The notes under the pieces are model-generated. The model did not search any database and was not told where the DNA came from. It saw nothing but the letters and a program-made list of their open reading frames with translations. DNA of 64,000 bases from the IMG/VR virus record IMGVR_UViG_3300046660_000716, positions 1 to 64,000 of that record; one strand, given 5' to 3'. Each line of letters opens with the position of its first letter. Positions within the stretch are counted from its first letter, which is position 1. The translations under genes and the position numbers were made by a program. This document shows, piece by piece, positions 1 through 64,000 of the stretch.

Positions 1-171
1 CAGGCGCTCGCGCAGCGCCTCGCGGGTGCACGCGTCGCCCAGCTCGGACTCGGTGGCCCTGATGGCGATGCCCGCGCCCTTGCGGTCGAAGCCTGGAGGC
101 GGGGTGAAGACGCCGGTCACGCCGCCGCCCATCGGGTCCTCCACCAGCACGACGAATGGTTCGCTGGCCAT
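1..171 (-). CDS. small hypothetical protein, runs off left edge; paralog of the next two genes
   Basis: ATG at 171 reads MASEPFVVLVEDPMGGGVTGVFTPPPGFDRKGAGIAIRATESELGDACTREALRERL; same pattern as neighbours; not in ORF track. Confidence 0.6.
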   Translation of the reverse strand, partial: MASEPFVVLVEDPMGGGVTGVFTPPPGFDRKGAGIAIRATESELGDACTREALRERL

Positions 172-175
172 AGAT

Positions 176-418
176 TTACTCCTCATCTTCTCTCTGGTAC
201 AGGCACATGTATCCGGTTTTGAAGAGCTCGAAGCCGCGCTGCTTCATCGCCTCCACGAGCGCCTCCTCGGTCTGGCCGCCTTCCGGCAGGGCATCCCAGG
301 TTGCCGAAATGGCCATTCTGGCCTCTTTCTCCGTGAAATTGTCCGGCGCCTGGAAGACGCAGGTGTGCGCCTCCCAGAGCGAGTCGCCGCCTTCCACGCT
401 CACGAACGGCCCGGCCAT
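176..418 (-). CDS. small hypothetical protein (tandem paralog)
   Basis: MAGPFVSVEGG...; start overlaps the stop of 418..627 (ATGA coupling). Confidence 0.7.
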   Translation of the reverse strand: MAGPFVSVEGGDSLWEAHTCVFQAPDNFTEKEARMAISATWDALPEGGQTEEALVEAMKQRGFELFKTGYMCLYQREDEE

Positions 419-627
419 CAGTTGACCTTCAGGTTGACGGTGGTCAGTTCGAAGCGGGTGAAGCCCAGGATTTCGAGGCGCTCGAAGAATTCCTCGTAGT
501 CGCCCAGCTCGTCCTTGTCCACCTCCAGGATGGCGCGCTCGGCCTGCTCGAAGGTCCAGCCTTCGGGGGCCACCACGTTGAGGGCGTTCTGGCCCTCCAT
601 GTTGTCGATGCACAGATGCAGTGCCAT
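418..627 (-). CDS. small hypothetical protein (tandem paralog)
   Basis: 69-aa ORF with AGGAG Shine-Dalgarno, coupled to the downstream gene. Confidence 0.7.
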   Translation of the reverse strand: MALHLCIDNMEGQNALNVVAPEGWTFEQAERAILEVDKDELGDYEEFFERLEILGFTRFELTTVNLKVN

Positions 628-637
628 GTGTCTCTCC

Positions 638-1405
638 TTATGCTATGGAGCGCGCCAGGGGTATGACGACGTTCCGTATGTTGTGGGTGATGTCTATCTC
701 GCTCTTGTCGATGTCGGTGCCGTCGCTGTCTATCAGGTACAGGGACCGGCCGGCGTGGCGCGCGAAGGCCGACGCCGAGTTGAACTCGCGGTAGAACCCC
801 GCGGGGAGGCGGAGCGCCGAGTACTCCGAGAGGAACTGCTGCAGCGTCGCCGCCGCCTCCACCCTGTCGGCGCGCTCGATCAGCCCGAGGACGTCGAGCA
901 CCATGCGCGTCACGAACTGGCGGTGCAGGTGGCGCTTCTCCTCCGGCACGCCCTTCAGGTCCACGGTCCCGCGCCTCGGCACGCCGTAGACCTCGACCGT
1001 CCCCAGCTTGGCGAACGCCGTGTAGCCGTTCTTGAGCTTGAACTTGGTGCCGTCGCTCAGCACCAGCCGGGCGGGAGGCGGGCCGGTAACGAACACCGCA
1101 TCCCGCTTGACCGAGAGGATCCGGTCGTCCCCGATGCTGTTGATCTGCAGCATGTTCTCCACGCGGCGCCGGATGCCGTCGGTGATCTTCCCGGAGAGCG
1201 CCTTCAGCTCCGGCGTCCTGGAGAGCTTGCCGATCGCGACGGACTGCTGGTGCTTCGGCAGGGCCTCGACCTCAGCCAGGACGGCGCGCGGAAGCAGCCC
1301 CTCGGACCGGATCACGGTCATGCCGGCCGAAACCATGTCGACCTCCGTGATCTGTCCGACGAACACGTCGACCGGCGCCGTGTAATTCATGCCTGGCAAA
1401 GCCAT
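638..1405 (-). CDS. family B DNA polymerase palm-like protein (short, no exonuclease domain)
   Basis: EVDMVSAGMTVI resembles PolB motif A (DxxS); ILSVKRDAVFV resembles motif C; only 255 aa. Confidence 0.5.
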   Translation of the reverse strand: MALPGMNYTAPVDVFVGQITEVDMVSAGMTVIRSEGLLPRAVLAEVEALPKHQQSVAIGKLSRTPELKALSGKITDGIRRRVENMLQINSIGDDRILSVKRDAVFVTGPPPARLVLSDGTKFKLKNGYTAFAKLGTVEVYGVPRRGTVDLKGVPEEKRHLHRQFVTRMVLDVLGLIERADRVEAAATLQQFLSEYSALRLPAGFYREFNSASAFARHAGRSLYLIDSDGTDIDKSEIDITHNIRNVVIPLARSIA

Positions 1406-1417
1406 CTGCTCTCCTAG

Positions 1418-2833
1418 TTATGCTGCCTTCGATGTCACGATCTGCTTGATGCGCTCGTTGAACTCCACGATGTACATCGGCGAGTTAGGCATGCGCACCA
1501 GGAACCCGCGCACGATGCCGCCCTTGCCGTCCTTCGACTCCTGCGAGGAGACGCTCATGCCCGACGGATCGCCGCCGTGCGAGGAGATGAACTGCTGGAA
1601 CATCAGCAGGAAGGTGTTGTCGTTGGCCATGGCTTCCTCGCCGATCGCCTCGTCCATCAGCCAGTCGGTCAGGCTGTCGGTAGCGTAGATCACGGCGGTG
1701 GCGCGGGGCGCGACCAGGGGGATGACCGGTTCCTCCGGCTCGTTGGCGACGATTGCCGGCTCATCCGCTGGGATCGGAGGAACCACCGCGGCCTCGGCCG
1801 TGCGCTCCTCGTTCGACACCGGGGGCAGAGCCTCGCCGGAGCCGTCGCCCGTGAGTTCAGTGAGCACCTCGGCTTCTGGTTGACTGGAAGCGTTGAGTAC
1901 CACTTCCAGGGTGACGTGCTGCAGTTGGGGCGCCACGCTGCCCTGTTGGACGAGCTCGTCGATTTTGGCGCGCGTCTCATTCGTTACCTGATCGACAACC
2001 TCGTACTCCAGCACGCTTTGTGGCCGGATCACAGGAGAAGCAAGTGCATCGTCGATGCCGTCGGCGGCCGGGGCTTTGGCCTGGGTCCGCGGCGGACTTG
2101 CGTCGTCCAGCACGCTCTGCAGGTACGCCGCGATGGCCTCGCCCTCGGGCCAGTCGCCGCCGCTCAGGGCCATGGCGTGCGCCGCCAGGTCGTTGCACAG
2201 GTCGTGGACGCGCTCGCCCCAGTCGACCGAGGAAGCGAACGGCTGGGTGATGGCCGGCCAGATCACGTCGTTGAAGAACTTCTCCTCGTCGGGCCACGCC
2301 TTGGTGGTGTCCAGCACTTCTTCGAACGAGATGCCGATGAAGGCGTCCGCCTCGGCCTTGATGAACTCGGGGGTGCGGTCGCGGCCGCCGGTGCGTTCGG
2401 CGAAGTTGGCACAGTCGCGGTCGTAGATCATGAAGACCTTGATCAGCCGCACGGGCTGGTCGCCGAACTTGCCGCCGAAGTCGCCGCGCGCCAGCGCCTC
2501 GTTGTGCTCCCTGGTGTCCTTCTCCAGGTCGCGCACGCCGTTGGCGTCCACGATGGTCAGGACCGCCGTCCCGCCCGGGGTCGGCTCGGGGATGGTGCCG
2601 TAGAAGTTCCCGTTGAACTCCGTGCGGCACGTCATCGCGCCCTTCATGTGCTGGTACTGCGCTTTCGTCACGAAGACGTAGTCGTCGCCCGGCCCGCGTC
2701 GCTTGCGGGTCGTGCTCTGCGGCCACTTCAGCAGGTTCTCCGGCCAGCCCTTCTGCAGGCGGGCCGCGAGCTCGGACTTGCCGGAGCCCGATGGGCCGCT
2801 GAATGCTACGATCGTGATGTGGTTCTGTGTCAT
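1418..2833 (-). CDS. guanylate kinase-like P-loop protein with long C-terminal extension
   Basis: FSGPSGSGKS Walker A, TTRKRR..DDYVFV, EFNGNFYGT are GMK hallmarks; ATG at 2833 with GAGG RBS. Confidence 0.8.
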   Translation of the reverse strand: MTQNHITIVAFSGPSGSGKSELAARLQKGWPENLLKWPQSTTRKRRGPGDDYVFVTKAQYQHMKGAMTCRTEFNGNFYGTIPEPTPGGTAVLTIVDANGVRDLEKDTREHNEALARGDFGGKFGDQPVRLIKVFMIYDRDCANFAERTGGRDRTPEFIKAEADAFIGISFEEVLDTTKAWPDEEKFFNDVIWPAITQPFASSVDWGERVHDLCNDLAAHAMALSGGDWPEGEAIAAYLQSVLDDASPPRTQAKAPAADGIDDALASPVIRPQSVLEYEVVDQVTNETRAKIDELVQQGSVAPQLQHVTLEVVLNASSQPEAEVLTELTGDGSGEALPPVSNEERTAEAAVVPPIPADEPAIVANEPEEPVIPLVAPRATAVIYATDSLTDWLMDEAIGEEAMANDNTFLLMFQQFISSHGGDPSGMSVSSQESKDGKGGIVRGFLVRMPNSPMYIVEFNERIKQIVTSKAA

Positions 2834-2921
2834 GTTTGTCCTCAAGGTTAAACGGATTGCAGGCCCGTATATCATTTGGTTGCGACGGCCTTCCGCCCAC
2901 AAAACTAGGGCGGTTTGGACT

Positions 2922-2940
2922 GAAGCATGATATAATTCCA
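2922..2940 (+). promoter_or_regulatory. putative promoter (TATAAT -10-like) in AT-rich divergent intergenic region
   Basis: GAAGCATGATATAATTC upstream of the RNAP gene; related GAAGCATATAATTC at ~49622. Confidence 0.4.
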
Positions 2941-3005
2941 CGTATTTTGTTTGATCAAGAAAGGCCGAACTATTCCATGTTCGCACATCAAAAGGGAGAA
3001 AACAC

Positions 3006-4415
3006 GTGAGAATCACACTGAACCCGCTCGACGAGGGCTTCGACCCGTTCTTCACCGTAACGGACCACTCGCCGGTGATCGAGAAGACCGGCAAGTTCTC
3101 GGACGGCGGCGTGTTCTCCGAGCGCATCTTCGGCCGCATCCCGTCGAGCGGCCGCGAGTACGCGTGCGACTGCCCGTCCACGCAGAAGCCCATCGAGGGC
3201 CGGTTCTACGAGGGCACGATCTGCCCCAAGTGCAACGCCGCCGTCACCTGCCGCGACACGGTGTTTTCCAAGAAGGGCTGGGTCGACCTGGGCGCGCACC
3301 AGATCATCAGCCCGCTCTTCTTCCAGTACTTCGCCAAGGTGGTCGGTCCGACCCAGCTGGCCAAGATCGTCCACCAGAAGCGCGTCCTGACCATGGACGG
3401 CATCATCAAGGTGGCGGACGACGCCGGACCGTTCGACAACATGGGCCTCGCCGAGTTCTCCCGGCGCTGGCCCGAGGTCCTGGACCACTTCGAGGCCAAG
3501 AAGAAGTCCGATCCGCGCGTCGCCGAGTTCGCCCGCATCATCCGCGAGAACCCGACGATGGTGATGACCTCCAAGATCCTGGTTTTCAACCACATCCTGC
3601 GCCCGGCGCTGGTCGTGGAGAAGCAGATGATCTTCGACGAGGTCAACAACCTGTACAACCTGCTGATCAGCAACGCGTCGGTGCTGAACGACTACACGCC
3701 GGAGGAGGCCACGGACGGCAACGTCAACGCGGTCCTGTGGCGCATCCAGGAGCGGGCGAACGAGATCTTCGACCACGTCCTGTTCGTGCTGTCCGGCAAG
3801 GGCGGCTACCTGCGCGGCCAGCTGCTCGGCAACCGCATCAACTTCTGCGGCCGCATGGTCATCACCCCGCTCGGCCCCGGCCACGAGCAGGACGAGGTCG
3901 AGGTCCCGTACCTGGCCTTCCTGGAGATGTACCGCTTCCAGCTGACCAACCTGACCGCCCGCATGAAGGGCATCTCGCTAGCGAAGGCCAACGACCTGTG
4001 GCACGAGGCCCAGACCAAGTTCGACCCGTCGATGTACGCGGCGATGCTCCAGCTGATCAAGCGCGGCCCGGACGGCCACGGCCTGTACGCGCTGCTGAAT
4101 CGCAACCCGACCATCGCGTTCGGCTCCATCCTGCGCGTGCGCATCACCGGCATCAAGCGCGACCCGCTCGACTACACGATGAGCGTGCACAACGGCATCC
4201 TGAAGCTGATCGGCGGCGACTACGACGGCGACGTCTGCGCCCTGATCCCGTTCCTGGACCGCGACTTCGCCGACGCCTTCCGCGTCTTCGACCCGCGCCT
4301 CATGATGATCTCGCGCGACGGCCCACGCGTCAACCGCGCCATGCTCATGGACAAGGACCACGTCCTGGGCCTGAGCGTGCTGACCGAGGACGATCCGCGC
4401 CTCATGGTCGCATAG
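3006..4415 (+). CDS. phage multisubunit RNA polymerase beta-prime subunit, N-terminal/catalytic part (split RNAP)
   Basis: GVFSERIFG, Zn finger CDC...CPKC, LSGKGGYLR, NRNPTI, catalytic GGDYDGD; ends shortly after the catalytic loop. Confidence 0.9.
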   Translation: MRITLNPLDEGFDPFFTVTDHSPVIEKTGKFSDGGVFSERIFGRIPSSGREYACDCPSTQKPIEGRFYEGTICPKCNAAVTCRDTVFSKKGWVDLGAHQIISPLFFQYFAKVVGPTQLAKIVHQKRVLTMDGIIKVADDAGPFDNMGLAEFSRRWPEVLDHFEAKKKSDPRVAEFARIIRENPTMVMTSKILVFNHILRPALVVEKQMIFDEVNNLYNLLISNASVLNDYTPEEATDGNVNAVLWRIQERANEIFDHVLFVLSGKGGYLRGQLLGNRINFCGRMVITPLGPGHEQDEVEVPYLAFLEMYRFQLTNLTARMKGISLAKANDLWHEAQTKFDPSMYAAMLQLIKRGPDGHGLYALLNRNPTIAFGSILRVRITGIKRDPLDYTMSVHNGILKLIGGDYDGDVCALIPFLDRDFADAFRVFDPRLMMISRDGPRVNRAMLMDKDHVLGLSVLTEDDPRLMVA

Positions 4416-4488
4416 CATTGCGCTACCGGAGGGAGTTGCGCCCCTCCGCACCTGGCCGCGAGGCCGTTACTACACTAGGAGCAACACC

Positions 4489-4761
4489 ATGCTTTTCCTG
4501 AAAGTCATGTACGACGACGGGCTGCCCGACACGTCGCGCGCGAAGTCGTTCAAGGTCATCCAGCTGGAGGACGACCTGCTGGTCGACTTCTTCAAGGAGT
4601 CGCCGGAGGTCCGCGGTCAGGGCGACTTCAACGAGAAGTACCTGCACACCGCCCGCGTCATGCGCGGCGGCGAGGTCGTCGAGCAGTTCGCCCTCAAGGG
4701 CACGGCGTACCTGATGACCGAGCGCGGCGCCACGATCGCCACCTACCAGCCGATCGGTTAA
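4489..4761 (+). CDS. hypothetical protein
   Basis: 90-aa ORF, AGGAG RBS, followed by terminator. Confidence 0.75.
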   Translation: MLFLKVMYDDGLPDTSRAKSFKVIQLEDDLLVDFFKESPEVRGQGDFNEKYLHTARVMRGGEVVEQFALKGTAYLMTERGATIATYQPIG

Positions 4762-4767
4762 ACAGCA

Positions 4768-4798
4768 GGCGAAGCCCCTCCGGGGCTTCGCCATTTTC
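4768..4798 (+). terminator. intrinsic terminator
   Basis: GGCGAAGCCCC-TCC-GGGGCTTCGCC followed by ATTTTC. Confidence 0.7.
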
Positions 4799-4811
4799 AT
4801 ACGGGATTCCT

Positions 4812-5144
4812 ATGAACCAACTGAGCTTCAAATACGGTGCGTCGTTCAATGTTGACGTTGATGCGCCGGTAGATATCGGCTGCTGCACGTACGCGGGCGA
4901 CCCATGTACTCCCACTCTAGACTACGTCAGCGATAGCCAGAACGATCTGGAGCGAAACATTCGCAATGACGAAGGTCACATCGTCGTCAACGATCACCTC
5001 CTGATCGGTAAGTCGCTGCACGACTTCCGCGGTGGCCCGGTCGTCTCTGTGCTGATCGCAATCCCGGATCCGCTGGACGATCCGAAAACGGCGACTCCGA
5101 TCGCCGTGGTCTTCGAGAACCCAAAAATGCCGGCGGTGGTCTGA
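4812..5144 (+). CDS. hypothetical protein (paralog of next gene)
   Basis: shares F.YG..FN, H.LIGK, GG..VSV and P..VVF..P with 5145..5483. Confidence 0.65.
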   Translation: MNQLSFKYGASFNVDVDAPVDIGCCTYAGDPCTPTLDYVSDSQNDLERNIRNDEGHIVVNDHLLIGKSLHDFRGGPVVSVLIAIPDPLDDPKTATPIAVVFENPKMPAVV

Positions 5145-5483
5145 ATGGCTACCCTCCACACCTTCGCCTATGGCGTTACGTTCAATGGCATCGTTGCCCT
5201 GCCAGGTGGTCGCACCCTGCGCTTGGACACCCTCGGCGAATCCGTCGACATGGTGAGCTACGTCGGCAACGACATCTTCAAGATCAAGGCGTTCCTGCTG
5301 GACCTCGTGCGCCCGCACACCGCACGCGCGCTGCAGTTCATCGATGAAGGCCACGAACTGATCGGCAAGCCCATGCTCAACATCGGCGGTGAGATCGTGT
5401 CCGTGATGCTGAAGACCGGCGAGTCCGAGCCCGTCCTGGTTGTGTTCCGCGAACCCACTCGCCTTAAGGGCGCCATCGAGTAG
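5145..5483 (+). CDS. hypothetical protein (paralog of previous gene)
   Basis: abuts previous stop; shared motifs. Confidence 0.7.
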   Translation: MATLHTFAYGVTFNGIVALPGGRTLRLDTLGESVDMVSYVGNDIFKIKAFLLDLVRPHTARALQFIDEGHELIGKPMLNIGGEIVSVMLKTGESEPVLVVFREPTRLKGAIE

Positions 5484-5656
5484 CCTTCTCCCCGAACCAA
5501 TCCGATGCGGGGTCCGAGCGACCCTCCCGCCCCGCACGTTCCACCACTCCCCATCAACCCCATCTCCATTAGGAGCACGACGGCGCCACCAACGCCCGGA
5601 GGGACCCGGCACGCACCCGCAACACGCCGGAATCCCCGAACCAAGAGGAACACCTC

Positions 5657-6187
5657 ATGCTCAGAAAACTCATCGCTGCCGCTCTGTCCGCAGCCCTGCT
5701 GGCCGCGCTACCCGCGCTGGCCCAAACCCTGACGTCCGAGGGCTCACCGGCCGCGCGCAACTGCCTGGTTGCCGCCGCCTGGATCGAGGCCCGCGGCCGA
5801 CCCGCCATAGAGGCGGAGGCCGTCATGCACGTCATCGTGAACCGCTCGAACCATCCGGCGTACGGAGGCACGGCCTGCGACGTGGTGCTGGCCAAGGGTC
5901 AGTTCCAGATGGTGCCCGCCGTCCGGTCAGCGCTCAGGCGCGTCCGCGACGGAACCGCGCCCGTGACGGTCATGTCCAAGAAACACGACGACCCGGAGAT
6001 CGCCCGGCTGATCGAGTGCGCGGAGCGCGTGCTCGAAGGCGGCGACGACCCGACGCACGGCGCCACGCACTTCTACTCGCCCAAGCTCCGCATAGCGATG
6101 AACCTGGACCGCGTCCCCTACTGGGCGCGCAGGATGCCGCTGACGGCCTCGCTCGGCGAGTTCCGCTTCCACCGCCTCCGGTCCTAG
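5657..6187 (+). CDS. SleB-like cell wall hydrolase (Hydrolase_2) with signal peptide
   Basis: WIEARG, AVMHVIVNR, VVLAKGQF, DPTHGATHFY, PYWA motifs; N-terminal signal peptide. Confidence 0.85.
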   Translation: MLRKLIAAALSAALLAALPALAQTLTSEGSPAARNCLVAAAWIEARGRPAIEAEAVMHVIVNRSNHPAYGGTACDVVLAKGQFQMVPAVRSALRRVRDGTAPVTVMSKKHDDPEIARLIECAERVLEGGDDPTHGATHFYSPKLRIAMNLDRVPYWARRMPLTASLGEFRFHRLRS

Positions 6188-6240
6188 CGATCCAAGGGCT
6201 GCCACGGGCCGATATCATGGTACCGAGCAAACACCCAAGT

Positions 6241-6265
6241 CCCCATGCCCCATTTGGGCATGGGG
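6241..6265. repeat. CCATGCC/GGCATGG hairpin family, copy 1
   Basis: CCCCATGCCC-CATTT-GGGCATGGGG. Confidence 0.7.
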
Positions 6266-6290
6266 CGCAAACAACGAAGGAGAAATTTGC

Positions 6291-7220
6291 ATGACGATGC
6301 CAACAGCAACGACCGACAACTTCGTCGGTCTCTTCGGTCGCCAGGCCCCGATCGGCCTCGACATACCGCAGTGGGTCACCGTGTACGTGCCGCACGGCGC
6401 GTGGCAGAAGCAGGAGGTCGGCGGGACCGTCGGCGGTTTCATGGCGGTCCTGGTGGAGGGCCTGGCGGTGATCGGGCTCACCGGGGTCACGATCGTCATC
6501 GACGAGAACGTGAAGACCTGGTCCATGCACAGCCTGAACGACCTCGGGGCCACGCTCAAGGGCGCGGTCGCGCCGAGCCGGCCCTACTTCCGGATCATCG
6601 TCTCCAACGTGGCGGCGGCCCTCGAGAACGACGGGGCGACCATGAGCGGCCCTCTGCTCGTCGTCACCAACGGCGAGGCGGTCGCCGTGCCGGAGGCGGT
6701 GCTGAGGGGCGGCGACGCGATCTGCGTGGACGTCGCCACCACGATGGTCGCCAAGACCACGCACCCGTACGAGCTGTCGAAGGACGCCATTCAGGAGCTG
6801 GGCGTCAAGGACCTGTACAAGCAGCCGCAGTGGGCCGAGAAGTGGTCGCGGACCGTCCTGCGCTCGACCACCGCCCTGATGGCGCTGAACGTCCTGGCCA
6901 AGCCCGAGCGCTTCGGCATGAACCGCTTCTTCTTCGCCTGCGACTTCCTCGACGAGACGATCATGCAGGCCGTCAACGCGCGGGGTGTTCGCCCTCGCTT
7001 CCGCGACGAAAAGAAGACGCGAACCAAGAAAACGAAAGACGCAGCTGCTGTTCAGCCCGATCCACCGACCGACGGCCCCGCTCCCGCGTCGGCCGCTGGC
7101 ATGGGCGAGGCGATCCTGGAGGCGGCATCCGTCGTCTTCGGAACCGACCACGTGCGCCAGACGGCCGACTTCCTCCAGATGTTCGCCGACCAGATCAACA
7201 CGCAACCGCAATTCGCATAA
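6291..7220 (+). CDS. hypothetical protein, first gene of the putative Ubl-system operon
   Basis: 309 aa, AAGGAG RBS, 9-nt gap to the next gene. Confidence 0.75.
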   Translation: MTMPTATTDNFVGLFGRQAPIGLDIPQWVTVYVPHGAWQKQEVGGTVGGFMAVLVEGLAVIGLTGVTIVIDENVKTWSMHSLNDLGATLKGAVAPSRPYFRIIVSNVAAALENDGATMSGPLLVVTNGEAVAVPEAVLRGGDAICVDVATTMVAKTTHPYELSKDAIQELGVKDLYKQPQWAEKWSRTVLRSTTALMALNVLAKPERFGMNRFFFACDFLDETIMQAVNARGVRPRFRDEKKTRTKKTKDAAAVQPDPPTDGPAPASAAGMGEAILEAASVVFGTDHVRQTADFLQMFADQINTQPQFA

Positions 7221-7229
7221 GGAACCACC

Positions 7230-9155
7230 ATGGAAGAGACCCAAGCACCGGCAGCACCGCCTCGACGCGCCAGCAGCCCGGTAGTAGCTCCGGTCAGGGA
7301 CCGGCCCGCCGGATCGAGCACGCTGCGCTCCCTGCGCGAGCTCTCGCCGGAGGCGGTGGCGGAGCTGAATAAGGCGCCGTCCATCCCGACGTACATGTAC
7401 GTCGACGTCTCCACCTGGTACGTGGCAGACCAGAAGGGCATCCCGATCAAGGCCATTGAGGTCAGCAGTGTCCCGACCGGCTACGCGCGCACCATGTACA
7501 TCTCCTGGCTGAGCGAGCAGCGCTCGTTCTGCTGGCGGGGTATGCGATATGTGTACTCATGCCACCCGGACGAGCACCCTGGTGAGGACGACGTAATCGT
7601 CGACCGCAGCTACCAGTTCCCCCATCTGAGCGACAAAGATCCGAGCGCCATCGACATCCCGATCCTCCACGCCCTGCACTACCTGCTGAGCGGCCATTCG
7701 ACCCAGGTCACGGTGGACGCCTACGCGCTGGGCGTGGACCCGCTCGCCGCGATCCGCGACTGGTCGGCCGACAAGGTCGCTGCGTTCGGCCAGTGGGCCG
7801 TGTACATCCGCGGCTCCGTGACCGCCACGACCTTCACCGTGCTGGAGATGGCGTCGCTCTACGAGTCCGAGACCGAGGGCATCCTGCGCGGACGCCTCGA
7901 CTGGGTGCGCTTCCCGGACGGCGACGGCTGCGGCAACGTCCTCGCGGTCAGCGAGCTCAGCTACGTCGGCGAGGACTTCGAGGACGAGCTTGGCGTGCCG
8001 CACTGGCGGGTCGGCGACGAGTGGACGGCCAACGTCATGGACCGCGACGGCATACTGCACGCCCACGTGGACGTCAAGAACTTCGGCGTTGTGCCACGAT
8101 CCCGCGCCCACAAGCTCATGGAGCTCGCGGCCAAGATGAGCGGTGCGGTCGTCTCCAAGCTGAATCTGGCCTCGGGCGGCAACACGTTCGCGGACATCGA
8201 GGGCTTCTCGATGGAATCGCTCGACCAGATGATCGCGTTCATCGGCAGCGACTCGGTGGACAGCCTCGTCACCTGGGAGCAGCTGAAGCGAGGCCACACG
8301 CACATCAACCAGGTGCCGATCAGCACAACGATCGGCTACGAGGTGAGCCACTGGGTGGACGCAGCGCTGAGCAAGCTCGTGTGGGCCGGCGCCGCAGAGA
8401 TCACGTCCGCCCTGCGCACAGGCCGCGAGATCAGCATGGACACAATCGACATAAGCGACTTCGCGAAGATCGAGTTCCCGCAGAACGACCTGATCGAGTC
8501 CATCAAGATGCTCAAGGGCGGCACCGTGCGCGTGATCCTGAAGGACGTGGTCTACCCGACCCAGGTCCTGCGCCGCGGCATCACCTACATCGAGGACGAC
8601 GCGGGTTCGGTGCTGAGCGACATGTCCATCAGGGCGTTCGACCTGGACTTCCGCGGCAACCTGACCAAGTTCCCGAACGCCACGGCGTACGCCGACGAGG
8701 CGTGCAAGCACATCGCGCGTCACACCAACATCTCCAGCGGCGGTCGCGTGTGCCTGGGCAACATCAACCAGGGTATGACCGAGGCCGAGATCGCCGCGCG
8801 CGGCGGCTTCGGCATGCCGTCCGTGGGGGACTTCCTGCAGATGCTCCGCCAGTGCAACCTGGACAGCGCGTACCACGGGGGCCGCGAGTTCGTCCTGGCC
8901 GACCCGGAATCGGTCGAGCAGGGCCACTACTCGAACGCGCCGAAGTGGCGCATCCCCGGCCTGCGCCGCATCGAGGTCGACGACTTCGCGGAGCTGCGCA
9001 AGCAGTTCGCAGCCCAGGCCGCCGCTGAGGCGGAGGAAGACGGCGAGGAGGCCGACCCGATCGCCGAGGGCGCCGCCGATGCCGAACCGGCGACGGAGGC
9101 CGAGCCGGAAACTACCGAAGAACCAACAGAGGAGGCCGCAGATGCCGATAACTAG
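7230..9155 (+). CDS. large protein with C-terminal prokaryotic E2 (ubiquitin-conjugating)-like domain
   Basis: HTNISSGGRVCLGN (8721-8762) matches the E2 HPNxxxxGxICL active-site pattern; adjacent ThiF gene; acidic tail. Confidence 0.7.
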   Translation: MEETQAPAAPPRRASSPVVAPVRDRPAGSSTLRSLRELSPEAVAELNKAPSIPTYMYVDVSTWYVADQKGIPIKAIEVSSVPTGYARTMYISWLSEQRSFCWRGMRYVYSCHPDEHPGEDDVIVDRSYQFPHLSDKDPSAIDIPILHALHYLLSGHSTQVTVDAYALGVDPLAAIRDWSADKVAAFGQWAVYIRGSVTATTFTVLEMASLYESETEGILRGRLDWVRFPDGDGCGNVLAVSELSYVGEDFEDELGVPHWRVGDEWTANVMDRDGILHAHVDVKNFGVVPRSRAHKLMELAAKMSGAVVSKLNLASGGNTFADIEGFSMESLDQMIAFIGSDSVDSLVTWEQLKRGHTHINQVPISTTIGYEVSHWVDAALSKLVWAGAAEITSALRTGREISMDTIDISDFAKIEFPQNDLIESIKMLKGGTVRVILKDVVYPTQVLRRGITYIEDDAGSVLSDMSIRAFDLDFRGNLTKFPNATAYADEACKHIARHTNISSGGRVCLGNINQGMTEAEIAARGGFGMPSVGDFLQMLRQCNLDSAYHGGREFVLADPESVEQGHYSNAPKWRIPGLRRIEVDDFAELRKQFAAQAAAEAEEDGEEADPIAEGAADAEPATEAEPETTEEPTEEAADADN

Positions 9156-9813
9156 AGCAGAGGTGGGTCGCCTCGAAATGCGACCCATCATGGCCAACAC
9201 CATGCGACGCCGCCTCAACCTGCTGGGAGTGGGCGGCGTCGGCAGCAACTTCATGCGGCTGATGTGCCACCACGAGGACGAGGTCATGGTCCGCATCTTC
9301 GACATGGACACGGTCGAGCTGCACAACCTGAACCGCGCGAGCATGTTCACGATCGACGACGCGTTCAGCAACGCGAGCAAGGTGAGCGCGATCGCTGCGT
9401 CGTGCAAGCGGCTCGCCAGCGAGCTGTCCGTTACCCCGAGCAACGCCGAGATCGACAGGGACACGGTGCTGCCCAAGGGCTTGGTGATCGACGCGCGGGA
9501 CACGCTGAACCCGACCAAGATCCCGGCGGCGACCTGGCTGAAGCTGGCCTACGACGGCGGCAGCGAGATGAGCTTCACCTGGCTGCCGCACATCGTCTCG
9601 AAACACGTCGTCGACCTGAGCAACGGTCGCAGCAACGCGTACGCCGTCGTGCCGAGCTTCTACGTGCCGGCGGCGCTGCTGTCCATCCTGGCCATGCGGT
9701 TCATGCAGTTCGAGAACTTCCTGGAGATCACCGAGATGCGCGCCGGCACCTTCCACATGAACCTTGACGAGATGGTCGACTCCGTCTCATACGAATGGGA
9801 GCCACCGCAATGA
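9142..9813 (+). CDS. ThiF/MoeB/E1-like adenylyltransferase
   Basis: LLGVGGVGS nucleotide-binding loop, FDMDTVELHNLNR, SKV, VIDARD; GAGGAGG RBS; overlaps end of the E2-like gene. Confidence 0.88.
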   Translation: MPITRAEVGRLEMRPIMANTMRRRLNLLGVGGVGSNFMRLMCHHEDEVMVRIFDMDTVELHNLNRASMFTIDDAFSNASKVSAIAASCKRLASELSVTPSNAEIDRDTVLPKGLVIDARDTLNPTKIPAATWLKLAYDGGSEMSFTWLPHIVSKHVVDLSNGRSNAYAVVPSFYVPAALLSILAMRFMQFENFLEITEMRAGTFHMNLDEMVDSVSYEWEPPQ

Positions 9814-10712
9814 GCGACACGCGCATCGAAATCGACCCAAGCACGGCGCGAGTCAGGTCCGTGACGTACCAGGACGTGACTGGCGAGATGATCACCGTCA
9901 CCGAAGGAGCGGTGGCGCCGGCCTTCGAGAACATCGCGTCGGCGCATCGCCACCACGCGCATTCCGATGTCGCCGACATGGCGACCCAGACCATGGCTGA
10001 GATCGAAGCGGCCATCGGCGAGCCGCCGATCATCTCGATCCAAGCTCCGGTGACCGAGGACGTGATGGTGCCGGAGGAGGACACGGCCGAAGTGCAGACC
10101 GTTCTACGCTTCCTCGAGGACGACTCGATCGACATGAAGCGCACCGTGGGCAAGATCCGCTCCCTGCCGCCGGAGCGCGTCCGCGACGCGCTCTCCGTGG
10201 CCTACGCCGACATCATCGGCGGCCGAGCCGGTCCTGCCCCGAGCATCGCCCGCGCTCTGCACATGGTGGTCTCGCCGTTCCTGACCGCGCTGCCGGGCCT
10301 GGTCCGCGACCACGGACCGCAGAACGAGCAGCTGCGCCGCCTCACCGCCGAGATCCTGGTGATCCTCAAGGGCGTGTACGTGGCCGAGTCCAAGTCGCGC
10401 AATAACACGCTGATCATCCGCCCCCTGCGCGGATCCGTCACGGGCCGCGACCTGACGCCGATGCAGCTGCTGCAGATGCAGCTCAAGATGTCGGCGACCC
10501 TGGAGCGCGAGCTGGCGGAGCTCGCCAGCAACGGCGGCTTCTGGAGCGTATTCATGAACGCCCACCAGTACCGCCAGATGGCGCTGCACTCCCCGGTCAA
10601 CCTGATCAACACCATCGCGGAGATGGGAACTTACCTCAAGGCTGTCTCGTTCAAGACCAAATTGGACAATCAACAGCTTAAGATTCTTCAGGCGTTCTTC
10701 CGTACTGCCTGA
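9810..10712 (+). CDS. hypothetical alpha-helical protein in the Ubl cluster
   Basis: ATGA overlap with the E1-like gene; ~300 aa. Confidence 0.75.
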   Translation: MSDTRIEIDPSTARVRSVTYQDVTGEMITVTEGAVAPAFENIASAHRHHAHSDVADMATQTMAEIEAAIGEPPIISIQAPVTEDVMVPEEDTAEVQTVLRFLEDDSIDMKRTVGKIRSLPPERVRDALSVAYADIIGGRAGPAPSIARALHMVVSPFLTALPGLVRDHGPQNEQLRRLTAEILVILKGVYVAESKSRNNTLIIRPLRGSVTGRDLTPMQLLQMQLKMSATLERELAELASNGGFWSVFMNAHQYRQMALHSPVNLINTIAEMGTYLKAVSFKTKLDNQQLKILQAFFRTA

Positions 10713-10745
10713 AGCACCAGCAACAATCCCACTCACTACGATTGA

Positions 10746-10765
10746 CGGGGCCGTGCACGGCCCCG
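10746..10765. promoter_or_regulatory. perfect 20-bp palindrome just upstream of an RBS
   Basis: CGGGGCCGTGCACGGCCCCG. Confidence 0.55.
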
Positions 10766-10781
10766 CTTGAAAGGAATCACA

Positions 10782-11522
10782 ATGGCAACAGCTACTCCAC
10801 GCGGCGCATCCTCCATCCCTGACCTGGAATTCCTGAAGGCGTACAACGACCCGAAGGCATCCAACGCCCAGATCCTGGAGGCCCTGCAAACCGACTGGAC
10901 TGCCGTGGGCGTCAAGCTGCGCTCCGCACGTCTGCAGCTGCACACCCTGGTGACCCGCACCGGCGGCGCCAAGGGTACCGCCGAAGCGAAGGACAAGGAC
11001 GACCTGGCGCTGGAAGCCCAGATCTTCAAGAAGCACGAGATCGTGCAGCCGCAGCCGAACGGCCCCTACATCTCGCTGCAAGAGCGCATCGACGCGGGCA
11101 AGATCAAGGTCAACTCCAAGCTGGAAGTGACCGAGCTGGAATCCAAGGGCGAGACCGCCAAGCCGGCCGCGAAGGCCGACGCCCCGGCCAAGGGCAAAGC
11201 TGACGCCAAGGCAGACAAGGCGAAGCCCGCCGACAAGGCCAAGGACTCGGGCAAGGCCGCCGCGGAAGAGCCAGCCAAGCCGACCAAGACCAAGGTAGCC
11301 GCCGATCCGCGCGCCTTCGTGTTCCAGGCCAACATCTTCAGCACGAACTACGAGTTCGCCGGCGCGTCGAAGAACGACGCCACCAACGCCCTCTTCACCA
11401 AGCTGCAAGAGCTGAACGTTAGCAAGGTCCAGATCTCCGACAACAACGGCCGCAGCTGCGGCTTCGCCGACATCGTGCACGGCGGCAAGTACAAGTTCAG
11501 CAAGCAGCTGACCGCGGCGTAA
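10782..11522 (+). CDS. candidate ubiquitin-like modifier: N-terminal domain, Lys/Ala-rich linker, C-terminal putative beta-grasp domain
   Basis: AAGGA RBS; last ~70 aa read as beta-beta-alpha-beta-beta-beta ending SKQLTAA; lies between the E1-like and JAB genes. CDS is solid, function is inferred. Confidence 0.5.
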   Translation: MATATPRGASSIPDLEFLKAYNDPKASNAQILEALQTDWTAVGVKLRSARLQLHTLVTRTGGAKGTAEAKDKDDLALEAQIFKKHEIVQPQPNGPYISLQERIDAGKIKVNSKLEVTELESKGETAKPAAKADAPAKGKADAKADKAKPADKAKDSGKAAAEEPAKPTKTKVAADPRAFVFQANIFSTNYEFAGASKNDATNALFTKLQELNVSKVQISDNNGRSCGFADIVHGGKYKFSKQLTAA

Positions 11523-11539
11523 AGGCGCGCCGGAAGGTA

Positions 11540-11563
11540 GCGATGGACCCGAGGGTCCATCGC
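11540..11563 (+). promoter_or_regulatory. stem-loop without U-tract after the Ubl candidate gene
   Basis: GCGATGGACCC-GA-GGGTCCATCGC. Confidence 0.5.
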
Positions 11564-11592
11564 GTCTAGACGAACACAAAGAAGGGTAAAGA

Positions 11593-12483
11593 ATGCGCAA
11601 CGATCACCTCATCAGCACGGGCCTGCAGCTTCACAGCAAGGCGTTCGTCGTGATGCCGCAGGACATCTGCCGCACCATGGCCGCGGCTCTGTCCGCCATC
11701 CCCGACCCGAGCCTCGAGTACGGCATGTACCTGAAGGGCGACTGGGATCCGAAGACCTGCACCGTCATCGTTCGCCCCGGCGAATTCTATGTACCGGAGC
11801 AGGTCGTGAGCGGCGCCTCCATCCAGTTCACCGAGGAGCCGCCCGGCCCGGAGTGGAACGTGGTCATCCACCGTCACCCGCCGGGCGTGAACCGCTTCTC
11901 CAGCACCGACGAGAACTCGATCAACGAGGAGTTCCTCGCCTCGGTCCTGTTCATGCCGCCGTGGGGCTTCCCCGACGCCGTGGTCAACATCCCGCTGGCG
12001 CCAGGCTCCAAGTTCCAGACCCGCGCCGTTGTCAATCCCGAGGGCACGCTGCTGGACATGCCAGAGGAGCTGACCGCCAAGATCAAGGCCAACGTCAAGC
12101 GCTACACGGCTCCGAAGGTCGAGAAGATGGGCGCCGGCCACGTCACCACCCTGGGACCGGACGAGCGCGCGTCCCTCCAGCGCGAGCTCGGCGAGAGCGG
12201 CCTGGATTTCGACAATGGTGGCTACGGACGTCCGCTGCCCGGCGTGGGCACCGGTAAGATCGGTCAGGCCCGCCAGGTGGCCGGCGGCGGCACCATCCGC
12301 GCGCTGGGCTACGAGCCTGACAAGGTCCGCCCGCGCATCCAGCCGATCCGCGGCGGCAAGGCCAAGCCGGGTCCGCTCAACGGCGACGCCGCCGGACTGG
12401 TGGCCGCAGGCTTCCACGCCTCCGACATCGAGGACATCGCCGACGCGCAGCGCGAGAGCCAGATGATCCGCGTGCAGGGCTAA
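11593..12483 (+). CDS. JAB/MPN+ (JAMM) metalloprotease
   Basis: upstream Glu in LEYGMYL and HRHPPGVNRFSSTD = HxH-x7-S-x2-D; low-complexity C-terminal half. Confidence 0.85.
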   Translation: MRNDHLISTGLQLHSKAFVVMPQDICRTMAAALSAIPDPSLEYGMYLKGDWDPKTCTVIVRPGEFYVPEQVVSGASIQFTEEPPGPEWNVVIHRHPPGVNRFSSTDENSINEEFLASVLFMPPWGFPDAVVNIPLAPGSKFQTRAVVNPEGTLLDMPEELTAKIKANVKRYTAPKVEKMGAGHVTTLGPDERASLQRELGESGLDFDNGGYGRPLPGVGTGKIGQARQVAGGGTIRALGYEPDKVRPRIQPIRGGKAKPGPLNGDAAGLVAAGFHASDIEDIADAQRESQMIRVQG

Positions 12484-12504
12484 CCACAACTACAAGGGAA
12501 TACA

Positions 12505-13245
12505 GTGGACAAAATCAAGAAGGTCAAGCTCTTCATGGGCTTGGGGGTGGCCGCGCTGCTGATACTCATCGGCCCGCTGCTTTGGATGCTGCTGCAGGCC
12601 GGGCTCGCTCTGAGCCTGGTCGGCGCGCTCGGCGTCGCCATGGCCGGGGCCATCCGACTGCTGCCGCTGGCCGGGCAGAAGCTGGAGAATAAGATCCTCG
12701 AACTGCGCAAGGCCGAGGCTCGCAAGAACCCGATCGAGCAGAAGCAGAACGAACTCCTGCGCCGCCGCAAGCAGATCGAGATGGCCAAGAAGGCGCTCGT
12801 CGGCGCCGGCTCCCAGATCGAGGGCATGGAGGACATGATCCGCGAGCAGGCCAGGAAGGACCCGGACTGCGACATGTCGCAGGAGCGCCGCGGCCTCGAG
12901 AAGATGAAGGCGTTCTACCAGGGCAACCTGGAGAAGCTGCGCTACCGCGAGGGTAAGATCGCCGAGTTCGCCAAGAACATCGAGCGCGACATCTTCAAGT
13001 GGGAATTCACCCAGAAGGGCAAGGCCACCATCGAGGGACTGAACGTTAACGACCAGGAATCCGTGCTGAACGAGATCCTGACCAGCGAGGCCAACCGCGC
13101 CGTCAACGACGAATTCAACCAGATCTGCGCCGAGATGGACATGGAAGTCAGCACCATGAACGCCCAAGGCGTGATCACTTACGAGGGCGGCCTGACGCTG
13201 GACATGACCGGCTACAAGGTGCCCGAAATGGCGAAGGTGAACTGA
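12505..13245 (+). CDS. membrane-anchored coiled-coil protein (possibly PspA-like)
   Basis: GTG start; two N-terminal hydrophobic helices then long charged helical region. Confidence 0.6.
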   Translation: MDKIKKVKLFMGLGVAALLILIGPLLWMLLQAGLALSLVGALGVAMAGAIRLLPLAGQKLENKILELRKAEARKNPIEQKQNELLRRRKQIEMAKKALVGAGSQIEGMEDMIREQARKDPDCDMSQERRGLEKMKAFYQGNLEKLRYREGKIAEFAKNIERDIFKWEFTQKGKATIEGLNVNDQESVLNEILTSEANRAVNDEFNQICAEMDMEVSTMNAQGVITYEGGLTLDMTGYKVPEMAKVN

Positions 13246-13246
13246 C

Positions 13247-13396
13247 ATGAACTACTGGAAGATCCTCAAGATCGCCGCGCCCATCCTGGTCGTGATCATC
13301 ACCGCCGTCGTCTGCGCCTTGGGTCAGCCCTCGTCGCCGGCCGACGCCCCGGCACCGGCTACCCAGCCGGCCGCCGGCCCCAACTACAACCTGTGA
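13247..13396 (+). CDS. small single-TM protein
   Basis: MNYWKILKIAAPILVVIITAVVCALGQPSSP...NYNL; fills the gap between neighbours. Confidence 0.6.
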   Translation: MNYWKILKIAAPILVVIITAVVCALGQPSSPADAPAPATQPAAGPNYNL

Positions 13397-13419
13397 CACC
13401 AACGATGAAGGACAGCACC

Positions 13420-14409
13420 ATGAACGTGATGCAACCGAAGTACATCAAGGGCCTGCTGGCCGCCATGCTGGTCATGATGGTTTCCGCCTTCGCCCACGCC
13501 GCGCCGGAAGAGGGCGGCCCGGCCGCCTCCTGCGGCGAGGACGCGCTGGAGATCGCCACCGGCGCCAAGGGCAAGGGCTACTCCCTGCTGTACGCGAACC
13601 TGGAGAAGGTCTGCGGCCAGGTCGTCCCGATGTGCGAGCACCCGACCAACGGCGGCCTGGACAACGTGAACGCGCTGTCCGTCAAGGAAGCCGACCTGGG
13701 CTTCGCCCAGTTGGACACCGCGAGCAGCATGAAGAGCGACGAGAACATCGCCGCCCTGGTCTCCGTGGCCACGCTGAACACGAACTTCATGCACACCGTC
13801 GTGTCGAGCTCCGGCTTCAACGTGCCCGGTCCGAAGAAGTGGGGCGGCATGAAGGACGGCGACCCGATCCAGGTGCAGCTGCGCTCCTTCTCCGACCTGA
13901 AGGGCCGCACGATCGGCGCCGTCGGCTCGGCCGACCTGCTGATCCGCCAGCTGAACAAGCAGCTGGGCTACAACATGACCATCCGCGGCTTCAAGAGCGA
14001 CGCCGACGCGATCCAGGCCATGAAGAACCCGGCCAACATCGTGGCCTTCGTGACGGTCAGCGGATGGCCGCACGGCGCCCTGAAGAACCTGACGCCGGAC
14101 AGCGGCCTGACCCTGGCGAGCTTCGACGCGGTCGTGGCCGCCCCGTACATCGTCAAGCCGCTGAACTACCGCAGCATGGCCGTGTACAACAGCAACACGC
14201 TGGGCGTGCCCAACCTGCTGCTGGCCCGCCAGTTCACGGGCGAGAAGGCCGCCCAGGTCAGCAAGCTGCGCGCCTGCATGGCCTCCAGCCTGACCAAGCT
14301 CCAGCAGGGCAAGTTCGAGCCGGGCTGGAACGAGATGAAGAGCCTGGACGGCGCCAACGACTGGCCGAAGTTCGTGCCGTCGTCGGCCGCCGCGCCGCGC
14401 AAGAAGTAA
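13420..14409 (+). CDS. TAXI-family TRAP-type periplasmic solute-binding-like protein
   Basis: signal peptide; IATGAKGKGY, TNGGLDNVNAL, ADLGFAQLD, SFSDLKGRTI. Confidence 0.8.
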   Translation: MNVMQPKYIKGLLAAMLVMMVSAFAHAAPEEGGPAASCGEDALEIATGAKGKGYSLLYANLEKVCGQVVPMCEHPTNGGLDNVNALSVKEADLGFAQLDTASSMKSDENIAALVSVATLNTNFMHTVVSSSGFNVPGPKKWGGMKDGDPIQVQLRSFSDLKGRTIGAVGSADLLIRQLNKQLGYNMTIRGFKSDADAIQAMKNPANIVAFVTVSGWPHGALKNLTPDSGLTLASFDAVVAAPYIVKPLNYRSMAVYNSNTLGVPNLLLARQFTGEKAAQVSKLRACMASSLTKLQQGKFEPGWNEMKSLDGANDWPKFVPSSAAAPRKK

Positions 14410-14676
14410 CCAACCGAGCATCAAACAGCTGCAGAGATGTGGCTGCCAGGAGCGTGACAGCGTACGCCGAATGGGCGCTGGTTCACGACGAAGGCTCCCA
14501 AAGCTAGCCAACGGGAGTCCGCAAGTAGGAGGGCAGGGTAGGTACTCGTGAGGCCGCCCGTCCCTCCGGGACCGCGATCAGGATCTGGCTGGACCGGATC
14601 CGGACCGAAACCCCGCGGAGGGGTATAGTGAGGGGGAAGCGGACCGCGCGGTCCGACCCCCTCGCGGTTTTTTTTT
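14410..14676 (+). ncRNA. candidate structured non-coding RNA ending in an intrinsic terminator
   Basis: no credible ORF; 5-6 consecutive stems; final long stem 14628-14665 plus T9. Confidence 0.35.
14628..14676 (+). terminator. intrinsic terminator
   Basis: GTGAGGGGG...CGGACC-GCGC-GGTCCG...CCCCCTCGC then T9. Confidence 0.75.
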
Positions 14677-14717
14677 GCCGGAACATGCAGCTATAGAGAC
14701 CCAAAGGCGAACCCATC

Positions 14718-16025
14718 ATGGCATTCAAAGACGTCACAATCTCCCGGCCCGTGTCCGTAGTGGCACCGGTCATCAGCAGCCTCGCGGGAGCCCTGCGCCG
14801 GTACGTCATGAGCGTGCTGCCGACCGAGTACGTGAGGGACTACTTCATCGACACGGAGCTTCCGATCGTGCGCTTCCAGCAGCGCCGCAAGTTCCGGCCG
14901 ATGATGCACTCGCAGCTGGACATTCGCAAGCTGCCGCTCCTGAGCATCAAGGTGGACTCGACGGCCGACCCATCGCCGTTCGCCACCGGCACGACGTTCT
15001 GGACCAGCACCCGCTTCCTGGACGACCCGACCCGGCTGGCCCGCCTGATCGTCGACGACGACAACCTGCGCTACGTCGGATACGAGACCGAGCGCATGGT
15101 CATGCGGTTCCAGGTGTCGTTCACCGTGGAGACTGACCTCAAGGCCGCCGAGCTGATGATGTACCTGCGCCGCAGCCTGCCGATCGACCAGAAGGTGTAC
15201 CTTAACGACGTGGACGTCGCCACCGAGGTGCCGATGGACGTGCTGCGCCCGATCTGGACCGACATGGGGCTGGGCGACGGCACGGACCCCGACGACGTGG
15301 CGGAATTCCGCGAGTACCTGACGGCCTCGACCGCCGGCCTGGTGGAGCAGGTGACGAGCTCCTCGACGGGCCGCCTCGTCTTCGCCTTCCACTACCGGGC
15401 GAACCCGATCGTCAACATCACCTCGGTCCCTTCCATGACGCCCATCCGGGACGGCAACGTCGTGACGAAGGCGCAGGTCGACATCCCGTTCGAGATGGAC
15501 GTCATGGTGCCGGTGGCGTACGCGCTGCGCCAGGAGCAGTCCCTGGGGTCGGTCACCCCCATAAACCCCACGCCGTTCGACATCGGCGACGAGGGCGCGG
15601 GGGCGTACTACAGCGCCCAGCACCGGACGCGCCCGCCGCAGACCGTGGCGGACAACCTGACGCTCGTCTACTTCACCGCGGTCGTGACGGCCGACGTGGA
15701 TCCCGCCCGCCCGGGCGCCCCCGACGTGACGGACCTGTCCACGTCCGTGGACGGCAGGATGCGGGCGTACATCCACGCCCTCCTGTCGGGCGGAGCACAG
15801 GACAAGGTCGAGGCCAAGCTCTGGCTGGACGGCGACGAGATCGGGGCCGGGTGGGAGTTCGACCCGGCCACGTGGGCGCTGACCATCGACAAGGTGGCGT
15901 TCCAGCCGCGCCAGAAGTACCACTTTGGACTGTACACCGACCTGTCCCGCCTCGACGAGCTCGCGCCGGTCGTCCGCAGGCCGCAGGCCCCGAGCCCCAC
16001 GTTCAAGCGCATCAACACCGTGTAG
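14718..16025 (+). CDS. hypothetical protein, probably virion structural
   Basis: 435 aa, beta-rich, phage-typical codon use, near structural genes. Confidence 0.6.
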   Translation: MAFKDVTISRPVSVVAPVISSLAGALRRYVMSVLPTEYVRDYFIDTELPIVRFQQRRKFRPMMHSQLDIRKLPLLSIKVDSTADPSPFATGTTFWTSTRFLDDPTRLARLIVDDDNLRYVGYETERMVMRFQVSFTVETDLKAAELMMYLRRSLPIDQKVYLNDVDVATEVPMDVLRPIWTDMGLGDGTDPDDVAEFREYLTASTAGLVEQVTSSSTGRLVFAFHYRANPIVNITSVPSMTPIRDGNVVTKAQVDIPFEMDVMVPVAYALRQEQSLGSVTPINPTPFDIGDEGAGAYYSAQHRTRPPQTVADNLTLVYFTAVVTADVDPARPGAPDVTDLSTSVDGRMRAYIHALLSGGAQDKVEAKLWLDGDEIGAGWEFDPATWALTIDKVAFQPRQKYHFGLYTDLSRLDELAPVVRRPQAPSPTFKRINTV

Positions 16026-16032
16026 AAGAAGA

Positions 16033-16057
16033 GCCCATGCCCTCCGCGGGCATGGGC
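16033..16057. repeat. CCATGCC/GGCATGG hairpin family, copy 2 (between convergent genes)
   Basis: GCCCATGCCC-TCCGC-GGGCATGGGC. Confidence 0.75.
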
Positions 16058-16062
16058 GTCCT

Positions 16063-16653
16063 TCAGGCGTTCACTGCTACGGCTGCTTGGGCGCCGTCGG
16101 GAACTTCTGCTCCCACGCTGCCTTTTGCGTCCTGATCCAGTTCTGGAGGCCGATGATCTGCTCCTCCATCAGGCTGGCCTTCTTGGCCTCCAGGGCGTGC
16201 TGCGTCTCCACCTCGCTCAGCTTGGGGCTGTCCTTGAGGCGCTCCGACTTCAGGCTGGCCGGCGGGTCCATCAGCTTTTGGGGCGTCTCCGGCCAGGGGG
16301 GTGTTGCTGTTGGCGGCGTTCCACACGCGCACAAAGCCAGCGCCAATAACGCCGCACTTGTCGTCATCCTGCTTGGTGACATAGATCGGTACCTCCTTGA
16401 TGATGGCGTCCGCCTTCTTGGTCACTGTGACGACCCTGTCGACGTACTCGGTTATGACCTTCACGTTTGCCTCGGCCTGCTGGACCTTGACCTCCGCGAC
16501 CTTCTCCACAACGGTCGCCTTCTCCTTGTCCCACCGCGCCTGGACGCGGCCCGAGCCGTTGGCGTCGCCCTTGAGGTAGGCGCCGCCGACCGCGAAGAGC
16601 AGAAGCAGCCCGATGCCGATGGACTTCCAGTTTTCTAGTAGGAACAGTGGCAT
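16063..16653 (-). CDS. i-spanin (Rz-like)
   Basis: N-terminal TM, coiled-coil, Cys; downstream of endolysin/holin; contains an embedded lipoprotein ORF. Confidence 0.8.
   Translation of the reverse strand: MPLFLLENWKSIGIGLLLLFAVGGAYLKGDANGSGRVQARWDKEKATVVEKVAEVKVQQAEANVKVITEYVDRVVTVTKKADAIIKEVPIYVTKQDDDKCGVIGAGFVRVWNAANSNTPLAGDAPKADGPAGQPEVGAPQGQPQAERGGDAARPGGQEGQPDGGADHRPPELDQDAKGSVGAEVPDGAQAAVAVNA
16077..16367 (-). CDS. o-spanin lipoprotein (Rz1-like), embedded in another frame of the i-spanin
   Basis: MTTSAALLALALCAC lipobox, Pro-rich mature part. Confidence 0.8.
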   Translation of the reverse strand: MTTSAALLALALCACGTPPTATPPWPETPQKLMDPPASLKSERLKDSPKLSEVETQHALEAKKASLMEEQIIGLQNWIRTQKAAWEQKFPTAPKQP

Positions 16654-16681
16654 GGCGTTCTCCGTGAGTGGATTGGGTGGG

Positions 16682-17140
16682 TTAGGAGGGGGTCTGCGGC
16701 GAGGCGTCGGCGACGGCCTGGTCCTTGCCCTCCGGGGAGGTCGAGTCGTTGACCGCCGAGTCGCAGGCGTAGCCGGCCGTGAAGGCCGAGGTGATGAGCT
16801 GGGAGGCGGTCAGGTTGTCCAGCTGGTTCGCCAGCAGGGCGGTGAGCGCCGCGGAGCCCAGGGTGATGAGCGCCAGCGCGGTCGCCTTCGGCTTTCGGCG
16901 GAACATGTAGTCCACGAAGTTCCCCTCGATCTCGCCGCGCAGCCACTTCTTGACGTAGTGGCCGATCATGCCGACCATGCCCACGCCGAAGAACAGCGTG
17001 ATGCGAGCGATCGCGTCGGCGCCGCCCAGGTCGGCGAAGAGGTTGAGGGGCTGGGCCACCGCCGCGCCCGAAAGCAGGACGGAGGCCAGGAGGACGATCG
17101 CAGCCGCGCAGGCGGCCATGTAGTTTCGGACTTTTTTCAT
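16682..17140 (-). CDS. putative holin
   Basis: 3-4 hydrophobic segments, between endolysin and spanins; MKKVRNYM N-terminus. Confidence 0.65.
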   Translation of the reverse strand: MKKVRNYMAACAAAIVLLASVLLSGAAVAQPLNLFADLGGADAIARITLFFGVGMVGMIGHYVKKWLRGEIEGNFVDYMFRRKPKATALALITLGSAALTALLANQLDNLTASQLITSAFTAGYACDSAVNDSTSPEGKDQAVADASPQTPS

Positions 17141-17169
17141 TTCGTTCTCGTTGTTGTGATGTTGCATGC

Positions 17170-18000
17170 CTACGCCACGGCCTTTCGGTACGCGTCGCAG
17201 GTCCCGGCCGGCAGGAGGACGATGCCGCGCTTGTAGGCATCGCTGAAGTGGTCCAGGCCATTGGACCCGCCGTTGACGATCCGGCGCGCGTGGCGCAGGT
17301 CGCCCTCGAGCAGCGCGTGCTTGGCCTCGACCACGTGGTCGCTGATGAACGCTGCCAGAATCAGGCCGGCGTACTTGGCGTCGCACGCCAGCGCCGGGTT
17401 GGCGGCCAGGTCCGCGCCGACCACCTTGCCGTACTTGATGTAGTTGTCGCGGCCGGTCAGCTGGACGTAGCCGCCGCCCGGGAAGCTCGCGCCGTCGCCG
17501 AACGCGCCGCCCCGGTTGCCGAGGTCGCGGCGGTTGTCGTACAGGTCGTATGGCTTGCCGCCCGGCGAGGTGTTGTACTTGCTGATGCCTTCCTTGATCG
17601 GCTGGAAGCCCTCGGTCTCGGCGCGGATCGTCGCCAGCGCCATCAGGATGACGGGGGCGTCGGTCAGCTTGAAGTATGCGAGGCCGGCCATCACGCCCGG
17701 CAGGTTCTTCTCGATGTTCGCGCGCGGCGTGACCGGGAACATCTTGGCCACGAGGTCGACGGTGAACAGGGAGGCGTCGTTCGCCACCAGGCCGGCGGAC
17801 AGGCCGAGCTCCGACTGCGTGCGCGGGCCGGCGACGCCGTCCGCGACGAGGCCGTGGGACTTCTGGAACGCCGTGACGGCGGCCGCCGTGCCCGGGCCGA
17901 ACTGGCCGTCCGGCAGGCCGCAGGGGAAGCCGGCGGCGGCCAGCGCGCGCTGCAGGGTCGCTACTTCGTCGCCGGTGCTGCCCAGGGTGAGTTGTGTCAT
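17170..18000 (-). CDS. modular endolysin: PG-binding domain plus glycoside hydrolase family 19
   Basis: DGQFGPGT..AVTAFQ..GLVADGVAGPRT (PG_binding_1); ATIRAET, GGGYVQLTGRDNY, RRIVNGGSNGL (GH19). Confidence 0.9.
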   Translation of the reverse strand: MTQLTLGSTGDEVATLQRALAAAGFPCGLPDGQFGPGTAAAVTAFQKSHGLVADGVAGPRTQSELGLSAGLVANDASLFTVDLVAKMFPVTPRANIEKNLPGVMAGLAYFKLTDAPVILMALATIRAETEGFQPIKEGISKYNTSPGGKPYDLYDNRRDLGNRGGAFGDGASFPGGGYVQLTGRDNYIKYGKVVGADLAANPALACDAKYAGLILAAFISDHVVEAKHALLEGDLRHARRIVNGGSNGLDHFSDAYKRGIVLLPAGTCDAYRKAVA

Positions 18001-18128
18001 GTCGATGAACCTCCATAAAGTTGTCAATCTGATGTTGCAGCAGGGCCGGCCCTCCGCCCCGATCGGCCTTCGTGGCCACAATCGCGGGACGCCAAACAAC
18101 CGAATAGAAAACTCGCCTGGACAACAAA

Positions 18129-20123
18129 ATGCTCACTCCCCCTAACTACGTCGATCTCTTCGATCGTCTGTACCCGGAGCAGCAGCTGACCGGCCTGACG
18201 GACGACGGACAGATCACCGTCGAGGAGCTGAACCAGAGATACGCCATCCAGCGCGCCAACCAGCGCACGATGATGACGGCCCTACAGGGCATCTGGCAGG
18301 CGCTCCCCGACGGCTCCCGCTTCGGCGACTTCGTGGCCCCCTTCTGGGAGGTCGCAGTCAGCCGCGTGTGGAACCTGGACGCGCCGCAGGTCGCGCTGCT
18401 CACCTACCGCCACGGCTTCGACGCCGCCGGCACCGGTCTGGACTTCCCCGAGGAGCGCATCGCGCTCCGCATGAACGACCTGGGCGGCGCCGAGTTCGGC
18501 AACGCCGCGGAGGTCCTGGTCTTCGTGGACGGCCGCCTCGTCGGCCCGTCGGCGTATCTGCTGAGCTCGGTCCAGGGCGGCTTCACCGTCTACCTGAAGA
18601 AGGAGGTCGGCGTCCGCGACGTGCCTATCCGCGTCGTCGCTCTCCGCAAGTTCGGCGAGCGCGGCGTCACGCACGGCGCGTCTCCGATGCTGTCGGCCGG
18701 CGCGGGCGACCCGTCCTCGGGCTACCCGATCACCGTGCAGGACCTGGGCGCATACGGTCCCGTGATGGACATCCGGTACTACCACCTGTTCACCCGGACC
18801 CCCGGAGACCAGTTCTTCCGCCCCGTGGACCTGGCCAAGTTCGTGGCCCGCGCGGACGACGCGACCCCGGCCGCCCTGTTCCTCTACCTGGACCAGGTGG
18901 TGGCGGGCCAGCTCTTCATCGTCGTCAACGTCGCGTCCTTCTGGAAGGCCGAGTACGAGACCCTCGTCACCGACGCCTCCGACGTGTGGCGCGTGAAGCT
19001 GACGTACCCGGACGGCCAGCCCGCCCCGGTGGCGCGCATCGAGGACGTGGACGTGTGGCTGGACGGCCGCCTGCTGCGCCCGAGCGTGGACTTCTGGCTG
19101 TCCTGGAACCGGCGCAACCCGACCAAGCCTCCGCACCTGATCTTCAAGGGCATCCCTCCGGGGCAGCGCCACCTCTTCGTGATCGCGAACGCCCCGTACG
19201 ACCAGGAGCTCGAGCTGACCATCGACGAGCCGGGCACCATCACCGACCCGCGCGCGATCTACGACCTGCCGCGAGCCCAGCACCTGCTGCGCCTGGTGGA
19301 CAACGTGGGCATCGCCTCCACGGGCGGCTACGTCGACAGCGTGGGCGACAGCATCAAGGTCGTCGCCGAGAACATCGGCGTGCACCTGAAGGGTCTGAGC
19401 GACGACCGGGAGCTGAAGTTCCGCGCCCGCTTCGTCTGGCCCCCGGGCCTGCTGGCCGCCGCCCTCCAGGGCTCGGTCGCGCAGACCCCGCTGGAGCGCC
19501 TCGTCGAGATGCTGCAGCCGTCCGGCGGCTTCGGCGTGGACTTCGTGGACAAGTACCGCGGCGAGAACCCGACCCCGGTGCCGCACCTGGACTACCGCCC
19601 CGAGACACGCCCCGGCTACTTCGGCGCGGGCTACTTCTGGACGCGAGACGAGCAGGCCGCGGCCCGCACGGCGTACGTGGCGGTGGACTGCCGCCCAGGC
19701 CAGAACGAGCACTTCGACCCCTGGCGCCAGGGCGGCGCGGACGGCCACGTGCTGTTCGACTGCCGCGTGCAGCCCGAGGTCCTGGTGGACGCCCGCGACG
19801 GCGCCGCCTCGATCTCGTACATCAACTCGCTGGACGCCCGGGAGGGCCACGGCAGCGGGCTGGCCGACTTCCGCTACGACACCGTGGGCCTCGTGCTCGA
19901 CGGCAGGTACGAGGGGGAGACCGGCCTGGTGGACGCCCGCAACGGCGGCTCCGTGAGTCTGCCCCAGCAGTTCTGGGGCCAGGCCGCGGCCCAGACCGGG
20001 AGCATCGACTTCCGCGAGGGCGCAGCCGACCAGCTGTCCGTCCGCCCGACCGACCCGGCCACGTGGCCCGACTGGGCTCGCCTGCACACGACCTCACTCT
20101 CGCTCGACTTCCGCGAGCAATGA
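18129..20123 (+). CDS. putative virion structural protein with C-terminal DxR repeats
   Basis: 664 aa; VFVDGRL and VWLDGRLL beta motifs; start of the fibre gene block. Confidence 0.6.
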   Translation: MLTPPNYVDLFDRLYPEQQLTGLTDDGQITVEELNQRYAIQRANQRTMMTALQGIWQALPDGSRFGDFVAPFWEVAVSRVWNLDAPQVALLTYRHGFDAAGTGLDFPEERIALRMNDLGGAEFGNAAEVLVFVDGRLVGPSAYLLSSVQGGFTVYLKKEVGVRDVPIRVVALRKFGERGVTHGASPMLSAGAGDPSSGYPITVQDLGAYGPVMDIRYYHLFTRTPGDQFFRPVDLAKFVARADDATPAALFLYLDQVVAGQLFIVVNVASFWKAEYETLVTDASDVWRVKLTYPDGQPAPVARIEDVDVWLDGRLLRPSVDFWLSWNRRNPTKPPHLIFKGIPPGQRHLFVIANAPYDQELELTIDEPGTITDPRAIYDLPRAQHLLRLVDNVGIASTGGYVDSVGDSIKVVAENIGVHLKGLSDDRELKFRARFVWPPGLLAAALQGSVAQTPLERLVEMLQPSGGFGVDFVDKYRGENPTPVPHLDYRPETRPGYFGAGYFWTRDEQAAARTAYVAVDCRPGQNEHFDPWRQGGADGHVLFDCRVQPEVLVDARDGAASISYINSLDAREGHGSGLADFRYDTVGLVLDGRYEGETGLVDARNGGSVSLPQQFWGQAAAQTGSIDFREGAADQLSVRPTDPATWPDWARLHTTSLSLDFREQ

Positions 20124-20150
20124 CAAACCCTCACACTACGAAGGCCCAAC

Positions 20151-21095
20151 ATGTCCCGCATCCAGTTTAAACTTTGGGAAGCGCCGCTGGCGACCCTGCA
20201 GCAACCGTACCCGACCGGCCTGGCCGAGGGCGAGGTCGCGATCGCCGCCGAGTCAGGCGCGATCTTCAAGCGTCCTGACAACCAGCCCGTCGCGCCGCTG
20301 GTGCAGGTCGGCCTGCCGGACCTGGGCGCCGGTTTCGCCGTCGATCCGGCCACGGGCAAGATCATCATCTCGGCCGAGTCGCTGGCTCAGGTGCTGACCC
20401 CGGCGTCGATCGGCGACGTGCTGACGCCAGAGGTGCTGGCCGCCGCGCTGACCCCGGAGGCTGTACTGGCAGCCATTCCGGTCGCCGGTCCGAACCAGGC
20501 CGGCTTGGTCAAGCCCGGCAACCAGTTCACGATCGACGCCAACGGCTTTCTGGTCTACAACGGCGGGGGCGGCGGTGCCGGCGGAGCTGCCGACACAGCG
20601 GCCAAGCTGCTGACGGCGCGCGCCATCCAGCTGACCGGCGATGTGACCGGCGCCGTGCAGTTCGACGGTTCGATCGACGTGGCCATTGTCACCCACATCG
20701 ACCAGGCGGCCATCGCCGCCGCCGTGAGCTCGGCCCAGGCCGGCGCCGCGCTGACCGAGGTGTCGTACACCGCGAACACCACGCTGCAGGCTAGCGACAT
20801 CGGCAAGCTGATCAACAACATCGGCGCGACCGCCGCCGTCCAGCTGCAGCTGCCGTCCGCGTCGGCCGTCGGCTTCAAGGGCGCCAGCTTCGAGGTCGCC
20901 AAGGTCGTAGACCAGACGATCGGCTTCAAGGCCGCCGCAGGTCAGTTCATCATGGACTCCTCGGCTGGCGGCACCCTGACCAACTCGACCGGCGGCGAGC
21001 TGCTGTCGACCGTCAAGATCCGCTCGACGAACTGCGGCGGCGGCGTGTACAAGTGGGCGATCGTCGCCGGCTTCGGCACCTGGACCACCGCGTAA
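20151..21095 (+). CDS. tail fibre-like protein
   Basis: ADTAAKLLTARAIQLTGDVTGAVQFDGS fibre motif, AGLVKPG, Gly linker. Confidence 0.7.
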   Translation: MSRIQFKLWEAPLATLQQPYPTGLAEGEVAIAAESGAIFKRPDNQPVAPLVQVGLPDLGAGFAVDPATGKIIISAESLAQVLTPASIGDVLTPEVLAAALTPEAVLAAIPVAGPNQAGLVKPGNQFTIDANGFLVYNGGGGGAGGAADTAAKLLTARAIQLTGDVTGAVQFDGSIDVAIVTHIDQAAIAAAVSSAQAGAALTEVSYTANTTLQASDIGKLINNIGATAAVQLQLPSASAVGFKGASFEVAKVVDQTIGFKAAAGQFIMDSSAGGTLTNSTGGELLSTVKIRSTNCGGGVYKWAIVAGFGTWTTA

Positions 21096-21131
21096 TCGCG
21101 CCCGACAACCCACAACTCTAGGAAGACAGAC

Positions 21132-21593
21132 ATGTCCGATACCGTCCGCCAGTACCTCACGTACATCCCGCAGTACGTCCGCAACTCCGACTTCCCGGGC
21201 GGCGCGTACGTCGACCCGCGCGCCTACTTCGAGCTGAACTTCGGCCCGACCGAGACGCTGAACACCGACGAGCACTTCTCGCGCCACTACAACGGCCAGG
21301 ACTGCCGCACCCTCGCCTGGGTCGACGGTCCAGACGACCACCTGTCCACCGGCAGCACCATCACCGTGGCGCAGATGGCCGCGGACCAGGGTCTGCGCAG
21401 CTTCTGCTCGCAGACGTTGACCATCGAAGAGGCCCTCGAAATCGCCAAGGCGTTCTCGCCTGCCCGCGAGAACACCTTCCCGAACTGGATGCCGGGCGGC
21501 GGCGACATCACCGTCACGTACTCGGAGTGCCGCATTGAGGCCGGTGCGATCGTCCAGGACCGCACCTCGGTGGTGGCTTCGGTGGAGGGCTAA
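21132..21593 (+). CDS. hypothetical protein (possible fibre chaperone)
   Basis: 153 aa, AGGA RBS, follows the fibre gene. Confidence 0.65.
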   Translation: MSDTVRQYLTYIPQYVRNSDFPGGAYVDPRAYFELNFGPTETLNTDEHFSRHYNGQDCRTLAWVDGPDDHLSTGSTITVAQMAADQGLRSFCSQTLTIEEALEIAKAFSPARENTFPNWMPGGGDITVTYSECRIEAGAIVQDRTSVVASVEG

Positions 21594-21597
21594 TCCC

Positions 21598-22848
21598 ATG
21601 ACCACATTCAAAATGGGGCTGGCGCCTTCTGCGGGCGCCAGCGATCAGATCATCCTGACGGGCCAGACGGTGGACGTCTCGATGGTGCCGGGCGATCCGA
21701 CCTACAAGGATGCCGGCGGGACCTGGAAGAAGGCCACGGCCGCCACGCTCGTTCCCGAGGGCGTAGTAGGTCCGTCGGCCAACAGCGTGGTCACCTTCGG
21801 CCGCGCCTCGCTGCTTTCCGGCCTAAACATCGGAAGCATGTACTACCTCGCGGCGACCGGCGGTCTGACGCTCACACAAACCACGGTCAAAATCGGCGTC
21901 GCCTTTAGCGCAACCGAGCTCCTGGTTGACATCGACACAGATGCCACTGCGGGTGCCTATGCCGGCAAGGCAGCATACATCGCTGGCGGCTACAACTCTG
22001 GTCAAACGCCTACGCGCGGCACGACCACTGAGAAGCTGACGTTCGCCACGGAGATCGTCAATTCGCAGGGCGTCACGATCTCCAACGGTCGCGCCAACGG
22101 CATGTCGCACGTGTCGTCCTCGGCGGGCTACGTGGCCGGCGGCTTCGGCGTGGCCAATCTGACGTACGTGGACAAGATGCCGTTCGCCACGGAAGTGTAC
22201 GCGCTGATCGCCGGTCGCAACAGCAACTCGTGCAACAGCAACGGCGCATCTGCATCGAGCTCGTCCGCAGGTTACACGCTGAGCGGCCAGGGCACTGTCG
22301 TCACCGAGTCGACGAACCGCGCGAAAATGCCGTTCTCCACGGAGGTGACAGCGCTGCTGTCAGCAGCTGGCGCACAGGCTCGTCTTTTGGATGCTGGCAC
22401 GCAGTCCAGCACGGCAGCCTATTCCGGCGGCGGCCAGACGGCGGATGGTTCGGGGCAATATTCGAGCATCGATCGCATGGTGTTTTCTACCGAGACCACC
22501 ACGAACAACGCCAGCAGCATGACCCGTTCCGGCTCAGTCCTGTCGGCATGTAGCTCGCTGGTCGCAGGTTACTACCACTCGAATAGTTCTCCGAACAGCA
22601 CGCTGATGAACAAGTTGACGTTTGCAACGGACACAGCTGCAACCGTGAACGTGGGAACCGCCGCATTGACGGCCACGTCGTCGGGCGGTGCGACAGCATC
22701 AAGCACTGCTGGCTACATCATCATGGGTAGCAGCACCGGCGGAACCATCTTGAACAAACTGGCCTTCGTAAGTGACACCGTCGCCTTGAGCACCGCGCAG
22801 CTCGTGCTGGGCCGCGTATCGCCGTTCATGTTTGCCAACCTGTCGTAG
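21598..22848 (+). CDS. Kelch-like beta-propeller virion/fibre protein, paralog 1
   Basis: N-terminal GLxxGxxYYL...KIGVAFSATELLVDI domain; six GYxxGG...(D/E)K(L/M)xFxT(E/D) repeats. Confidence 0.75.
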   Translation: MTTFKMGLAPSAGASDQIILTGQTVDVSMVPGDPTYKDAGGTWKKATAATLVPEGVVGPSANSVVTFGRASLLSGLNIGSMYYLAATGGLTLTQTTVKIGVAFSATELLVDIDTDATAGAYAGKAAYIAGGYNSGQTPTRGTTTEKLTFATEIVNSQGVTISNGRANGMSHVSSSAGYVAGGFGVANLTYVDKMPFATEVYALIAGRNSNSCNSNGASASSSSAGYTLSGQGTVVTESTNRAKMPFSTEVTALLSAAGAQARLLDAGTQSSTAAYSGGGQTADGSGQYSSIDRMVFSTETTTNNASSMTRSGSVLSACSSLVAGYYHSNSSPNSTLMNKLTFATDTAATVNVGTAALTATSSGGATASSTAGYIIMGSSTGGTILNKLAFVSDTVALSTAQLVLGRVSPFMFANLS

Positions 22849-22936
22849 CACTTCGGCCCCTCCGGAGCTTCCAACCGGAGGGATCGAACGTACCATTGTA
22901 GCGCCCCACAAAAACACACAGCAGAAAGATCCGGAA

Positions 22937-23683
22937 ATGACCACCCAAGACAGCAAGCAGCTCTCCATCGTCACCGTCGAAGACACGGCCAGCGTCCGCT
23001 ACGCCGATCTGCTGGCCCTGGTGCCGTTCGGCCAGTCGAAGTACCAGACCGAGCAGTTCCTGGTGAACCAGCACCGCACGCCCCACCGCCAGCTGCGCCA
23101 GATCCTGCTGCAGTACGACCAGCTGTGCTACACGCTGATCGGCAGCCAGAACAAGCAGGCCCAGACCGCGCTGGACCTGGACGACAAGCAGAACCAGATC
23201 GACCGCCTGGAGCACAAGATGGCAAAAGGCGACTTCGACAAATTCGACACGCGCGACGCGGAGATCAAGATCAGCAAACTCCGGCTGGAGATCGAAGAGA
23301 TCAACGTCGGCCGCCAGCAAGGCGCCAAGATGCTGGATGACGCGTTTGCGGAGAAAAAAACCTTCGAGAACGCGCTCGCCAAGGTCATTCCCGAGGTGCA
23401 GGCCCTCGAAGCCCAGGGCATCACCTTCGACGTGGCCGAGAAGGGCTACTGGTCGGAGCGATTCCTGGAGGATGCGCGTCTGACGCTGTTCGGCATCAAG
23501 ACCGGTCACCAGGTCGACAAGGAAATCATGCGCGCGATCACGCAGATGGAGCCGGAGGGCCGCGCCGCATTCATGCAGGGCCTCGGCATGGACCCACAGC
23601 TCCTGGAGCAGAGCGGTCTTCTCGACAAGCCGGTGCTGAAGCTCAGCGCACCATCGGCGCCTGAAGCGCCGCGACTCACCTAA
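22937..23683 (+). CDS. hypothetical coiled-coil protein
   Basis: 248 aa helical protein between propeller genes. Confidence 0.7.
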   Translation: MTTQDSKQLSIVTVEDTASVRYADLLALVPFGQSKYQTEQFLVNQHRTPHRQLRQILLQYDQLCYTLIGSQNKQAQTALDLDDKQNQIDRLEHKMAKGDFDKFDTRDAEIKISKLRLEIEEINVGRQQGAKMLDDAFAEKKTFENALAKVIPEVQALEAQGITFDVAEKGYWSERFLEDARLTLFGIKTGHQVDKEIMRAITQMEPEGRAAFMQGLGMDPQLLEQSGLLDKPVLKLSAPSAPEAPRLT

Positions 23684-23738
23684 CCAACACCCACGGTCCG
23701 CTCGTTTCCACGAGCGGGCCACAACCTGGAGTCCAAGA

Positions 23739-24974
23739 ATGACGACCTACACCAATGGCCCATCGGCTGCTGCCGCCAGCGGCGACGCTTTGATTCTGAC
23801 AGGCCAGAACACCGAAGGCAGCGGCCAGCCTGTCTACATGGACAACGCGACCGGCATCTGGAAGTTGGCCACCTCGTCCACACCGCGTCCGAGCGGCTTT
23901 TCCGCCGGCTCCGGAGCCGGGTCGAATGTCTACCTCGGTGGTCGCGTTCCTGGCTTCAGCGCCCTGTCGGTCGGCGCATCCTACTGGCTGCTGGACGGCG
24001 GCGGCATCGGCCTTTCGCCTGGCTCCATCCAGACCCGCATCGGCACCGCGATCAGTGCGACCGAGCTGTTGCTGGACATCGAGTTCTTCAGCTCGAATCC
24101 GACTGGCGTGGCGGGCTACACCGCACAGGGCGGCCCGTCGAACGCCAGTGGTTACCTGGACAAGATGCCTTTCTCCACCGAAGTGAACGCGCGTATTGGC
24201 ACCCAAGCCACCGCAGGCCGCTACTATGCCAGCGCGGTTTCCTCGTCGGTGGCCGGCTACGTTGTCGACGGCGGACAGGACTACAAGTCGTCCATCGACA
24301 AGCTGGCGTTCTCCACGGACGTGAGCGCCTTGATCGCCAGTCAGGCTGCGCCCGGCCACTATGCCGCGTTTTCTGGATGCATGAGTCCTACGGCCGGCTA
24401 CATTGCCGGCGGCTGGAATCCAAATATCTACACCTCCATCAAGGTTCTGACCTTCAGCAATGACGTGGTCAGCACGCTGAACGGTGCTCTGATCTCGCAG
24501 AATGCCACGTGGGGTGCCGGCTTTGCGAACTCGGCAAATGCATGGTTTGCTGGCGGTTTCGACCTGAATACAGGCCAGGGCATCTCGTACATCGTCCAGC
24601 TTCCATTCGCCACAAACACCCCCAGCCTCCTCGGTTCGACGCTGGTGTCGCAGGGTGGCCGCCAGGGTCCGATCGCTTATTCGTCTACCACTGGTTACAC
24701 CGGCGGCGGCGCCTCTGCCGTGGGAACTCGGGTTGACAAGTTTGTCTATGCGACCCTTGTTACCAGTGCTATCGGCCCAGGTGTGCCTCAACCGCTCACC
24801 GGTGGTCCGGCGTCCTTCGGCAACAGCCTGACTGGATACGCCGCGGGCGGACAGCAAGCCTCGTCGCTCTACAAGATGAGCTTCGCCACCGAGGGCACCT
24901 GGAGTATCCTCGGTGCACAAGTCACATCCACGTCGACCGTCGACAATACCGGCTTCGCGAACAACGGCGGCTAA
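23739..24974 (+). CDS. Kelch-like beta-propeller virion/fibre protein, paralog 2
   Basis: same N-terminal domain (RIGTAISATELLLDI) and repeats. Confidence 0.75.
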   Translation: MTTYTNGPSAAAASGDALILTGQNTEGSGQPVYMDNATGIWKLATSSTPRPSGFSAGSGAGSNVYLGGRVPGFSALSVGASYWLLDGGGIGLSPGSIQTRIGTAISATELLLDIEFFSSNPTGVAGYTAQGGPSNASGYLDKMPFSTEVNARIGTQATAGRYYASAVSSSVAGYVVDGGQDYKSSIDKLAFSTDVSALIASQAAPGHYAAFSGCMSPTAGYIAGGWNPNIYTSIKVLTFSNDVVSTLNGALISQNATWGAGFANSANAWFAGGFDLNTGQGISYIVQLPFATNTPSLLGSTLVSQGGRQGPIAYSSTTGYTGGGASAVGTRVDKFVYATLVTSAIGPGVPQPLTGGPASFGNSLTGYAAGGQQASSLYKMSFATEGTWSILGAQVTSTSTVDNTGFANNGG

Positions 24975-24986
24975 CCTAGGATCGTC

Positions 24987-26048
24987 ATGCACATCATCAT
25001 TCACTGCGATTCCATCCCGTTCGGCATGCGCTCCCTCGAGACGCACCCGCTGGGCGGGACCGAGTCGTCCGTCATCTCCCTGTCGCGTGAGCTCGCGCTG
25101 CTTGGCCACCAGGTCACGGTCGTGGCCAAGTGCCCGACGTACGAGTTCGCCGACGGTGTCGAGGTGATCCCCGCCGCCTCCGTCGACATGAAGCGCCTCT
25201 CCGGCGACGTCTTCGTGTCCGTGCGCGACGCGGGCGCCGTCCTGGCAATCGATCGGTCGAACTTCGGCAAAGTCGTCTTCTGGAGCCACGACGTCATGCA
25301 GCACCCGGCGTCGGAGCACCTGCTGAACGACACAGGCGGAGCGGTCTCGGAGCGCATCGACGCCATCGTGCTCGTGTCAGACTTCGTGCAGAGCCAGCTG
25401 CGCATCCAGCGCCAGCCGCATCTGCGCGACAAGCTGCACGTCATCCGCAACGGCGTGGACGACCGGTTCCTGGTCGAGCGCCCCGAGGGCGACGGGCTGC
25501 TGCACTGCACCTACCACTCCATGCCGTACCGCGGCCTGGTGTATCTGCTCGACGCGTGGCAGGCCATCCAGGCCGCCGTGCCGGAGGCCCGCCTTCACCT
25601 GCGCACCGGCAACCAGATCTACGGCGGGGGCGACGCCGAGAACCAGTGGCTCTGGAACCGGGCGAAGCGCGTGGGCGCCGAGCTGCATGGCCCTGTGTGT
25701 CAGAGGGATCTCATGGCCTCGCTGGCGGGCATGGACCTACACCTCTACCCGACCGACTTCGTCGAGTCCAGCTGCACGGCGACCATGATGTCCCTCGCCT
25801 CGGGCTGCGCAGTCGTGGCCACCGACCTGGGCGCGCTGAACGAGCAAGTGGACGGGACCAACGGCAAGCTCATCGACGGCCACCCTGGAACAAAGGGATA
25901 TGCGCAGGAGTTCGTCGCCACGACCGTCTCGATCCTGGCGGACCGTGCGCGCCTCCGGGCGATGCAGGACAAGGCCCGCACCTCCATGGCGGGACAGACG
26001 TGGAAACGGCGCGCCCAGCAGTGGGTCGCCATGATCGAAGGACTCTGA
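24987..26048 (+). CDS. GT-B fold glycosyltransferase (family 4-like)
   Basis: LGGTESSV, GHQVTV, WSHD, VIRNGVD, ESSC..MMSLASG.AVVATDLGALNE. Confidence 0.88.
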   Translation: MHIIIHCDSIPFGMRSLETHPLGGTESSVISLSRELALLGHQVTVVAKCPTYEFADGVEVIPAASVDMKRLSGDVFVSVRDAGAVLAIDRSNFGKVVFWSHDVMQHPASEHLLNDTGGAVSERIDAIVLVSDFVQSQLRIQRQPHLRDKLHVIRNGVDDRFLVERPEGDGLLHCTYHSMPYRGLVYLLDAWQAIQAAVPEARLHLRTGNQIYGGGDAENQWLWNRAKRVGAELHGPVCQRDLMASLAGMDLHLYPTDFVESSCTATMMSLASGCAVVATDLGALNEQVDGTNGKLIDGHPGTKGYAQEFVATTVSILADRARLRAMQDKARTSMAGQTWKRRAQQWVAMIEGL

Positions 26049-26049
26049 T

Positions 26050-27273
26050 ATGACGATTTACAAACTGTGGAACGGCGGCGGTTCCGCCGCCTCTGGCGAC
26101 GCCGTTGTGCTTTCTGGCGTCAGCTACCAAGGCACGCCGGTGCAGGGCCAGCCGATGTACAAGATCGCAGGCAGCACCTGGGCCATCGCCACCAAGGACA
26201 CACCGCGCCCGTCCGGCGTGTACTCCGGCTCCGGCACCATCACGCTCTTGGGACATGTGACGGGGTTGAGCGGACTTACGCGCGGTGCCACGTACTATAT
26301 GGCCGACGCGGGCGGTCTCTCGGCTGTGCCCGGGGCCGCTGTGGTGAAGATGGGTGTAGCCATCAGCGCTACCGATTTTCAGGTAGACATCAATATTTCC
26401 ACTCCGTACGTGTCCACAGGCCAAGCGATGTATGCAACGTCGGGCGCGGCAGCCACCGGTAATTCGACTTACATCGATCGCCTGCAGTTCTCCACCGAGG
26501 TCGTGACGGGGCTGGCCGGCGGCGTCGGCCTTGTGGCGGCGTACGACACGAACGGCTTCGCCTCGCTGTCAGCGGGCTACCAGGTCGGCGGGGGCAACAA
26601 CACGTCCACGACGAACATCGCGAAGATGCCCTTCGCGACGGAAGTTCTGGCCATGGCAACAGTGAAGAATTTCACAGACACTCAGCTGGCCTCGTCGATG
26701 GCTTCCTCCACCACGGGGTACACCTGCGGCGGTCAGAGCGCGGCCAGCGGCACCTACGATTACCTCGCCAAGCTGGTCTTCTCAACGGACACGCCGAGCT
26801 CCGCGACGGCGCGTATGGCCGTCGGCCGTTACCAGGCGGCGGGCTTCTCCTCGTCGTCGGCCGGATATGCCGTGGGCGGTAACTTCGGTAGCTCCAGCAT
26901 CGAGAAGATGGCATTTTCCAACGAGGTGTCAGTCCTGCTTTCCGGCAACCTGCCGGCGACGCGGTACTACTCGACCGGGTTTGCGTCCCCCACCGCCGGC
27001 TACACGAGCGGTGGCGTGAGCCAGCTGCTCATCAACAAGCTCACGTTCGCGTCGGACACCAACGCCAACACGGGTGCGTCTCTCAGCCAGACGCGCTACT
27101 ACGAAATGTCATCAGCCTCGGGGCTCATCGGATACCTGGCGGGCGGTTACGCTTCCAGTGTACCCACCACGCGGATCGATAGATTGACCTTTGCGACCGA
27201 TGCACAATCGATCGTCAGCGCCAACCTGTCCGTTGCACGCTACTCTGGCTGCGCATTCGCCAACATGTCGTAG
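26050..27273 (+). CDS. Kelch-like beta-propeller virion/fibre protein, paralog 3
   Basis: same N-terminal domain (KMGVAISATDFQVDI) and repeats; ends FANMS like paralog 1 (FANLS). Confidence 0.75.
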   Translation: MTIYKLWNGGGSAASGDAVVLSGVSYQGTPVQGQPMYKIAGSTWAIATKDTPRPSGVYSGSGTITLLGHVTGLSGLTRGATYYMADAGGLSAVPGAAVVKMGVAISATDFQVDINISTPYVSTGQAMYATSGAAATGNSTYIDRLQFSTEVVTGLAGGVGLVAAYDTNGFASLSAGYQVGGGNNTSTTNIAKMPFATEVLAMATVKNFTDTQLASSMASSTTGYTCGGQSAASGTYDYLAKLVFSTDTPSSATARMAVGRYQAAGFSSSSAGYAVGGNFGSSSIEKMAFSNEVSVLLSGNLPATRYYSTGFASPTAGYTSGGVSQLLINKLTFASDTNANTGASLSQTRYYEMSSASGLIGYLAGGYASSVPTTRIDRLTFATDAQSIVSANLSVARYSGCAFANMS

Positions 27274-27350
27274 CAGCCGCAGCTCCAAAGGATGCCGAAC
27301 GGTCCATTGCGGCCGTTCGGCCCCTCCTTTCAACGAATCACGGACACGCC

Positions 27351-28055
27351 ATGATCCCTCTCTACTTCGCTACCCCTTTCCGCCACGCGGCCAACCCACA
27401 CCTCGTCGGCTTCAACACGATCGACCAGAAGACACGTATCTTCGCACCAATCCGCGGCGCCGTGGCTGAGCTGCCCGTGGACGTCGCGCGCAACGCCCTG
27501 GTGGAGGACTTTCTGGCAAAGACGCAGGGCGTGGACGACGCGTGGCTGCTCTTCATGGACGACGACGTGCTCTTCCCGACCGACGCGCTGGACCTGTGGC
27601 TGGAGGCGCTGCGCGCCAATCCGACGTCGCCTGTCTTCTTCGGTGAGTACCCGCTGAAGAAGCGCACTTTCGAGCCGGCGTGCGTGTTCGATGCCGCCGG
27701 CGGCATCGTGACCGTGGCCACGGGCTGCATGTTCGTGCACCGCAGCGTCTTCGTGCACCTGCGCACCGACCGCGCCACCGCCTTCGGCCTGCAGCCGTAC
27801 GACGGTCGCTGGTTCATCTGCTCGGCTGAGAACCCGCTGGGTGGAGAGGATGCGTACTTCACGAAGACCTTGCTGGACGTCGGCATCGTGCCGGTGAAGA
27901 TCCCGGGCCTGGAGTGCGTCCACGTGGAGTTCAGTCGTAAAGCTGCATTCGGCCATCCGGACGTCGTCAAGGACGGCAAGATCCGAAAAGAAAAAGCTTA
28001 CATCTACGCGATCGAGCCCGACGCGCCGCTCTACGAACACATCGTTGAGCAATAA
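27351..28055 (+). CDS. GT-A fold glycosyltransferase (family 2-like)
   Basis: ARNALV, WLLFMDDD (DxD), TGCMFVHRSVF, GEDAYF. Confidence 0.8.
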   Translation: MIPLYFATPFRHAANPHLVGFNTIDQKTRIFAPIRGAVAELPVDVARNALVEDFLAKTQGVDDAWLLFMDDDVLFPTDALDLWLEALRANPTSPVFFGEYPLKKRTFEPACVFDAAGGIVTVATGCMFVHRSVFVHLRTDRATAFGLQPYDGRWFICSAENPLGGEDAYFTKTLLDVGIVPVKIPGLECVHVEFSRKAAFGHPDVVKDGKIRKEKAYIYAIEPDAPLYEHIVEQ

Positions 28056-28067
28056 CCTGCAGCATAT

Positions 28068-28097
28068 GAGGTCCATGCCGTCCGCGGCATGGACCTC
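28068..28097. repeat. CCATGCC/GGCATGG hairpin family, copy 3
   Basis: GAGGTCCATGCCG-TCCG-CGGCATGGACCTC. Confidence 0.75.
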
Positions 28098-28153
28098 CTC
28101 TCACCGCCGAGCCTCCGCGGACCCCACGAACCAACGACGAACGGAAGAAGAAC

Positions 28154-30043
28154 ATGACGAATCCCGGCGTGACCGCGCGCACAAAAATGTCCCTACGCGC
28201 GGGCCTCGGCATCAAGCCGGTAGCGGCGCTGCCGCAGGTAGAGGACGGAGACGTCACCCTGTACAACGGCCGCATCTGGATCGGCCGCATCTCGTCCGGC
28301 CTCAAGGTGGCGGTCCCCGCCGGCCCCGAGACCCCGCAGTACCCCCACTTCCAGGCCGTCGCCTCGACGCTGTGGCAGATCAGTCACGGCCTGAACACCG
28401 CCGGGACGCCGACCATCGCCGTGCGCGATGGCGCCGGCAATCCGCTGACGCCGATGGCCGTCACCGTGGTGTCCGACAACCAGACGAACCTGACGTTCAG
28501 CGCGGCCCAGTCCGGCAGCGCCTTCCTGCTGTTCGGCAACTCCATCTCGACGGACTCGGTGCACACCAGCAAGGTGCTGGTCGGCAGCCGCGGCATCACC
28601 GACTCGGGCAGCGCCCTGCAGGTCGACGGCGTGGACGTCTCGCTCCTGGGCCACGCGCACGCCTTCTCGACCCTGACCGGCAAGCCGACGACTCTGGGCG
28701 GCTACGGCATCACCGACGCGCAGAGCCTGATCGTCGCCGGGAGCGCCGCGCAGTACTACCGCGGTGACAAGACGTTCCAGACGCTGGACAAGGCAGCGGT
28801 CGGCCTGGGTCTGGTGGAGAACACCGCGCTGTCGACGTGGGCCGGCTCGGCCAGCCTGGTAACGGCGGGCAACCTCACCGCCGCGGCGCTGACCGTCTCC
28901 GGCTCCACCGTCTTCACAGGTCCGGTGACATTCAACGGAACGACGACCACGGTCAACGCGACCACTGTGACGCTGGCGGATCCGGTGATGACCCTGGGTG
29001 GCACCGCTGCGCTCACCGTGGACGACGGCAAGGACCGCGGCATCGAGTACCGATGGTACAACGGCGCGGCCAAGACGGGCTTCTTCGGCTTCGACCGTTC
29101 GACCGGTCGCATGACCTTCATCCCGGACGCCGTGAATGCCGGCGAGGTGTTCTCCGGCGCGGTGGGCGTGGTTGAGGCGAACCTGCTGGGGAACGTGACG
29201 GGCGCCGTGACCGGCAACGCCGACACCGCCACGAAGCTCAGCTCGGTCCGCTCCCTGTCGATCACGGGCGACGCCGCCTGGACGACGAACTTCGACGGCT
29301 CGGCCAACGCGACGGGCGCGCTGACTCTGGCCAACACTGCCGTGGCCGCGGGCGCGTACGGCTCCGGCACCCAGATCCCGACCTTCACGGTCGACGGCAA
29401 GGGCCGGCTCGTGGCCGCGGGGTCTGTCGCCGTGACGCCTCCCGCCTTCGCAGCGGTGACGGGCAAGCCTACCACGCTGGGAGGCTACGGCATCACGGAC
29501 GGCGCGCTGCAGGCCGACCTTCTGGCCCACACGGGCGGCGCCGACCCGCACCCGCAGTACTACAACCAGGTCCGAGGCGACGCCCGGTACTCGCAGCTGC
29601 TGAACGTCGTCGGGAAGAACGCCGTCAATACGGCCAGCACGAGCACCACCCTCGCCAACGCGACGGGCCTCTCGATCCAGCTCGCTGCGAACACGCTCTA
29701 CCGCGTCAGCATGATGGTGCGATTCTCTTCGACGAATGCCGGTACTGGCGTCAAGCTCGGCGTGACCGCACCGGCGTCCGCGACGGTGGCCCTGGCGGCG
29801 ACCATCCCGCGCGCCGCCGACGGCACGGGCTCGGCGTTCTACGGGCAGATCACGTCCTCTGGCGACTCCGTCCTGAGCAACGGCGTGGAGGCGGCCAACA
29901 CGACGTACATGGCGACCATCCTCGGTACCGTCCAGACGGGCGCCACCGCCGGTCCGCTCCAGGTGCAGCTCGCCACAGAGGTCAACAGCGTCTCGGTCTC
30001 CGTGGTGGCCGGCTCGGTCATCGTGGCCGACATCATTCCATAA
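28154..30043 (+). CDS. tail fibre protein
   Basis: two TGKPTTLGGYGITD repeats, ADTATKL...FDGS, VDGKGRL, DPHPQY fibre motifs. Confidence 0.85.
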   Translation: MTNPGVTARTKMSLRAGLGIKPVAALPQVEDGDVTLYNGRIWIGRISSGLKVAVPAGPETPQYPHFQAVASTLWQISHGLNTAGTPTIAVRDGAGNPLTPMAVTVVSDNQTNLTFSAAQSGSAFLLFGNSISTDSVHTSKVLVGSRGITDSGSALQVDGVDVSLLGHAHAFSTLTGKPTTLGGYGITDAQSLIVAGSAAQYYRGDKTFQTLDKAAVGLGLVENTALSTWAGSASLVTAGNLTAAALTVSGSTVFTGPVTFNGTTTTVNATTVTLADPVMTLGGTAALTVDDGKDRGIEYRWYNGAAKTGFFGFDRSTGRMTFIPDAVNAGEVFSGAVGVVEANLLGNVTGAVTGNADTATKLSSVRSLSITGDAAWTTNFDGSANATGALTLANTAVAAGAYGSGTQIPTFTVDGKGRLVAAGSVAVTPPAFAAVTGKPTTLGGYGITDGALQADLLAHTGGADPHPQYYNQVRGDARYSQLLNVVGKNAVNTASTSTTLANATGLSIQLAANTLYRVSMMVRFSSTNAGTGVKLGVTAPASATVALAATIPRAADGTGSAFYGQITSSGDSVLSNGVEAANTTYMATILGTVQTGATAGPLQVQLATEVNSVSVSVVAGSVIVADIIP

Positions 30044-30055
30044 GGAAACAACACT

Positions 30056-30472
30056 ATGACCATCCAGAAAAGTGTCATCGACGACCTCATTGCTTCCATC
30101 GAATCGGCGGCCGACGACGCCCGGGTCCGGATCGTAGGGGACCCCGTGCGGGTCGTCGAGTACCAGTCGGCCGAGCTCGACGCCAAGGCGTACGTGGCGG
30201 CCAACTACGAGGGCGACGTGCCGGTGTACATCCAGTGCTGGGCCGACGCGAAGCACTGGACCCCGAGGGAGGCGTGCGACGACATCCTGGGCGCCGCGAC
30301 GGCCTGGCGCGCCGCGCTGATCAACATCCGCGTGGCTCGGCTGCATGGCAAGCAGGGCGTCCGCGACGCCGCCCTCATCGAGGACGACGAGGTCGCCTTC
30401 CAGACGGCGCGCGCCGCCACCGACACCGCCATCGCGCAGCTCAAGTACATCCTGTCCCTCACAATCGCATAG
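30056..30472 (+). CDS. putative tail fibre assembly protein
   Basis: small helical ORF directly after the fibre gene. Confidence 0.55.
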   Translation: MTIQKSVIDDLIASIESAADDARVRIVGDPVRVVEYQSAELDAKAYVAANYEGDVPVYIQCWADAKHWTPREACDDILGAATAWRAALINIRVARLHGKQGVRDAALIEDDEVAFQTARAATDTAIAQLKYILSLTIA

Positions 30473-30481
30473 GAGAACCAC

Positions 30482-30961
30482 ATGAAGGTCGCATTCTACA
30501 AGGACAACTCGCACGTCTTCAACGCCCTGGTGTCCTGGTGGACGCGCGGCCCGTACTCCCACTGCGAGCTGATCATCGGCTACACCGGCGACGGTAAGGC
30601 CATCTGCTACTCTTCGTCCTTCCGCGACGGCGGCGTCCGCCTGAAGATCGTCGACCTGATCCCTGAGCACTGGGACATCGTCGACATCGGCGGCACCGAG
30701 AGCGACGCCATCGCGGCGGTGGCGTGGTTCGCCGAGCGCGTCGGCGCGAAGTACGACGTGATGGGCCTGGTGGGATGTGTCTTCCGCTCCGTGGCCGACG
30801 ACCGCGACAAGTACTACTGCTCGGAGGCCGTCGCCGCAGCGGTCGGCTTCCCCGAGTCGTGGCGCATGGACCCGAACACGCTCTACTCGGTCTTCACGCG
30901 CGCCGCGTCTTTGCCGGAAAAGGTTGGGGCCCAACAGCCAGTTGTCGTCCAACCAACCTGA
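30482..30961 (+). CDS. permuted papain-like (NlpC/P60, YiiX/YaeF-type) protein
   Basis: YSHCEL (His) precedes KYD...YYCSE (Cys). Confidence 0.75.
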   Translation: MKVAFYKDNSHVFNALVSWWTRGPYSHCELIIGYTGDGKAICYSSSFRDGGVRLKIVDLIPEHWDIVDIGGTESDAIAAVAWFAERVGAKYDVMGLVGCVFRSVADDRDKYYCSEAVAAAVGFPESWRMDPNTLYSVFTRAASLPEKVGAQQPVVVQPT

Positions 30962-30969
30962 GAGATACC

Positions 30970-31323
30970 ATGTCCGATCAAACAAACCAGCAGCAAGCCC
31001 CCGACGTCCAAGTCAACGTGCCCCTGTTCGTGTCCGAGGTGAACTTCATCACCGACGCGCTGAACAAGCTGCCGCACCCGCTGTCGCTGAAGCTGCAGCA
31101 GCTGGCCATGGCCGACCTGAACGCGCAGGGCATGGCCCGCCAGCAGCTGCTGCAACAGCAGGCCGCAGCGGCCCAGGCTGCGATCGATGCGGCCGAAGCC
31201 CTGAAGGACCAGTCGTCCGCGACCGCCGAGATCGCCGCCAACGGCGCTGCAGTGGTCGCCGCGACCGCCGAGGCGCTGGCAGTGGCCGAAGCCGTTCCGG
31301 TGCCAGAAGCGCCGGCTCAGTAA
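30970..31323 (+). CDS. hypothetical Gln/Ala-rich protein
   Basis: 117 aa from MSDQTN. Confidence 0.65.
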   Translation: MSDQTNQQQAPDVQVNVPLFVSEVNFITDALNKLPHPLSLKLQQLAMADLNAQGMARQQLLQQQAAAAQAAIDAAEALKDQSSATAEIAANGAAVVAATAEALAVAEAVPVPEAPAQ

Positions 31324-31332
31324 AAAAAAAAT

Positions 31333-31366
31333 GAAGGATCCCATGCCCTCTCGGGCATGGGCCTTC
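31333..31366. terminator. CCATGCC/GGCATGG hairpin family, copy 4; terminator for minus-strand genes
   Basis: A10 run then CCCATGCCC-TCTC-GGGCATGGG between convergent genes. Confidence 0.75.
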
Positions 31367-31373
31367 TCACTGC

Positions 31374-32123
31374 TTACTCGGCTGGGACCGCTTCGCTCCC
31401 GAAGAGGATGCGGTTCCGCTCGTTCTCCAGACGCGCCCTGTGCGTGGTGTCGCAGGGCTTAGCCAACTGGATCTCGATCCGCGCAAGGCGGGCGATGCCG
31501 TTCACCGAATTGATGATCCAGGCCGTCTCATCCGCCGTGGCGGCCTCGAAACCGCCAACCAGCTCGGAGTTGGCATCGATCACCATCTGACCATTGTTCG
31601 CCAGTGGCAACGCGAACGGGGCCACTCGGCCCTGGAAGATGTTGCGCAACGGTCGACGAAGCTGCGACATGATCTCCTCGTTGCGATCGAGGAGGAACTG
31701 CATCACCTCCGCATGGCCCTCGCCCATGCCTTCCACGATGGCGGATGCGTTGGCGCGGATCCACTGCTCGCGGAACACCTTCAGTTGCTCGGGCGTCCCG
31801 GTCCACTCCTCGTCGCCGCCGTCACCGACGATGATATCCGCCTCCCTGATCGTTGCCAGCGCGGTCAGCGCTGCCAGGTACTCGCGGTAGGCGGCAACGC
31901 GCTCCAGCGGAACATCGAGGCGCTCGAGGAGCACCCTGGCTGCTTTGACGCGCGTTTCGTGGTTGGACGTGACATGGTGCAGGGCGCGCGTCATGTCCTG
32001 GATGGTCGTCTCCTGGTCCCGGCCGATCTTTCGGCGCGTCTCCATGACGCCGAGAAGTTCGCCCACCTGCGCTCTCAGGCGCTCATTGTCGGCGCGCAGT
32101 GCCGCTTCTTCGACCGGGGTCAC
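31374..32123 (-). CDS. hypothetical protein
   Basis: 249 aa, coupled to the upstream gene. Confidence 0.65.
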   Translation of the reverse strand: MTPVEEAALRADNERLRAQVGELLGVMETRRKIGRDQETTIQDMTRALHHVTSNHETRVKAARVLLERLDVPLERVAAYREYLAALTALATIREADIIVGDGGDEEWTGTPEQLKVFREQWIRANASAIVEGMGEGHAEVMQFLLDRNEEIMSQLRRPLRNIFQGRVAPFALPLANNGQMVIDANSELVGGFEAATADETAWIINSVNGIARLARIEIQLAKPCDTTHRARLENERNRILFGSEAVPAE

Positions 32124-32803
32124 TTATCGACCTCGGCCATTGCGCCCACGTTCGGCACCAGCTTCGGCAGCGGCGGCAGCTCCGGCTCCGAACCGATCGC
32201 TTCCAGATTCTCCTGGAGCTGCTCGATCCAGCCGTTGGCCATGGTCACTTCGGCCACGCGCAGGCGCAGCTGCTCGTCGCGGCGGTCGAAGTCCTTCCGC
32301 GCGGCTTCCAGGTACTGCGCCTTCAGCTCGGGGCCGGTGATCTCGAACTTGGCCTTCTCGATCATCTCGTCGTACTGCTCGGCCTCGCCCAGTGGGCAGT
32401 CGACGTCCATGCACTCAGCCAGGTGAGCAAGTATGAAGTCCTTCAGCGCCTGGTGGTTCTGGCTCGGCGGCGTCCAGTCTTCGACACGCGCGACCATGGC
32501 CTCGTAGCGAGCGCGCACGGCCGCCTTGTACGCCTTGGCGTCCGTGTAGTACCGGATGTACTCGGCGCCGTTGGTCGCGGCCTTCTCGGCCCACGTCGCG
32601 TCGTCGAAGGCCAGAGCGCGGTCCAGGCGGTCCTTCGCCTCCTCGCGCTCGGTGTAGAAGTGCGGCGGGACGGAGATCGATGCCAGAGGAGCGTCGATGT
32701 TGTCGGCGCCCCCCTTGTAGAAGGCGTGTGCGAAGCGTGTCACCATTGCGGCGAGCGTGGTGCCTTGGTCGGACAGGATGTGGTGGGTGAAGTTGGACGG
32801 CAT
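32120..32803 (-). CDS. hypothetical helical protein
   Basis: ATG at 32803 with GAGGAG RBS. Confidence 0.7.
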   Translation of the reverse strand: MPSNFTHHILSDQGTTLAAMVTRFAHAFYKGGADNIDAPLASISVPPHFYTEREEAKDRLDRALAFDDATWAEKAATNGAEYIRYYTDAKAYKAAVRARYEAMVARVEDWTPPSQNHQALKDFILAHLAECMDVDCPLGEAEQYDEMIEKAKFEITGPELKAQYLEAARKDFDRRDEQLRLRVAEVTMANGWIEQLQENLEAIGSEPELPPLPKLVPNVGAMAEVDK

Positions 32804-32861
32804 GGTGTTGCTCCTCTCTTTTGGGTTCCCCTGCACCAGGGCAGTGCAGGGGCGTTGCGAT

Positions 32862-33179
32862 TCATTGGACCACGGTAGGGGTCCAGCGCGGGGGACTAGG
32901 GGGCTGTGGCGGGTCAGGCTGCCCCGCAGGCGCCACCTCTGGCGCGTAGCCGTTCGCGCGGTTGATTTCGTCGATCGCCACGTAGGCTTCGACGGCCTGA
33001 GCGGCCATCATCTGCGGGCCGGAGGGGGTCATGACCGTCACCAGCTGGGGCGCGGTCATCTTTGCGATCGCCTCCAGCGCCTGGCAGGCGCGCCCGATGG
33101 CGAACTGCAGCCGTCGCAGCTCGTCCATGGGAGTCAGGACGCTCAGCGACGGCGGAAGGACGTACTGCTCGTTGCTCAT
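32862..33179 (-). CDS. hypothetical protein
   Basis: 105 aa, ATGA overlap. Confidence 0.65.
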   Translation of the reverse strand: MSNEQYVLPPSLSVLTPMDELRRLQFAIGRACQALEAIAKMTAPQLVTVMTPSGPQMMAAQAVEAYVAIDEINRANGYAPEVAPAGQPDPPQPPSPPRWTPTVVQ

Positions 33180-33790
33180 GCTGCATCCTCCTTTTCGTTC
33201 TCATCTTCTTCATCGGTTTTGGTCGATGGCTCTTTCCCGATCTTCTTAGGGTCAGGCCACGCGGCCTTCGGAGGCTCCCACTTCGGAGTGCGCACCCACA
33301 CGAGAGGATCGCTGTCGTGCACGGGCGGAGCGCCGAAGATCAGCGCCACCGTGGCGTCGCGTGCGGGAACGGTTGTGTCCGTTCTGATCGAGTACCGCGC
33401 ATCGTAGTCCATCGTGTGTATGGTGGACCCCGGCACGGTAGGCCGCGCCTGATTGGTGGGCGATACAGCGGTGGGCTCCACCAGAGGCGGCGCCGAGTCC
33501 AGCAGCTCCCGGAACGATGCGATGGCGCGCTGGTTCTCCACATTGAGACAGTAGATCGCTCGGCCAGGGTACTTCCCGTTGGCGCCATCGTGGCGCAGGA
33601 CCACCATCACCCCGGCATCCACCATATCCACGAGATACTTGCGAACGCCGGAGGGGGTGAATCCAAGGATCATGGCAGCGTCTACGGCATCCATTTCCCC
33701 CTCGCTCAGCCGCTCCAAGAGCTTGCGCATGTTCTCGTGGCGACGACGGGTTGCAATCGTCGTTCTCTCCCTTGTGACTACGTCGTTCAT
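33176..33790 (-). CDS. winged helix-turn-helix protein
   Basis: LLERLSEGEMDAVDAAMILGFTPSGVRKYLVDMVDAGVM pattern. Confidence 0.65.
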   Translation of the reverse strand: MNDVVTRERTTIATRRRHENMRKLLERLSEGEMDAVDAAMILGFTPSGVRKYLVDMVDAGVMVVLRHDGANGKYPGRAIYCLNVENQRAIASFRELLDSAPPLVEPTAVSPTNQARPTVPGSTIHTMDYDARYSIRTDTTVPARDATVALIFGAPPVHDSDPLVWVRTPKWEPPKAAWPDPKKIGKEPSTKTDEEDENEKEDAA

Positions 33791-33800
33791 ACTAGCCCTT

Positions 33801-34157
33801 CTAGATCTTGAGAATGTTGCTGTCGGCAAGCTCGCTCAGGGACTTAGACACGCGCCCGATGGCCGCATGCAGCTCCTTGGCGATGGCGATTGCGTGGAAG
33901 GCCTCGTCCCGCGTGTCGCAGATGTAAACCAGGCCGGCCTTCGCCACCCACCTCTCCGCCTTGGTCGCCTTGAACGGCGATCCCTCGCCATCGACTGGGA
34001 ACTGGCTGTCGATCTCGAAGTACACGCGGCTCTGCGCCTCCTTGGTCACGAGGCGAGGCACCCAGTCGCAGAGGCTGCCCGTGACGCGGGGTGCTGGAAG
34101 CACCCACTTGTCCTTGAGCTTCATGCCGGTGCCCATCTTGTATTTCACTACTGCCAT
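33801..34157 (-). CDS. hypothetical protein
   Basis: 118 aa, AAGGAG RBS. Confidence 0.7.
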   Translation of the reverse strand: MAVVKYKMGTGMKLKDKWVLPAPRVTGSLCDWVPRLVTKEAQSRVYFEIDSQFPVDGEGSPFKATKAERWVAKAGLVYICDTRDEAFHAIAIAKELHAAIGRVSKSLSELADSNILKI

Positions 34158-34167
34158 GTGGTTCTCC

Positions 34168-35520
34168 TTATACGGCTTGGATGGCGTTCTGCTCGAAGCG
34201 CGTCAGCGCCGTGTACTCCCAGCGGCGGCGCATCTCAGCAGTCTTGCCGAGCGGCTCGCTCAGCACGATGCCGCTGTAGTACTGCGAGCCCTGCACCTTG
34301 TGGCACGTCAGCGCATTGGCGTAGTCCATGTGCAGGCACTTCTTGCGCGCCCAGCCCGGGGCCTCGTACAACGCGTCCTGGTTGCCGGGGTCCTGGAAGT
34401 ACGGCACCAGCACCGGGGCGATGATGCGGCGGCCGTCCTCGAGGTCGACCTCGATCTTGAAGGACTGAGCGCGCTCGTTGTAATCGTAGTAGTTGCCGGC
34501 GACCACTCCCAGCATACCGTTGACGACGTCGTACTCCTTGTTATTCTTCAGGAACACGACCTTGTCGCCCGGCACCGGGTACGGGTCGTCGCGGCCGAGG
34601 AAGTCCCGGACGTTGGCGTTCACGATGTGGCGCGTGGCGTTCTTGCCGACCACGATCTGCTCGGCGCGGGCCATGTGCTCGATCTTCAGCTGGGACCGGG
34701 GAACGCGGATCAACGTGGAGCCGCCGTCGCCCACCATCTTGCCCATGAAGGACAGCTCGTCGGTGCGGTTCTCGCGCAGGGCGCGGGAGTAGCGAATGAT
34801 CGGGCTGCCCTCGGCCTGCCGGTGGATCTCCGTAAGCTGGTGATCGACCGGGAGCGGGTTGTTCTGCCCGTCGAAGAAGACCGAGTCTCCCTCGTCGCCG
34901 TCCGTGACCGGGCCGAGCTGGAACTGGTCGCCGAGGTACAGGACCGGGACGCCGTAGCTCTCCAGGTCCTTGGCCAGGTTGCCGCCGACCATGCCGGCCT
35001 CGTCGCAGACGACCAGCTTCATGCTGGCAATCGCGCCGTTCGGATTGAGGATGAACTGCGCGTCGTCGTTGGCCTGCTCCTGCAGCGTGCGGATGCTCTC
35101 CACCAGCATCTCGATCTGGAGGTTGACCTGGTCGCGCTGCTCCAGCGGGATCGCCGACAGCGTGCCGCGCATCTTCAGCAGGGCGCTGCGCATCTCCTTG
35201 ATCTGCTCGTCCACGCCGTCCACCGGGATGTAGATGCTGGAGTGGATCGTCTTGGAGTAGATGAGTCCCTTGTTGCGCATCACCATGACGCACTTGCCGG
35301 TGAAGCCGACGGAGGCGACCTCGGAGCCATTCGGGTCCAGGCCGACGGCCTCCAGGGCGAAGAGCATCAGTGCGGACTTGCCGGAGCCCGCTGGTCCCGC
35401 CATCTTGAAGGTGAGCTTGTCAAACCCGAACTGGCGGCCGTGCTTGTACCATTTTACGAACTTGTCAATACCCCATAGCTGCTCTTCGGTGAGGTCGCTA
35501 CTACTAAGCGCTGTTGCCAT
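34168..35520 (-). CDS. RecD/Dda-like SF1B DNA helicase
   Basis: GPAGSGKS, DEAGMV, LGDQFQLGPV, LTEIHRQ, YANALTCHKVQGSQY, YTALTR. Confidence 0.9.
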   Translation of the reverse strand: MATALSSSDLTEEQLWGIDKFVKWYKHGRQFGFDKLTFKMAGPAGSGKSALMLFALEAVGLDPNGSEVASVGFTGKCVMVMRNKGLIYSKTIHSSIYIPVDGVDEQIKEMRSALLKMRGTLSAIPLEQRDQVNLQIEMLVESIRTLQEQANDDAQFILNPNGAIASMKLVVCDEAGMVGGNLAKDLESYGVPVLYLGDQFQLGPVTDGDEGDSVFFDGQNNPLPVDHQLTEIHRQAEGSPIIRYSRALRENRTDELSFMGKMVGDGGSTLIRVPRSQLKIEHMARAEQIVVGKNATRHIVNANVRDFLGRDDPYPVPGDKVVFLKNNKEYDVVNGMLGVVAGNYYDYNERAQSFKIEVDLEDGRRIIAPVLVPYFQDPGNQDALYEAPGWARKKCLHMDYANALTCHKVQGSQYYSGIVLSEPLGKTAEMRRRWEYTALTRFEQNAIQAV

Positions 35521-35677
35521 TTGTTGCTCCTGTGTGTCTGACACGCCCATGTTAAGCGGGCGACTGGTCGCTCTGGCGGTGGACGGGATGTCCCCCCTAA
35601 AGGGGGACTCCTCCCACCCCGGCGAGCCGCAAAAGACTAGTTGCCAACAGTTCGATGACAAAACACAAGAGGACACC

Positions 35678-36622
35678 ATGGCAAACTCACATCAGGGCCA
35701 GGTTCGGAATCTCAGCTTCGCCGGACTGATGCGGGGCAGGGTGGTGAAGAACGACGACGCGATGATGGACGGTCGCCTCGGGGTGTTCATCGCCTCCCTC
35801 ATCACCGAGGTGCCGAACACGCTCGAGGCCCCCACGCCGCAGACGCTGGTCATCCCGCCCGGCCTCTTCGCCAACGGGAAGGAGCTGAAGCTGCCGAGCC
35901 ACGTCAAGGGCGACAACTTCATCTGGGCCAGGCCGACCGCGTGGCTGGTCGAGAACGGCTCCAAGTCGAAGAACGCGGGCGGCTCCCACCGCATCCCGAA
36001 GGTCGGCACCATGGTGACGGTCTACTTCGAGAACGAGGACCCGAACAACTGCAGGTGGCTGCCGTTCAGCCCGACCATCAACGGCGACGCGATCGCCGGG
36101 TCGAACCTCGGCAAGGGCGTCAACCTCCAGGAGACGCTGGCGAACTGGCACGACCCGAAGAAGCGCACGGACATCCACGTGATCGCCGAGTACGACAGCG
36201 GCAACATCATCGCCGTCGACAACAACGACAACTCCAACAGCTTCGTCATCCGATGGGCCAACGGCCACACGCTGTCGATCGGCCACGCGGCCGAGTCCGG
36301 CATCGTGCTGCAGACCGGCAAGGGCCACCTCGTGCAGCTGGACGAGAACTCGGGCGAGATCCGCATCAGCACGCAGACGGGCAAGTCCCGCGCCGTGCTG
36401 AACGACAACGGCAACGTGTCCATCACCAACGAGGGAGACCTCACCACCGCGACCAAGGGCAACGTGTCGGTCTCGGCCCAGGGCAACGCGTCCGTGAGCG
36501 CCGGGGGAACGGTCTCCGTCAAGGCGGGCGGCGCGGCCACAGTGGAGGGATCGGACGTCACGGTCAAGGGCAAGAGCAGCGTCACGATCAAGGCGCCGTC
36601 TGTGAAAATTGTGGGAGGCTGA
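35678..36622 (+). CDS. baseplate central spike (gp5/gpV/VgrG-like)
   Basis: OB-fold-like GRVVKNDD..DGRL, WARP, IPKVGTMVTVYFENEDP; C-terminal 8-residue beta-helix repeats. Confidence 0.85.
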   Translation: MANSHQGQVRNLSFAGLMRGRVVKNDDAMMDGRLGVFIASLITEVPNTLEAPTPQTLVIPPGLFANGKELKLPSHVKGDNFIWARPTAWLVENGSKSKNAGGSHRIPKVGTMVTVYFENEDPNNCRWLPFSPTINGDAIAGSNLGKGVNLQETLANWHDPKKRTDIHVIAEYDSGNIIAVDNNDNSNSFVIRWANGHTLSIGHAAESGIVLQTGKGHLVQLDENSGEIRISTQTGKSRAVLNDNGNVSITNEGDLTTATKGNVSVSAQGNASVSAGGTVSVKAGGAATVEGSDVTVKGKSSVTIKAPSVKIVGG

Positions 36623-36623
36623 C

Positions 36624-36914
36624 ATGGGCAGCAAAGTAGCGTGCGTGGGCGACATCGGGGCGGGTGTCTGTCCGGTCAGGGGTCCGTACGTCGTCATCCT
36701 GGCGACGGGCGACTCAACCTTCGAGATCGACGGCAGGCAGGCGTGCCACGTCGGCTCCATCGGCGCGGCGTCCTGCGGCCACCCAACCGTGGCGCTCACC
36801 GGCGGTATGGCGACCATCAACGACAGCCAGCTGCACCGCATCGGCGACGTCGGGGTGTGCTCGGCCGGCGGACCCTACGTGGTGACCACGGGGTCCATAC
36901 TGGAAAGCGACTAG
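36624..36914 (+). CDS. PAAR-like spike tip protein
   Basis: VACVGD, ACHVGS..SCGH, LHRIGD repeats directly after the spike gene. Confidence 0.85.
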   Translation: MGSKVACVGDIGAGVCPVRGPYVVILATGDSTFEIDGRQACHVGSIGAASCGHPTVALTGGMATINDSQLHRIGDVGVCSAGGPYVVTTGSILESD

Positions 36915-36922
36915 GAGCGGCA

Positions 36923-37522
36923 ATGGAAGAAGCACTGAACGAGTCCATCCCGCTGATGCGGGCCGACGAGACGTACCGCCGGCAGGGCCGGCACATCATC
37001 GTGGCGCAGATCGAGAGCCTGGTCCCGCTGCACACCACGCTGGACCCGGCAATCTGGGGCGGCGGCAACACCAGCTACACGTGGAAGCGCGTGCAGACGT
37101 TCTACAGCCGCAGTCCGCTGGCGCGCAACAGCCAGCTGCCGATGCACTACTTCGCCGAGTACCTGGAGGACGACTACGTCATGTACGTTGGATGTCCGCT
37201 GACCAACAAGAGCTGGTTCCTCCAGCAGGCGGTGGCGGCCGGCGTGCTGCCCGTGCAGTACATGGACGCGATCCTGGTGGTGATCCAGGAGAACTACTCC
37301 GTGGAGAACGTGGAGCGGCGGCTGTGGCGCGTGCTGGCGAACAACCTGATCACGCCGATGATGCGCCTCTTCGACATCACGAAGGAGCGCGTCGTCTTCT
37401 TCGAGGACCTGGCGAACCGCGAGGCCGTGAACGGGCCGGACTGGCCCTTCCGCTGGCGCGAGCCGACGTTCCTCGACCCCCTGATGCTGCAGCTGCAGAT
37501 CAAGGACTTCATGAAAACCTGA
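36923..37522 (+). CDS. baseplate-cluster protein, possibly a degenerate Amidase_2 fold
   Basis: 199 aa; pattern similar to T7-lysozyme-like amidases but lacking Zn ligands. Confidence 0.55.
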   Translation: MEEALNESIPLMRADETYRRQGRHIIVAQIESLVPLHTTLDPAIWGGGNTSYTWKRVQTFYSRSPLARNSQLPMHYFAEYLEDDYVMYVGCPLTNKSWFLQQAVAAGVLPVQYMDAILVVIQENYSVENVERRLWRVLANNLITPMMRLFDITKERVVFFEDLANREAVNGPDWPFRWREPTFLDPLMLQLQIKDFMKT

Positions 37523-37536
37523 CCGGAGCATAGGAA

Positions 37537-37989
37537 ATGGGCATCTTCACCCAGTACGACTCGACGAGCCCGGACCTGGTCGACGAGGTGGCCCTGGCCG
37601 CCAAGAACCCACTGGAGATCGGCCGCCAGTACAAGCAGCTGGTCGTCGGCGCCACGACCATCACGGACCCCCAGTGGGAGATGTCCGGCATCGACTCGCT
37701 GCTCGACACCATGGTCAGCACGGACGACTTCGGCACCCAGTACGACTTCCTGCCGGACAAGATGTCCAGCGAACTGTACGACACCCACGAGCTGTGGGCG
37801 ATCCTCATGCGGATCAACGGCGCCCGCACCCGGGCGGACTTCCGCGGCCCCAAGCTGAAGTACGTCACGTCGGGCTACACGGGCCAGCTGCTCGCGATGC
37901 TGGCGATGGGGCAGAAGCGCGCCGCGGCCGCCGACAAGAAGGGCATCCCGACGCTGGAGGACCTGACAGTCCGCAAGGTGTTCGCGTAG
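37537..37989 (+). CDS. baseplate wedge protein (T4 gp53/LysM-like)
   Basis: PDKMSSELYDTHELWAILMRIN motif. Confidence 0.8.
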   Translation: MGIFTQYDSTSPDLVDEVALAAKNPLEIGRQYKQLVVGATTITDPQWEMSGIDSLLDTMVSTDDFGTQYDFLPDKMSSELYDTHELWAILMRINGARTRADFRGPKLKYVTSGYTGQLLAMLAMGQKRAAAADKKGIPTLEDLTVRKVFA

Positions 37990-37991
37990 CG

Positions 37992-38029
37992 AAAAAAAAG
38001 AGACGACCATGCCCTCCGCGGGCATGGTC
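37992..38029. terminator. CCATGCC/GGCATGG hairpin family, copy 5; terminator between convergent genes
   Basis: A8 run then GACCATGCCC-TCCGC-GGGCATGGTC. Confidence 0.75.
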
Positions 38030-38034
38030 CGTTT

Positions 38035-38256
38035 CTACGGCGTCGAGATCCAGATGCCGTACCGCAGGCGCTGGACGAGCGCCTCGTGGTACATCGCACG
38101 CAGGTCCTCCAGGTCTTTGGCCCCGGGCGTGAGGTTCACGGGATCGGTGCCCGTGTTGCCGAAGAGCTCAGGGAAGTTCGCTTTGATCACGTTGTCGGCC
38201 GCTTCGAGGGCGCTCGTCACGGTCTGCTGGATCCACAGCTCGTCGGAGGCGCTCAT
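38035..38256 (-). CDS. hypothetical protein
   Basis: 73 aa, ATGA overlap. Confidence 0.65.
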   Translation of the reverse strand: MSASDELWIQQTVTSALEAADNVIKANFPELFGNTGTDPVNLTPGAKDLEDLRAMYHEALVQRLRYGIWISTP

Positions 38257-38690
38257 GACGGGATCCCATCAAGTTCGATGACTCTCACCGCAAGCGAACG
38301 GGCGAGCTCGTTGAACCCGCTCAGCGCGGCTCCGAGGGCTATCGGCTCAGAATTGCCGATGTTGCGCACCATCTGCGCCGCGTACTGCATTCCGACGTGG
38401 TGCTCCATAGGGATGAGCACGATGTGGGTCAGCAGCTCGCCCGTCGCTTCCTTGATCTTGAGGAGTACATCGGAGGCGCTCATTGCGTACAGGTTGCCTT
38501 CGATCTTAACGCTGCTCTCGTTCTGGCCTCCCATCGTGCCCGCCAGCAAGACCAGAACGTGCGGCGTCACCGCGAAGTCGTTCGGCCGTGGGATCACGAG
38601 GAACGAGTCGGTGGACAGGTCCACCGGTTCCCTGCCGGCATGCAGCAGGCCGCCGAACGGTCCATATGCGTAAGCGTAGTATTCGCTCAT
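38253..38690 (-). CDS. hypothetical protein (paralog family with next two genes)
   Basis: LTHIVLIP...FNELARSLAVRVIEL. Confidence 0.7.
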   Translation of the reverse strand: MSEYYAYAYGPFGGLLHAGREPVDLSTDSFLVIPRPNDFAVTPHVLVLLAGTMGGQNESSVKIEGNLYAMSASDVLLKIKEATGELLTHIVLIPMEHHVGMQYAAQMVRNIGNSEPIALGAALSGFNELARSLAVRVIELDGIPS

Positions 38691-39127
38691 AGCGCCACCA
38701 CCCGGGTGGCAACCTCTTTGATGAGCTTATTGTAGGCCCGGACCACCCCGGCGGCGTAGTCGCGCGACTCCGGATTGGCCGACACGGACGGCGACATGCT
38801 CGGATCGATTCCCTTTGCAGCGCAGGCCTCGACGACGGCCCACGCCGAGGCGCAGTTGGCCTTGTAGTACTGACCTGGGATCACGGCGACGTGGGTCAGG
38901 CGGACGCCGGAGATCTGGAAGATCTCCTCAATGACACCCTGAACGTCCTGGGCCACGAGCGTGCGACCCTGGAGCAGGCCGACGGCCAACCGATCGATGA
39001 CCTCCGCGGTCACCAGGAAAGCCGCGCAGTCGCTGACCAGAGGCGGGCCGGCGAGGACGCCGCGCGGAATGGTGTCGTGCAGCAGCACGTCGTCGGAGAA
39101 CGCGTGCAGGTAGTGGACGAAGGTCAT
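38687..39127 (-). CDS. hypothetical protein (paralog family)
   Basis: LTHVAVIP...YNKLIKEVATRVVAL. Confidence 0.7.
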   Translation of the reverse strand: MTFVHYLHAFSDDVLLHDTIPRGVLAGPPLVSDCAAFLVTAEVIDRLAVGLLQGRTLVAQDVQGVIEEIFQISGVRLTHVAVIPGQYYKANCASAWAVVEACAAKGIDPSMSPSVSANPESRDYAAGVVRAYNKLIKEVATRVVAL

Positions 39128-40098
39128 TCTTGATCTCCAAGGTCGGGGGTGGGGAGGCGATACACGCGCACGGCGGCCTCCTTCACCATCTCGTTGAACG
39201 CATCGATTACCTCACCGGTTTCTCCATTTGCGCTACCAGCGATCTTGGCCGCCGCGCACAACTCCGCATAGCGGGAGATCGGGATGACTGCGGCGTTGTC
39301 GCAGAAGAGAGTGCTCTCGTCGAAGAACTTAGCCATGACTTCTTCGGGAGTTTCCATGCGGCTGAAGTCGATCGAAACGGAATCGATGGTGTTGACGATG
39401 ATCTCCACCAGTTGATCGCGGGTCAGCCCGTTCGCCGCCAGATCGAGGTCGAACGGCACGGGCGCATGCGCGGCGTCCTCGGAGTGCGTCATCGTGTGGG
39501 AGTCGCCGTCCGCGAAGATGTGCAGGTAGTGGCCGCCGTTCGCCTTCGTCTCGCGGCGGGCGTACTCGAGCGCGGCCTTCCAGCCCTGTCGCGCCGCGTA
39601 GGTCTCGCGGTGCAGGAAGAGGTAGTGCAGCGGGTGCATCGCCATGTCGTAGCGGCGGTCCAGGGCGAACTGCTCGAACGCCGCGATCTCCTGCGGGCAG
39701 CTCGATGCCAGCGCGGCGAAGAACGCGCGCGGTGGTTCCTGGATGTGCTCCAACGGGGTGACGGCGCCGGCCCACTTCTGCGGCTCGATGAGGTCCCACG
39801 CGCCGTCCGGCATGATGTCTTCCAGATGGGTCAGCAGCGTGACCACGCGGTCGTAGTACGCAGCGTGCGCGGCGGCCTGCTTCGGGTCCGGCACGAAGAC
39901 GGGCCAGTCCTCGGGGCGAATGCGGTAGTCGAGGGTGCCGCGCGGGTTGCCTTCGGGGGTCGGGCCGAGCATGGCGTGGATGCTGCGGCCTTCCTGCTTG
40001 GCGATCTCCTGCATTTTCATCGGGACGTGCAGCGGGATCATTTCGTTGTCGGGGATGGTGGGGCTTTGCGCCACTTCACCGGTGGTTCCTTGAATCAT
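39124..40098 (-). CDS. hypothetical protein with C-terminal paralogous domain
   Basis: HYLHIFAD...NAAVIP...FNEMVKEAAVRVYRL. Confidence 0.7.
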   Translation of the reverse strand: MIQGTTGEVAQSPTIPDNEMIPLHVPMKMQEIAKQEGRSIHAMLGPTPEGNPRGTLDYRIRPEDWPVFVPDPKQAAAHAAYYDRVVTLLTHLEDIMPDGAWDLIEPQKWAGAVTPLEHIQEPPRAFFAALASSCPQEIAAFEQFALDRRYDMAMHPLHYLFLHRETYAARQGWKAALEYARRETKANGGHYLHIFADGDSHTMTHSEDAAHAPVPFDLDLAANGLTRDQLVEIIVNTIDSVSIDFSRMETPEEVMAKFFDESTLFCDNAAVIPISRYAELCAAAKIAGSANGETGEVIDAFNEMVKEAAVRVYRLPTPDLGDQE

Positions 40099-40099
40099 G

Positions 40100-40699
40100 T
40101 CAGTTCCATTCTTTGCAAATGCCGAAGGTGGTGTAGCTGTTACGGAGGAGCCCGTTCTGCTCCATCCATTGACGAATGCTGAGCTTCGGGTCGGGGTCGA
40201 TGAAGAGCAGTGCGCGCTCGGGGAGGGCGCCAAAGTTCTTGAGGAACTTGTTGCCCGCGGTTGGCTGACCGATCAGCCAATCGTTCAGCTCGGCGAAGCA
40301 CTCGGAGTTCTCGTCGTAGGTCATGCCGAGGCTGATCGAGTAAGACGTTTCGGCATCCGCCAGGTCCATCGACTTCTGGATCCAGGGGTCCGGATGCTCG
40401 CTACCGTTGGCCAGCAGCTGCAGCACCTTGGCCGGCACCCTGACTGCGTAGATGCCATCGTTCGTCACGACCTTGTTCTTCACCGAAAACGCAACGATCA
40501 GGACGGGCGTGTCGGCCGTCGCTTCCTTCTGCAGCAGCGAAATACTAGCCGCGCGCAGGTGGGCCGCCGCGCGCTCGCTGTAGGGCACGATTCGGAACGC
40601 GCCCTGGCAGTCCTCGTGGCTGAGCGAAATCCCGAGGGCCTTGCCCGACGCGACGATGTGCTCTATGAACTGGTCTACTTTTTCCCTGCCGATACTCAT
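40100..40699 (-). CDS. hypothetical protein
   Basis: ~199 aa with purine-rich RBS. Confidence 0.65.
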   Translation of the reverse strand: MSIGREKVDQFIEHIVASGKALGISLSHEDCQGAFRIVPYSERAAAHLRAASISLLQKEATADTPVLIVAFSVKNKVVTNDGIYAVRVPAKVLQLLANGSEHPDPWIQKSMDLADAETSYSISLGMTYDENSECFAELNDWLIGQPTAGNKFLKNFGALPERALLFIDPDPKLSIRQWMEQNGLLRNSYTTFGICKEWN

Positions 40700-40765
40700 G
40701 CTCTTCTCCCTCATCGTTATTGGTAAAGACGACGGATAGGCCGGGTGGCCTATCCGTCATCGGTG

Positions 40766-42643
40766 TTACAGTCCGCTCAGCCCGAGGCCGTCCTGGCCAC
40801 GCTCCGGCACTTCCTGCATGGTGGCGTCGCCGGCCACCTCCGGGATGGCTGCGGGTCCGCCTCTGCGCGTAGGCGGAGCGTTCCGGCCACCCCTCGCCCC
40901 GGTCCTGCCTGGCCCCGAGGTGCCCTGCAGGGCGGCGGCGCTCCGGTCCGCTCTGCGGTCGTCGCGCGTGGTTCCGCCGGTCGGCGCCCCCTCGTCTGCG
41001 TCCCCACGGGCGGCGTTGGCGTCGTACTCCTTGCTCACCGCGTCGCTGAGCTCGCGCATGCCCCGGCACAGCTTCGGCGGCAGGTGCGCATCCTCGTACA
41101 GCTTCATCTCGTTGATGTCGCCGTTGGCGTCGCGGTCGAACGGCTGGCCGAAGAAGTCCAGGCCGGCCTTCCGCTTGCCGCGCATCTTGCCGAGCCGCAC
41201 CGTCAGGAACAGCTGGTCCAGCGCCTCGCTCGTCACGCGGCCCTGGAAGATGACGCAGTCGGCGTTCTCGTAGACGTTGATCGACTCGCCCACGTTGGAC
41301 GCGCCGAGCGACTTGACCGCGTCCATCTTGCCGGAGGCGATCGCCTGCTCGAACTTGACGTACGCCTCGCGGTTCAGCTGCATGCCCGTGACCACCGGGA
41401 TCGAGTAGCGCTTGGCGATCCCGCTGAACTCGTCGACCACGGCGCCCAGCTCCAGGTGGCGCTGGTCGCGGAAGTTCTCCACGGCCTTGATCCGCTTGAT
41501 GTAATCCTGCACGATCATGACTACTTCGTAGCCCTCCATGTACAGGTCGTGGATCATGGCCTCCAGGTCGGCCGTGCTGATCGAGCGCGACTGGCGGTAC
41601 TTGAACACGAAGCGGCACGTCTCGGAGGAGAACGCGTTGTCCATGGCTCGCACGATGTCGTCCACGTTGGAGCCGCGGAGGTCGATGTGCGAGCCGAGCG
41701 CGAACGACAGCATCCGCTCGATCGTCTCGTAGACGTCGTTCTCCATCGTGACGAAGAGGACGGCCGGCTTGCGGGTCGGGTCCTTGGTCACGAACTCCGG
41801 GTTGAACCGGGGGTCGCAGGCCCACATCGCGTCCGAGATCAGCATGCCCGACTTCCAGTCGCCGGAGCGGCCGAAGTGGACGTACACGCGGGATCCCTCG
41901 TAGCCTCCGCCCAGCATGTCGTTCAGCAGGCGGACGCCCGTGCGGACGACCGACTGGGGCTTGTTGCGCGCCGCGTGGGTCGAGCGGATCGCGGCCTCGA
42001 ACGAGGAGCGGCCCGTGGTGAAGTCCTGCGCCTCCTGGGAGGACGACGCCTTGACCTGGCGGCCGCGCTGCACGACGCGCTCGAGGGCGGTCATGACGTT
42101 GTCGTTGAAGTCCGAGACCTCGCCCATGTCGCCGGCGTCGATGCGGTCGGCGGTCTCGCGGAACAGGCCGCGCGCCTTCCACAGGTACGCGAAGCGGAGG
42201 CGCGTGGAGGCGTAGTTGTCGACGTAGTGGATGTCCTCGTCGCTCATCTCGTTCTCGAGGATGTATCCCTCGGCCGCGTGGCCCGTGTTGTTGACGTACG
42301 CGTCGAAGAACGCCGAGTGGTAGTCCGCCCACTCCGTGTCCTCCAGGACGCGGGTCTCGATCGCCGGGATGGTGCGGGCGCCGTGCTTGAGGACGGCCCG
42401 GCCGACCGCGCGCGCCAGCGAGATGCGCCACACGATGTCCTGGCTGTCGCCGTACTCCATCTCGTCGATCTCCTCCAGGAACTCGAGGAGCTTGCTGCGG
42501 AGGCGGTGCGTGGAGGAGATGTTGGTGGTGAGGAACGACAGGGTCATCAGGACGAGGATGTGCTCGCCGATGTCGAACCTGCAGCGCTCCGGCTCGTTGC
42601 TGCGCTTCTCGTCCTGTGCGTCGTCGATGTATGACTTAGCGAT
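40766..42643 (-). CDS. DnaB-like (SF4) replicative helicase; start uncertain (ATG 42547 or ATC 42643)
   Basis: TGVRLLNDMLGGG, GRSGDWKS (Walker A variant), FVTMEN, IVQDYI, VVTGMQLNR. Confidence 0.85.
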   Translation of the reverse strand: MAKSYIDDAQDEKRSNEPERCRFDIGEHILVLMTLSFLTTNISSTHRLRSKLLEFLEEIDEMEYGDSQDIVWRISLARAVGRAVLKHGARTIPAIETRVLEDTEWADYHSAFFDAYVNNTGHAAEGYILENEMSDEDIHYVDNYASTRLRFAYLWKARGLFRETADRIDAGDMGEVSDFNDNVMTALERVVQRGRQVKASSSQEAQDFTTGRSSFEAAIRSTHAARNKPQSVVRTGVRLLNDMLGGGYEGSRVYVHFGRSGDWKSGMLISDAMWACDPRFNPEFVTKDPTRKPAVLFVTMENDVYETIERMLSFALGSHIDLRGSNVDDIVRAMDNAFSSETCRFVFKYRQSRSISTADLEAMIHDLYMEGYEVVMIVQDYIKRIKAVENFRDQRHLELGAVVDEFSGIAKRYSIPVVTGMQLNREAYVKFEQAIASGKMDAVKSLGASNVGESINVYENADCVIFQGRVTSEALDQLFLTVRLGKMRGKRKAGLDFFGQPFDRDANGDINEMKLYEDAHLPPKLCRGMRELSDAVSKEYDANAARGDADEGAPTGGTTRDDRRADRSAAALQGTSGPGRTGARGGRNAPPTRRGGPAAIPEVAGDATMQEVPERGQDGLGLSGL

Positions 42644-43010
42644 GATGCGCTCCCTCTGCTACCGGGGTAGCACCGAACATGACATCCGCCAGTTGGCGGA
42701 GCTCGGGGGAAGCGACCGGGGCTGTGACGCGGACGCCGCCCGGCACCAGCAGGCCGTCGGCTTCCGACAGCAGATTCCGCACCAGCGCCATTATGGCCGC
42801 CTGGGTACGGGGAATTTCGATGAAGCACGAGTCGCTGACGGCGTCCTTCGAGTTGAACGGGGACAGGCGGAGGACCTCCTCACCTTTCACCGCGAGGACC
42901 TCGAGTCCGGTGCAGCGCCCCATCCCGTTGCGGCCCTTGTACAGGGTCGAGCGATCGGGGGCGTCGGCCGTCTGCGGCTCTGGTTGAAATTCGAATCGTA
43001 GTGATTCCAT
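42636..43010 (-). CDS. hypothetical protein
   Basis: 124 aa, AAGGA RBS. Confidence 0.6.
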   Translation of the reverse strand: MESLRFEFQPEPQTADAPDRSTLYKGRNGMGRCTGLEVLAVKGEEVLRLSPFNSKDAVSDSCFIEIPRTQAAIMALVRNLLSEADGLLVPGGVRVTAPVASPELRQLADVMFGATPVAEGAHHR

Positions 43011-43061
43011 GATCTGGTGCTTCCTTTCTTGGTGCTGTGGTAACGACTGGATGATATTGAT

Positions 43062-43604
43062 CTAGTCGGTCTTCTTGCTTTGGGCGGCGAGATCCAAGCG
43101 CTCGATCGCTTCCGCGTACTGGTTGACACGCTCATCGCTGCTGAGCATGTCCTGGAGGAGGCGCATCATCGGCCCCTGCGGATCGGGGCGGACGCCCCAC
43201 TCGATGCGCTCGACGCTGCAGCCGGCGAGCAGCGGACGGTCCTTCGCGTACAGGGCGGCCATCAGCTGGCCCGTCAGTGCCGGATCGACGGCGGTCAGGT
43301 AGATGCAGAGTTTGCGGCCGGGCTTGAAAGTCGTGATCTCTTCGGCGTACGTAAGGCGCGCCTTCAGCTCGTCCGAGAGCTCGCGGCTTATGCCGCCGTT
43401 GACGATGTCGCTGTTGAACTGCAGGCGCGCCTGCACGGCTGGAACGAGGGCTTGGCGGACCTCCTCGAATGCGCCGTCATGGTGCGTGCCGTAGACCAGG
43501 CGGTCCAGCAGCTCCAGGTAGGCTGCGCCCAGCGCGCTGGGCACGGACTCAGCCAGCTCGATGGCGTACTTGTGGTTGGCGGGCTGCTTAGCTTGGTCGG
43601 ACAT
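43062..43604 (-). CDS. hypothetical protein
   Basis: 180 aa in a coupled minus-strand run. Confidence 0.65.
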   Translation of the reverse strand: MSDQAKQPANHKYAIELAESVPSALGAAYLELLDRLVYGTHHDGAFEEVRQALVPAVQARLQFNSDIVNGGISRELSDELKARLTYAEEITTFKPGRKLCIYLTAVDPALTGQLMAALYAKDRPLLAGCSVERIEWGVRPDPQGPMMRLLQDMLSSDERVNQYAEAIERLDLAAQSKKTD

Positions 43605-43905
43605 CGTGTTCCCCTTTGAGGCAGCTTGCGATGGTGAAGTGCTCCGGCTTGTAGTTCTTGAGCCACTTCATGCCGTGCTCGTCGATGAAGTAGTCCATCA
43701 GCTGGCGCACCGTCCAGTCTTCCAGCAGGACCGCGCGCACGACCGCGTCCTGCGGCGCGACGGAGTAACCGCCCTCGGTGACGTACTCGCGCGTCTCGAC
43801 GGCCTTCAGCCGCAGCTCGAACTCCAGCGCATTGAGCCGGTCGATGGCCTCGAAGTTGGCGAGGATGAGGTTCATGCCCGCGAATTTGGCCGGGTTCCCC
43901 ATCAC
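43588..43905 (-). CDS. hypothetical protein
   Basis: 105 aa, overlapping neighbours. Confidence 0.65.
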   Translation of the reverse strand: MMGNPAKFAGMNLILANFEAIDRLNALEFELRLKAVETREYVTEGGYSVAPQDAVVRAVLLEDWTVRQLMDYFIDEHGMKWLKNYKPEHFTIASCLKGEHDVRPS

Positions 43906-44216
43906 AGTTCTCCCAGCGTGGAGTGGACCTCGAACGCGCCCGAGTCGTGATCGTGCAGCCAGCTCGCGCCGGCTTCCTCAGCGAACCACGCGTAGATGTA
44001 CTCCAGCGTCTCGCCGGCCGGACCGGTCTCGAACGCCAGGGCCATCGCCTCGTGGACGGTCATGCCCTCCTTCATCACGAACATGCCCGTGCCCTTGTGC
44101 TTCAGGCGCAGGTCGAACTTGATCTCACCGAAGTGCTTTTTCAGCAGCCCGGTCAGCATGGCGTCGGGCCACGTCTGGTCAGCCGCGATGTCCGGTAGTT
44201 TGTCTTCAATCAGCAT
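43902..44216 (-). CDS. hypothetical protein
   Basis: 104 aa, overlapping neighbours. Confidence 0.65.
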   Translation of the reverse strand: MLIEDKLPDIAADQTWPDAMLTGLLKKHFGEIKFDLRLKHKGTGMFVMKEGMTVHEAMALAFETGPAGETLEYIYAWFAEEAGASWLHDHDSGAFEVHSTLGEL

Positions 44217-44698
44217 GGTTTCTTTCCGTGTCTTGATGGCTGCGCGTCGATCTCGAGATCAGCCAGCTGGCTGTCGGCTTTGATCCAGACGCAGCCGGCT
44301 TTTCGGATGCCCTTGAGGGCAGCTTTGGTGTCGCAGGCCATCGCCGCCTCCCTGTCGGGGAACGGCATCGTGGTGTACGGCGCTTCGTCCTTTGAGAGCG
44401 TGAAGCTGTAGCGGCCGGCGTAGGAGCCGGTCAGGCGGCTGACGAGGCGGATGTCGAACCACGGCCCGGCGTAGTCGGACGGGAGTCGGGAGTCCGCCAG
44501 CGGGTCCGGCATGAGGTCCAGCTGGTTCGGTGGCCACTTCCAGATCCACGTCAGCTTGGCAGTCTCCGTGAACCAGAAGCGGGCCGTCGCCGGAGTGTGG
44601 TGCTCGTCCGGAACCAGCACCGCGTCCTCCGGGTCGCCGGTCCACCCGTTCGACCCGGCCCAGAGGCCGGACCGCTTCTCCCTGATCAGGCGGCTCAT
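44210..44698 (-). CDS. hypothetical Trp-rich protein
   Basis: 162 aa, ATGA overlap with the nuclease gene. Confidence 0.65.
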   Translation of the reverse strand: MSRLIREKRSGLWAGSNGWTGDPEDAVLVPDEHHTPATARFWFTETAKLTWIWKWPPNQLDLMPDPLADSRLPSDYAGPWFDIRLVSRLTGSYAGRYSFTLSKDEAPYTTMPFPDREAAMACDTKAALKGIRKAGCVWIKADSQLADLEIDAQPSRHGKKPC

Positions 44699-45906
44699 GC
44701 CGTGGCGAGGGGCGCCGTCAGCTCGCGCACCTCCTCCTCGGTGATGCCCTCCGTGCCGGGGATCGTCTCGTGCATGTACTGGGTCAGGCGGGACTCGCCG
44801 GGGCGGTTCGGATCGCGCAGATACGCCAGGCGGTTGTCGCGCACGCTGGTCTCCTCCAGCTGGGCCTCGGTCTGCTCGACGGCCTCGCCGTCGTCCGGGA
44901 CCTCGCTGATCGGGCGGGCCGTGCTGACCAGCTCGATCGAGTGATCGTTCACCAGCGCCCCGCGCACGATGGATAGCTCCTCGATGCCGATCGGGAAGTC
45001 GCCCATCTTGACGCGCAGGCGGTGCGACGCGCCGACGGCGGCGCGCAGCTTCATGACGATCGTGTCCGGTGCGTCGGACATGTCGAGGATCTCGCCGGCC
45101 ACCACGGTGTTGTAGATCGGCGCCAGCGTGTTAACCACGAACTCGACCTTGACGTCCCAGCCGGTCTTGTTGCGCTTCATGTCCAGCACGTCGAAGCCCT
45201 TGTCCTCCTCCTCGCCGTGGCACCAGCGGGTCCAGGAGCCGGAGTAGCCCACGCGCTTCTTGTGGCGGAAGCGCTTGTGGATGTGGCCGAACTGGATGGC
45301 GCCCGTGCAGTGCTCGAGCAGGAACTCGGCCTCGTGGCACGGGGTGCCGCCGTAGTGGCGCTCGCCCTCGTTGATCTGCGACCAGCCGGCCGCCACGTCG
45401 ATCTCGCCGTGTCCGAAGATGCCGTCGTAGTAGATCGGCTGCTGGCCGTCCTCGCCGCCGAAGAAGAACGGCGCGTAGAAGTCGCTGTAGTCGGTCGGGT
45501 ACTCCTCGGGCATCCACAGGACGTTGAAGCCCGGCAGCAACTCCTCGGCGCAGGCGGTGGTGATGATGCGGAAGTTGGCGAACTCGGTCTCCAGCGCGTG
45601 GTAGTTGCCCAGCTGGAAGAAGTCGTGGGTCAGCGTGCCCTTGATGATGCGGCACGGGATACCCTTGGCCTGGCAGATCTGCGCGAGCCGCAGCATCGCG
45701 CGGCCGGACGCCTTGGAGTCGTCGCTGTCCAGACCCAGGCGGCTGTGGAACCAGTCGCCGTCCTGGACGAAGGCATCGACCTGGGCCTGTTCGAGCCACG
45801 GGAAGAAGATCGTGTTGAGCTCGTTCTCCAGGCGGGTGGCCGGGACGGCGCCCCAGTGGAGGTCGCCGAGGTGGGCGATACGTGCGGTCTTGACTGGTGC
45901 GGTCAT
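44695..45906 (-). CDS. SbcD/Mre11-like metallophosphoesterase nuclease
   Basis: GDLHWG, GDWFH, KGTLTHD, FGHGEI, FGHIH, YSGSW motifs. Confidence 0.85.
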   Translation of the reverse strand: MTAPVKTARIAHLGDLHWGAVPATRLENELNTIFFPWLEQAQVDAFVQDGDWFHSRLGLDSDDSKASGRAMLRLAQICQAKGIPCRIIKGTLTHDFFQLGNYHALETEFANFRIITTACAEELLPGFNVLWMPEEYPTDYSDFYAPFFFGGEDGQQPIYYDGIFGHGEIDVAAGWSQINEGERHYGGTPCHEAEFLLEHCTGAIQFGHIHKRFRHKKRVGYSGSWTRWCHGEEEDKGFDVLDMKRNKTGWDVKVEFVVNTLAPIYNTVVAGEILDMSDAPDTIVMKLRAAVGASHRLRVKMGDFPIGIEELSIVRGALVNDHSIELVSTARPISEVPDDGEAVEQTEAQLEETSVRDNRLAYLRDPNRPGESRLTQYMHETIPGTEGITEEEVRELTAPLATA

Positions 45907-46559
45907 GGTTGCTCTTTCGATTCGTTTTGTTGGTCTTCCGATTCGCGCCTGGCCTGCTGGCGGGCCATCGCAATGTCGGCGTACTTGGTGAGCCAATCTC
46001 GGCCCTGCTCGTTTCCCTTGGCCATGCTATCGAGCTGCTCGGGGTTCAGGCTGCGACCGTAGTGAGTCCAGATCTCCATGCCGAAGTGCGCGGAGTTGTT
46101 CGGTTCCGGACGCATGATGCCCGCGCTGCCGATCATGCGGATGCGGTCGCTGGCAAGCAGGGCATCCCAGCGGTCGGCCGACTGCTTGAGGCGCTTGATC
46201 GCCTCGACCATGACCTCGGCATCCATCACGGCGTCCTCTGGCAGACCCAGCGCCGCGTGGACCATTGCAAATTCGTTGCCCATGGTGTGCGCGACGTGCT
46301 CGAGCTGCTTCTCGCGCGGCGCCGGTGACACGAGGCCGCCGAAGACCAGCGCGGCCTCCCACGTCAGACCGATCCGGTAGCCGTCCCAGTGGTCGACGAT
46401 CTCGCCGTCGGGGCCGGTGACGGAGGCCGAGCCGCCGTCTTCCTCGATGCCCTGGGCCTTGAGGCAGGCGGCTACGCGCCCGGTCACGCTGTCGTCGAAC
46501 TTACCGCCGTCCGTCATGCGGCCTTCGACATGGTATTGGGAAGTGTCGGTCATGGTCAT
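45903..46559 (-). CDS. hypothetical protein
   Basis: MTMTDTSQ start overlapping the upstream stop. Confidence 0.65.
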   Translation of the reverse strand: MTMTDTSQYHVEGRMTDGGKFDDSVTGRVAACLKAQGIEEDGGSASVTGPDGEIVDHWDGYRIGLTWEAALVFGGLVSPAPREKQLEHVAHTMGNEFAMVHAALGLPEDAVMDAEVMVEAIKRLKQSADRWDALLASDRIRMIGSAGIMRPEPNNSAHFGMEIWTHYGRSLNPEQLDSMAKGNEQGRDWLTKYADIAMARQQARRESEDQQNESKEQP

Positions 46560-47095
46560 TTCTTCGCCAGCGAGAAGGAGAAGGTGAACGGGAGGCGCAT
46601 CTCGGGACCCCACGGCTTGTCGTTCCAGCCGGTGAAGTAGCTGTTGTCCGCCAGGAAGTAGTTCCAGGCCTTCCAGCCGAACTTCCACTGGATGCCGAGC
46701 GCGGTGGTGCGCAGACAGAACGCGCCGTTCGGGCCGGTGGCGTAGAACTCCGGGCTCGGACCCGGCTCGTAGCGCACCACGGTCCACTCCTTCGGGTCGA
46801 ACTCGACGCCCAGCAGCCAGTACTCCAGGCCGTAGGCAGGGTTGCGGTACAGCCACTTGACGTGCGTCCAGTAGGTGCCGATCTGGCCCGCCGGGAGGCC
46901 GGCGTCCAGGTCCGCGTCGAACGTGTCGAACCACTTCAGCCACGAGGGCAGCGTCGGGCCGACGTGCATGACGCCGCGGTCCCACACCTCCCCGGGGCGG
47001 GCGAAAAGCGGCGCCCACCAGTAGACGAAGGCGAAGCAGAAGAGCGTGAACGCGAAGTCCAGCAGGGCGATGAACGGATAGAGAAGTCGCAGCAT
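46556..47095 (-). CDS. hypothetical aromatic-rich membrane-anchored protein
   Basis: N-terminal TM; WLYRNPAYG. Confidence 0.7.
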   Translation of the reverse strand: MLRLLYPFIALLDFAFTLFCFAFVYWWAPLFARPGEVWDRGVMHVGPTLPSWLKWFDTFDADLDAGLPAGQIGTYWTHVKWLYRNPAYGLEYWLLGVEFDPKEWTVVRYEPGPSPEFYATGPNGAFCLRTTALGIQWKFGWKAWNYFLADNSYFTGWNDKPWGPEMRLPFTFSFSLAKK

Positions 47096-47123
47096 GGCGT
47101 TTCCTTTGGTTGTGGTTGTTGTT

Positions 47124-47522
47124 CTAGATCAGGTCGTTGCGCATCACGGAGTACATCCGCATGGCCTTCTTGTACATCTGCAGCGCCACGCGCTGCGTGT
47201 TGGGGTGCTTGTCGAGCTTGGCGAGAAAGCCTTCGATCGTGTAGCTGCCGCCGGGCGTGTGGGACCCGGCCTTGTAGTCCACGTGCAGAGAGTGGAAGAG
47301 GCGGCCGCCGACGTACCGCTGGTGCTGGAAGTCGGTGATGCTGCAGACGCACAGGTAGATCGAGCCGGTGTCGTCGCCGTTGCCGATCACCCTCGTGGTG
47401 ATCTGGTGGAACCGCTTGCGGTAGGGGTACGATCGCTGGGCGTTGATGTACAGCATCGACTCCTCGTTGATGCTGAAGACCTGCCGAGGCACCAGCTTCG
47501 GCGTTTCCATCGCGGGCGTCAC
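47124..47522 (-). CDS. hypothetical protein
   Basis: 132 aa. Confidence 0.6.
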   Translation of the reverse strand: MTPAMETPKLVPRQVFSINEESMLYINAQRSYPYRKRFHQITTRVIGNGDDTGSIYLCVCSITDFQHQRYVGGRLFHSLHVDYKAGSHTPGGSYTIEGFLAKLDKHPNTQRVALQMYKKAMRMYSVMRNDLI

Positions 47523-48091
47523 GGCGCCGCGCTTCCGGTGTCGGCCGATGCGCCCGATTCACAGGTAGCTGTTGCGGCGGGCTGTTTGGGCTGCCAGTGC
47601 AGGGTGGCGGTCACGCTGCAGTAGGCGCACGGGTCGTGGGCGTACACGGCGTACATGCTGATCTTCTCCAGCACCGCGCTGAAGTGATCCCGGAGGTGCG
47701 GATCTTCCAGCCACCTGGCGTCGATCAGGATCTGGTTGTCGCCCTGGCCCCGGGCGGCCTGCGCAAGCAGGGCTGTGAGCTGGTAGCGCATGAAGTTGCG
47801 GTAGCTTTCGAGGGCGCGGACCTCGTCGGTCAGGCTGAGAAGGAGCGCGTGGGCGGCGCGCAGCGGATCCGTCTCCCCGGCCCGCTTCCGCCTCTCCTCC
47901 GCCTCGACGAGCGCCAGGCAGATGCAGATGGACGCGCAGAAGACGAAGGACCCGACCGCCAAGGGAACGGCGATCTTCTGCGCGATGACGCCGGCCGTGA
48001 AGAGCCACCAGTCCATGACCAGATGGCAAACGAGAAGAGCCACGAGCGCAACGCGGCGCGTGACAAATATGGTCGTGCGGTTGAAGTTCAT
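47519..48091 (-). CDS. hypothetical two-TM protein
   Basis: two hydrophobic helices after MNFNRT. Confidence 0.6.
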   Translation of the reverse strand: MNFNRTTIFVTRRVALVALLVCHLVMDWWLFTAGVIAQKIAVPLAVGSFVFCASICICLALVEAEERRKRAGETDPLRAAHALLLSLTDEVRALESYRNFMRYQLTALLAQAARGQGDNQILIDARWLEDPHLRDHFSAVLEKISMYAVYAHDPCAYCSVTATLHWQPKQPAATATCESGASADTGSAAP

Positions 48092-48498
48092 GGCTGTTTC
48101 CCTTGCTTTGGCACCATTGCTACGTGCGTGAGGACGAATTCGCGGACCGTCCCGTCCGGATCCACTTTTGCGGCGTATCCGCCGGGAACGAAATCGGCGA
48201 ATTCGCTCATGGGGGCGAGGGTGTTCGGTATGGGGCGCATCGCGGCCACCGCGCACCCCTCGTCATCGACATCCAGGCGCACTACGCGGTGCGTGATGTC
48301 ATCGATGCTGATGGTGAGGCCCGGCTGCTCCTTGACCGTGCCGAAGAACGATCCGTTCTCGACTCGGTCTGCCGCGCCGTTGACCATGGCCATGATCACT
48401 TCCCTGGGGTACACCCGCCCGTTCCTCGTGCGCTCACCGGCTTTGATGATTACCACGGTCTTCAGCTTGTCGTCGTCCGGTGCTTGTGTGTCTGCCAT
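48088..48498 (-). CDS. truncated/degenerate T4 gp21-like prohead protease homolog
   Basis: TRNGRVYPREVI and ISIDDITHRVVRL; no GELxHP or SSRG. Confidence 0.5.
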   Translation of the reverse strand: MADTQAPDDDKLKTVVIIKAGERTRNGRVYPREVIMAMVNGAADRVENGSFFGTVKEQPGLTISIDDITHRVVRLDVDDEGCAVAAMRPIPNTLAPMSEFADFVPGGYAAKVDPDGTVREFVLTHVAMVPKQGKQP

Positions 48499-48594
48499 CT
48501 TGAATCTCCTGTAGGTTGCGGTTGCAAGCGAATGATATCGGCGCCGAACACTTGTTTAGAAGTCATCCCTTTTCCCACGCAGAGGAACGCCACA

Positions 48595-49566
48595 ATGTCC
48601 GCCCAACCGAAGACCCTGAGCAGCCTGTCGCTGATCGCCGTATCCTTCCCCAACGCCGAGAACCTCCGCGACCTCACCCAGTTCGTGCTGACCCGCGACG
48701 AGGTGCCGCACGCCGAGATCGAGGACAACCTGCGCCAGATCTCCCGCCGCTTCGAGCGCTTTCCGCTGAAGGGCCGGACCCTGGACCTGTACACCAACAA
48801 CCGCATCCACCTGCTGAGCAACAAGGACACCGTGAAGGTGCCGACCGTGCTGCCGGGCTGGCGCGTCGCGGGTGACCGCGGCGTCGTCGCCTACGTCAAC
48901 ATCTCGCAGTACGTCCCGGCGGCCGGCGCGCACTCGATGGACGTGCGCAAGCTGTTCGGCTTCATGGTGTTCGGCGAGGTCCTGGTGGACGTGTTCGACC
49001 AGTGGGCCAAGGTCGCCAACAGCGTCCAGCTCGCCAAGTCCGCGTCCGTCGTGTACGCCCGCATGATGCACAAGGTCGTCGACAAGCTGACCGGCGTCGG
49101 CATGGACCAGCTGCGCAGCGACCAGGTGAAGTTCATCTTCGCCAAGTACTTCCTGGTCAACATGCTGGGTCGCGCAGCCAACGAGTCGGCCGACACCCTG
49201 GCGCAGAGCGCCACCCGCGGCTCGGCGATGAACGCCCTCGGCGACTTCGAGAGCGGCGTCGCGGCGCAGTGCGGCGCGACCACGCAGAAGGACCTGTACT
49301 CGCTGGGGATCCTGGACTTCCTGGACGCGCTGTCCAAGTCCGCCCCGTGGCTGAACCGCATGTCGGGCCGCTCGTTCGTGCAGAACTACAGCTCGATGTA
49401 CGGCGCGCCCGCCCTGCTGGGCGCCGAGGACGCGGGGTACTTCCTGGCCCTGGTCGCCACCCACCAGGCCGGAGCCGAGATCATCGCCGGGTTCTCCTTT
49501 GATCCGGTGTACGGCAAGGAGGGCGACGACACCCTCGACGCCCTCGCGGCGCTCGTCCGCACCTGA
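48595..49566 (+). CDS. hypothetical protein
   Basis: 323 aa from MSAQPK, GAGGA RBS, strongly biased codon use. Confidence 0.75.
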   Translation: MSAQPKTLSSLSLIAVSFPNAENLRDLTQFVLTRDEVPHAEIEDNLRQISRRFERFPLKGRTLDLYTNNRIHLLSNKDTVKVPTVLPGWRVAGDRGVVAYVNISQYVPAAGAHSMDVRKLFGFMVFGEVLVDVFDQWAKVANSVQLAKSASVVYARMMHKVVDKLTGVGMDQLRSDQVKFIFAKYFLVNMLGRAANESADTLAQSATRGSAMNALGDFESGVAAQCGATTQKDLYSLGILDFLDALSKSAPWLNRMSGRSFVQNYSSMYGAPALLGAEDAGYFLALVATHQAGAEIIAGFSFDPVYGKEGDDTLDALAALVRT

Positions 49567-49725
49567 CCCGGCGGTCTCCCGGTGCGTCTGTCTTTGGAGC
49601 CGTAAAGGCCCCCCGAAGACAGAAGCATATAATTCAGTTGGAGACCCAGAAAGTAGTCTTCGCGTTCGTGGCCCTTACCCGACCACCGGGTAAGGGCATT
49701 CATAATTCCTAGAAGGAGTCAGTAC

Positions 49726-51315
49726 ATGTCCCAAGCAACCATGAAGTCATTCGCAGATCTGCGCACCGCTGGAGTAGTTACCCGTCCAGGCGCCAGCGTG
49801 CACACCGGTTCCAAGGCTCAGCCGCCACAGCTGAACCCTCGCTCACGTGGTCGCCATCGCGCGCCCACCGTCGTGCGAGCGCGACCGGTATACGATCCGG
49901 TGACTAAGCCCCAAGAGTCCCTGGGGCAATTGGCTGCTATCATCGAGGCCGTATACAACGGCCGCGGCATCCAGCACGTGCTCCCGCTGTCCGACCACAT
50001 CGTCCGCTGCCTCACGGCCGTGGCGCTGCGCAAGGACCCCGGCTTGCCGCACGAAAAGACTGCGCTGCGCGCGGTCGAGAACATCGTCACCCAGGCCGCG
50101 GTCGGGGTGGACGGCCACTTCCACGCAACCCGCACCCGCCGCCTCCTGACCATGCTGGCCGAAACGCCAGCGGTCGACGAGCTGGGCAACCTGGTGCGCA
50201 TCAACAAGCGCAAAGAACCATTCACCCTCGAGGTCGTTGAGCGCCCCAAAGACGCAGCCAACGCCCGCGAGGTCTACGAACTTTGGGTCCCAATCGACGA
50301 CACCCTCCTCGGGCGCCTCGAAACTTCCAAGATCACCAAGCTGGACAGCATCCGCTCCAGCTCCATGGTCCATCTCCGCAACACCGTTCCGGACATCGGC
50401 TGCGCAATCGCAACGACGGCGCTCTCAATCAACGGCTACACCAGCAACGGTATGCCGATCACCGACCTGCTGCGCACGAACTTCCCGACCATCTCCTGGG
50501 TCGAGAACGTGATCAGCGATCTGCGCTCCATCCTCACCGACGAGGACGAAGCGTCGCGCGGCTACCTCTTCATCACCTTCGTCGAGGGCGAGAACGCCAT
50601 GGAGATCGAGGAGTACGCGGCGCTGGCCGAGGAGCTCGAAACCATCAAGGTGGTCGACGGCGCCCCGACGACCGAGCGCGACCGCGTCCGGGCCAAGTAC
50701 ATGGGCAAGAAGGCGCACTTTGACGGCCTCAAGGCGAAGTGGAAAGCCGTGCAGCGCGACATCGACGTGATCCAGCAGGAGGCGCTGGCGATCGCCGATA
50801 ACGTGCTGGCCTACGTCCGCTTCAAGCGCGACGAGAAGGAGTACGCGCGCAGCGTGGAGGCGATGCGCGCGGGGAACAACGAGCCGGAGCCTGCCAAGGC
50901 CGGCCCGAAAGTGGTGGCTCCAACCAAGCCACGCGTCGCCCGGCAATCGGAAATGACGCCGGACTCAGCTGCAGCGCTGGTCCGCATGACGAGCGATACG
51001 GAGATCGAACTGTCGGCTCCGATGTTCAACGCTGTGGCCCTCGGGCTCAGCGAGGTCGCCAACAAGCGCGACCTCCTCGCGATCGGCCTGGACGGCGGGC
51101 GCGAGTGCTTGGCGATCTATCCGGGCGTGGTGTGGGAAGCGGTCATCGGACCGATGGACCACGCGCTCGACATCGATCGCATTGAGACGGATGTGCGCAT
51201 GGTGGTCATCGCACCCCGTCGCGTCGGCAACATGGGACTGGACATGAGCCAAGCCCGCATGCTGATGGTGCACGAGTATGAGAACTACTTCAGCCCTGTG
51301 GTAGAGCTGGAGTAA
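49726..51315 (+). CDS. hypothetical protein with central coiled-coil
   Basis: 529 aa, AAGGAG RBS. Confidence 0.75.
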   Translation: MSQATMKSFADLRTAGVVTRPGASVHTGSKAQPPQLNPRSRGRHRAPTVVRARPVYDPVTKPQESLGQLAAIIEAVYNGRGIQHVLPLSDHIVRCLTAVALRKDPGLPHEKTALRAVENIVTQAAVGVDGHFHATRTRRLLTMLAETPAVDELGNLVRINKRKEPFTLEVVERPKDAANAREVYELWVPIDDTLLGRLETSKITKLDSIRSSSMVHLRNTVPDIGCAIATTALSINGYTSNGMPITDLLRTNFPTISWVENVISDLRSILTDEDEASRGYLFITFVEGENAMEIEEYAALAEELETIKVVDGAPTTERDRVRAKYMGKKAHFDGLKAKWKAVQRDIDVIQQEALAIADNVLAYVRFKRDEKEYARSVEAMRAGNNEPEPAKAGPKVVAPTKPRVARQSEMTPDSAAALVRMTSDTEIELSAPMFNAVALGLSEVANKRDLLAIGLDGGRECLAIYPGVVWEAVIGPMDHALDIDRIETDVRMVVIAPRRVGNMGLDMSQARMLMVHEYENYFSPVVELE

Positions 51316-51325
51316 CCTGTACGAG

Positions 51326-51391
51326 CCCCTACCCTTCGCGGGGTAGGGGCGTCACTTTTCGAAGGGGCCGCGAACGCGCCCCTTCTTTTTT
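51326..51391 (+). terminator. tandem hairpins / intrinsic terminator
   Basis: CCCCTACCC-TTCGC-GGGGTAGGGG and GAAGGGGC...GCCCCTTC-T6. Confidence 0.7.
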
Positions 51392-51424
51392 CACACCGAA
51401 TTCACTCGACCGGAGCACACGAAA

Positions 51425-51916
51425 ATGGAAAACTTCTTCAACCTGGTTCGCCAAGAGCAAGACAAGGCGGCCCGCGAAGAGCGCCTGAAGCCCAACGAGT
51501 TCGACATCCGCTGCTGCCAGCGCCTGGAGGCGGCCGGCGTCGAGGCGTTCGACAAGCGCACGCGCAAGTTCCCCGAGGACAGCATCTACATGGGCTCCCT
51601 GCACGGCTGGATGTTCGAGTTCCACCGCGGCTACATCATCGCGGAAGGCCCCGGCATCCCGCTGGTACCGTACGCCTGGAAGCTGCACGAGGACCACGGC
51701 CAGCACGTGCGCGTCGACGGCCACTGCGGCTGCCCGGCCCCGTACGAGCAGCACAACGGCCTGGCGATCGGGAAGTACCACGTGGACACGGACGCAGGCC
51801 TCCAGGCCTTAGTTACCGTGATCCGTAAAGTCGTATCAGACGCGGCCGTGACCGTGAAAGGCATGGAAACCGACAAAGCCGCACAGGCGCGAAAGGATAG
51901 CAATGGACAAAGTTAA
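51425..51916 (+). CDS. hypothetical protein
   Basis: 163 aa; VRVDGHCGCPAP, YHVDT. Confidence 0.7.
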   Translation: MENFFNLVRQEQDKAAREERLKPNEFDIRCCQRLEAAGVEAFDKRTRKFPEDSIYMGSLHGWMFEFHRGYIIAEGPGIPLVPYAWKLHEDHGQHVRVDGHCGCPAPYEQHNGLAIGKYHVDTDAGLQALVTVIRKVVSDAAVTVKGMETDKAAQARKDSNGQS

Positions 51917-52319
51917 CATCATACCGGAAGAGATGATCATCCTGCAGCTCAAGGACGAACTCCCGAACCGCAACCCGACCATCTCGGATCGGCGCCGCCC
52001 GCTCCTGCAGATCGGCATAGCCGACGTCTCTCTGCGCCCGATCGTCGCCCGCGGTCGCAAAGTCCTGCAGGACAGCGACCCGATGGGTTTCAGCCTGAAG
52101 TCGGTCGAGGTCATGCTCACGCCGGACGAAATGCAGCTCGTTCGCTTCCGGGACGAGCTGGGCTGGTGTAACGTCGGGAAGCACACGATCCTGACCGCCG
52201 CGAGCATCCGCGTATTCGAGGGCGTGGCGATCAAGATCTACGCCGAATTCAACCTGCCCGGCGTAGCCGCTCCGACCTCGTACTTCTGCACCGACGCAGT
52301 CGTGCATCCCTATCTTTGA
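51903..52319 (+). CDS. hypothetical protein
   Basis: 138 aa, AAGGA RBS. Confidence 0.65.
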   Translation: MDKVNIIPEEMIILQLKDELPNRNPTISDRRRPLLQIGIADVSLRPIVARGRKVLQDSDPMGFSLKSVEVMLTPDEMQLVRFRDELGWCNVGKHTILTAASIRVFEGVAIKIYAEFNLPGVAAPTSYFCTDAVVHPYL

Positions 52320-52332
52320 AAGGACTGACCAA

Positions 52333-52797
52333 ATGAATCCAGCTCCACTTCTTGCCATCCTGCTCGGCGCGATCGGCTCATCCATCGGCATCTACTTCGG
52401 GTACCAGTGGGGGTACCGCGCGGCGTTCCGGCAGATCAAGAACGAGCCGGCGCCGGCAACCCCGCTGCGCGCGCCATCGATTGTCGGCGCCTTGGTCACC
52501 ATCCGCCAGCTCGCAGCCGCGATCGACCGCGATGACGCGTTCAGCGAGTTCGTCAAGAATCGGCTCTCCAGCTACCTGGAGGGCGCCGAGGCGGAATGGT
52601 CTTCGCTGCAGAGCCAGGACGAGCAGTGGATAGACCGGCCTCCAACCCGGAACGTCTTCTGCAAGGCACTCATCGCGGAGGGGTTCTACGTGGTGTGGCG
52701 ATCGATCGCCCAGAACCGCAGCGTGCTCTACATCTGCGCGGCCAACAACCTGGCTGCGCGCCAAGCACTGCAGGCCAAGCTGAAGGAGGCTGCGTGA
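52333..52797 (+). CDS. membrane-anchored hypothetical protein
   Basis: N-terminal TM then GYQWGY. Confidence 0.65.
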   Translation: MNPAPLLAILLGAIGSSIGIYFGYQWGYRAAFRQIKNEPAPATPLRAPSIVGALVTIRQLAAAIDRDDAFSEFVKNRLSSYLEGAEAEWSSLQSQDEQWIDRPPTRNVFCKALIAEGFYVVWRSIAQNRSVLYICAANNLAARQALQAKLKEAA

Positions 52798-53318
52798 TGG
52801 ATCACCTGACCGTGAACTGGACCGGGTTCATTTGGGTGCTCATCCTCATGGGATGGGCGTACATCGCCGGCAGGAGCAGCGGCGCGAAGAGCGAGCGCCT
52901 GAGCGCCATGCGCGGCGCCCTGCAGGATGCCGAGTACGCGACCCGCCGCGCCAAGATGGAGATCGCCAGGCGCAACAGCCCACCGGTCCTGACCGTCTCC
53001 GTGGAGAAGGCCATGGCCGCGTGCGGCGAGCACCTCACCATCCAGCTCGCCCAGCAGCCGAACGACATCTACTCGCGCAGCCTCATGCGATTCGTGTCCG
53101 AGGACCTCCGCCAGTGCCTGACCGAGGCCGAAGAGACCGGCTTCGGATGCGTCCTCGACTGCAGCAACGAGACATGGATCTTGGACGGCGGCCTCGAGCG
53201 GTTCCTCAAGAAAATACTCAACGCGTCCGGCTTCGACATAGCCTTCACCGATTCGGACGACCTACCTATGTGCAAGATATTCTTCACCGTGCGTGGAGAG
53301 AAAGCGACCCAAGAATGA
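52797..53318 (+). CDS. membrane-anchored hypothetical protein
   Basis: TGATG coupling; N-terminal TM. Confidence 0.65.
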   Translation: MDHLTVNWTGFIWVLILMGWAYIAGRSSGAKSERLSAMRGALQDAEYATRRAKMEIARRNSPPVLTVSVEKAMAACGEHLTIQLAQQPNDIYSRSLMRFVSEDLRQCLTEAEETGFGCVLDCSNETWILDGGLERFLKKILNASGFDIAFTDSDDLPMCKIFFTVRGEKATQE

Positions 53319-53773
53319 CCATCCTGAAAGACCCGACCTTCAAGATCCTCCCGGGGACCCCCGCCAGCTTCCTGGCCTCCGAGGAGGTGGCCGACAACCG
53401 CCTGCGCTCCCGCGCAGCCATGTGCCTGCACGTCATCATCACCGCGGCGCTGTGCAACTATCCGGCCGTCATCGCTGCCATCGAGAACAAGGGCACCGAC
53501 TTCAGCTACCTGGCAACCATGGCTGCCGAGATCTCCGAGTGCCACGAGGCGTACGCCCGCGTGGCGCGGTCCGAGTCCAAGGACATGGCGGCTGACATCG
53601 CTCTGTACCTAAAGATCTCCGCGCGCACGGCCAAGTTCACGGAGGAGCTCGGCGTGAAGTTGGTGTCGATCGCTTTCGACACCCAGCTCACCGGGTGCAA
53701 TGGGACCCAGGACATCGACGAAAAGATTCTCTTCCCCCTGCGCTCGCTGGGCTACACGGCGACTTCGGCATGA
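53315..53773 (+). CDS. hypothetical protein
   Basis: ATGA coupling, MTILKDP start. Confidence 0.6.
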   Translation: MTILKDPTFKILPGTPASFLASEEVADNRLRSRAAMCLHVIITAALCNYPAVIAAIENKGTDFSYLATMAAEISECHEAYARVARSESKDMAADIALYLKISARTAKFTEELGVKLVSIAFDTQLTGCNGTQDIDEKILFPLRSLGYTATSA

Positions 53774-53925
53774 CGGCCGAGTTCCTGCGACTCGGCGCCT
53801 ACGTCCTCGTGGTGGCCTCGGCCTTTATGATCGGCTATTCCCGCGGCCGGGCCTCGGCGGTCGCCGAGCAGGCCATGAAAGACACCGCCAAGCACCTGGC
53901 ACTCTACGAGAAGGACGGCGAATGA
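53770..53925 (+). CDS. small membrane protein
   Basis: MTAEFLRLGAYVLVVASAFMIGYSRG; ATGA coupling. Confidence 0.55.
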   Translation: MTAEFLRLGAYVLVVASAFMIGYSRGRASAVAEQAMKDTAKHLALYEKDGE

Positions 53926-54626
53926 ACCACGCACTCTACAACGAAGTCCGCGACATCGCGGTCCAGTTCCCCATCACGCTCCTAACACGAGGATCCACAA
54001 TGAGCGCACCGGAAGTACCACTCTTCCTCTGGCAGACGCAGTCGCCGACGTACCGCGGGAAACCGCGCATCCGCCGGCTCGACGATGGTCGCTACAGCCT
54101 GGACATGACGGACTCGGAGCAGAGCCCGATCGGATGCATGCTGTACTACATCCACTACGGTAACACGACCCTGTACAAGCTGGCGCCGGACCCGACCGGC
54201 GCCCCGCACGACGGCGGAGAGCACAAGCTCCGCATTCGCGGTCGTATCGAGGATCTGATCGCCTACCTGGAGATCATCGTCGAGTGCTTCGTCGGCGATC
54301 GCTTCATCGACGGCCGAGCGGAGATGATGACCTGGCACGCTGACCTGAAGCGTATCTCGGAGCCGCTGAAGTTCACGGTGATGAAGAAGCGGGCTGCGCG
54401 CCCGGAAAGCGGGGCGTACACGTTCGATCTCGCCAGGGCGGCCGATACGCTGCTCGGCATCGAGCAGCCCGACGCACCAGTCGAAGGCTTCCGCCTGATC
54501 GACAACAGCCGCGGCACCGACGTCATCATGACGCAGAAGAAGCCGTACAAAATGACCCTCAGCGATAACGGCTTGCAGCTGTGTACCGAATCACTCGAAC
54601 CAACCAATCCAACCATGAAGGAGTAA
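53922..54626 (+). CDS. hypothetical protein (alternative start 54000)
   Basis: ATGA coupling; second ATG with GAGGA RBS. Confidence 0.6.
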   Translation: MNHALYNEVRDIAVQFPITLLTRGSTMSAPEVPLFLWQTQSPTYRGKPRIRRLDDGRYSLDMTDSEQSPIGCMLYYIHYGNTTLYKLAPDPTGAPHDGGEHKLRIRGRIEDLIAYLEIIVECFVGDRFIDGRAEMMTWHADLKRISEPLKFTVMKKRAARPESGAYTFDLARAADTLLGIEQPDAPVEGFRLIDNSRGTDVIMTQKKPYKMTLSDNGLQLCTESLEPTNPTMKE

Positions 54627-54630
54627 CAAG

Positions 54631-55749
54631 ATGAGCCTCAACCTCTTAGACGTAGTGACCGTGCAGAAGCCCAAGCCAGCCAACCTGAACAAGGCAGAGC
54701 TGGAGGAGCTGAACGCGGCCCGCTTCGCTGCCGAGCTCTCGCTGAACACTATCGGCAAGGCCATGGCGAAGTCCAACGCAGCTCGCTCGGTCAAATACAG
54801 CGAAGAATGCGAAGCCATGGCGACGGCCGGCAAAATCATCGCAGCGCAGCAGAACGCCGCCGAGATCGAGCTGATGACGGCATTCTTCCACCGCACCGGC
54901 TCCCTGCCGGCCAACGCGGAGCAGCAAGCGATCGAACTGGACACCTACTACCGCAATGACGTAAAGGTGGAAAAGGGCCTGGGACGGATCGACGTCATCG
55001 ACCGCTTCAATCAGACGCCGCGCGTCGCCATGCCGGACCTGATGGAGATCTCCCGCATCGCCAACATGATCGTCATCCCGTTTGACTACCTCAACCCGCA
55101 GAGCTACAAGGATGAGAGCTACGAGATGCGCCAGTCGATCCAGCGGTTCCGCGACGCGGCGGTAAAGGCCAGCATGCAGATGTACGTCATCTGCCCGCTG
55201 CGCCACTACTCCATCCTGGAGCACCTGCGCGCCACGGATGCAAACCTGCCGATCGCGGCCAACGCATTCTCGCAGAACTTCGACGTGCTGGGGATGATGA
55301 TGCCGGCGATGATGATGTTCTCCGACAAGCTGCAGAACCTGGAAGGCGACATTCGCCAGCTCTACAGTAAGGTCGACACGCTCGATGCCGGAATGAAGGG
55401 CGTTGTGCGCGGCATGGAAAGCATGACGCAGAAGCTGGATGCGCTGCAGGCGACCGTGGAGAAACAGCAGCTCGAGCTGATCCGCCAGAAAGCGGAGCAG
55501 GCCGAGATAAAGCGCGCCGAACAGGCACGCGCCGCCGAGCGTACCCGCGCCGAGTATGTGTGGTACATGCCGTACGAACCTCTGGCGTTCGCCGTGCCCA
55601 AGGGCAAGACGATCCTGGATGCCGATTTCGGCTACCTCGGCCCATGCTGGGGTCCAGACTTCGATGCCATCGTGGCGGCGGCCCTGGAACTGAGCGTCCG
55701 CAAGGGTCAGCGCGCCAAGCTGGAAAACGTCATCGATCGCCTCTGGTGA
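54631..55749 (+). CDS. hypothetical coiled-coil protein
   Basis: 372 aa, AAGGAG RBS. Confidence 0.75.
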   Translation: MSLNLLDVVTVQKPKPANLNKAELEELNAARFAAELSLNTIGKAMAKSNAARSVKYSEECEAMATAGKIIAAQQNAAEIELMTAFFHRTGSLPANAEQQAIELDTYYRNDVKVEKGLGRIDVIDRFNQTPRVAMPDLMEISRIANMIVIPFDYLNPQSYKDESYEMRQSIQRFRDAAVKASMQMYVICPLRHYSILEHLRATDANLPIAANAFSQNFDVLGMMMPAMMMFSDKLQNLEGDIRQLYSKVDTLDAGMKGVVRGMESMTQKLDALQATVEKQQLELIRQKAEQAEIKRAEQARAAERTRAEYVWYMPYEPLAFAVPKGKTILDADFGYLGPCWGPDFDAIVAAALELSVRKGQRAKLENVIDRLW

Positions 55750-55753
55750 CGCC

Positions 55754-55876
55754 ATGGCCATCCACAAACTGACCATCTTGTTTGGCGTCGCCTCGACTGT
55801 CATCATGCTCACTGTCAGCTACCTCGCGGTGGCCGACTACGAGCAGCGGCACGAGGCGGCGGTTCTGAAACGCTGA
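55754..55876 (+). CDS. small membrane protein
   Basis: MAIHKLTILFGVASTVIMLTVSYLAVADYEQRHEAAVLKR. Confidence 0.45.
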   Translation: MAIHKLTILFGVASTVIMLTVSYLAVADYEQRHEAAVLKR

Positions 55877-55880
55877 TGCA

Positions 55881-55921
55881 GGGGTGCGGCTTCGGCCGCA
55901 CCTCCCGCTTATTCTTTTTTG
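55881..55921 (+). terminator. intrinsic terminator with UUCG loop
   Basis: GGTGCGGC-TTCG-GCCGCACC followed by a T-rich tract. Confidence 0.65.
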
Positions 55922-55988
55922 AAGTCGGAATAGCCATATTAGACCATTAACATTCGTCTGCAATGAATCCCATCCACGGAGAGAAACG

Positions 55989-56891
55989 ATGACCATAGCA
56001 GCACTGAAGCAAATGATCCCAGCAATGCCGACTGCGCGCGAAGCGCTCGACTCCCTGACCGACCTGTTCGGCATCATCCAGACCTTGAAGGTGCCGGTTC
56101 CGGATGACCGGCACGCGATGATTGCGCGTGCGCGCTCCTTCGTGGAGGCGGCAGCCCTGCACCGCGGGCTCGGCCCGGACGTCGATGGCAGCTCGGATAT
56201 GCCGGGCTCGCGCGCCATCGCCTGTAACTGCTCGCCCGGCGAGTCGTGCTTCCAGCGCCTGGACGGAACGATCGCGTGCGAAGACACGACCGGCGCCGCC
56301 CCGGCCCGCATTTTGGTGCGCTTCGACGGCAAGCAGATCGCCCGCACCTACGAAGAGCTTCCGCGCCAATCCGAGCTCATCGGTGACTTCAAAGAAGGCT
56401 TGCCGCTCTACCCGGTCGAAGCCCGCTGGCCTCTGGTCAAGCGCGAGCGCATGATCGGCGGCGGCATCGAAGACGTGGTCGCCACGGCTCTGAAGGAGAA
56501 CACCATGCTCGACGCCATCATGACGGCGTGCATCTGGGAGGGCGAGCGCGTCATCGGCGGCATCATGCACCAGGTCCGCACCGCCGTGCCGACCTTCAAC
56601 GTCGAGCAGTGGGACACCTGCTACGGCCACGTCATCGACCGCATCGTCACGAGCTGGATGAGCCAGCGCGTTACCACGGACCCGAACCACCTCAAGACCC
56701 TCGCGCGCGACACCTTCGAGCGCATGTACGGCATCGAGCCTAGCGCCCGCCTGGACGGTGAGTCGTTCATCTACCTAGACGGCGACATGAACGACCAGTG
56801 GCACGAGTTCAACCGGGGGTACGCCTCCGCGTACGCGGCGATCACCGCCGACGTCTACCTGACCCTGGAAAAGACGGGGTACCGCAAGTGA
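55989..56891 (+). CDS. hypothetical protein
   Basis: 300 aa, GGAG RBS. Confidence 0.7.
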   Translation: MTIAALKQMIPAMPTAREALDSLTDLFGIIQTLKVPVPDDRHAMIARARSFVEAAALHRGLGPDVDGSSDMPGSRAIACNCSPGESCFQRLDGTIACEDTTGAAPARILVRFDGKQIARTYEELPRQSELIGDFKEGLPLYPVEARWPLVKRERMIGGGIEDVVATALKENTMLDAIMTACIWEGERVIGGIMHQVRTAVPTFNVEQWDTCYGHVIDRIVTSWMSQRVTTDPNHLKTLARDTFERMYGIEPSARLDGESFIYLDGDMNDQWHEFNRGYASAYAAITADVYLTLEKTGYRK

Positions 56892-57118
56892 GCCTCAACG
56901 GCTTCGTCAACCAGCCCGTCACCGTCCGCGTGAACGGGGTCGACTGGCACCTCTTCGACATCCAGTTCGAAACGCCGGACGGCACCTACAGCGTCTACAT
57001 GTACGCGATCAGCGACGAGCACGCCCGCCTGATGCTTGCGGACCTCAAGCTCAACGGCAAAGTCACGGGCCAGGTCCTGGGCTCCATGCCCGCGGACGGC
57101 GACCCACTCTCACTCTAA
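56888..57118 (+). CDS. hypothetical protein
   Basis: GTGA coupling; 76 aa. Confidence 0.6.
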   Translation: MSLNGFVNQPVTVRVNGVDWHLFDIQFETPDGTYSVYMYAISDEHARLMLADLKLNGKVTGQVLGSMPADGDPLSL

Positions 57119-57131
57119 CCAAGGCAATCCA

Positions 57132-59027
57132 ATGATCGATCTGAAGAACAAGGCCAGCATCGTTGCGGCACTGGCCGCCGTGCTCTCCGAGGCGAACCAC
57201 GTCATCATCCATGTCCGCACCATGCGCCAGGGCTCGCAGACGCTGACCTTCAACGAGACCATCAAGGACTTCGAGGTCCAGTACCCGTCTGACCTGCTGG
57301 CCTACGCCATGGTCGTCGCCTACGACGACGTGCGCCAATACGGCATCTCGCGCGGCGACGGCCGCCCGTTTATCGAGCAGCGCGTGATGGGCGAGGTGCG
57401 CGAGCGCCTACTGAACTGGATCAAGGACGCCGACCGCGCTGGCCTCGTGGCGCCGGGAACGTCCGGCTACCAAGCCGCGCTGAGCGCCGTGGACGGCGCC
57501 TTGGTCGTGGCGGTGCAGCTGCCCTCGTACGGCCTGGAGCACGACAGCAACGACGTCTGGCTGATCTCCAGTAGCAAGGCCGCGCTGGATGCACACGGCA
57601 CTCACTACAGCCACGGCCTGCTACCGATTCCGGTCTCGCCCCGCGACGCCGACGCACCGGATTACTCGACGTTCAGGGCGCCGACCCAGACCATCCAGGA
57701 GCCGCGCAAGGAGCGCCGCACGCACGTTCGCGGCGAGACCGTGGAAGTTCCGGTTCCCCTGCTGGCCAACACCAGGAAGAGCGACCGCACGATCAACGAC
57801 ATCATCGGTATTCCAGTCAAGCCGGGCATGACGCCCGAGCAAGCGCGCACCGCCCGCATCATGGACGCCATGAACACACAGGCCGGCGCGTTCCTCGACC
57901 GTGTGGGTCCGTTCCGCATGCGTTCCGCGCCGTTCATGCTGCGCGACATGTTTGCCGACGAGGAGTTCTCCGGCGCCGTCATGGCGCTGATCGACGGCGC
58001 ACCGCCCAAGGAGCCGACGGCCTACGACATCTCCTACATCCAGGACGAGCTCGGTCTGGAGACCTCCGAGGTGCTCCCGCCGGCTGATCTGGTGGCAGAG
58101 ATCCGCCGCCTGCGCCATGTGGAGGAGAGCTACGTCGCTATGACGGCGAAGTCGGATCCCGAGCCGGAGGTCCACGCGCCGACCGCGCGCAAGCGCTACG
58201 CCCACCGCAGCGGCTCGATGGGCGGCGGCGTCATCTACCACGAGTTCGACGGCGGCCAGCAGTACAACGTCCTCTGGACGGGCGGCGTTGAGATGCCCGG
58301 CCCGGACGGCGAGTACGACCAGGAGGACATCGACCGCTTCGTGGCCGAGGGCACCTGGATCGAGGTGCCGGTGACGTCCTGCGACAGCACGGCGCTGTAC
58401 GAGCACTTCTGCTCCTTCGCGTGGGGCCGCAACTACCGGCAGCTGTCGAGCCACATGCGGGCGCAGATGTACGATCGCGCCGTGGCGTTCATCGACAACA
58501 TCAAGCTGGCCCCGCCCAAGCTCAACGAGGGCGAGAAGGCCCCCATCCGCGAGCTGGCGCTGGCCTGCGGCTTCAAGCTGAAGGACCAGGGCAACGGCGT
58601 CGCCGACCTGAACCCGTACGTGTACGAGTTCGCCGCGCGCCTGATGTCCGGCTCGTCCGGCACCGACTTCCAGAGCCGCGCTCGCCCGTGGCTGGTGGCC
58701 TGCTTCGGCGAGGCCCAGCTGTCGGACACCCACAACCGCAGCGATCGCTTCATGGAGGAGGCGGCCGAGCTGTACCAGGCCCGCGGAGGGAACCTGGCGG
58801 ACTACATCATCCTGGGACAGTACGTCTTCGGCCGCCCGGTTGGCCAGACGTCCCAGGAGGTCGGCGGCGTGATGCTGACGCTGGCCTGCCTGTGCCTGAA
58901 CGAGGGCATCAATATGCACGACTGCGCCGACACCGAGCTGGCTCGCGTGTGGGGCAAGCTGGAGGTCATCCGTCAGAAGGACGCCCAGCGCATCGCCGGC
59001 CAGCCCCTCCCGGGCAGCGCCGAATAA
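57132..59027 (+). CDS. multidomain protein with C-terminal MazG-like (all-alpha NTP pyrophosphatase) domain
   Basis: FQSRARPWLVACFG...RFMEEAAELYQA...SQEVGGVMLTLACL. Confidence 0.6.
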   Translation: MIDLKNKASIVAALAAVLSEANHVIIHVRTMRQGSQTLTFNETIKDFEVQYPSDLLAYAMVVAYDDVRQYGISRGDGRPFIEQRVMGEVRERLLNWIKDADRAGLVAPGTSGYQAALSAVDGALVVAVQLPSYGLEHDSNDVWLISSSKAALDAHGTHYSHGLLPIPVSPRDADAPDYSTFRAPTQTIQEPRKERRTHVRGETVEVPVPLLANTRKSDRTINDIIGIPVKPGMTPEQARTARIMDAMNTQAGAFLDRVGPFRMRSAPFMLRDMFADEEFSGAVMALIDGAPPKEPTAYDISYIQDELGLETSEVLPPADLVAEIRRLRHVEESYVAMTAKSDPEPEVHAPTARKRYAHRSGSMGGGVIYHEFDGGQQYNVLWTGGVEMPGPDGEYDQEDIDRFVAEGTWIEVPVTSCDSTALYEHFCSFAWGRNYRQLSSHMRAQMYDRAVAFIDNIKLAPPKLNEGEKAPIRELALACGFKLKDQGNGVADLNPYVYEFAARLMSGSSGTDFQSRARPWLVACFGEAQLSDTHNRSDRFMEEAAELYQARGGNLADYIILGQYVFGRPVGQTSQEVGGVMLTLACLCLNEGINMHDCADTELARVWGKLEVIRQKDAQRIAGQPLPGSAE

Positions 59028-59055
59028 CAACACCCAACGCTAGAGGAATCGCAAC

Positions 59056-60108
59056 ATGAGTGAAAACAACGAGACCCAAACCCCGCAGGTTGTCGCTGCG
59101 TCGAGCCTGGGCACAGACCTGGACGTGGACGCTGTAACCGGCGCACCACCGGTGGCGGACACGACCGCCGACTCGCCGGCCCCGCTGACCCCGCCATACT
59201 ACTCGCCGGCCTGCATCCCGGACTTCATCACGTTCACCGGCGTGGACGCGTTCACCGACGTGAACGAGCTGATCGCCATCTCGAAGGACTACCCCGTCGA
59301 GTGGGGCGTCCTGTTCTCCCCGTCCCGCCAGGGCGCCGAGAACCGCTACCCACCGCTGAACGCCGTGCGCGAGATGCTGTACGGCGAGGCCGCCACCAGC
59401 CAGGAGGCCCACCACCTGCGCTTCGCCGCCCACCTGTGCGGCGACGATGCGAAGGCGCTGCTGGACGGCGGGACGTCGCCGCACGACGACATGATCGGCC
59501 GCGCGTTCCACCGGGTCCAGGTCAACACCACCTCCAAGCGGTTCTCCTACGATCCGCTGGCGACCTGGGGTCACGAGCTGGGCGTGGACGTCATCCTGCA
59601 GTGCCGCGGCGAGTTCCCGACAGGCGACGAGTCCCGCAAGCTGAAGTGGCTCTTCGATCTCTCCGGCGGCCGCGGGGCATCCCCGTCGCGCTGGCCCCGC
59701 CCGACCCACGACGACCGCTCGCGCCTGCTGGGCTTCGCCGGCGGCCTGAACCCGGACAACGTGCACCAGCACGCGATCGACATCGGCGGCTGGTCGCGCA
59801 GCTACTGGCTGGACATGGAGACCGGCGTCCGCGACGAGAACGATCGCTTCAGCCTGGAGAAGTGCCGCGCCGTGCTGATGGCCGTCTACGGTCCGATGGT
59901 CGACCGCGAGCCGGTCACGCCGGAAGTCGAGGTAGTGGATGCAACGACGGAGGAGTACGAGACCGACGAGCTCGGTGATCCAGTCACGTACCGCGCGATT
60001 GCCGGCACTCCGCCGGTGTACGACAACACGACCGTCACCACCACCGTGAACTCCGTGACGGGTCAGGTGTACACCACGTCCAACGTGGCTTCCGACCGGA
60101 GCTCCTGA
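59056..60108 (+). CDS. phosphoribosylanthranilate isomerase (TrpF)-like TIM-barrel protein
   Basis: TFTGVD, EWGVLFS, AAHLCG, RVQVN, LFDLSGGRG, GFAGGLNPDNV, WLDMETGVR. Confidence 0.75.
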   Translation: MSENNETQTPQVVAASSLGTDLDVDAVTGAPPVADTTADSPAPLTPPYYSPACIPDFITFTGVDAFTDVNELIAISKDYPVEWGVLFSPSRQGAENRYPPLNAVREMLYGEAATSQEAHHLRFAAHLCGDDAKALLDGGTSPHDDMIGRAFHRVQVNTTSKRFSYDPLATWGHELGVDVILQCRGEFPTGDESRKLKWLFDLSGGRGASPSRWPRPTHDDRSRLLGFAGGLNPDNVHQHAIDIGGWSRSYWLDMETGVRDENDRFSLEKCRAVLMAVYGPMVDREPVTPEVEVVDATTEEYETDELGDPVTYRAIAGTPPVYDNTTVTTTVNSVTGQVYTTSNVASDRSS

Positions 60109-60476
60109 TGGCCGACCAGACCGAACCGACTCAGCCGGTCGCCCGCACGGGCCACTGGCGCGCGATCCCGCTCCACGGCGGCGGCGCCGCGATCCTCGAC
60201 GAGGAGATGAGCGTGCTCATCGAAACGACGGCGGAGCGCGCCCAGACCCTCGCCCTGGTGCACAACTCGTTCATCGAGGGGGCGCCGGAGACCACCGTGC
60301 GCATCGCGCGCATGATGCTCTTCGGCGAGTTCATCAAGGAGTTCGAGGAGCGCGTCGCCAAGCTCGTGATGGGCAGCAACGACGAGCACATGCGCGAGTG
60401 GGAGAGCCGCGTCCGCAGCGTCACCAACGACATGCGCGACTACCTCCACAAGGGCGTCTCGGCGGAGATGGGCTGA
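60108..60476 (+). CDS. hypothetical protein
   Basis: TGATG coupling. Confidence 0.65.
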   Translation: MADQTEPTQPVARTGHWRAIPLHGGGAAILDEEMSVLIETTAERAQTLALVHNSFIEGAPETTVRIARMMLFGEFIKEFEERVAKLVMGSNDEHMREWESRVRSVTNDMRDYLHKGVSAEMG

Positions 60477-60829
60477 TGCACGACATCGAGAAGGAGAGGG
60501 CGAACCGGGAGGGCCTCGCCAGCCTGACCCGGATGTACGCCGCGCAGGACCGAGAGCGCACCGGCACCATGGTGAGCTTCGACGACAGCACCCACTGCAT
60601 GAAGATCCTGGACGACAGCTACGGCAAGCTGACCGTCCGGATCGGGTCGCTGAAGGACGGCAAGGCGGTGCACGTCGTCCGGTTCCGCAAGAAGCCGGGC
60701 ATGGGCGTGATCTACACGTTCAAGAGCTCGGTCAGGCTCAGCGACATCGCCATCGAGGCGGCTCAGATTGCGGCGCTGGAGCAGGAAGCCGTCCTGCACG
60801 ACGAAGCCGTCAAACACTACAGAACCTAG
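60476..60829 (+). CDS. hypothetical protein
   Basis: TGATG coupling. Confidence 0.65.
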   Translation: MHDIEKERANREGLASLTRMYAAQDRERTGTMVSFDDSTHCMKILDDSYGKLTVRIGSLKDGKAVHVVRFRKKPGMGVIYTFKSSVRLSDIAIEAAQIAALEQEAVLHDEAVKHYRT

Positions 60830-60841
60830 CAAGGAGAACCA

Positions 60842-61150
60842 ATGAACCACGAACTGAAGACCGATCCCGAAGTGTTCGGCGACGTGCTGCGCGGCGCGAA
60901 GGACTACGAGATCCGCCTGGACGACCGCGGCTTCGCGGTCGGGGACACGCTGCTGCTGCGCGAGACGCTGCACACCGGCGCCGAGATGCGCGCCGGCAAG
61001 CCGCTGGTGTACACGGGTCGCACCATCACCGAGACGGTCGGGCACATCCTGAAGGGCTACGGCCTGGCTGAGAACTGGGCGATCCTCAACTTCGCCGGCC
61101 GGATGCGCGTGAACGGCTCTGTCAGCATCGGTCCATCGGCGACGTCATGA
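60842..61150 (+). CDS. ASCH/PUA-like (DUF3850-type) protein
   Basis: HELKTDPEVFGDVLRGAKDYEIRLDDRGFAVGDTLLLRE. Confidence 0.8.
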   Translation: MNHELKTDPEVFGDVLRGAKDYEIRLDDRGFAVGDTLLLRETLHTGAEMRAGKPLVYTGRTITETVGHILKGYGLAENWAILNFAGRMRVNGSVSIGPSATS

Positions 61151-61632
61151 AAGTCGTATTTCCGGGCGTAGTGATTTCGCAGCTCTCAAGCGAGCTGAGA
61201 GCACTGTGCATTGATCGACACAAAGAGCCGACTCCGTCGCCGGAACACGGCTTCAGGTGCTGGCACGAGACCGATCCGATGCAGAGCGAAAATGTTCTCT
61301 TCTGTCGACAGCTGCTATCCATTGCTGCCGATCATCGGTATTTCAAGAGTACCGACGGACCCAAAGCTATGGACGTTCTACTTCGCTGGCTCTACCATGA
61401 CGAGACCCTCGATGAGATCGCGCTGCACCTCAACCTCTCGTACGTGCGCATCCGGCAGCTGCACATGAAGGCATTGAATACACTTAGGGGGATTGTGTAT
61501 CCGCTCCTGCGCGAGATCGACCATCCGACCGATGCGCCTCCTCCAGACAGGCCGGATCCGATGGAGCGGCAAGAACTGCGAATTCGTGAGATGAACGCAG
61601 AAATTCGGTATCGGGCGCGCCTCACCGATTGA
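61147..61632 (+). CDS. protein with sigma-70 region 4-like HTH
   Basis: YHDETLDEIALHLNLSYVRIRQLHMKALNTLR. Confidence 0.7.
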   Translation: MKVVFPGVVISQLSSELRALCIDRHKEPTPSPEHGFRCWHETDPMQSENVLFCRQLLSIAADHRYFKSTDGPKAMDVLLRWLYHDETLDEIALHLNLSYVRIRQLHMKALNTLRGIVYPLLREIDHPTDAPPPDRPDPMERQELRIREMNAEIRYRARLTD

Positions 61633-61639
61633 TTATCGC

Positions 61640-61666
61640 AAGAGGGGCTCCGGTCCCTCTTTTTTT
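61640..61666 (+). terminator. intrinsic terminator
   Basis: AAGAGGGGC-TCCG-GTCCCTCTT plus T run. Confidence 0.75.
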
Positions 61667-61694
61667 GACCGCTCGGCGCCGGGAACCAGCAAGA

Positions 61695-61722
61695 TTGACA
61701 CAGCGGCTCTGGCCCATATCAT
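61695..61722 (+). promoter_or_regulatory. sigma70-like promoter
   Basis: TTGACA-N16-TATCAT upstream of the topoisomerase gene. Confidence 0.6.
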
Positions 61723-61762
61723 GTCACCGTAGGAACCCGAAAAACCGATCAGAGGACGATCC

Positions 61763-64000
61763 ATGAGCAGCAAACAGAAGAAGAGTTACGAGGCGGAAGA
61801 CATCCAGACGCTGGAGATCATCGAGGCCATCCGCCTGCGCCCCGGCATGTATCTGGGCAGCGCGGACGACGACGGCGTGGCGGTGGCCACCCGCGAGGTG
61901 ATCGACAACGTGGTCGACGAGCACCTGAACGGCAACGGCGACGTCGTGCTGATCTCCATCAACGAGGAGACCGGCGTGATCTCAGTCGAGGACCGCGCTC
62001 GCGGCATCCCGGTCGAGGAGCACCCGCAGCACCCGGGCGTCTCCACGCTGGAGGCCGTCCTGACCAAAGCCCACACGGGCGGCAAGTTCGGCAAGAGTTA
62101 CGGCATCTCCGGCGGCCTGCACGGTACGGGTCTGAAAGCGGTCACCGCCACATCCACCCACCTCCGTGCCACCGTCTGGCGCAACGGCCTCGAGAGCGTC
62201 CTGGTGTTCAACAACGCCAAGATCGTCGCGCCGCTGGCGTCGACCCCGCTGCCGAAGTCCCAGGCCAAGCTGACCGGCACGCGCATCGAGTTCGTGCTGG
62301 ACAAGACCGTGTTCAAGGACGCCACCAGCCTGGTGCCGAACCGCGAGACCCTGCGCCGCATGCTCCGCGAGCGGGCGTACATCAACGCCGGCCTGACGCT
62401 GACGCTGAACTGGGCCGGGCAGCCGAGCGAGACCTTCTTCGAGCGCGACGGCATCGCGGCCTTCGCGGCCCACCTGGCTGACGGTAAGCAGATCTTCAAG
62501 AAGCCGTGCTACTTCCAGAACCCGGAAGACTCCGAGGTGCGCGTCGCGGTGGCCCTGGCCTGGACCTCCGGCTACGGTCGCGACAACGTGCAGGGCTTCA
62601 CCAACAGCGTGCGCCAGAGCGAGGGCGGTACCCACATCACCGGCCTGAAGATGGCTGTACCGCAGGTCATGCGCGCCTACGTCGAAGCGAACGGGATCTT
62701 GACTGGAAAGGACAAGGACCTGAAGATCGAGGCGCAGGACTTCTTCGAGGGCGTGATCGCGCTGGTGAGCATCCGCCACAAGTCGCCGGTCTTCAAGGGT
62801 CAGCACAAGGGCGGGCTGTCCAACACCGACGCCCAGGGCGCAGTGATCAAGGCGGTCAACACCGCGCTGGCGCAGTGGCTGGAGGAGAATCCGAAGGAGG
62901 CTCGCTCGGCCGCCCTTCGCGCGGTCGGTGCCGCCAAGGCCCGCATCGCCGCATCCAAGGCCCGCGAGGCCGTGCGCAAGAACGACGCCGGCACCTTCGG
63001 CATGAAGAACTTCGGCAAGCTGAAGGACTGCGCGTCCAAGGACCCGACCATCAACGAGCTCTTCCTGGTCGAGGGCGACTCCGCGGGCGGCAGCGCCAGC
63101 ATGGGCCGCAACCGCGAGACCCAGGCCATCTACGCCCTGCGCGGCAAGCCGCTCAACTCCTGGGAGGCCGACGCCAACCAGGTAATGAGCAACAACGAGC
63201 TGTCCGACCTGGCCGCCGCCGTGGGCACCGGCCTGTTCAACGACCAGATGACGCAGGAAGAGATCGATGAGCTGATGGCCAAGCTCCGGTACCACAAGAT
63301 CGTCATCCTGGCCGACGCCGACATCGACGGCTCGCACATCGACTGCCTGCTGAACGGCCACTTCTACAAGCACATGCTGCCGCTGATCGAGCGCGGTCAT
63401 ATCTACATCGGGCAGCCCCCGCTGTACCGCGTGACCGAGCGCGGCAAGCACACGTACCTGAAGGACGAGACGGCCCTGCGCGCGTTCTTCCGCAAGCGGG
63501 CCAAGGCGTCCATCGGGGACGACAAGGACCTGCTGGCCCTGGCCGGCGTCGCCACCCAGGTGCGCGGCGCGTTCGAGAAGGCCGCGTCCAGCGTCGGCGT
63601 GACCGCGGCGGACATCTCGCAGGCGTTCGAAGCGGTGATCAGCTACGACCAGAACCGCGAGGACTGGCTGATGGCGTTCGCCGAGCGGCTGGTGTCCATC
63701 CGCGAGCGCGACTGCGAGGCCGTGGAGGCGGGCATGCTGGAGAACGGCGCCGTCATCATGTCCGGCCTCGAACCGAGCGGGCGCTTCTTCACCACGGTGG
63801 TGAACGACGTGTTCTACGGCGCGGTGGCCGAGACGTGGAAGACCATCGGCGAGCTGATGGACGACGACTCCTTCGCGAACATCAACCACGGCGAGCCGCG
63901 CTCGATCGGCGAGCTGGTGTCGCGCGATCTCTTCCAGCTGGCCAAGGAGATCGAGCGTATCTCCACCAAGGGCATCTCCATCCAGCGCATCAAGGGGCTG
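61763..64000 (+). CDS. gyrB: type IIA topoisomerase / DNA gyrase subunit B, truncated by window edge
   Basis: read directly (absent from ORF track): IRLRPGMYLGS, EVIDN, HTGGKF, GGLHGTG, LFLVEGDSAGG, LRGKPLN, DADIDGSHI. Confidence 0.92.
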   Translation, partial: MSSKQKKSYEAEDIQTLEIIEAIRLRPGMYLGSADDDGVAVATREVIDNVVDEHLNGNGDVVLISINEETGVISVEDRARGIPVEEHPQHPGVSTLEAVLTKAHTGGKFGKSYGISGGLHGTGLKAVTATSTHLRATVWRNGLESVLVFNNAKIVAPLASTPLPKSQAKLTGTRIEFVLDKTVFKDATSLVPNRETLRRMLRERAYINAGLTLTLNWAGQPSETFFERDGIAAFAAHLADGKQIFKKPCYFQNPEDSEVRVAVALAWTSGYGRDNVQGFTNSVRQSEGGTHITGLKMAVPQVMRAYVEANGILTGKDKDLKIEAQDFFEGVIALVSIRHKSPVFKGQHKGGLSNTDAQGAVIKAVNTALAQWLEENPKEARSAALRAVGAAKARIAASKAREAVRKNDAGTFGMKNFGKLKDCASKDPTINELFLVEGDSAGGSASMGRNRETQAIYALRGKPLNSWEADANQVMSNNELSDLAAAVGTGLFNDQMTQEEIDELMAKLRYHKIVILADADIDGSHIDCLLNGHFYKHMLPLIERGHIYIGQPPLYRVTERGKHTYLKDETALRAFFRKRAKASIGDDKDLLALAGVATQVRGAFEKAASSVGVTAADISQAFEAVISYDQNREDWLMAFAERLVSIRERDCEAVEAGMLENGAVIMSGLEPSGRFFTTVVNDVFYGAVAETWKTIGELMDDDSFANINHGEPRSIGELVSRDLFQLAKEIERISTKGISIQRIKGL

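What the first reader, a model, noticed from the sequence alone, without database searches (positions are those of the whole stretch)
21598..28055. Three Ser/Thr-rich Kelch-like propeller paralogs interleaved with two glycosyltransferases: possible virion glycosylation cassette
Seen: propeller1 - coiled-coil - propeller2 - GT4-like - propeller3 - GT2-like, embedded between tail fibre genes. The propellers share an N-terminal attachment-like domain, diverge in the blades, are very S/T/G/A-rich and appear by eye to have less GC-biased third codon positions than flanking genes. Established: some phages glycosylate virion proteins using GTs located among structural genes. Inference: these GTs modify virion appendages, or host surface glycans, rather than DNA.
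Basis: partly seen in the sequence, partly recalled or inferred. Interest (0 to 1): 0.6.

Follow-up and report, generated by a model that had tools for sequence, protein, structure and literature searches.

The report
Kelch-propeller tail fibres with two glycosyltransferases
A rhizosphere jumbo phage carries three related propeller-shaped fibre proteins, most likely for host recognition, interleaved with two sugar-adding enzymes; the enzymes may decorate the fibres themselves, but that is unproven and each part has precedents.

Summary
Window 21598-28055 encodes three full-length paralogs (P1, P2, P3; 32-36% identity). Each has a ~120-aa N-terminal domain found only in these three genes of the genome, followed by a six-bladed Kelch-type propeller (TM 0.85-0.91 to Kelch domains). 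They are interleaved with a GT-B/GT4-type glycosyltransferase and a 234-aa DXD protein. That protein matches no Pfam, PHROG or NCBIfam family but looks like a divergent GT-A enzyme. GC3 of the propellers is 0.75-0.80, against 0.905 expected from their composition.

The block lies in the tail-fibre module of a 259-kb jumbo phage distantly related to phiR1-37 and AR9. phiR1-37 has Kelch repeats inside a virion-proven tail-fibre protein in the same neighbourhood.

The two enzymes form a conserved, mobile pair. Relatives place it beside tail or receptor-binding genes (three loci, one of them a distant cyanophage with Kelch proteins, a sulfotransferase and oxygenases) or inside a ribonucleotide-reductase operon (two loci).

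No T4-type DNA-glucosylation pathway and no membrane Gtr-type parts are present. Virion-fibre glycosylation is the best single reading (about 0.4). Host-glycan modification cannot be excluded. Kelch fibre proteins and phage virion glycoproteins are both already known, so this is a new variant, not a new kind.

The parts
17170..18099 (-). Endolysin (peptidoglycan-binding domain plus lysozyme/chitinase-like domain). It marks one border of the fibre module.
   Evidence: phrog_181 endolysin, E 2.3e-30, plus 15 further lysis or related PHROG families. phiR1-37 has the same endolysin / fibre module / Dda-helicase neighbourhood.
18129..20123 (+). 664-aa ORF, first gene of the co-oriented block. Function unknown.
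   Evidence: GC3 0.955. No Pfam, PHROG or phage tblastn match.
20151..21095 (+). 314-aa fibre-type protein.
   Evidence: Short fibre-repeat matches to several PHROG tail-fibre families and to phrog_3018.
21132..21593 (+). 153-aa ORF of unknown function, 4 nt upstream of P1.
   Evidence: No family match. Spacing.
21598..22848 (+). P1: N-terminal anchor-like domain (~1-117) plus six-bladed Kelch-type propeller.
   Evidence: Paralog of P3 (E 1e-42). phrog_19111, E 2.6e-12. GC3 0.775.
22937..23683 (+). 248-aa charged helical protein, a conserved member of tail-fibre modules. Coiled coil not verified.
   Evidence: phrog_1409, E 7e-17. Homologs in 94 cyanomyovirus records, lying inside their tail-fibre gene block. 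Crude heptad test negative.
23739..24974 (+). P2: N-terminal anchor-like domain plus six-bladed Kelch-type propeller.
   Evidence: Paralog of P3 (E 2e-35). GC3 0.752.
24987..26048 (+). Soluble GT-B glycosyltransferase of GT4 type. Its stop codon lies 1 nt before the P3 start.
   Evidence: PF13692 at 41.4 bits and PF13439 at 40.4 bits, both above cut-off. phrog_2170. It is the only Glyco_trans_1_4 (PF13692) match in the genome. Orthologs at 45-46% identity in L006 and L007. No TM segment and GC3 0.912.
26050..27273 (+). P3: N-terminal anchor-like domain plus six-bladed Kelch-type propeller (the modelled paralog).
   Evidence: AlphaFold model with pLDDT about 90 over residues 125-407. Foldseek TMt 0.85-0.91 to Kelch domains. 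2591 family representatives at E <= 1e-3. phrog_19111, E 8.6e-18.
27351..28055 (+). 234-aa soluble DXD protein, a probable divergent GT-A glycosyltransferase and partner of the GT4 enzyme.
   Evidence: Invariant D70-D72 after a hydrophobic strand in 5 homologs. Weak PF00535 match at the DXD region, 12 bits. Atlas model neighbours carry GT2 or Anp1 (TM 0.69-0.79). The L014 homolog is fused to a GT2 domain and touches the Fringe cut-off. It sits adjacent to the GT4 ortholog in L006 and L007.
28154..30043 (+). 629-aa fibre protein.
   Evidence: phrog_697 at 4.5e-36, phrog_3018 at 3.7e-27 and several tail-fibre PHROGs. Fibre modules shared with 316 phage records.
30056..30472 (+). 138-aa protein, a possible fibre assembly factor.
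   Evidence: phrog_8983 at 2e-28 and phrog_8258 'tail fiber assembly protein' at 1.3e-5.

Best explanation
Window 18.1-30.5 kb is the tail-fibre (host-recognition) module of a 259-kb jumbo phage with direct terminal repeats, distantly related to phiR1-37, AR9 and PBS1.

P1, P2 and P3 are three paralogous virion fibre components. A shared ~120-aa N-terminal domain docks each one to the same kind of site on the particle. A diverged six-bladed Kelch-type propeller is the exposed, ligand-binding head. Together they give the phage several alternative receptor specificities. This part is inferred from fold, paralog pattern and synteny, at about 0.75.

The GT-B/GT4-type enzyme and the 234-aa DXD (GT-A-like) enzyme are a conserved two-enzyme module that moves between phage genomes. 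Both are soluble and cytoplasmic. They sit in the same tightly spaced, co-oriented block as the fibre genes, so they are probably made late together with them. The most likely activity is stepwise addition of a short O-linked glycan, from host nucleotide sugars, to newly made fibre proteins. One enzyme would initiate and the other extend, and the S/T-rich propellers are the prime candidates. This part is inference only, at about 0.4.
For: Shown:
- Paralogy and the domain split.
- Kelch fold.
- Weak Kelch Pfam hits in family members.

Structural role by analogy and synteny:
- phiR1-37, the closest isolate by RNA polymerase beta' (33% identity), carries Kelch repeats in g294, annotated as a putative tail fibre and phage structural protein, and in g295. 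These lie in a module bordered by an endolysin and a Dda-like helicase, as here.
- CBB has three Kelch genes interleaved with structural genes, and CBB_552 was found in virions by mass spectrometry (PMC5259590).
- BFVD neighbours include 'virion structural proteins' of PhiPA3, Noxifer and Phabio.
- An N-domain plus Kelch protein lies two genes upstream of a PG_binding_1 (endolysin-like) gene in L011, following large unannotated genes.
- The 248-aa neighbour is a tail-fibre-module protein in Kyanoviridae. It lies near a distant propeller relative, S-RIM12 gp198 (hhalign E 1.5e-5).

Link between the enzymes and fibres:
- Gaps of 12 nt and 1 nt join P2, GT4 and P3. There is no excess of terminators.
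- The GT-A homolog lies next to tail tube, sheath and baseplate genes plus an NDP-sugar epimerase in L014. It lies next to an Mtd receptor-binding protein with a DGR reverse transcriptase in L015.
- In cyanomyovirus AG-345-L05, triple-Kelch genes are interleaved with a DXD protein, a GT4 enzyme (E 1e-13 to this one), a sulfotransferase and 2OG oxygenases.

Precedents:
- Mycobacteriophage virion glycans (cited in PMC12619734).
- Two virion glycoproteins and two glycosyltransferases in jumbo phage XacN1 (PMC5852040).
- An earlier prediction that co-encoded oxygenases and sulfotransferases modify tail-collar proteins (PMC2938197).
Against: - No direct evidence of any glycan.
- The enzyme pair lies between nrdA and thioredoxin/nrdB in L006 and L007, with no fibre gene in view on those contigs, which are only about 3 kb long.
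- phiR1-37, CBB and S-SKS1 have Kelch fibre proteins but no detectable GT-B (Glyco_trans_1_4) enzyme, so the propellers do not need the enzymes.
- GT4 has normal GC3 (0.912) while the propellers do not (0.75-0.80). This argues for separate histories.
- S/T richness is built into the blade consensus and is matched by the neighbouring fibre (S+T 0.21).
- The second Glu of the GT4 EX7E motif is an invariant Met (sequence; the motif itself is from my own knowledge).
- The Atlas model of the N-domain resembles small viral proteins that include Phage_cement_2 head-decoration proteins (TM 0.74). A capsid location is therefore not excluded.
Confidence: 0.4

Rival explanations
1. The two glycosyltransferases alter host envelope glycans (LPS, capsule or EPS precursors built on the cytoplasmic face) rather than phage proteins. 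The effect could be to mask the receptor that the fibres recognise, so that progeny are not lost on infected cells or debris and superinfection is blocked. The propellers are ordinary receptor-binding proteins and are not substrates.
For: - GT4-type and GT-A enzymes are the standard builders of surface polysaccharides. The best NCBIfam and PDB hits are generic GT4 enzymes.
- From my own knowledge, not tested here: receptor-modifying genes sit next to tailspike genes in P22-like phages. The tail or RBP neighbourhoods in L014, L015 and L008 fit this reading as well.
- The sulfotransferase and NDP-sugar epimerase in relatives are also typical polysaccharide enzymes.
- The cyanophage literature reads such genes as cell-surface modifiers (PMC12801897).
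Against: - No membrane or flippase parts of the Gtr type, and no TM segment.
- The phage appears lytic, and the genes sit in what looks like a late structural block, which leaves little time to remodel the envelope.
- Only two enzymes are present and no NDP-sugar genes are found in the genome.
Confidence: 0.25
2. P1-P3 are capsid decoration proteins, not tail fibres. The N-terminal domain is a cement-like anchor on the head, and the Kelch propeller is displayed on the capsid surface for adhesion to glycans, in the manner of Hoc.
For: - The Atlas model of residues 3-122 aligns at TM 0.74 with small viral proteins, including a cluster where 57% of members carry PF09956 Phage_cement_2. The language-model search also ends at that family (0.85).
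- Both flanking fibre-like genes hit phrog_3018, labelled head decoration protein.
Against: - No sequence match to PF09956, even at E 10, nor to any PHROG for the N-domain alone.
- TM values on about 110 residues between two predicted models are weak evidence, as the tool itself notes.
- My own model of the N-domain has pLDDT below 50.
- Synteny with the phiR1-37 tail-fibre module, the Kyanoviridae fibre-module neighbour and a fibre-assembly-like gene downstream all point to the tail.
Confidence: 0.15
3. The enzyme pair makes a soluble glycoside, such as a low-molecular-weight thiol or another cofactor or solute. It has no functional link to the fibres and simply landed in a recombination-prone fibre region.
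For: - In L006 and L007 the pair lies between nrdA and thioredoxin/nrdB.
- The top NCBIfam hits are MshA and BshA, the glycosyltransferases of mycothiol and bacillithiol synthesis.
- The codon signature of GT4 differs from that of the propellers.
Against: - The MshA and BshA scores (31 and 19 bits) are far below their cut-offs of 462 and 274 bits, so they show only general GT4 likeness.
- In this genome the reductase lies 165 kb away.
- Three other contexts are tail or RBP modules.
- From my own knowledge: the gap between nrdA and nrdB is a common insertion site in large phages.
Confidence: 0.07
4. The glycosyltransferases glycosylate phage DNA bases to evade restriction.
For: - Phage glycosyltransferases classically do this (reviewed in PMC12619734).
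- The nucleotide-metabolism context in L006 and L007.
Against: - No thymidylate-synthase or hydroxymethylase homolog in the complete genome, with positive controls working.
- No Tet/JBP match either, but that search had no working control.
- No match to T4 alpha- or beta-glucosyltransferase families in the Pfam scan.
- The genes lie in a structural block rather than among replication genes.
Confidence: 0.05

Closest known systems
Kelch-repeat virion proteins of jumbo phages: phiR1-37 g294/g295; Pectobacterium phage CBB_550/552/554; phiKZ-like 'virion structural proteins'
   Same: - Six-bladed Kelch-type propellers encoded in structural or tail-fibre modules of phages above 200 kb.
- Several paralogs per genome, interleaved with other genes.
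- Virion presence shown for CBB_552 and annotated for phiR1-37 g294.
   Different: - Those proteins match Pfam Kelch models, whereas P1-P3 do not. P1-P3 belong to a separate large family (phrog_19111; 2591 representatives).
- In phiR1-37 the repeats are embedded in 1300-aa fibres, and in CBB they are propeller-only proteins of about 280 aa.
- Here a private 120-aa N-domain precedes the propeller.
- None of those loci has a GT-B enzyme of the Glyco_trans_1_4 type.
Tandem-propeller fibre-module proteins of marine cyanophages: S-SKS1 SWZG_00001; AG-345-L05 955-aa and 968-aa proteins; metagenomic arrays such as L020
   Same: - Same sequence family (tblastn 5e-9 and 2e-5).
- Same blade motif.
- Arrays of paralogs.
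- Neighbours are fibre genes and modification enzymes: GT4, a DXD protein, a sulfotransferase and 2OG oxygenases.
   Different: - Most relatives carry two to five or more propellers per polypeptide (600-2800 aa) and lack the N-domain of P1-P3.
- The hosts are low-GC marine cyanobacteria.
Virion glycosylation in mycobacteriophages (Che8, Corndog, Myrna) and glycoproteins of Xanthomonas jumbo phage XacN1
   Same: Phage-encoded soluble glycosyltransferases and glycosylated virion proteins (cited; XacN1).
   Different: - The known targets are the C-termini of capsid and tail-tube subunits, not fibres.
- Che8-type enzyme genes lie near the 3' end of the genome.
- No sequence relationship to those enzymes was found or tested here.
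- No glycan has been shown for this phage.
Five-bladed propeller 'platform' of receptor-binding proteins in Staphylococcus and Brochothrix siphophages
   Same: A beta-propeller that carries the receptor-binding sites of a tail-tip protein (PMC12917162).
   Different: - Five blades, a different family, and Gram-positive hosts.
- The propeller sits between a coiled-coil stem and tower domains.
Cytoplasmic O-glycosylation of serine-rich bacterial adhesins by a GT4 initiator plus GT-A extenders (own knowledge, not tested here)
   Same: A working analogy only: a GT-B/GT4 enzyme plus a small GT-A enzyme acting in the cytoplasm on S/T-rich surface proteins before assembly.
   Different: No homology was tested, the acceptor architecture is different, and those are bacterial systems, not phage systems.

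Membership tests
Kelch-type six-bladed beta-propeller | Six blades of four antiparallel strands closing into a ring | tested here: met
   P3 model residues 125-407 have pLDDT about 90 and about 24 strands. Foldseek against PDB gives TMt 0.85-0.91 and rmsd 1.9-2.6 A to KLHL3/12/17, Keap1 and designed six-blade Kelch proteins.
Kelch-type six-bladed beta-propeller | Repeat of about 44-56 aa with a Gly-Gly doublet and a conserved aromatic residue | tested here: met
   Six [GA]Y..GG and K[LM]xF[ST]T motifs spaced 44-50 aa apart. Autocorrelation peaks at lags 44-50 and about 94-100.
Kelch-type six-bladed beta-propeller | Sequence match to Pfam Kelch models (Kelch_1-6) | tested here: not met
   No Pfam hit for P1, P2 or P3 at E <= 0.1. 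Only weak Kelch hits, mostly below cut-off, appear in family members P0150, P0015, P0020, P0004 and the L008 proteins.
PHROG 19111 (phage protein family, unknown function) | Significant match to the family profile | tested here: met
   P1 at 2.6e-12 and P3 at 8.6e-18. P2 is below threshold but is a full-length paralog.
GT-B glycosyltransferase of GT4 type | Pfam Glyco_trans_1_4/Glycos_transf_1 C-domain and Glyco_transf_4 N-domain above gathering score | tested here: met
   PF13692 at 41.4 bits (cut-off 27) and PF13439 at 40.4 bits (cut-off 28.5). Confirmed in the genome scan.
GT-B glycosyltransferase of GT4 type | EX7E motif in the C-terminal domain (the motif is from my own knowledge) | tested here: not met
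   The first Glu (E260) is invariant. The position of the second Glu is an invariant Met (M268) in the window protein and both orthologs. The effect on activity is unknown.
GT-A glycosyltransferase (GT2, GT31/Fringe or Anp1-like) | Family profile match above cut-off | tested here: not met
   None in Pfam, PHROG or NCBIfam. PF00535 reaches only 12 bits against a cut-off of 23.3, at the DXD region. The PDB profile search found nothing at E < 0.1.
GT-A glycosyltransferase (GT2, GT31/Fringe or Anp1-like) | DXD motif after a hydrophobic strand | tested here: met
   D70-D71-D72 are invariant in 5 homologs of 51-100% identity and are preceded by W-[LF]-x-F-[MI].
GT-A glycosyltransferase (GT2, GT31/Fringe or Anp1-like) | GT-A Rossmann-like fold | tested here: inconclusive
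   - The Atlas model (pTM 0.79) aligns at TM 0.69-0.79 with viral clusters carrying GT2 or Anp1 and with fusions to methyltransferases.
- My own model is poor (pLDDT 55) and gives no match.
- The L014 homolog hits Fringe at 21.2 bits (cut-off 21) on the homologous part and is fused to a GT2 domain.
T4-type DNA glucosylation system | dCMP or dUMP hydroxymethylase (thymidylate-synthase family) in the genome | tested here: not met
   PF00303 is absent from the complete 259-kb record, and the controls were positive in 10 of 14 genomes.
Gtr-type seroconversion system | Membrane-embedded GtrA, GtrB and type-specific Gtr proteins | tested here: not met
   No TM-like segment in GT4 (maximum KD19 of 1.37). 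The 234-aa protein is borderline at 1.74. No membrane gene lies in the block.
Phage_cement_2 head-decoration proteins (PF09956) | Profile match, or shared fold of the N-domain | tested here: inconclusive
   No profile match at E <= 10. The only sign is Atlas model similarity at TM 0.74 and a feature score of 0.85.
Phage virion glycosylation (mycobacteriophage type) | Glycan covalently attached to virion proteins, dependent on phage glycosyltransferases | not testable with these tools
   This needs mass spectrometry or glycostaining. Only the gene content is seen here.

The most novel reading that the evidence does not exclude
The GT4 plus DXD pair is a dedicated, horizontally mobile system that O-glycosylates phage receptor-binding proteins. 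It would be one branch of a wider, unrecognised class of fibre-modification cassettes (glycosyltransferase, sulfotransferase, 2OG oxygenase) that travel with a very large Kelch-like phage fibre family (2,591 50%-identity clusters matched at E <= 0.001). If so, this would be the first tail-fibre glycosylation system, and it would make fibre chemistry, not only fibre sequence, a determinant of host range or of resistance to host proteases and antibodies.
Probability: 0.3. Interest if true: 0.7.

Novelty: new variant of a known kind. Interest (0 to 1): 0.45.

Why it matters
If the enzymes do glycosylate the propellers, host recognition by phages would have a post-translational layer that sequence-based receptor-binding predictions miss. 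It would also extend virion glycosylation from mycobacteriophage capsids and tail tubes to the fibres of a phage of a probable Gram-negative soil host (the host is not identified).

Independently of that, the work defines three things:
- A large uncharacterised family of Kelch-type fibre proteins (phrog_19111), together with a private anchor domain.
- A 234-aa enzyme family with no Pfam model.
- A conserved pairing of that enzyme with a GT4 enzyme.

These give annotators and experimenters concrete targets. If the enzymes turn out to act on host glycans, the locus is an ordinary fibre module with accessory genes.

Tried and rejected
Searches that found nothing useful:
- Near-identity DNA search of the phage collection: no match.
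- tblastn of the 234-aa and 664-aa proteins against phages: no match.
- Word-index search with P3: only 5 weak hits. With its N-domain alone: only itself.
- Locus scans of viral contigs failed with P3, with the GT4 alignment and with the 24-sequence Kelch alignment. Because of this, a systematic count of how often glycosyltransferases neighbour this family could not be made. Context rests on a handful of loci.

Structure:
- The 234-aa model was too poor (pLDDT 55). Foldseek and VIA-align gave no meaningful match (best Z 3.0). The two longest alignments were to GT-A enzymes, but at Z 2.2-2.4, which is noise level.
- The N-domain was not confidently folded in my model.
No verdict.

Family scans:
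- PF09956 and PHROG scans of the N-domain alone were negative.
- A PADLOC scan of all six proteins was negative, so a defence-system reading was dropped.
- The Tet/JBP search had no working control and is not counted.

Other:
- The 'coiled-coil' label was not reproduced by a crude heptad test, which is not a validated predictor.
The only holders are DNA contigs of rhizosphere metagenomes, one of which is probably the source sample.
- Genetic code 4 was used only for locus L014. There, in-frame stops fall exactly on two invariant Trp positions of the family, and the code turns fragmented ORFs into long contiguous genes.
- The Freeman et al. 2023 paper is not held in the library, so it is cited only through papers that quote it.

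Full report
**What is there.** The window is the first 64 kb of a 259,338-bp virus record with direct terminal repeats, about 65% G+C. From 18129 to 30961, twelve genes lie on the + strand with gaps of 1-98 nt. The finding's coordinates cover six of them:
- P1, 21598-22848
- a 248-aa protein, 22937-23683
- P2, 23739-24974
- a 353-aa enzyme, 24987-26048
- P3, 26050-27273
- a 234-aa protein, 27351-28055

**The propellers.**
- P1, P2 and P3 align over their whole length at 32-36% identity (E 2e-35 to 1e-42).
- The first ~117 residues are more conserved (41-46%) than the rest (28-34%). That N-domain is found nowhere else in the genome.
- With an alignment of 24 family members, AlphaFold2 folds P3 residues 125-407 at pLDDT about 90. 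The N-domain stays below 50.
- The folded part matches six-bladed Kelch propellers in the PDB at TM 0.85-0.91 and rmsd about 2 A.
- Six blade motifs recur every 44-50 residues.
- Pfam Kelch models do not hit P1-P3 themselves. They give weak hits in relatives. 'Kelch-type fold' is therefore shown, while membership of the Pfam Kelch families is not.
- The family is large. An exhaustive HMMER search found 2,591 50%-identity clusters at E <= 1e-3, most of 600-1650 aa with two to five or more propellers in tandem. PHROGs holds it as phrog_19111, function unknown.

**Composition.**
- S+T is 22-27% and G+A is 25-28%.
- GC3 is 0.754-0.798, against a genome median of 0.905. It is depressed in every amino-acid class. 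The value expected from composition is 0.905-0.909, and the neighbouring fibres of similar composition are normal.
- The GT4 gene is normal (0.912) and the 234-aa gene is intermediate (0.850).
- The propellers therefore look more recently acquired, or keep exchanging with lower-GC relatives. They do not share the enzymes' history.

**The enzymes.**
- The 353-aa protein passes the Pfam cut-offs for Glyco_trans_1_4 and Glyco_transf_4. It is the only Glyco_trans_1_4 (PF13692) match in the genome.
- By inspection, the second Glu of its EX7E motif is an invariant Met (the motif is from my own knowledge).
- The 234-aa protein has no hit in Pfam, PHROGs, NCBIfam or PDB sequences.
- Four metagenomic homologs (51-66% identity) share an invariant DDD after a hydrophobic strand.
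- PF00535 touches that spot at 12 bits.
- The ESM Atlas model (pTM 0.79) resembles viral clusters carrying GT2 or Anp1, some of them fused to methyltransferases.
- In locus L014 a 48%-identical homolog reaches the Fringe cut-off and is fused to a GT2 domain.
- My own model was too poor to search with.
- I therefore call it a probable divergent GT-A enzyme, not a GT2 member.
- Both proteins lack TM segments.

**The enzymes are a pair, and the pair moves.** It appears in these contexts:
- L006 and L007: orthologs of both (45-54% identity) are adjacent, lying between nrdA and thioredoxin/nrdB.
- L014 (27% G+C, TGA read as Trp as shown by stops at invariant Trp positions): the GT-A homolog is followed by an NDP-sugar epimerase/dehydratase, then tail tube, sheath and baseplate genes.
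- L015: it follows an Mtd receptor-binding protein, a DGR reverse transcriptase and a weakly lectin-like ORF.
- Marine cyanomyovirus AG-345-L05: a fibre with an S74 chaperone domain and a 2491-aa protein are followed by a triple-Kelch protein, a DUF6445 (2OG-oxygenase-like) protein, a sulfotransferase, a second triple-Kelch protein, a 219-aa DXD protein, a GT4 enzyme (E 1e-13 to the window's) and another oxygenase-like protein.
- This genome: the ribonucleotide reductase lies 165 kb away.

**Where on the virion?**
- RNA polymerase beta' places the phage nearest phiR1-37 (33%) and the AR9/PBS1 group.
- In phiR1-37 the tail-fibre module (g294-g300) is bordered by an endolysin and a Dda-like helicase. 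Kelch repeats lie in g294, annotated as a putative tail fibre and phage structural protein, and in g295.
- The window has the same frame: endolysin at 17170-18099, Dda-like helicase at 34168-35679, and a fibre-assembly-like gene at 30056-30472.
- The 248-aa protein has homologs in 94 cyanomyovirus records, inside their tail-fibre blocks. There it lies near S-RIM12 gp198, a distant propeller relative.
- A protein with the same N-domain plus Kelch repeats lies two genes upstream of a PG_binding_1 (endolysin-like) gene in L011, after large unannotated genes.
- CBB has three Kelch genes interleaved with structural genes, one of them proven in virions.
- Against this, the Atlas model of the N-domain resembles small viral proteins that include Phage_cement_2 decoration proteins. 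No sequence search supports that.
- I put the tail at about 0.75 and the capsid at about 0.15.

**What do the enzymes act on?**
- DNA is unlikely. There is no hydroxymethylase homolog with working controls, no T4-type glucosyltransferase family, and the genes sit in a structural block.
- Gtr-type seroconversion parts are absent.
- Three tail or receptor-binding contexts against two reductase contexts favour a link with the adsorption apparatus. That link fits both modification of the fibres and modification of the receptor glycan.
- Late co-location with the substrates fits fibre glycosylation best. So do the recurrence of other protein-modifying enzyme types beside Kelch fibre genes, the earlier prediction of modified tail-collar proteins (PMC2938197), and the glycoproteins seen in jumbo phage XacN1 (PMC5852040). 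I set fibre glycosylation at about 0.4.
- Counter-evidence: Kelch fibre proteins exist without a detectable GT-B (Glyco_trans_1_4) enzyme, the codon histories differ, and S/T richness is a structural property of the blades.

**Novelty.** Kelch proteins in jumbo-phage virions and phage virion glycoproteins are both described. New here are:
- the particular family with its private anchor domain;
- the unmodelled 234-aa enzyme family and its conserved GT4 partner;
- the recurring placement of modification enzymes among Kelch fibre genes.

This makes it a new variant of a known kind, of moderate interest, and testable by simple co-expression and mass spectrometry.

**Limits.** Context evidence rests on six loci, several of them short. 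No expression data exist: the only holders are rhizosphere DNA runs. The trimer test could not be run.

Noticed in passing
window 3006-4415 (+), and the whole record: The phage encodes a multisubunit-type RNA polymerase beta' fragment. The closest matches are phiR1-37 (33%) and AR9/PBS1/Staphylococcus S6-type jumbo phages, a group known for uracil-containing DNA (own knowledge). The genome has no thymidylate-synthase family gene. Whether its DNA carries dU was not examined.
   Followed up: partly
L014:1-11302: A 27% G+C viral contig that reads TGA as Trp. In-frame stops fall on two invariant Trp positions of the 234-aa family, and table 4 merges fragmented ORFs into long genes for tail sheath, tube and baseplate.
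   Followed up: partly
L015:2-3902: A diversity-generating retroelement (Mtd second domain plus reverse transcriptase) lies directly upstream of a homolog of the 234-aa enzyme, with a weakly agglutinin-like ORF between them.
   Followed up: no
L020:338-12130: Four tandem genes of 963-986 aa lie back to back on one metagenomic contig. One is a ~970-aa (three-propeller-sized) family member (P0018). The other three were not checked.
   Followed up: no
L008:14725-16163 and 21605-22090: In marine cyanomyovirus AG-345-L05, a sulfotransferase and two DUF6445/2OG-oxygenase-like genes sit among the Kelch fibre genes. S-SKS1, S-RIM12 and P-RSM1 also have 2OG-Fe(II) oxygenases in or next to their fibre modules.
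   Followed up: partly
window 24987-26048 (+), residues 260-268: In the GT4 enzyme the second Glu of the usual EX7E motif is a Met. This Met is invariant in the two orthologs of 45-46% identity.
   Followed up: no
window 30482-30961 (+): A 159-aa protein gives a strong match to phrog_1128 (E 2.8e-42), labelled enoyl-CoA hydratase/carnitine racemase-like, but has no Pfam hit. It is the last gene of the co-oriented block.
   Followed up: no
G000:C1 102442-105528, 111025-112578, 171937-173091, 189850-190827, 253960-256389; window 33176-33829, 38086-38673, 53700-54626: Other genes with GC3 of 0.72-0.78, in the same low tail as the propellers. They are possibly further recent acquisitions.
   Followed up: no
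window 1-64000: No tRNA genes in the window. The only sequencing runs that hold the stretch are rhizosphere metagenomes, one of them probably the source.
   Followed up: no
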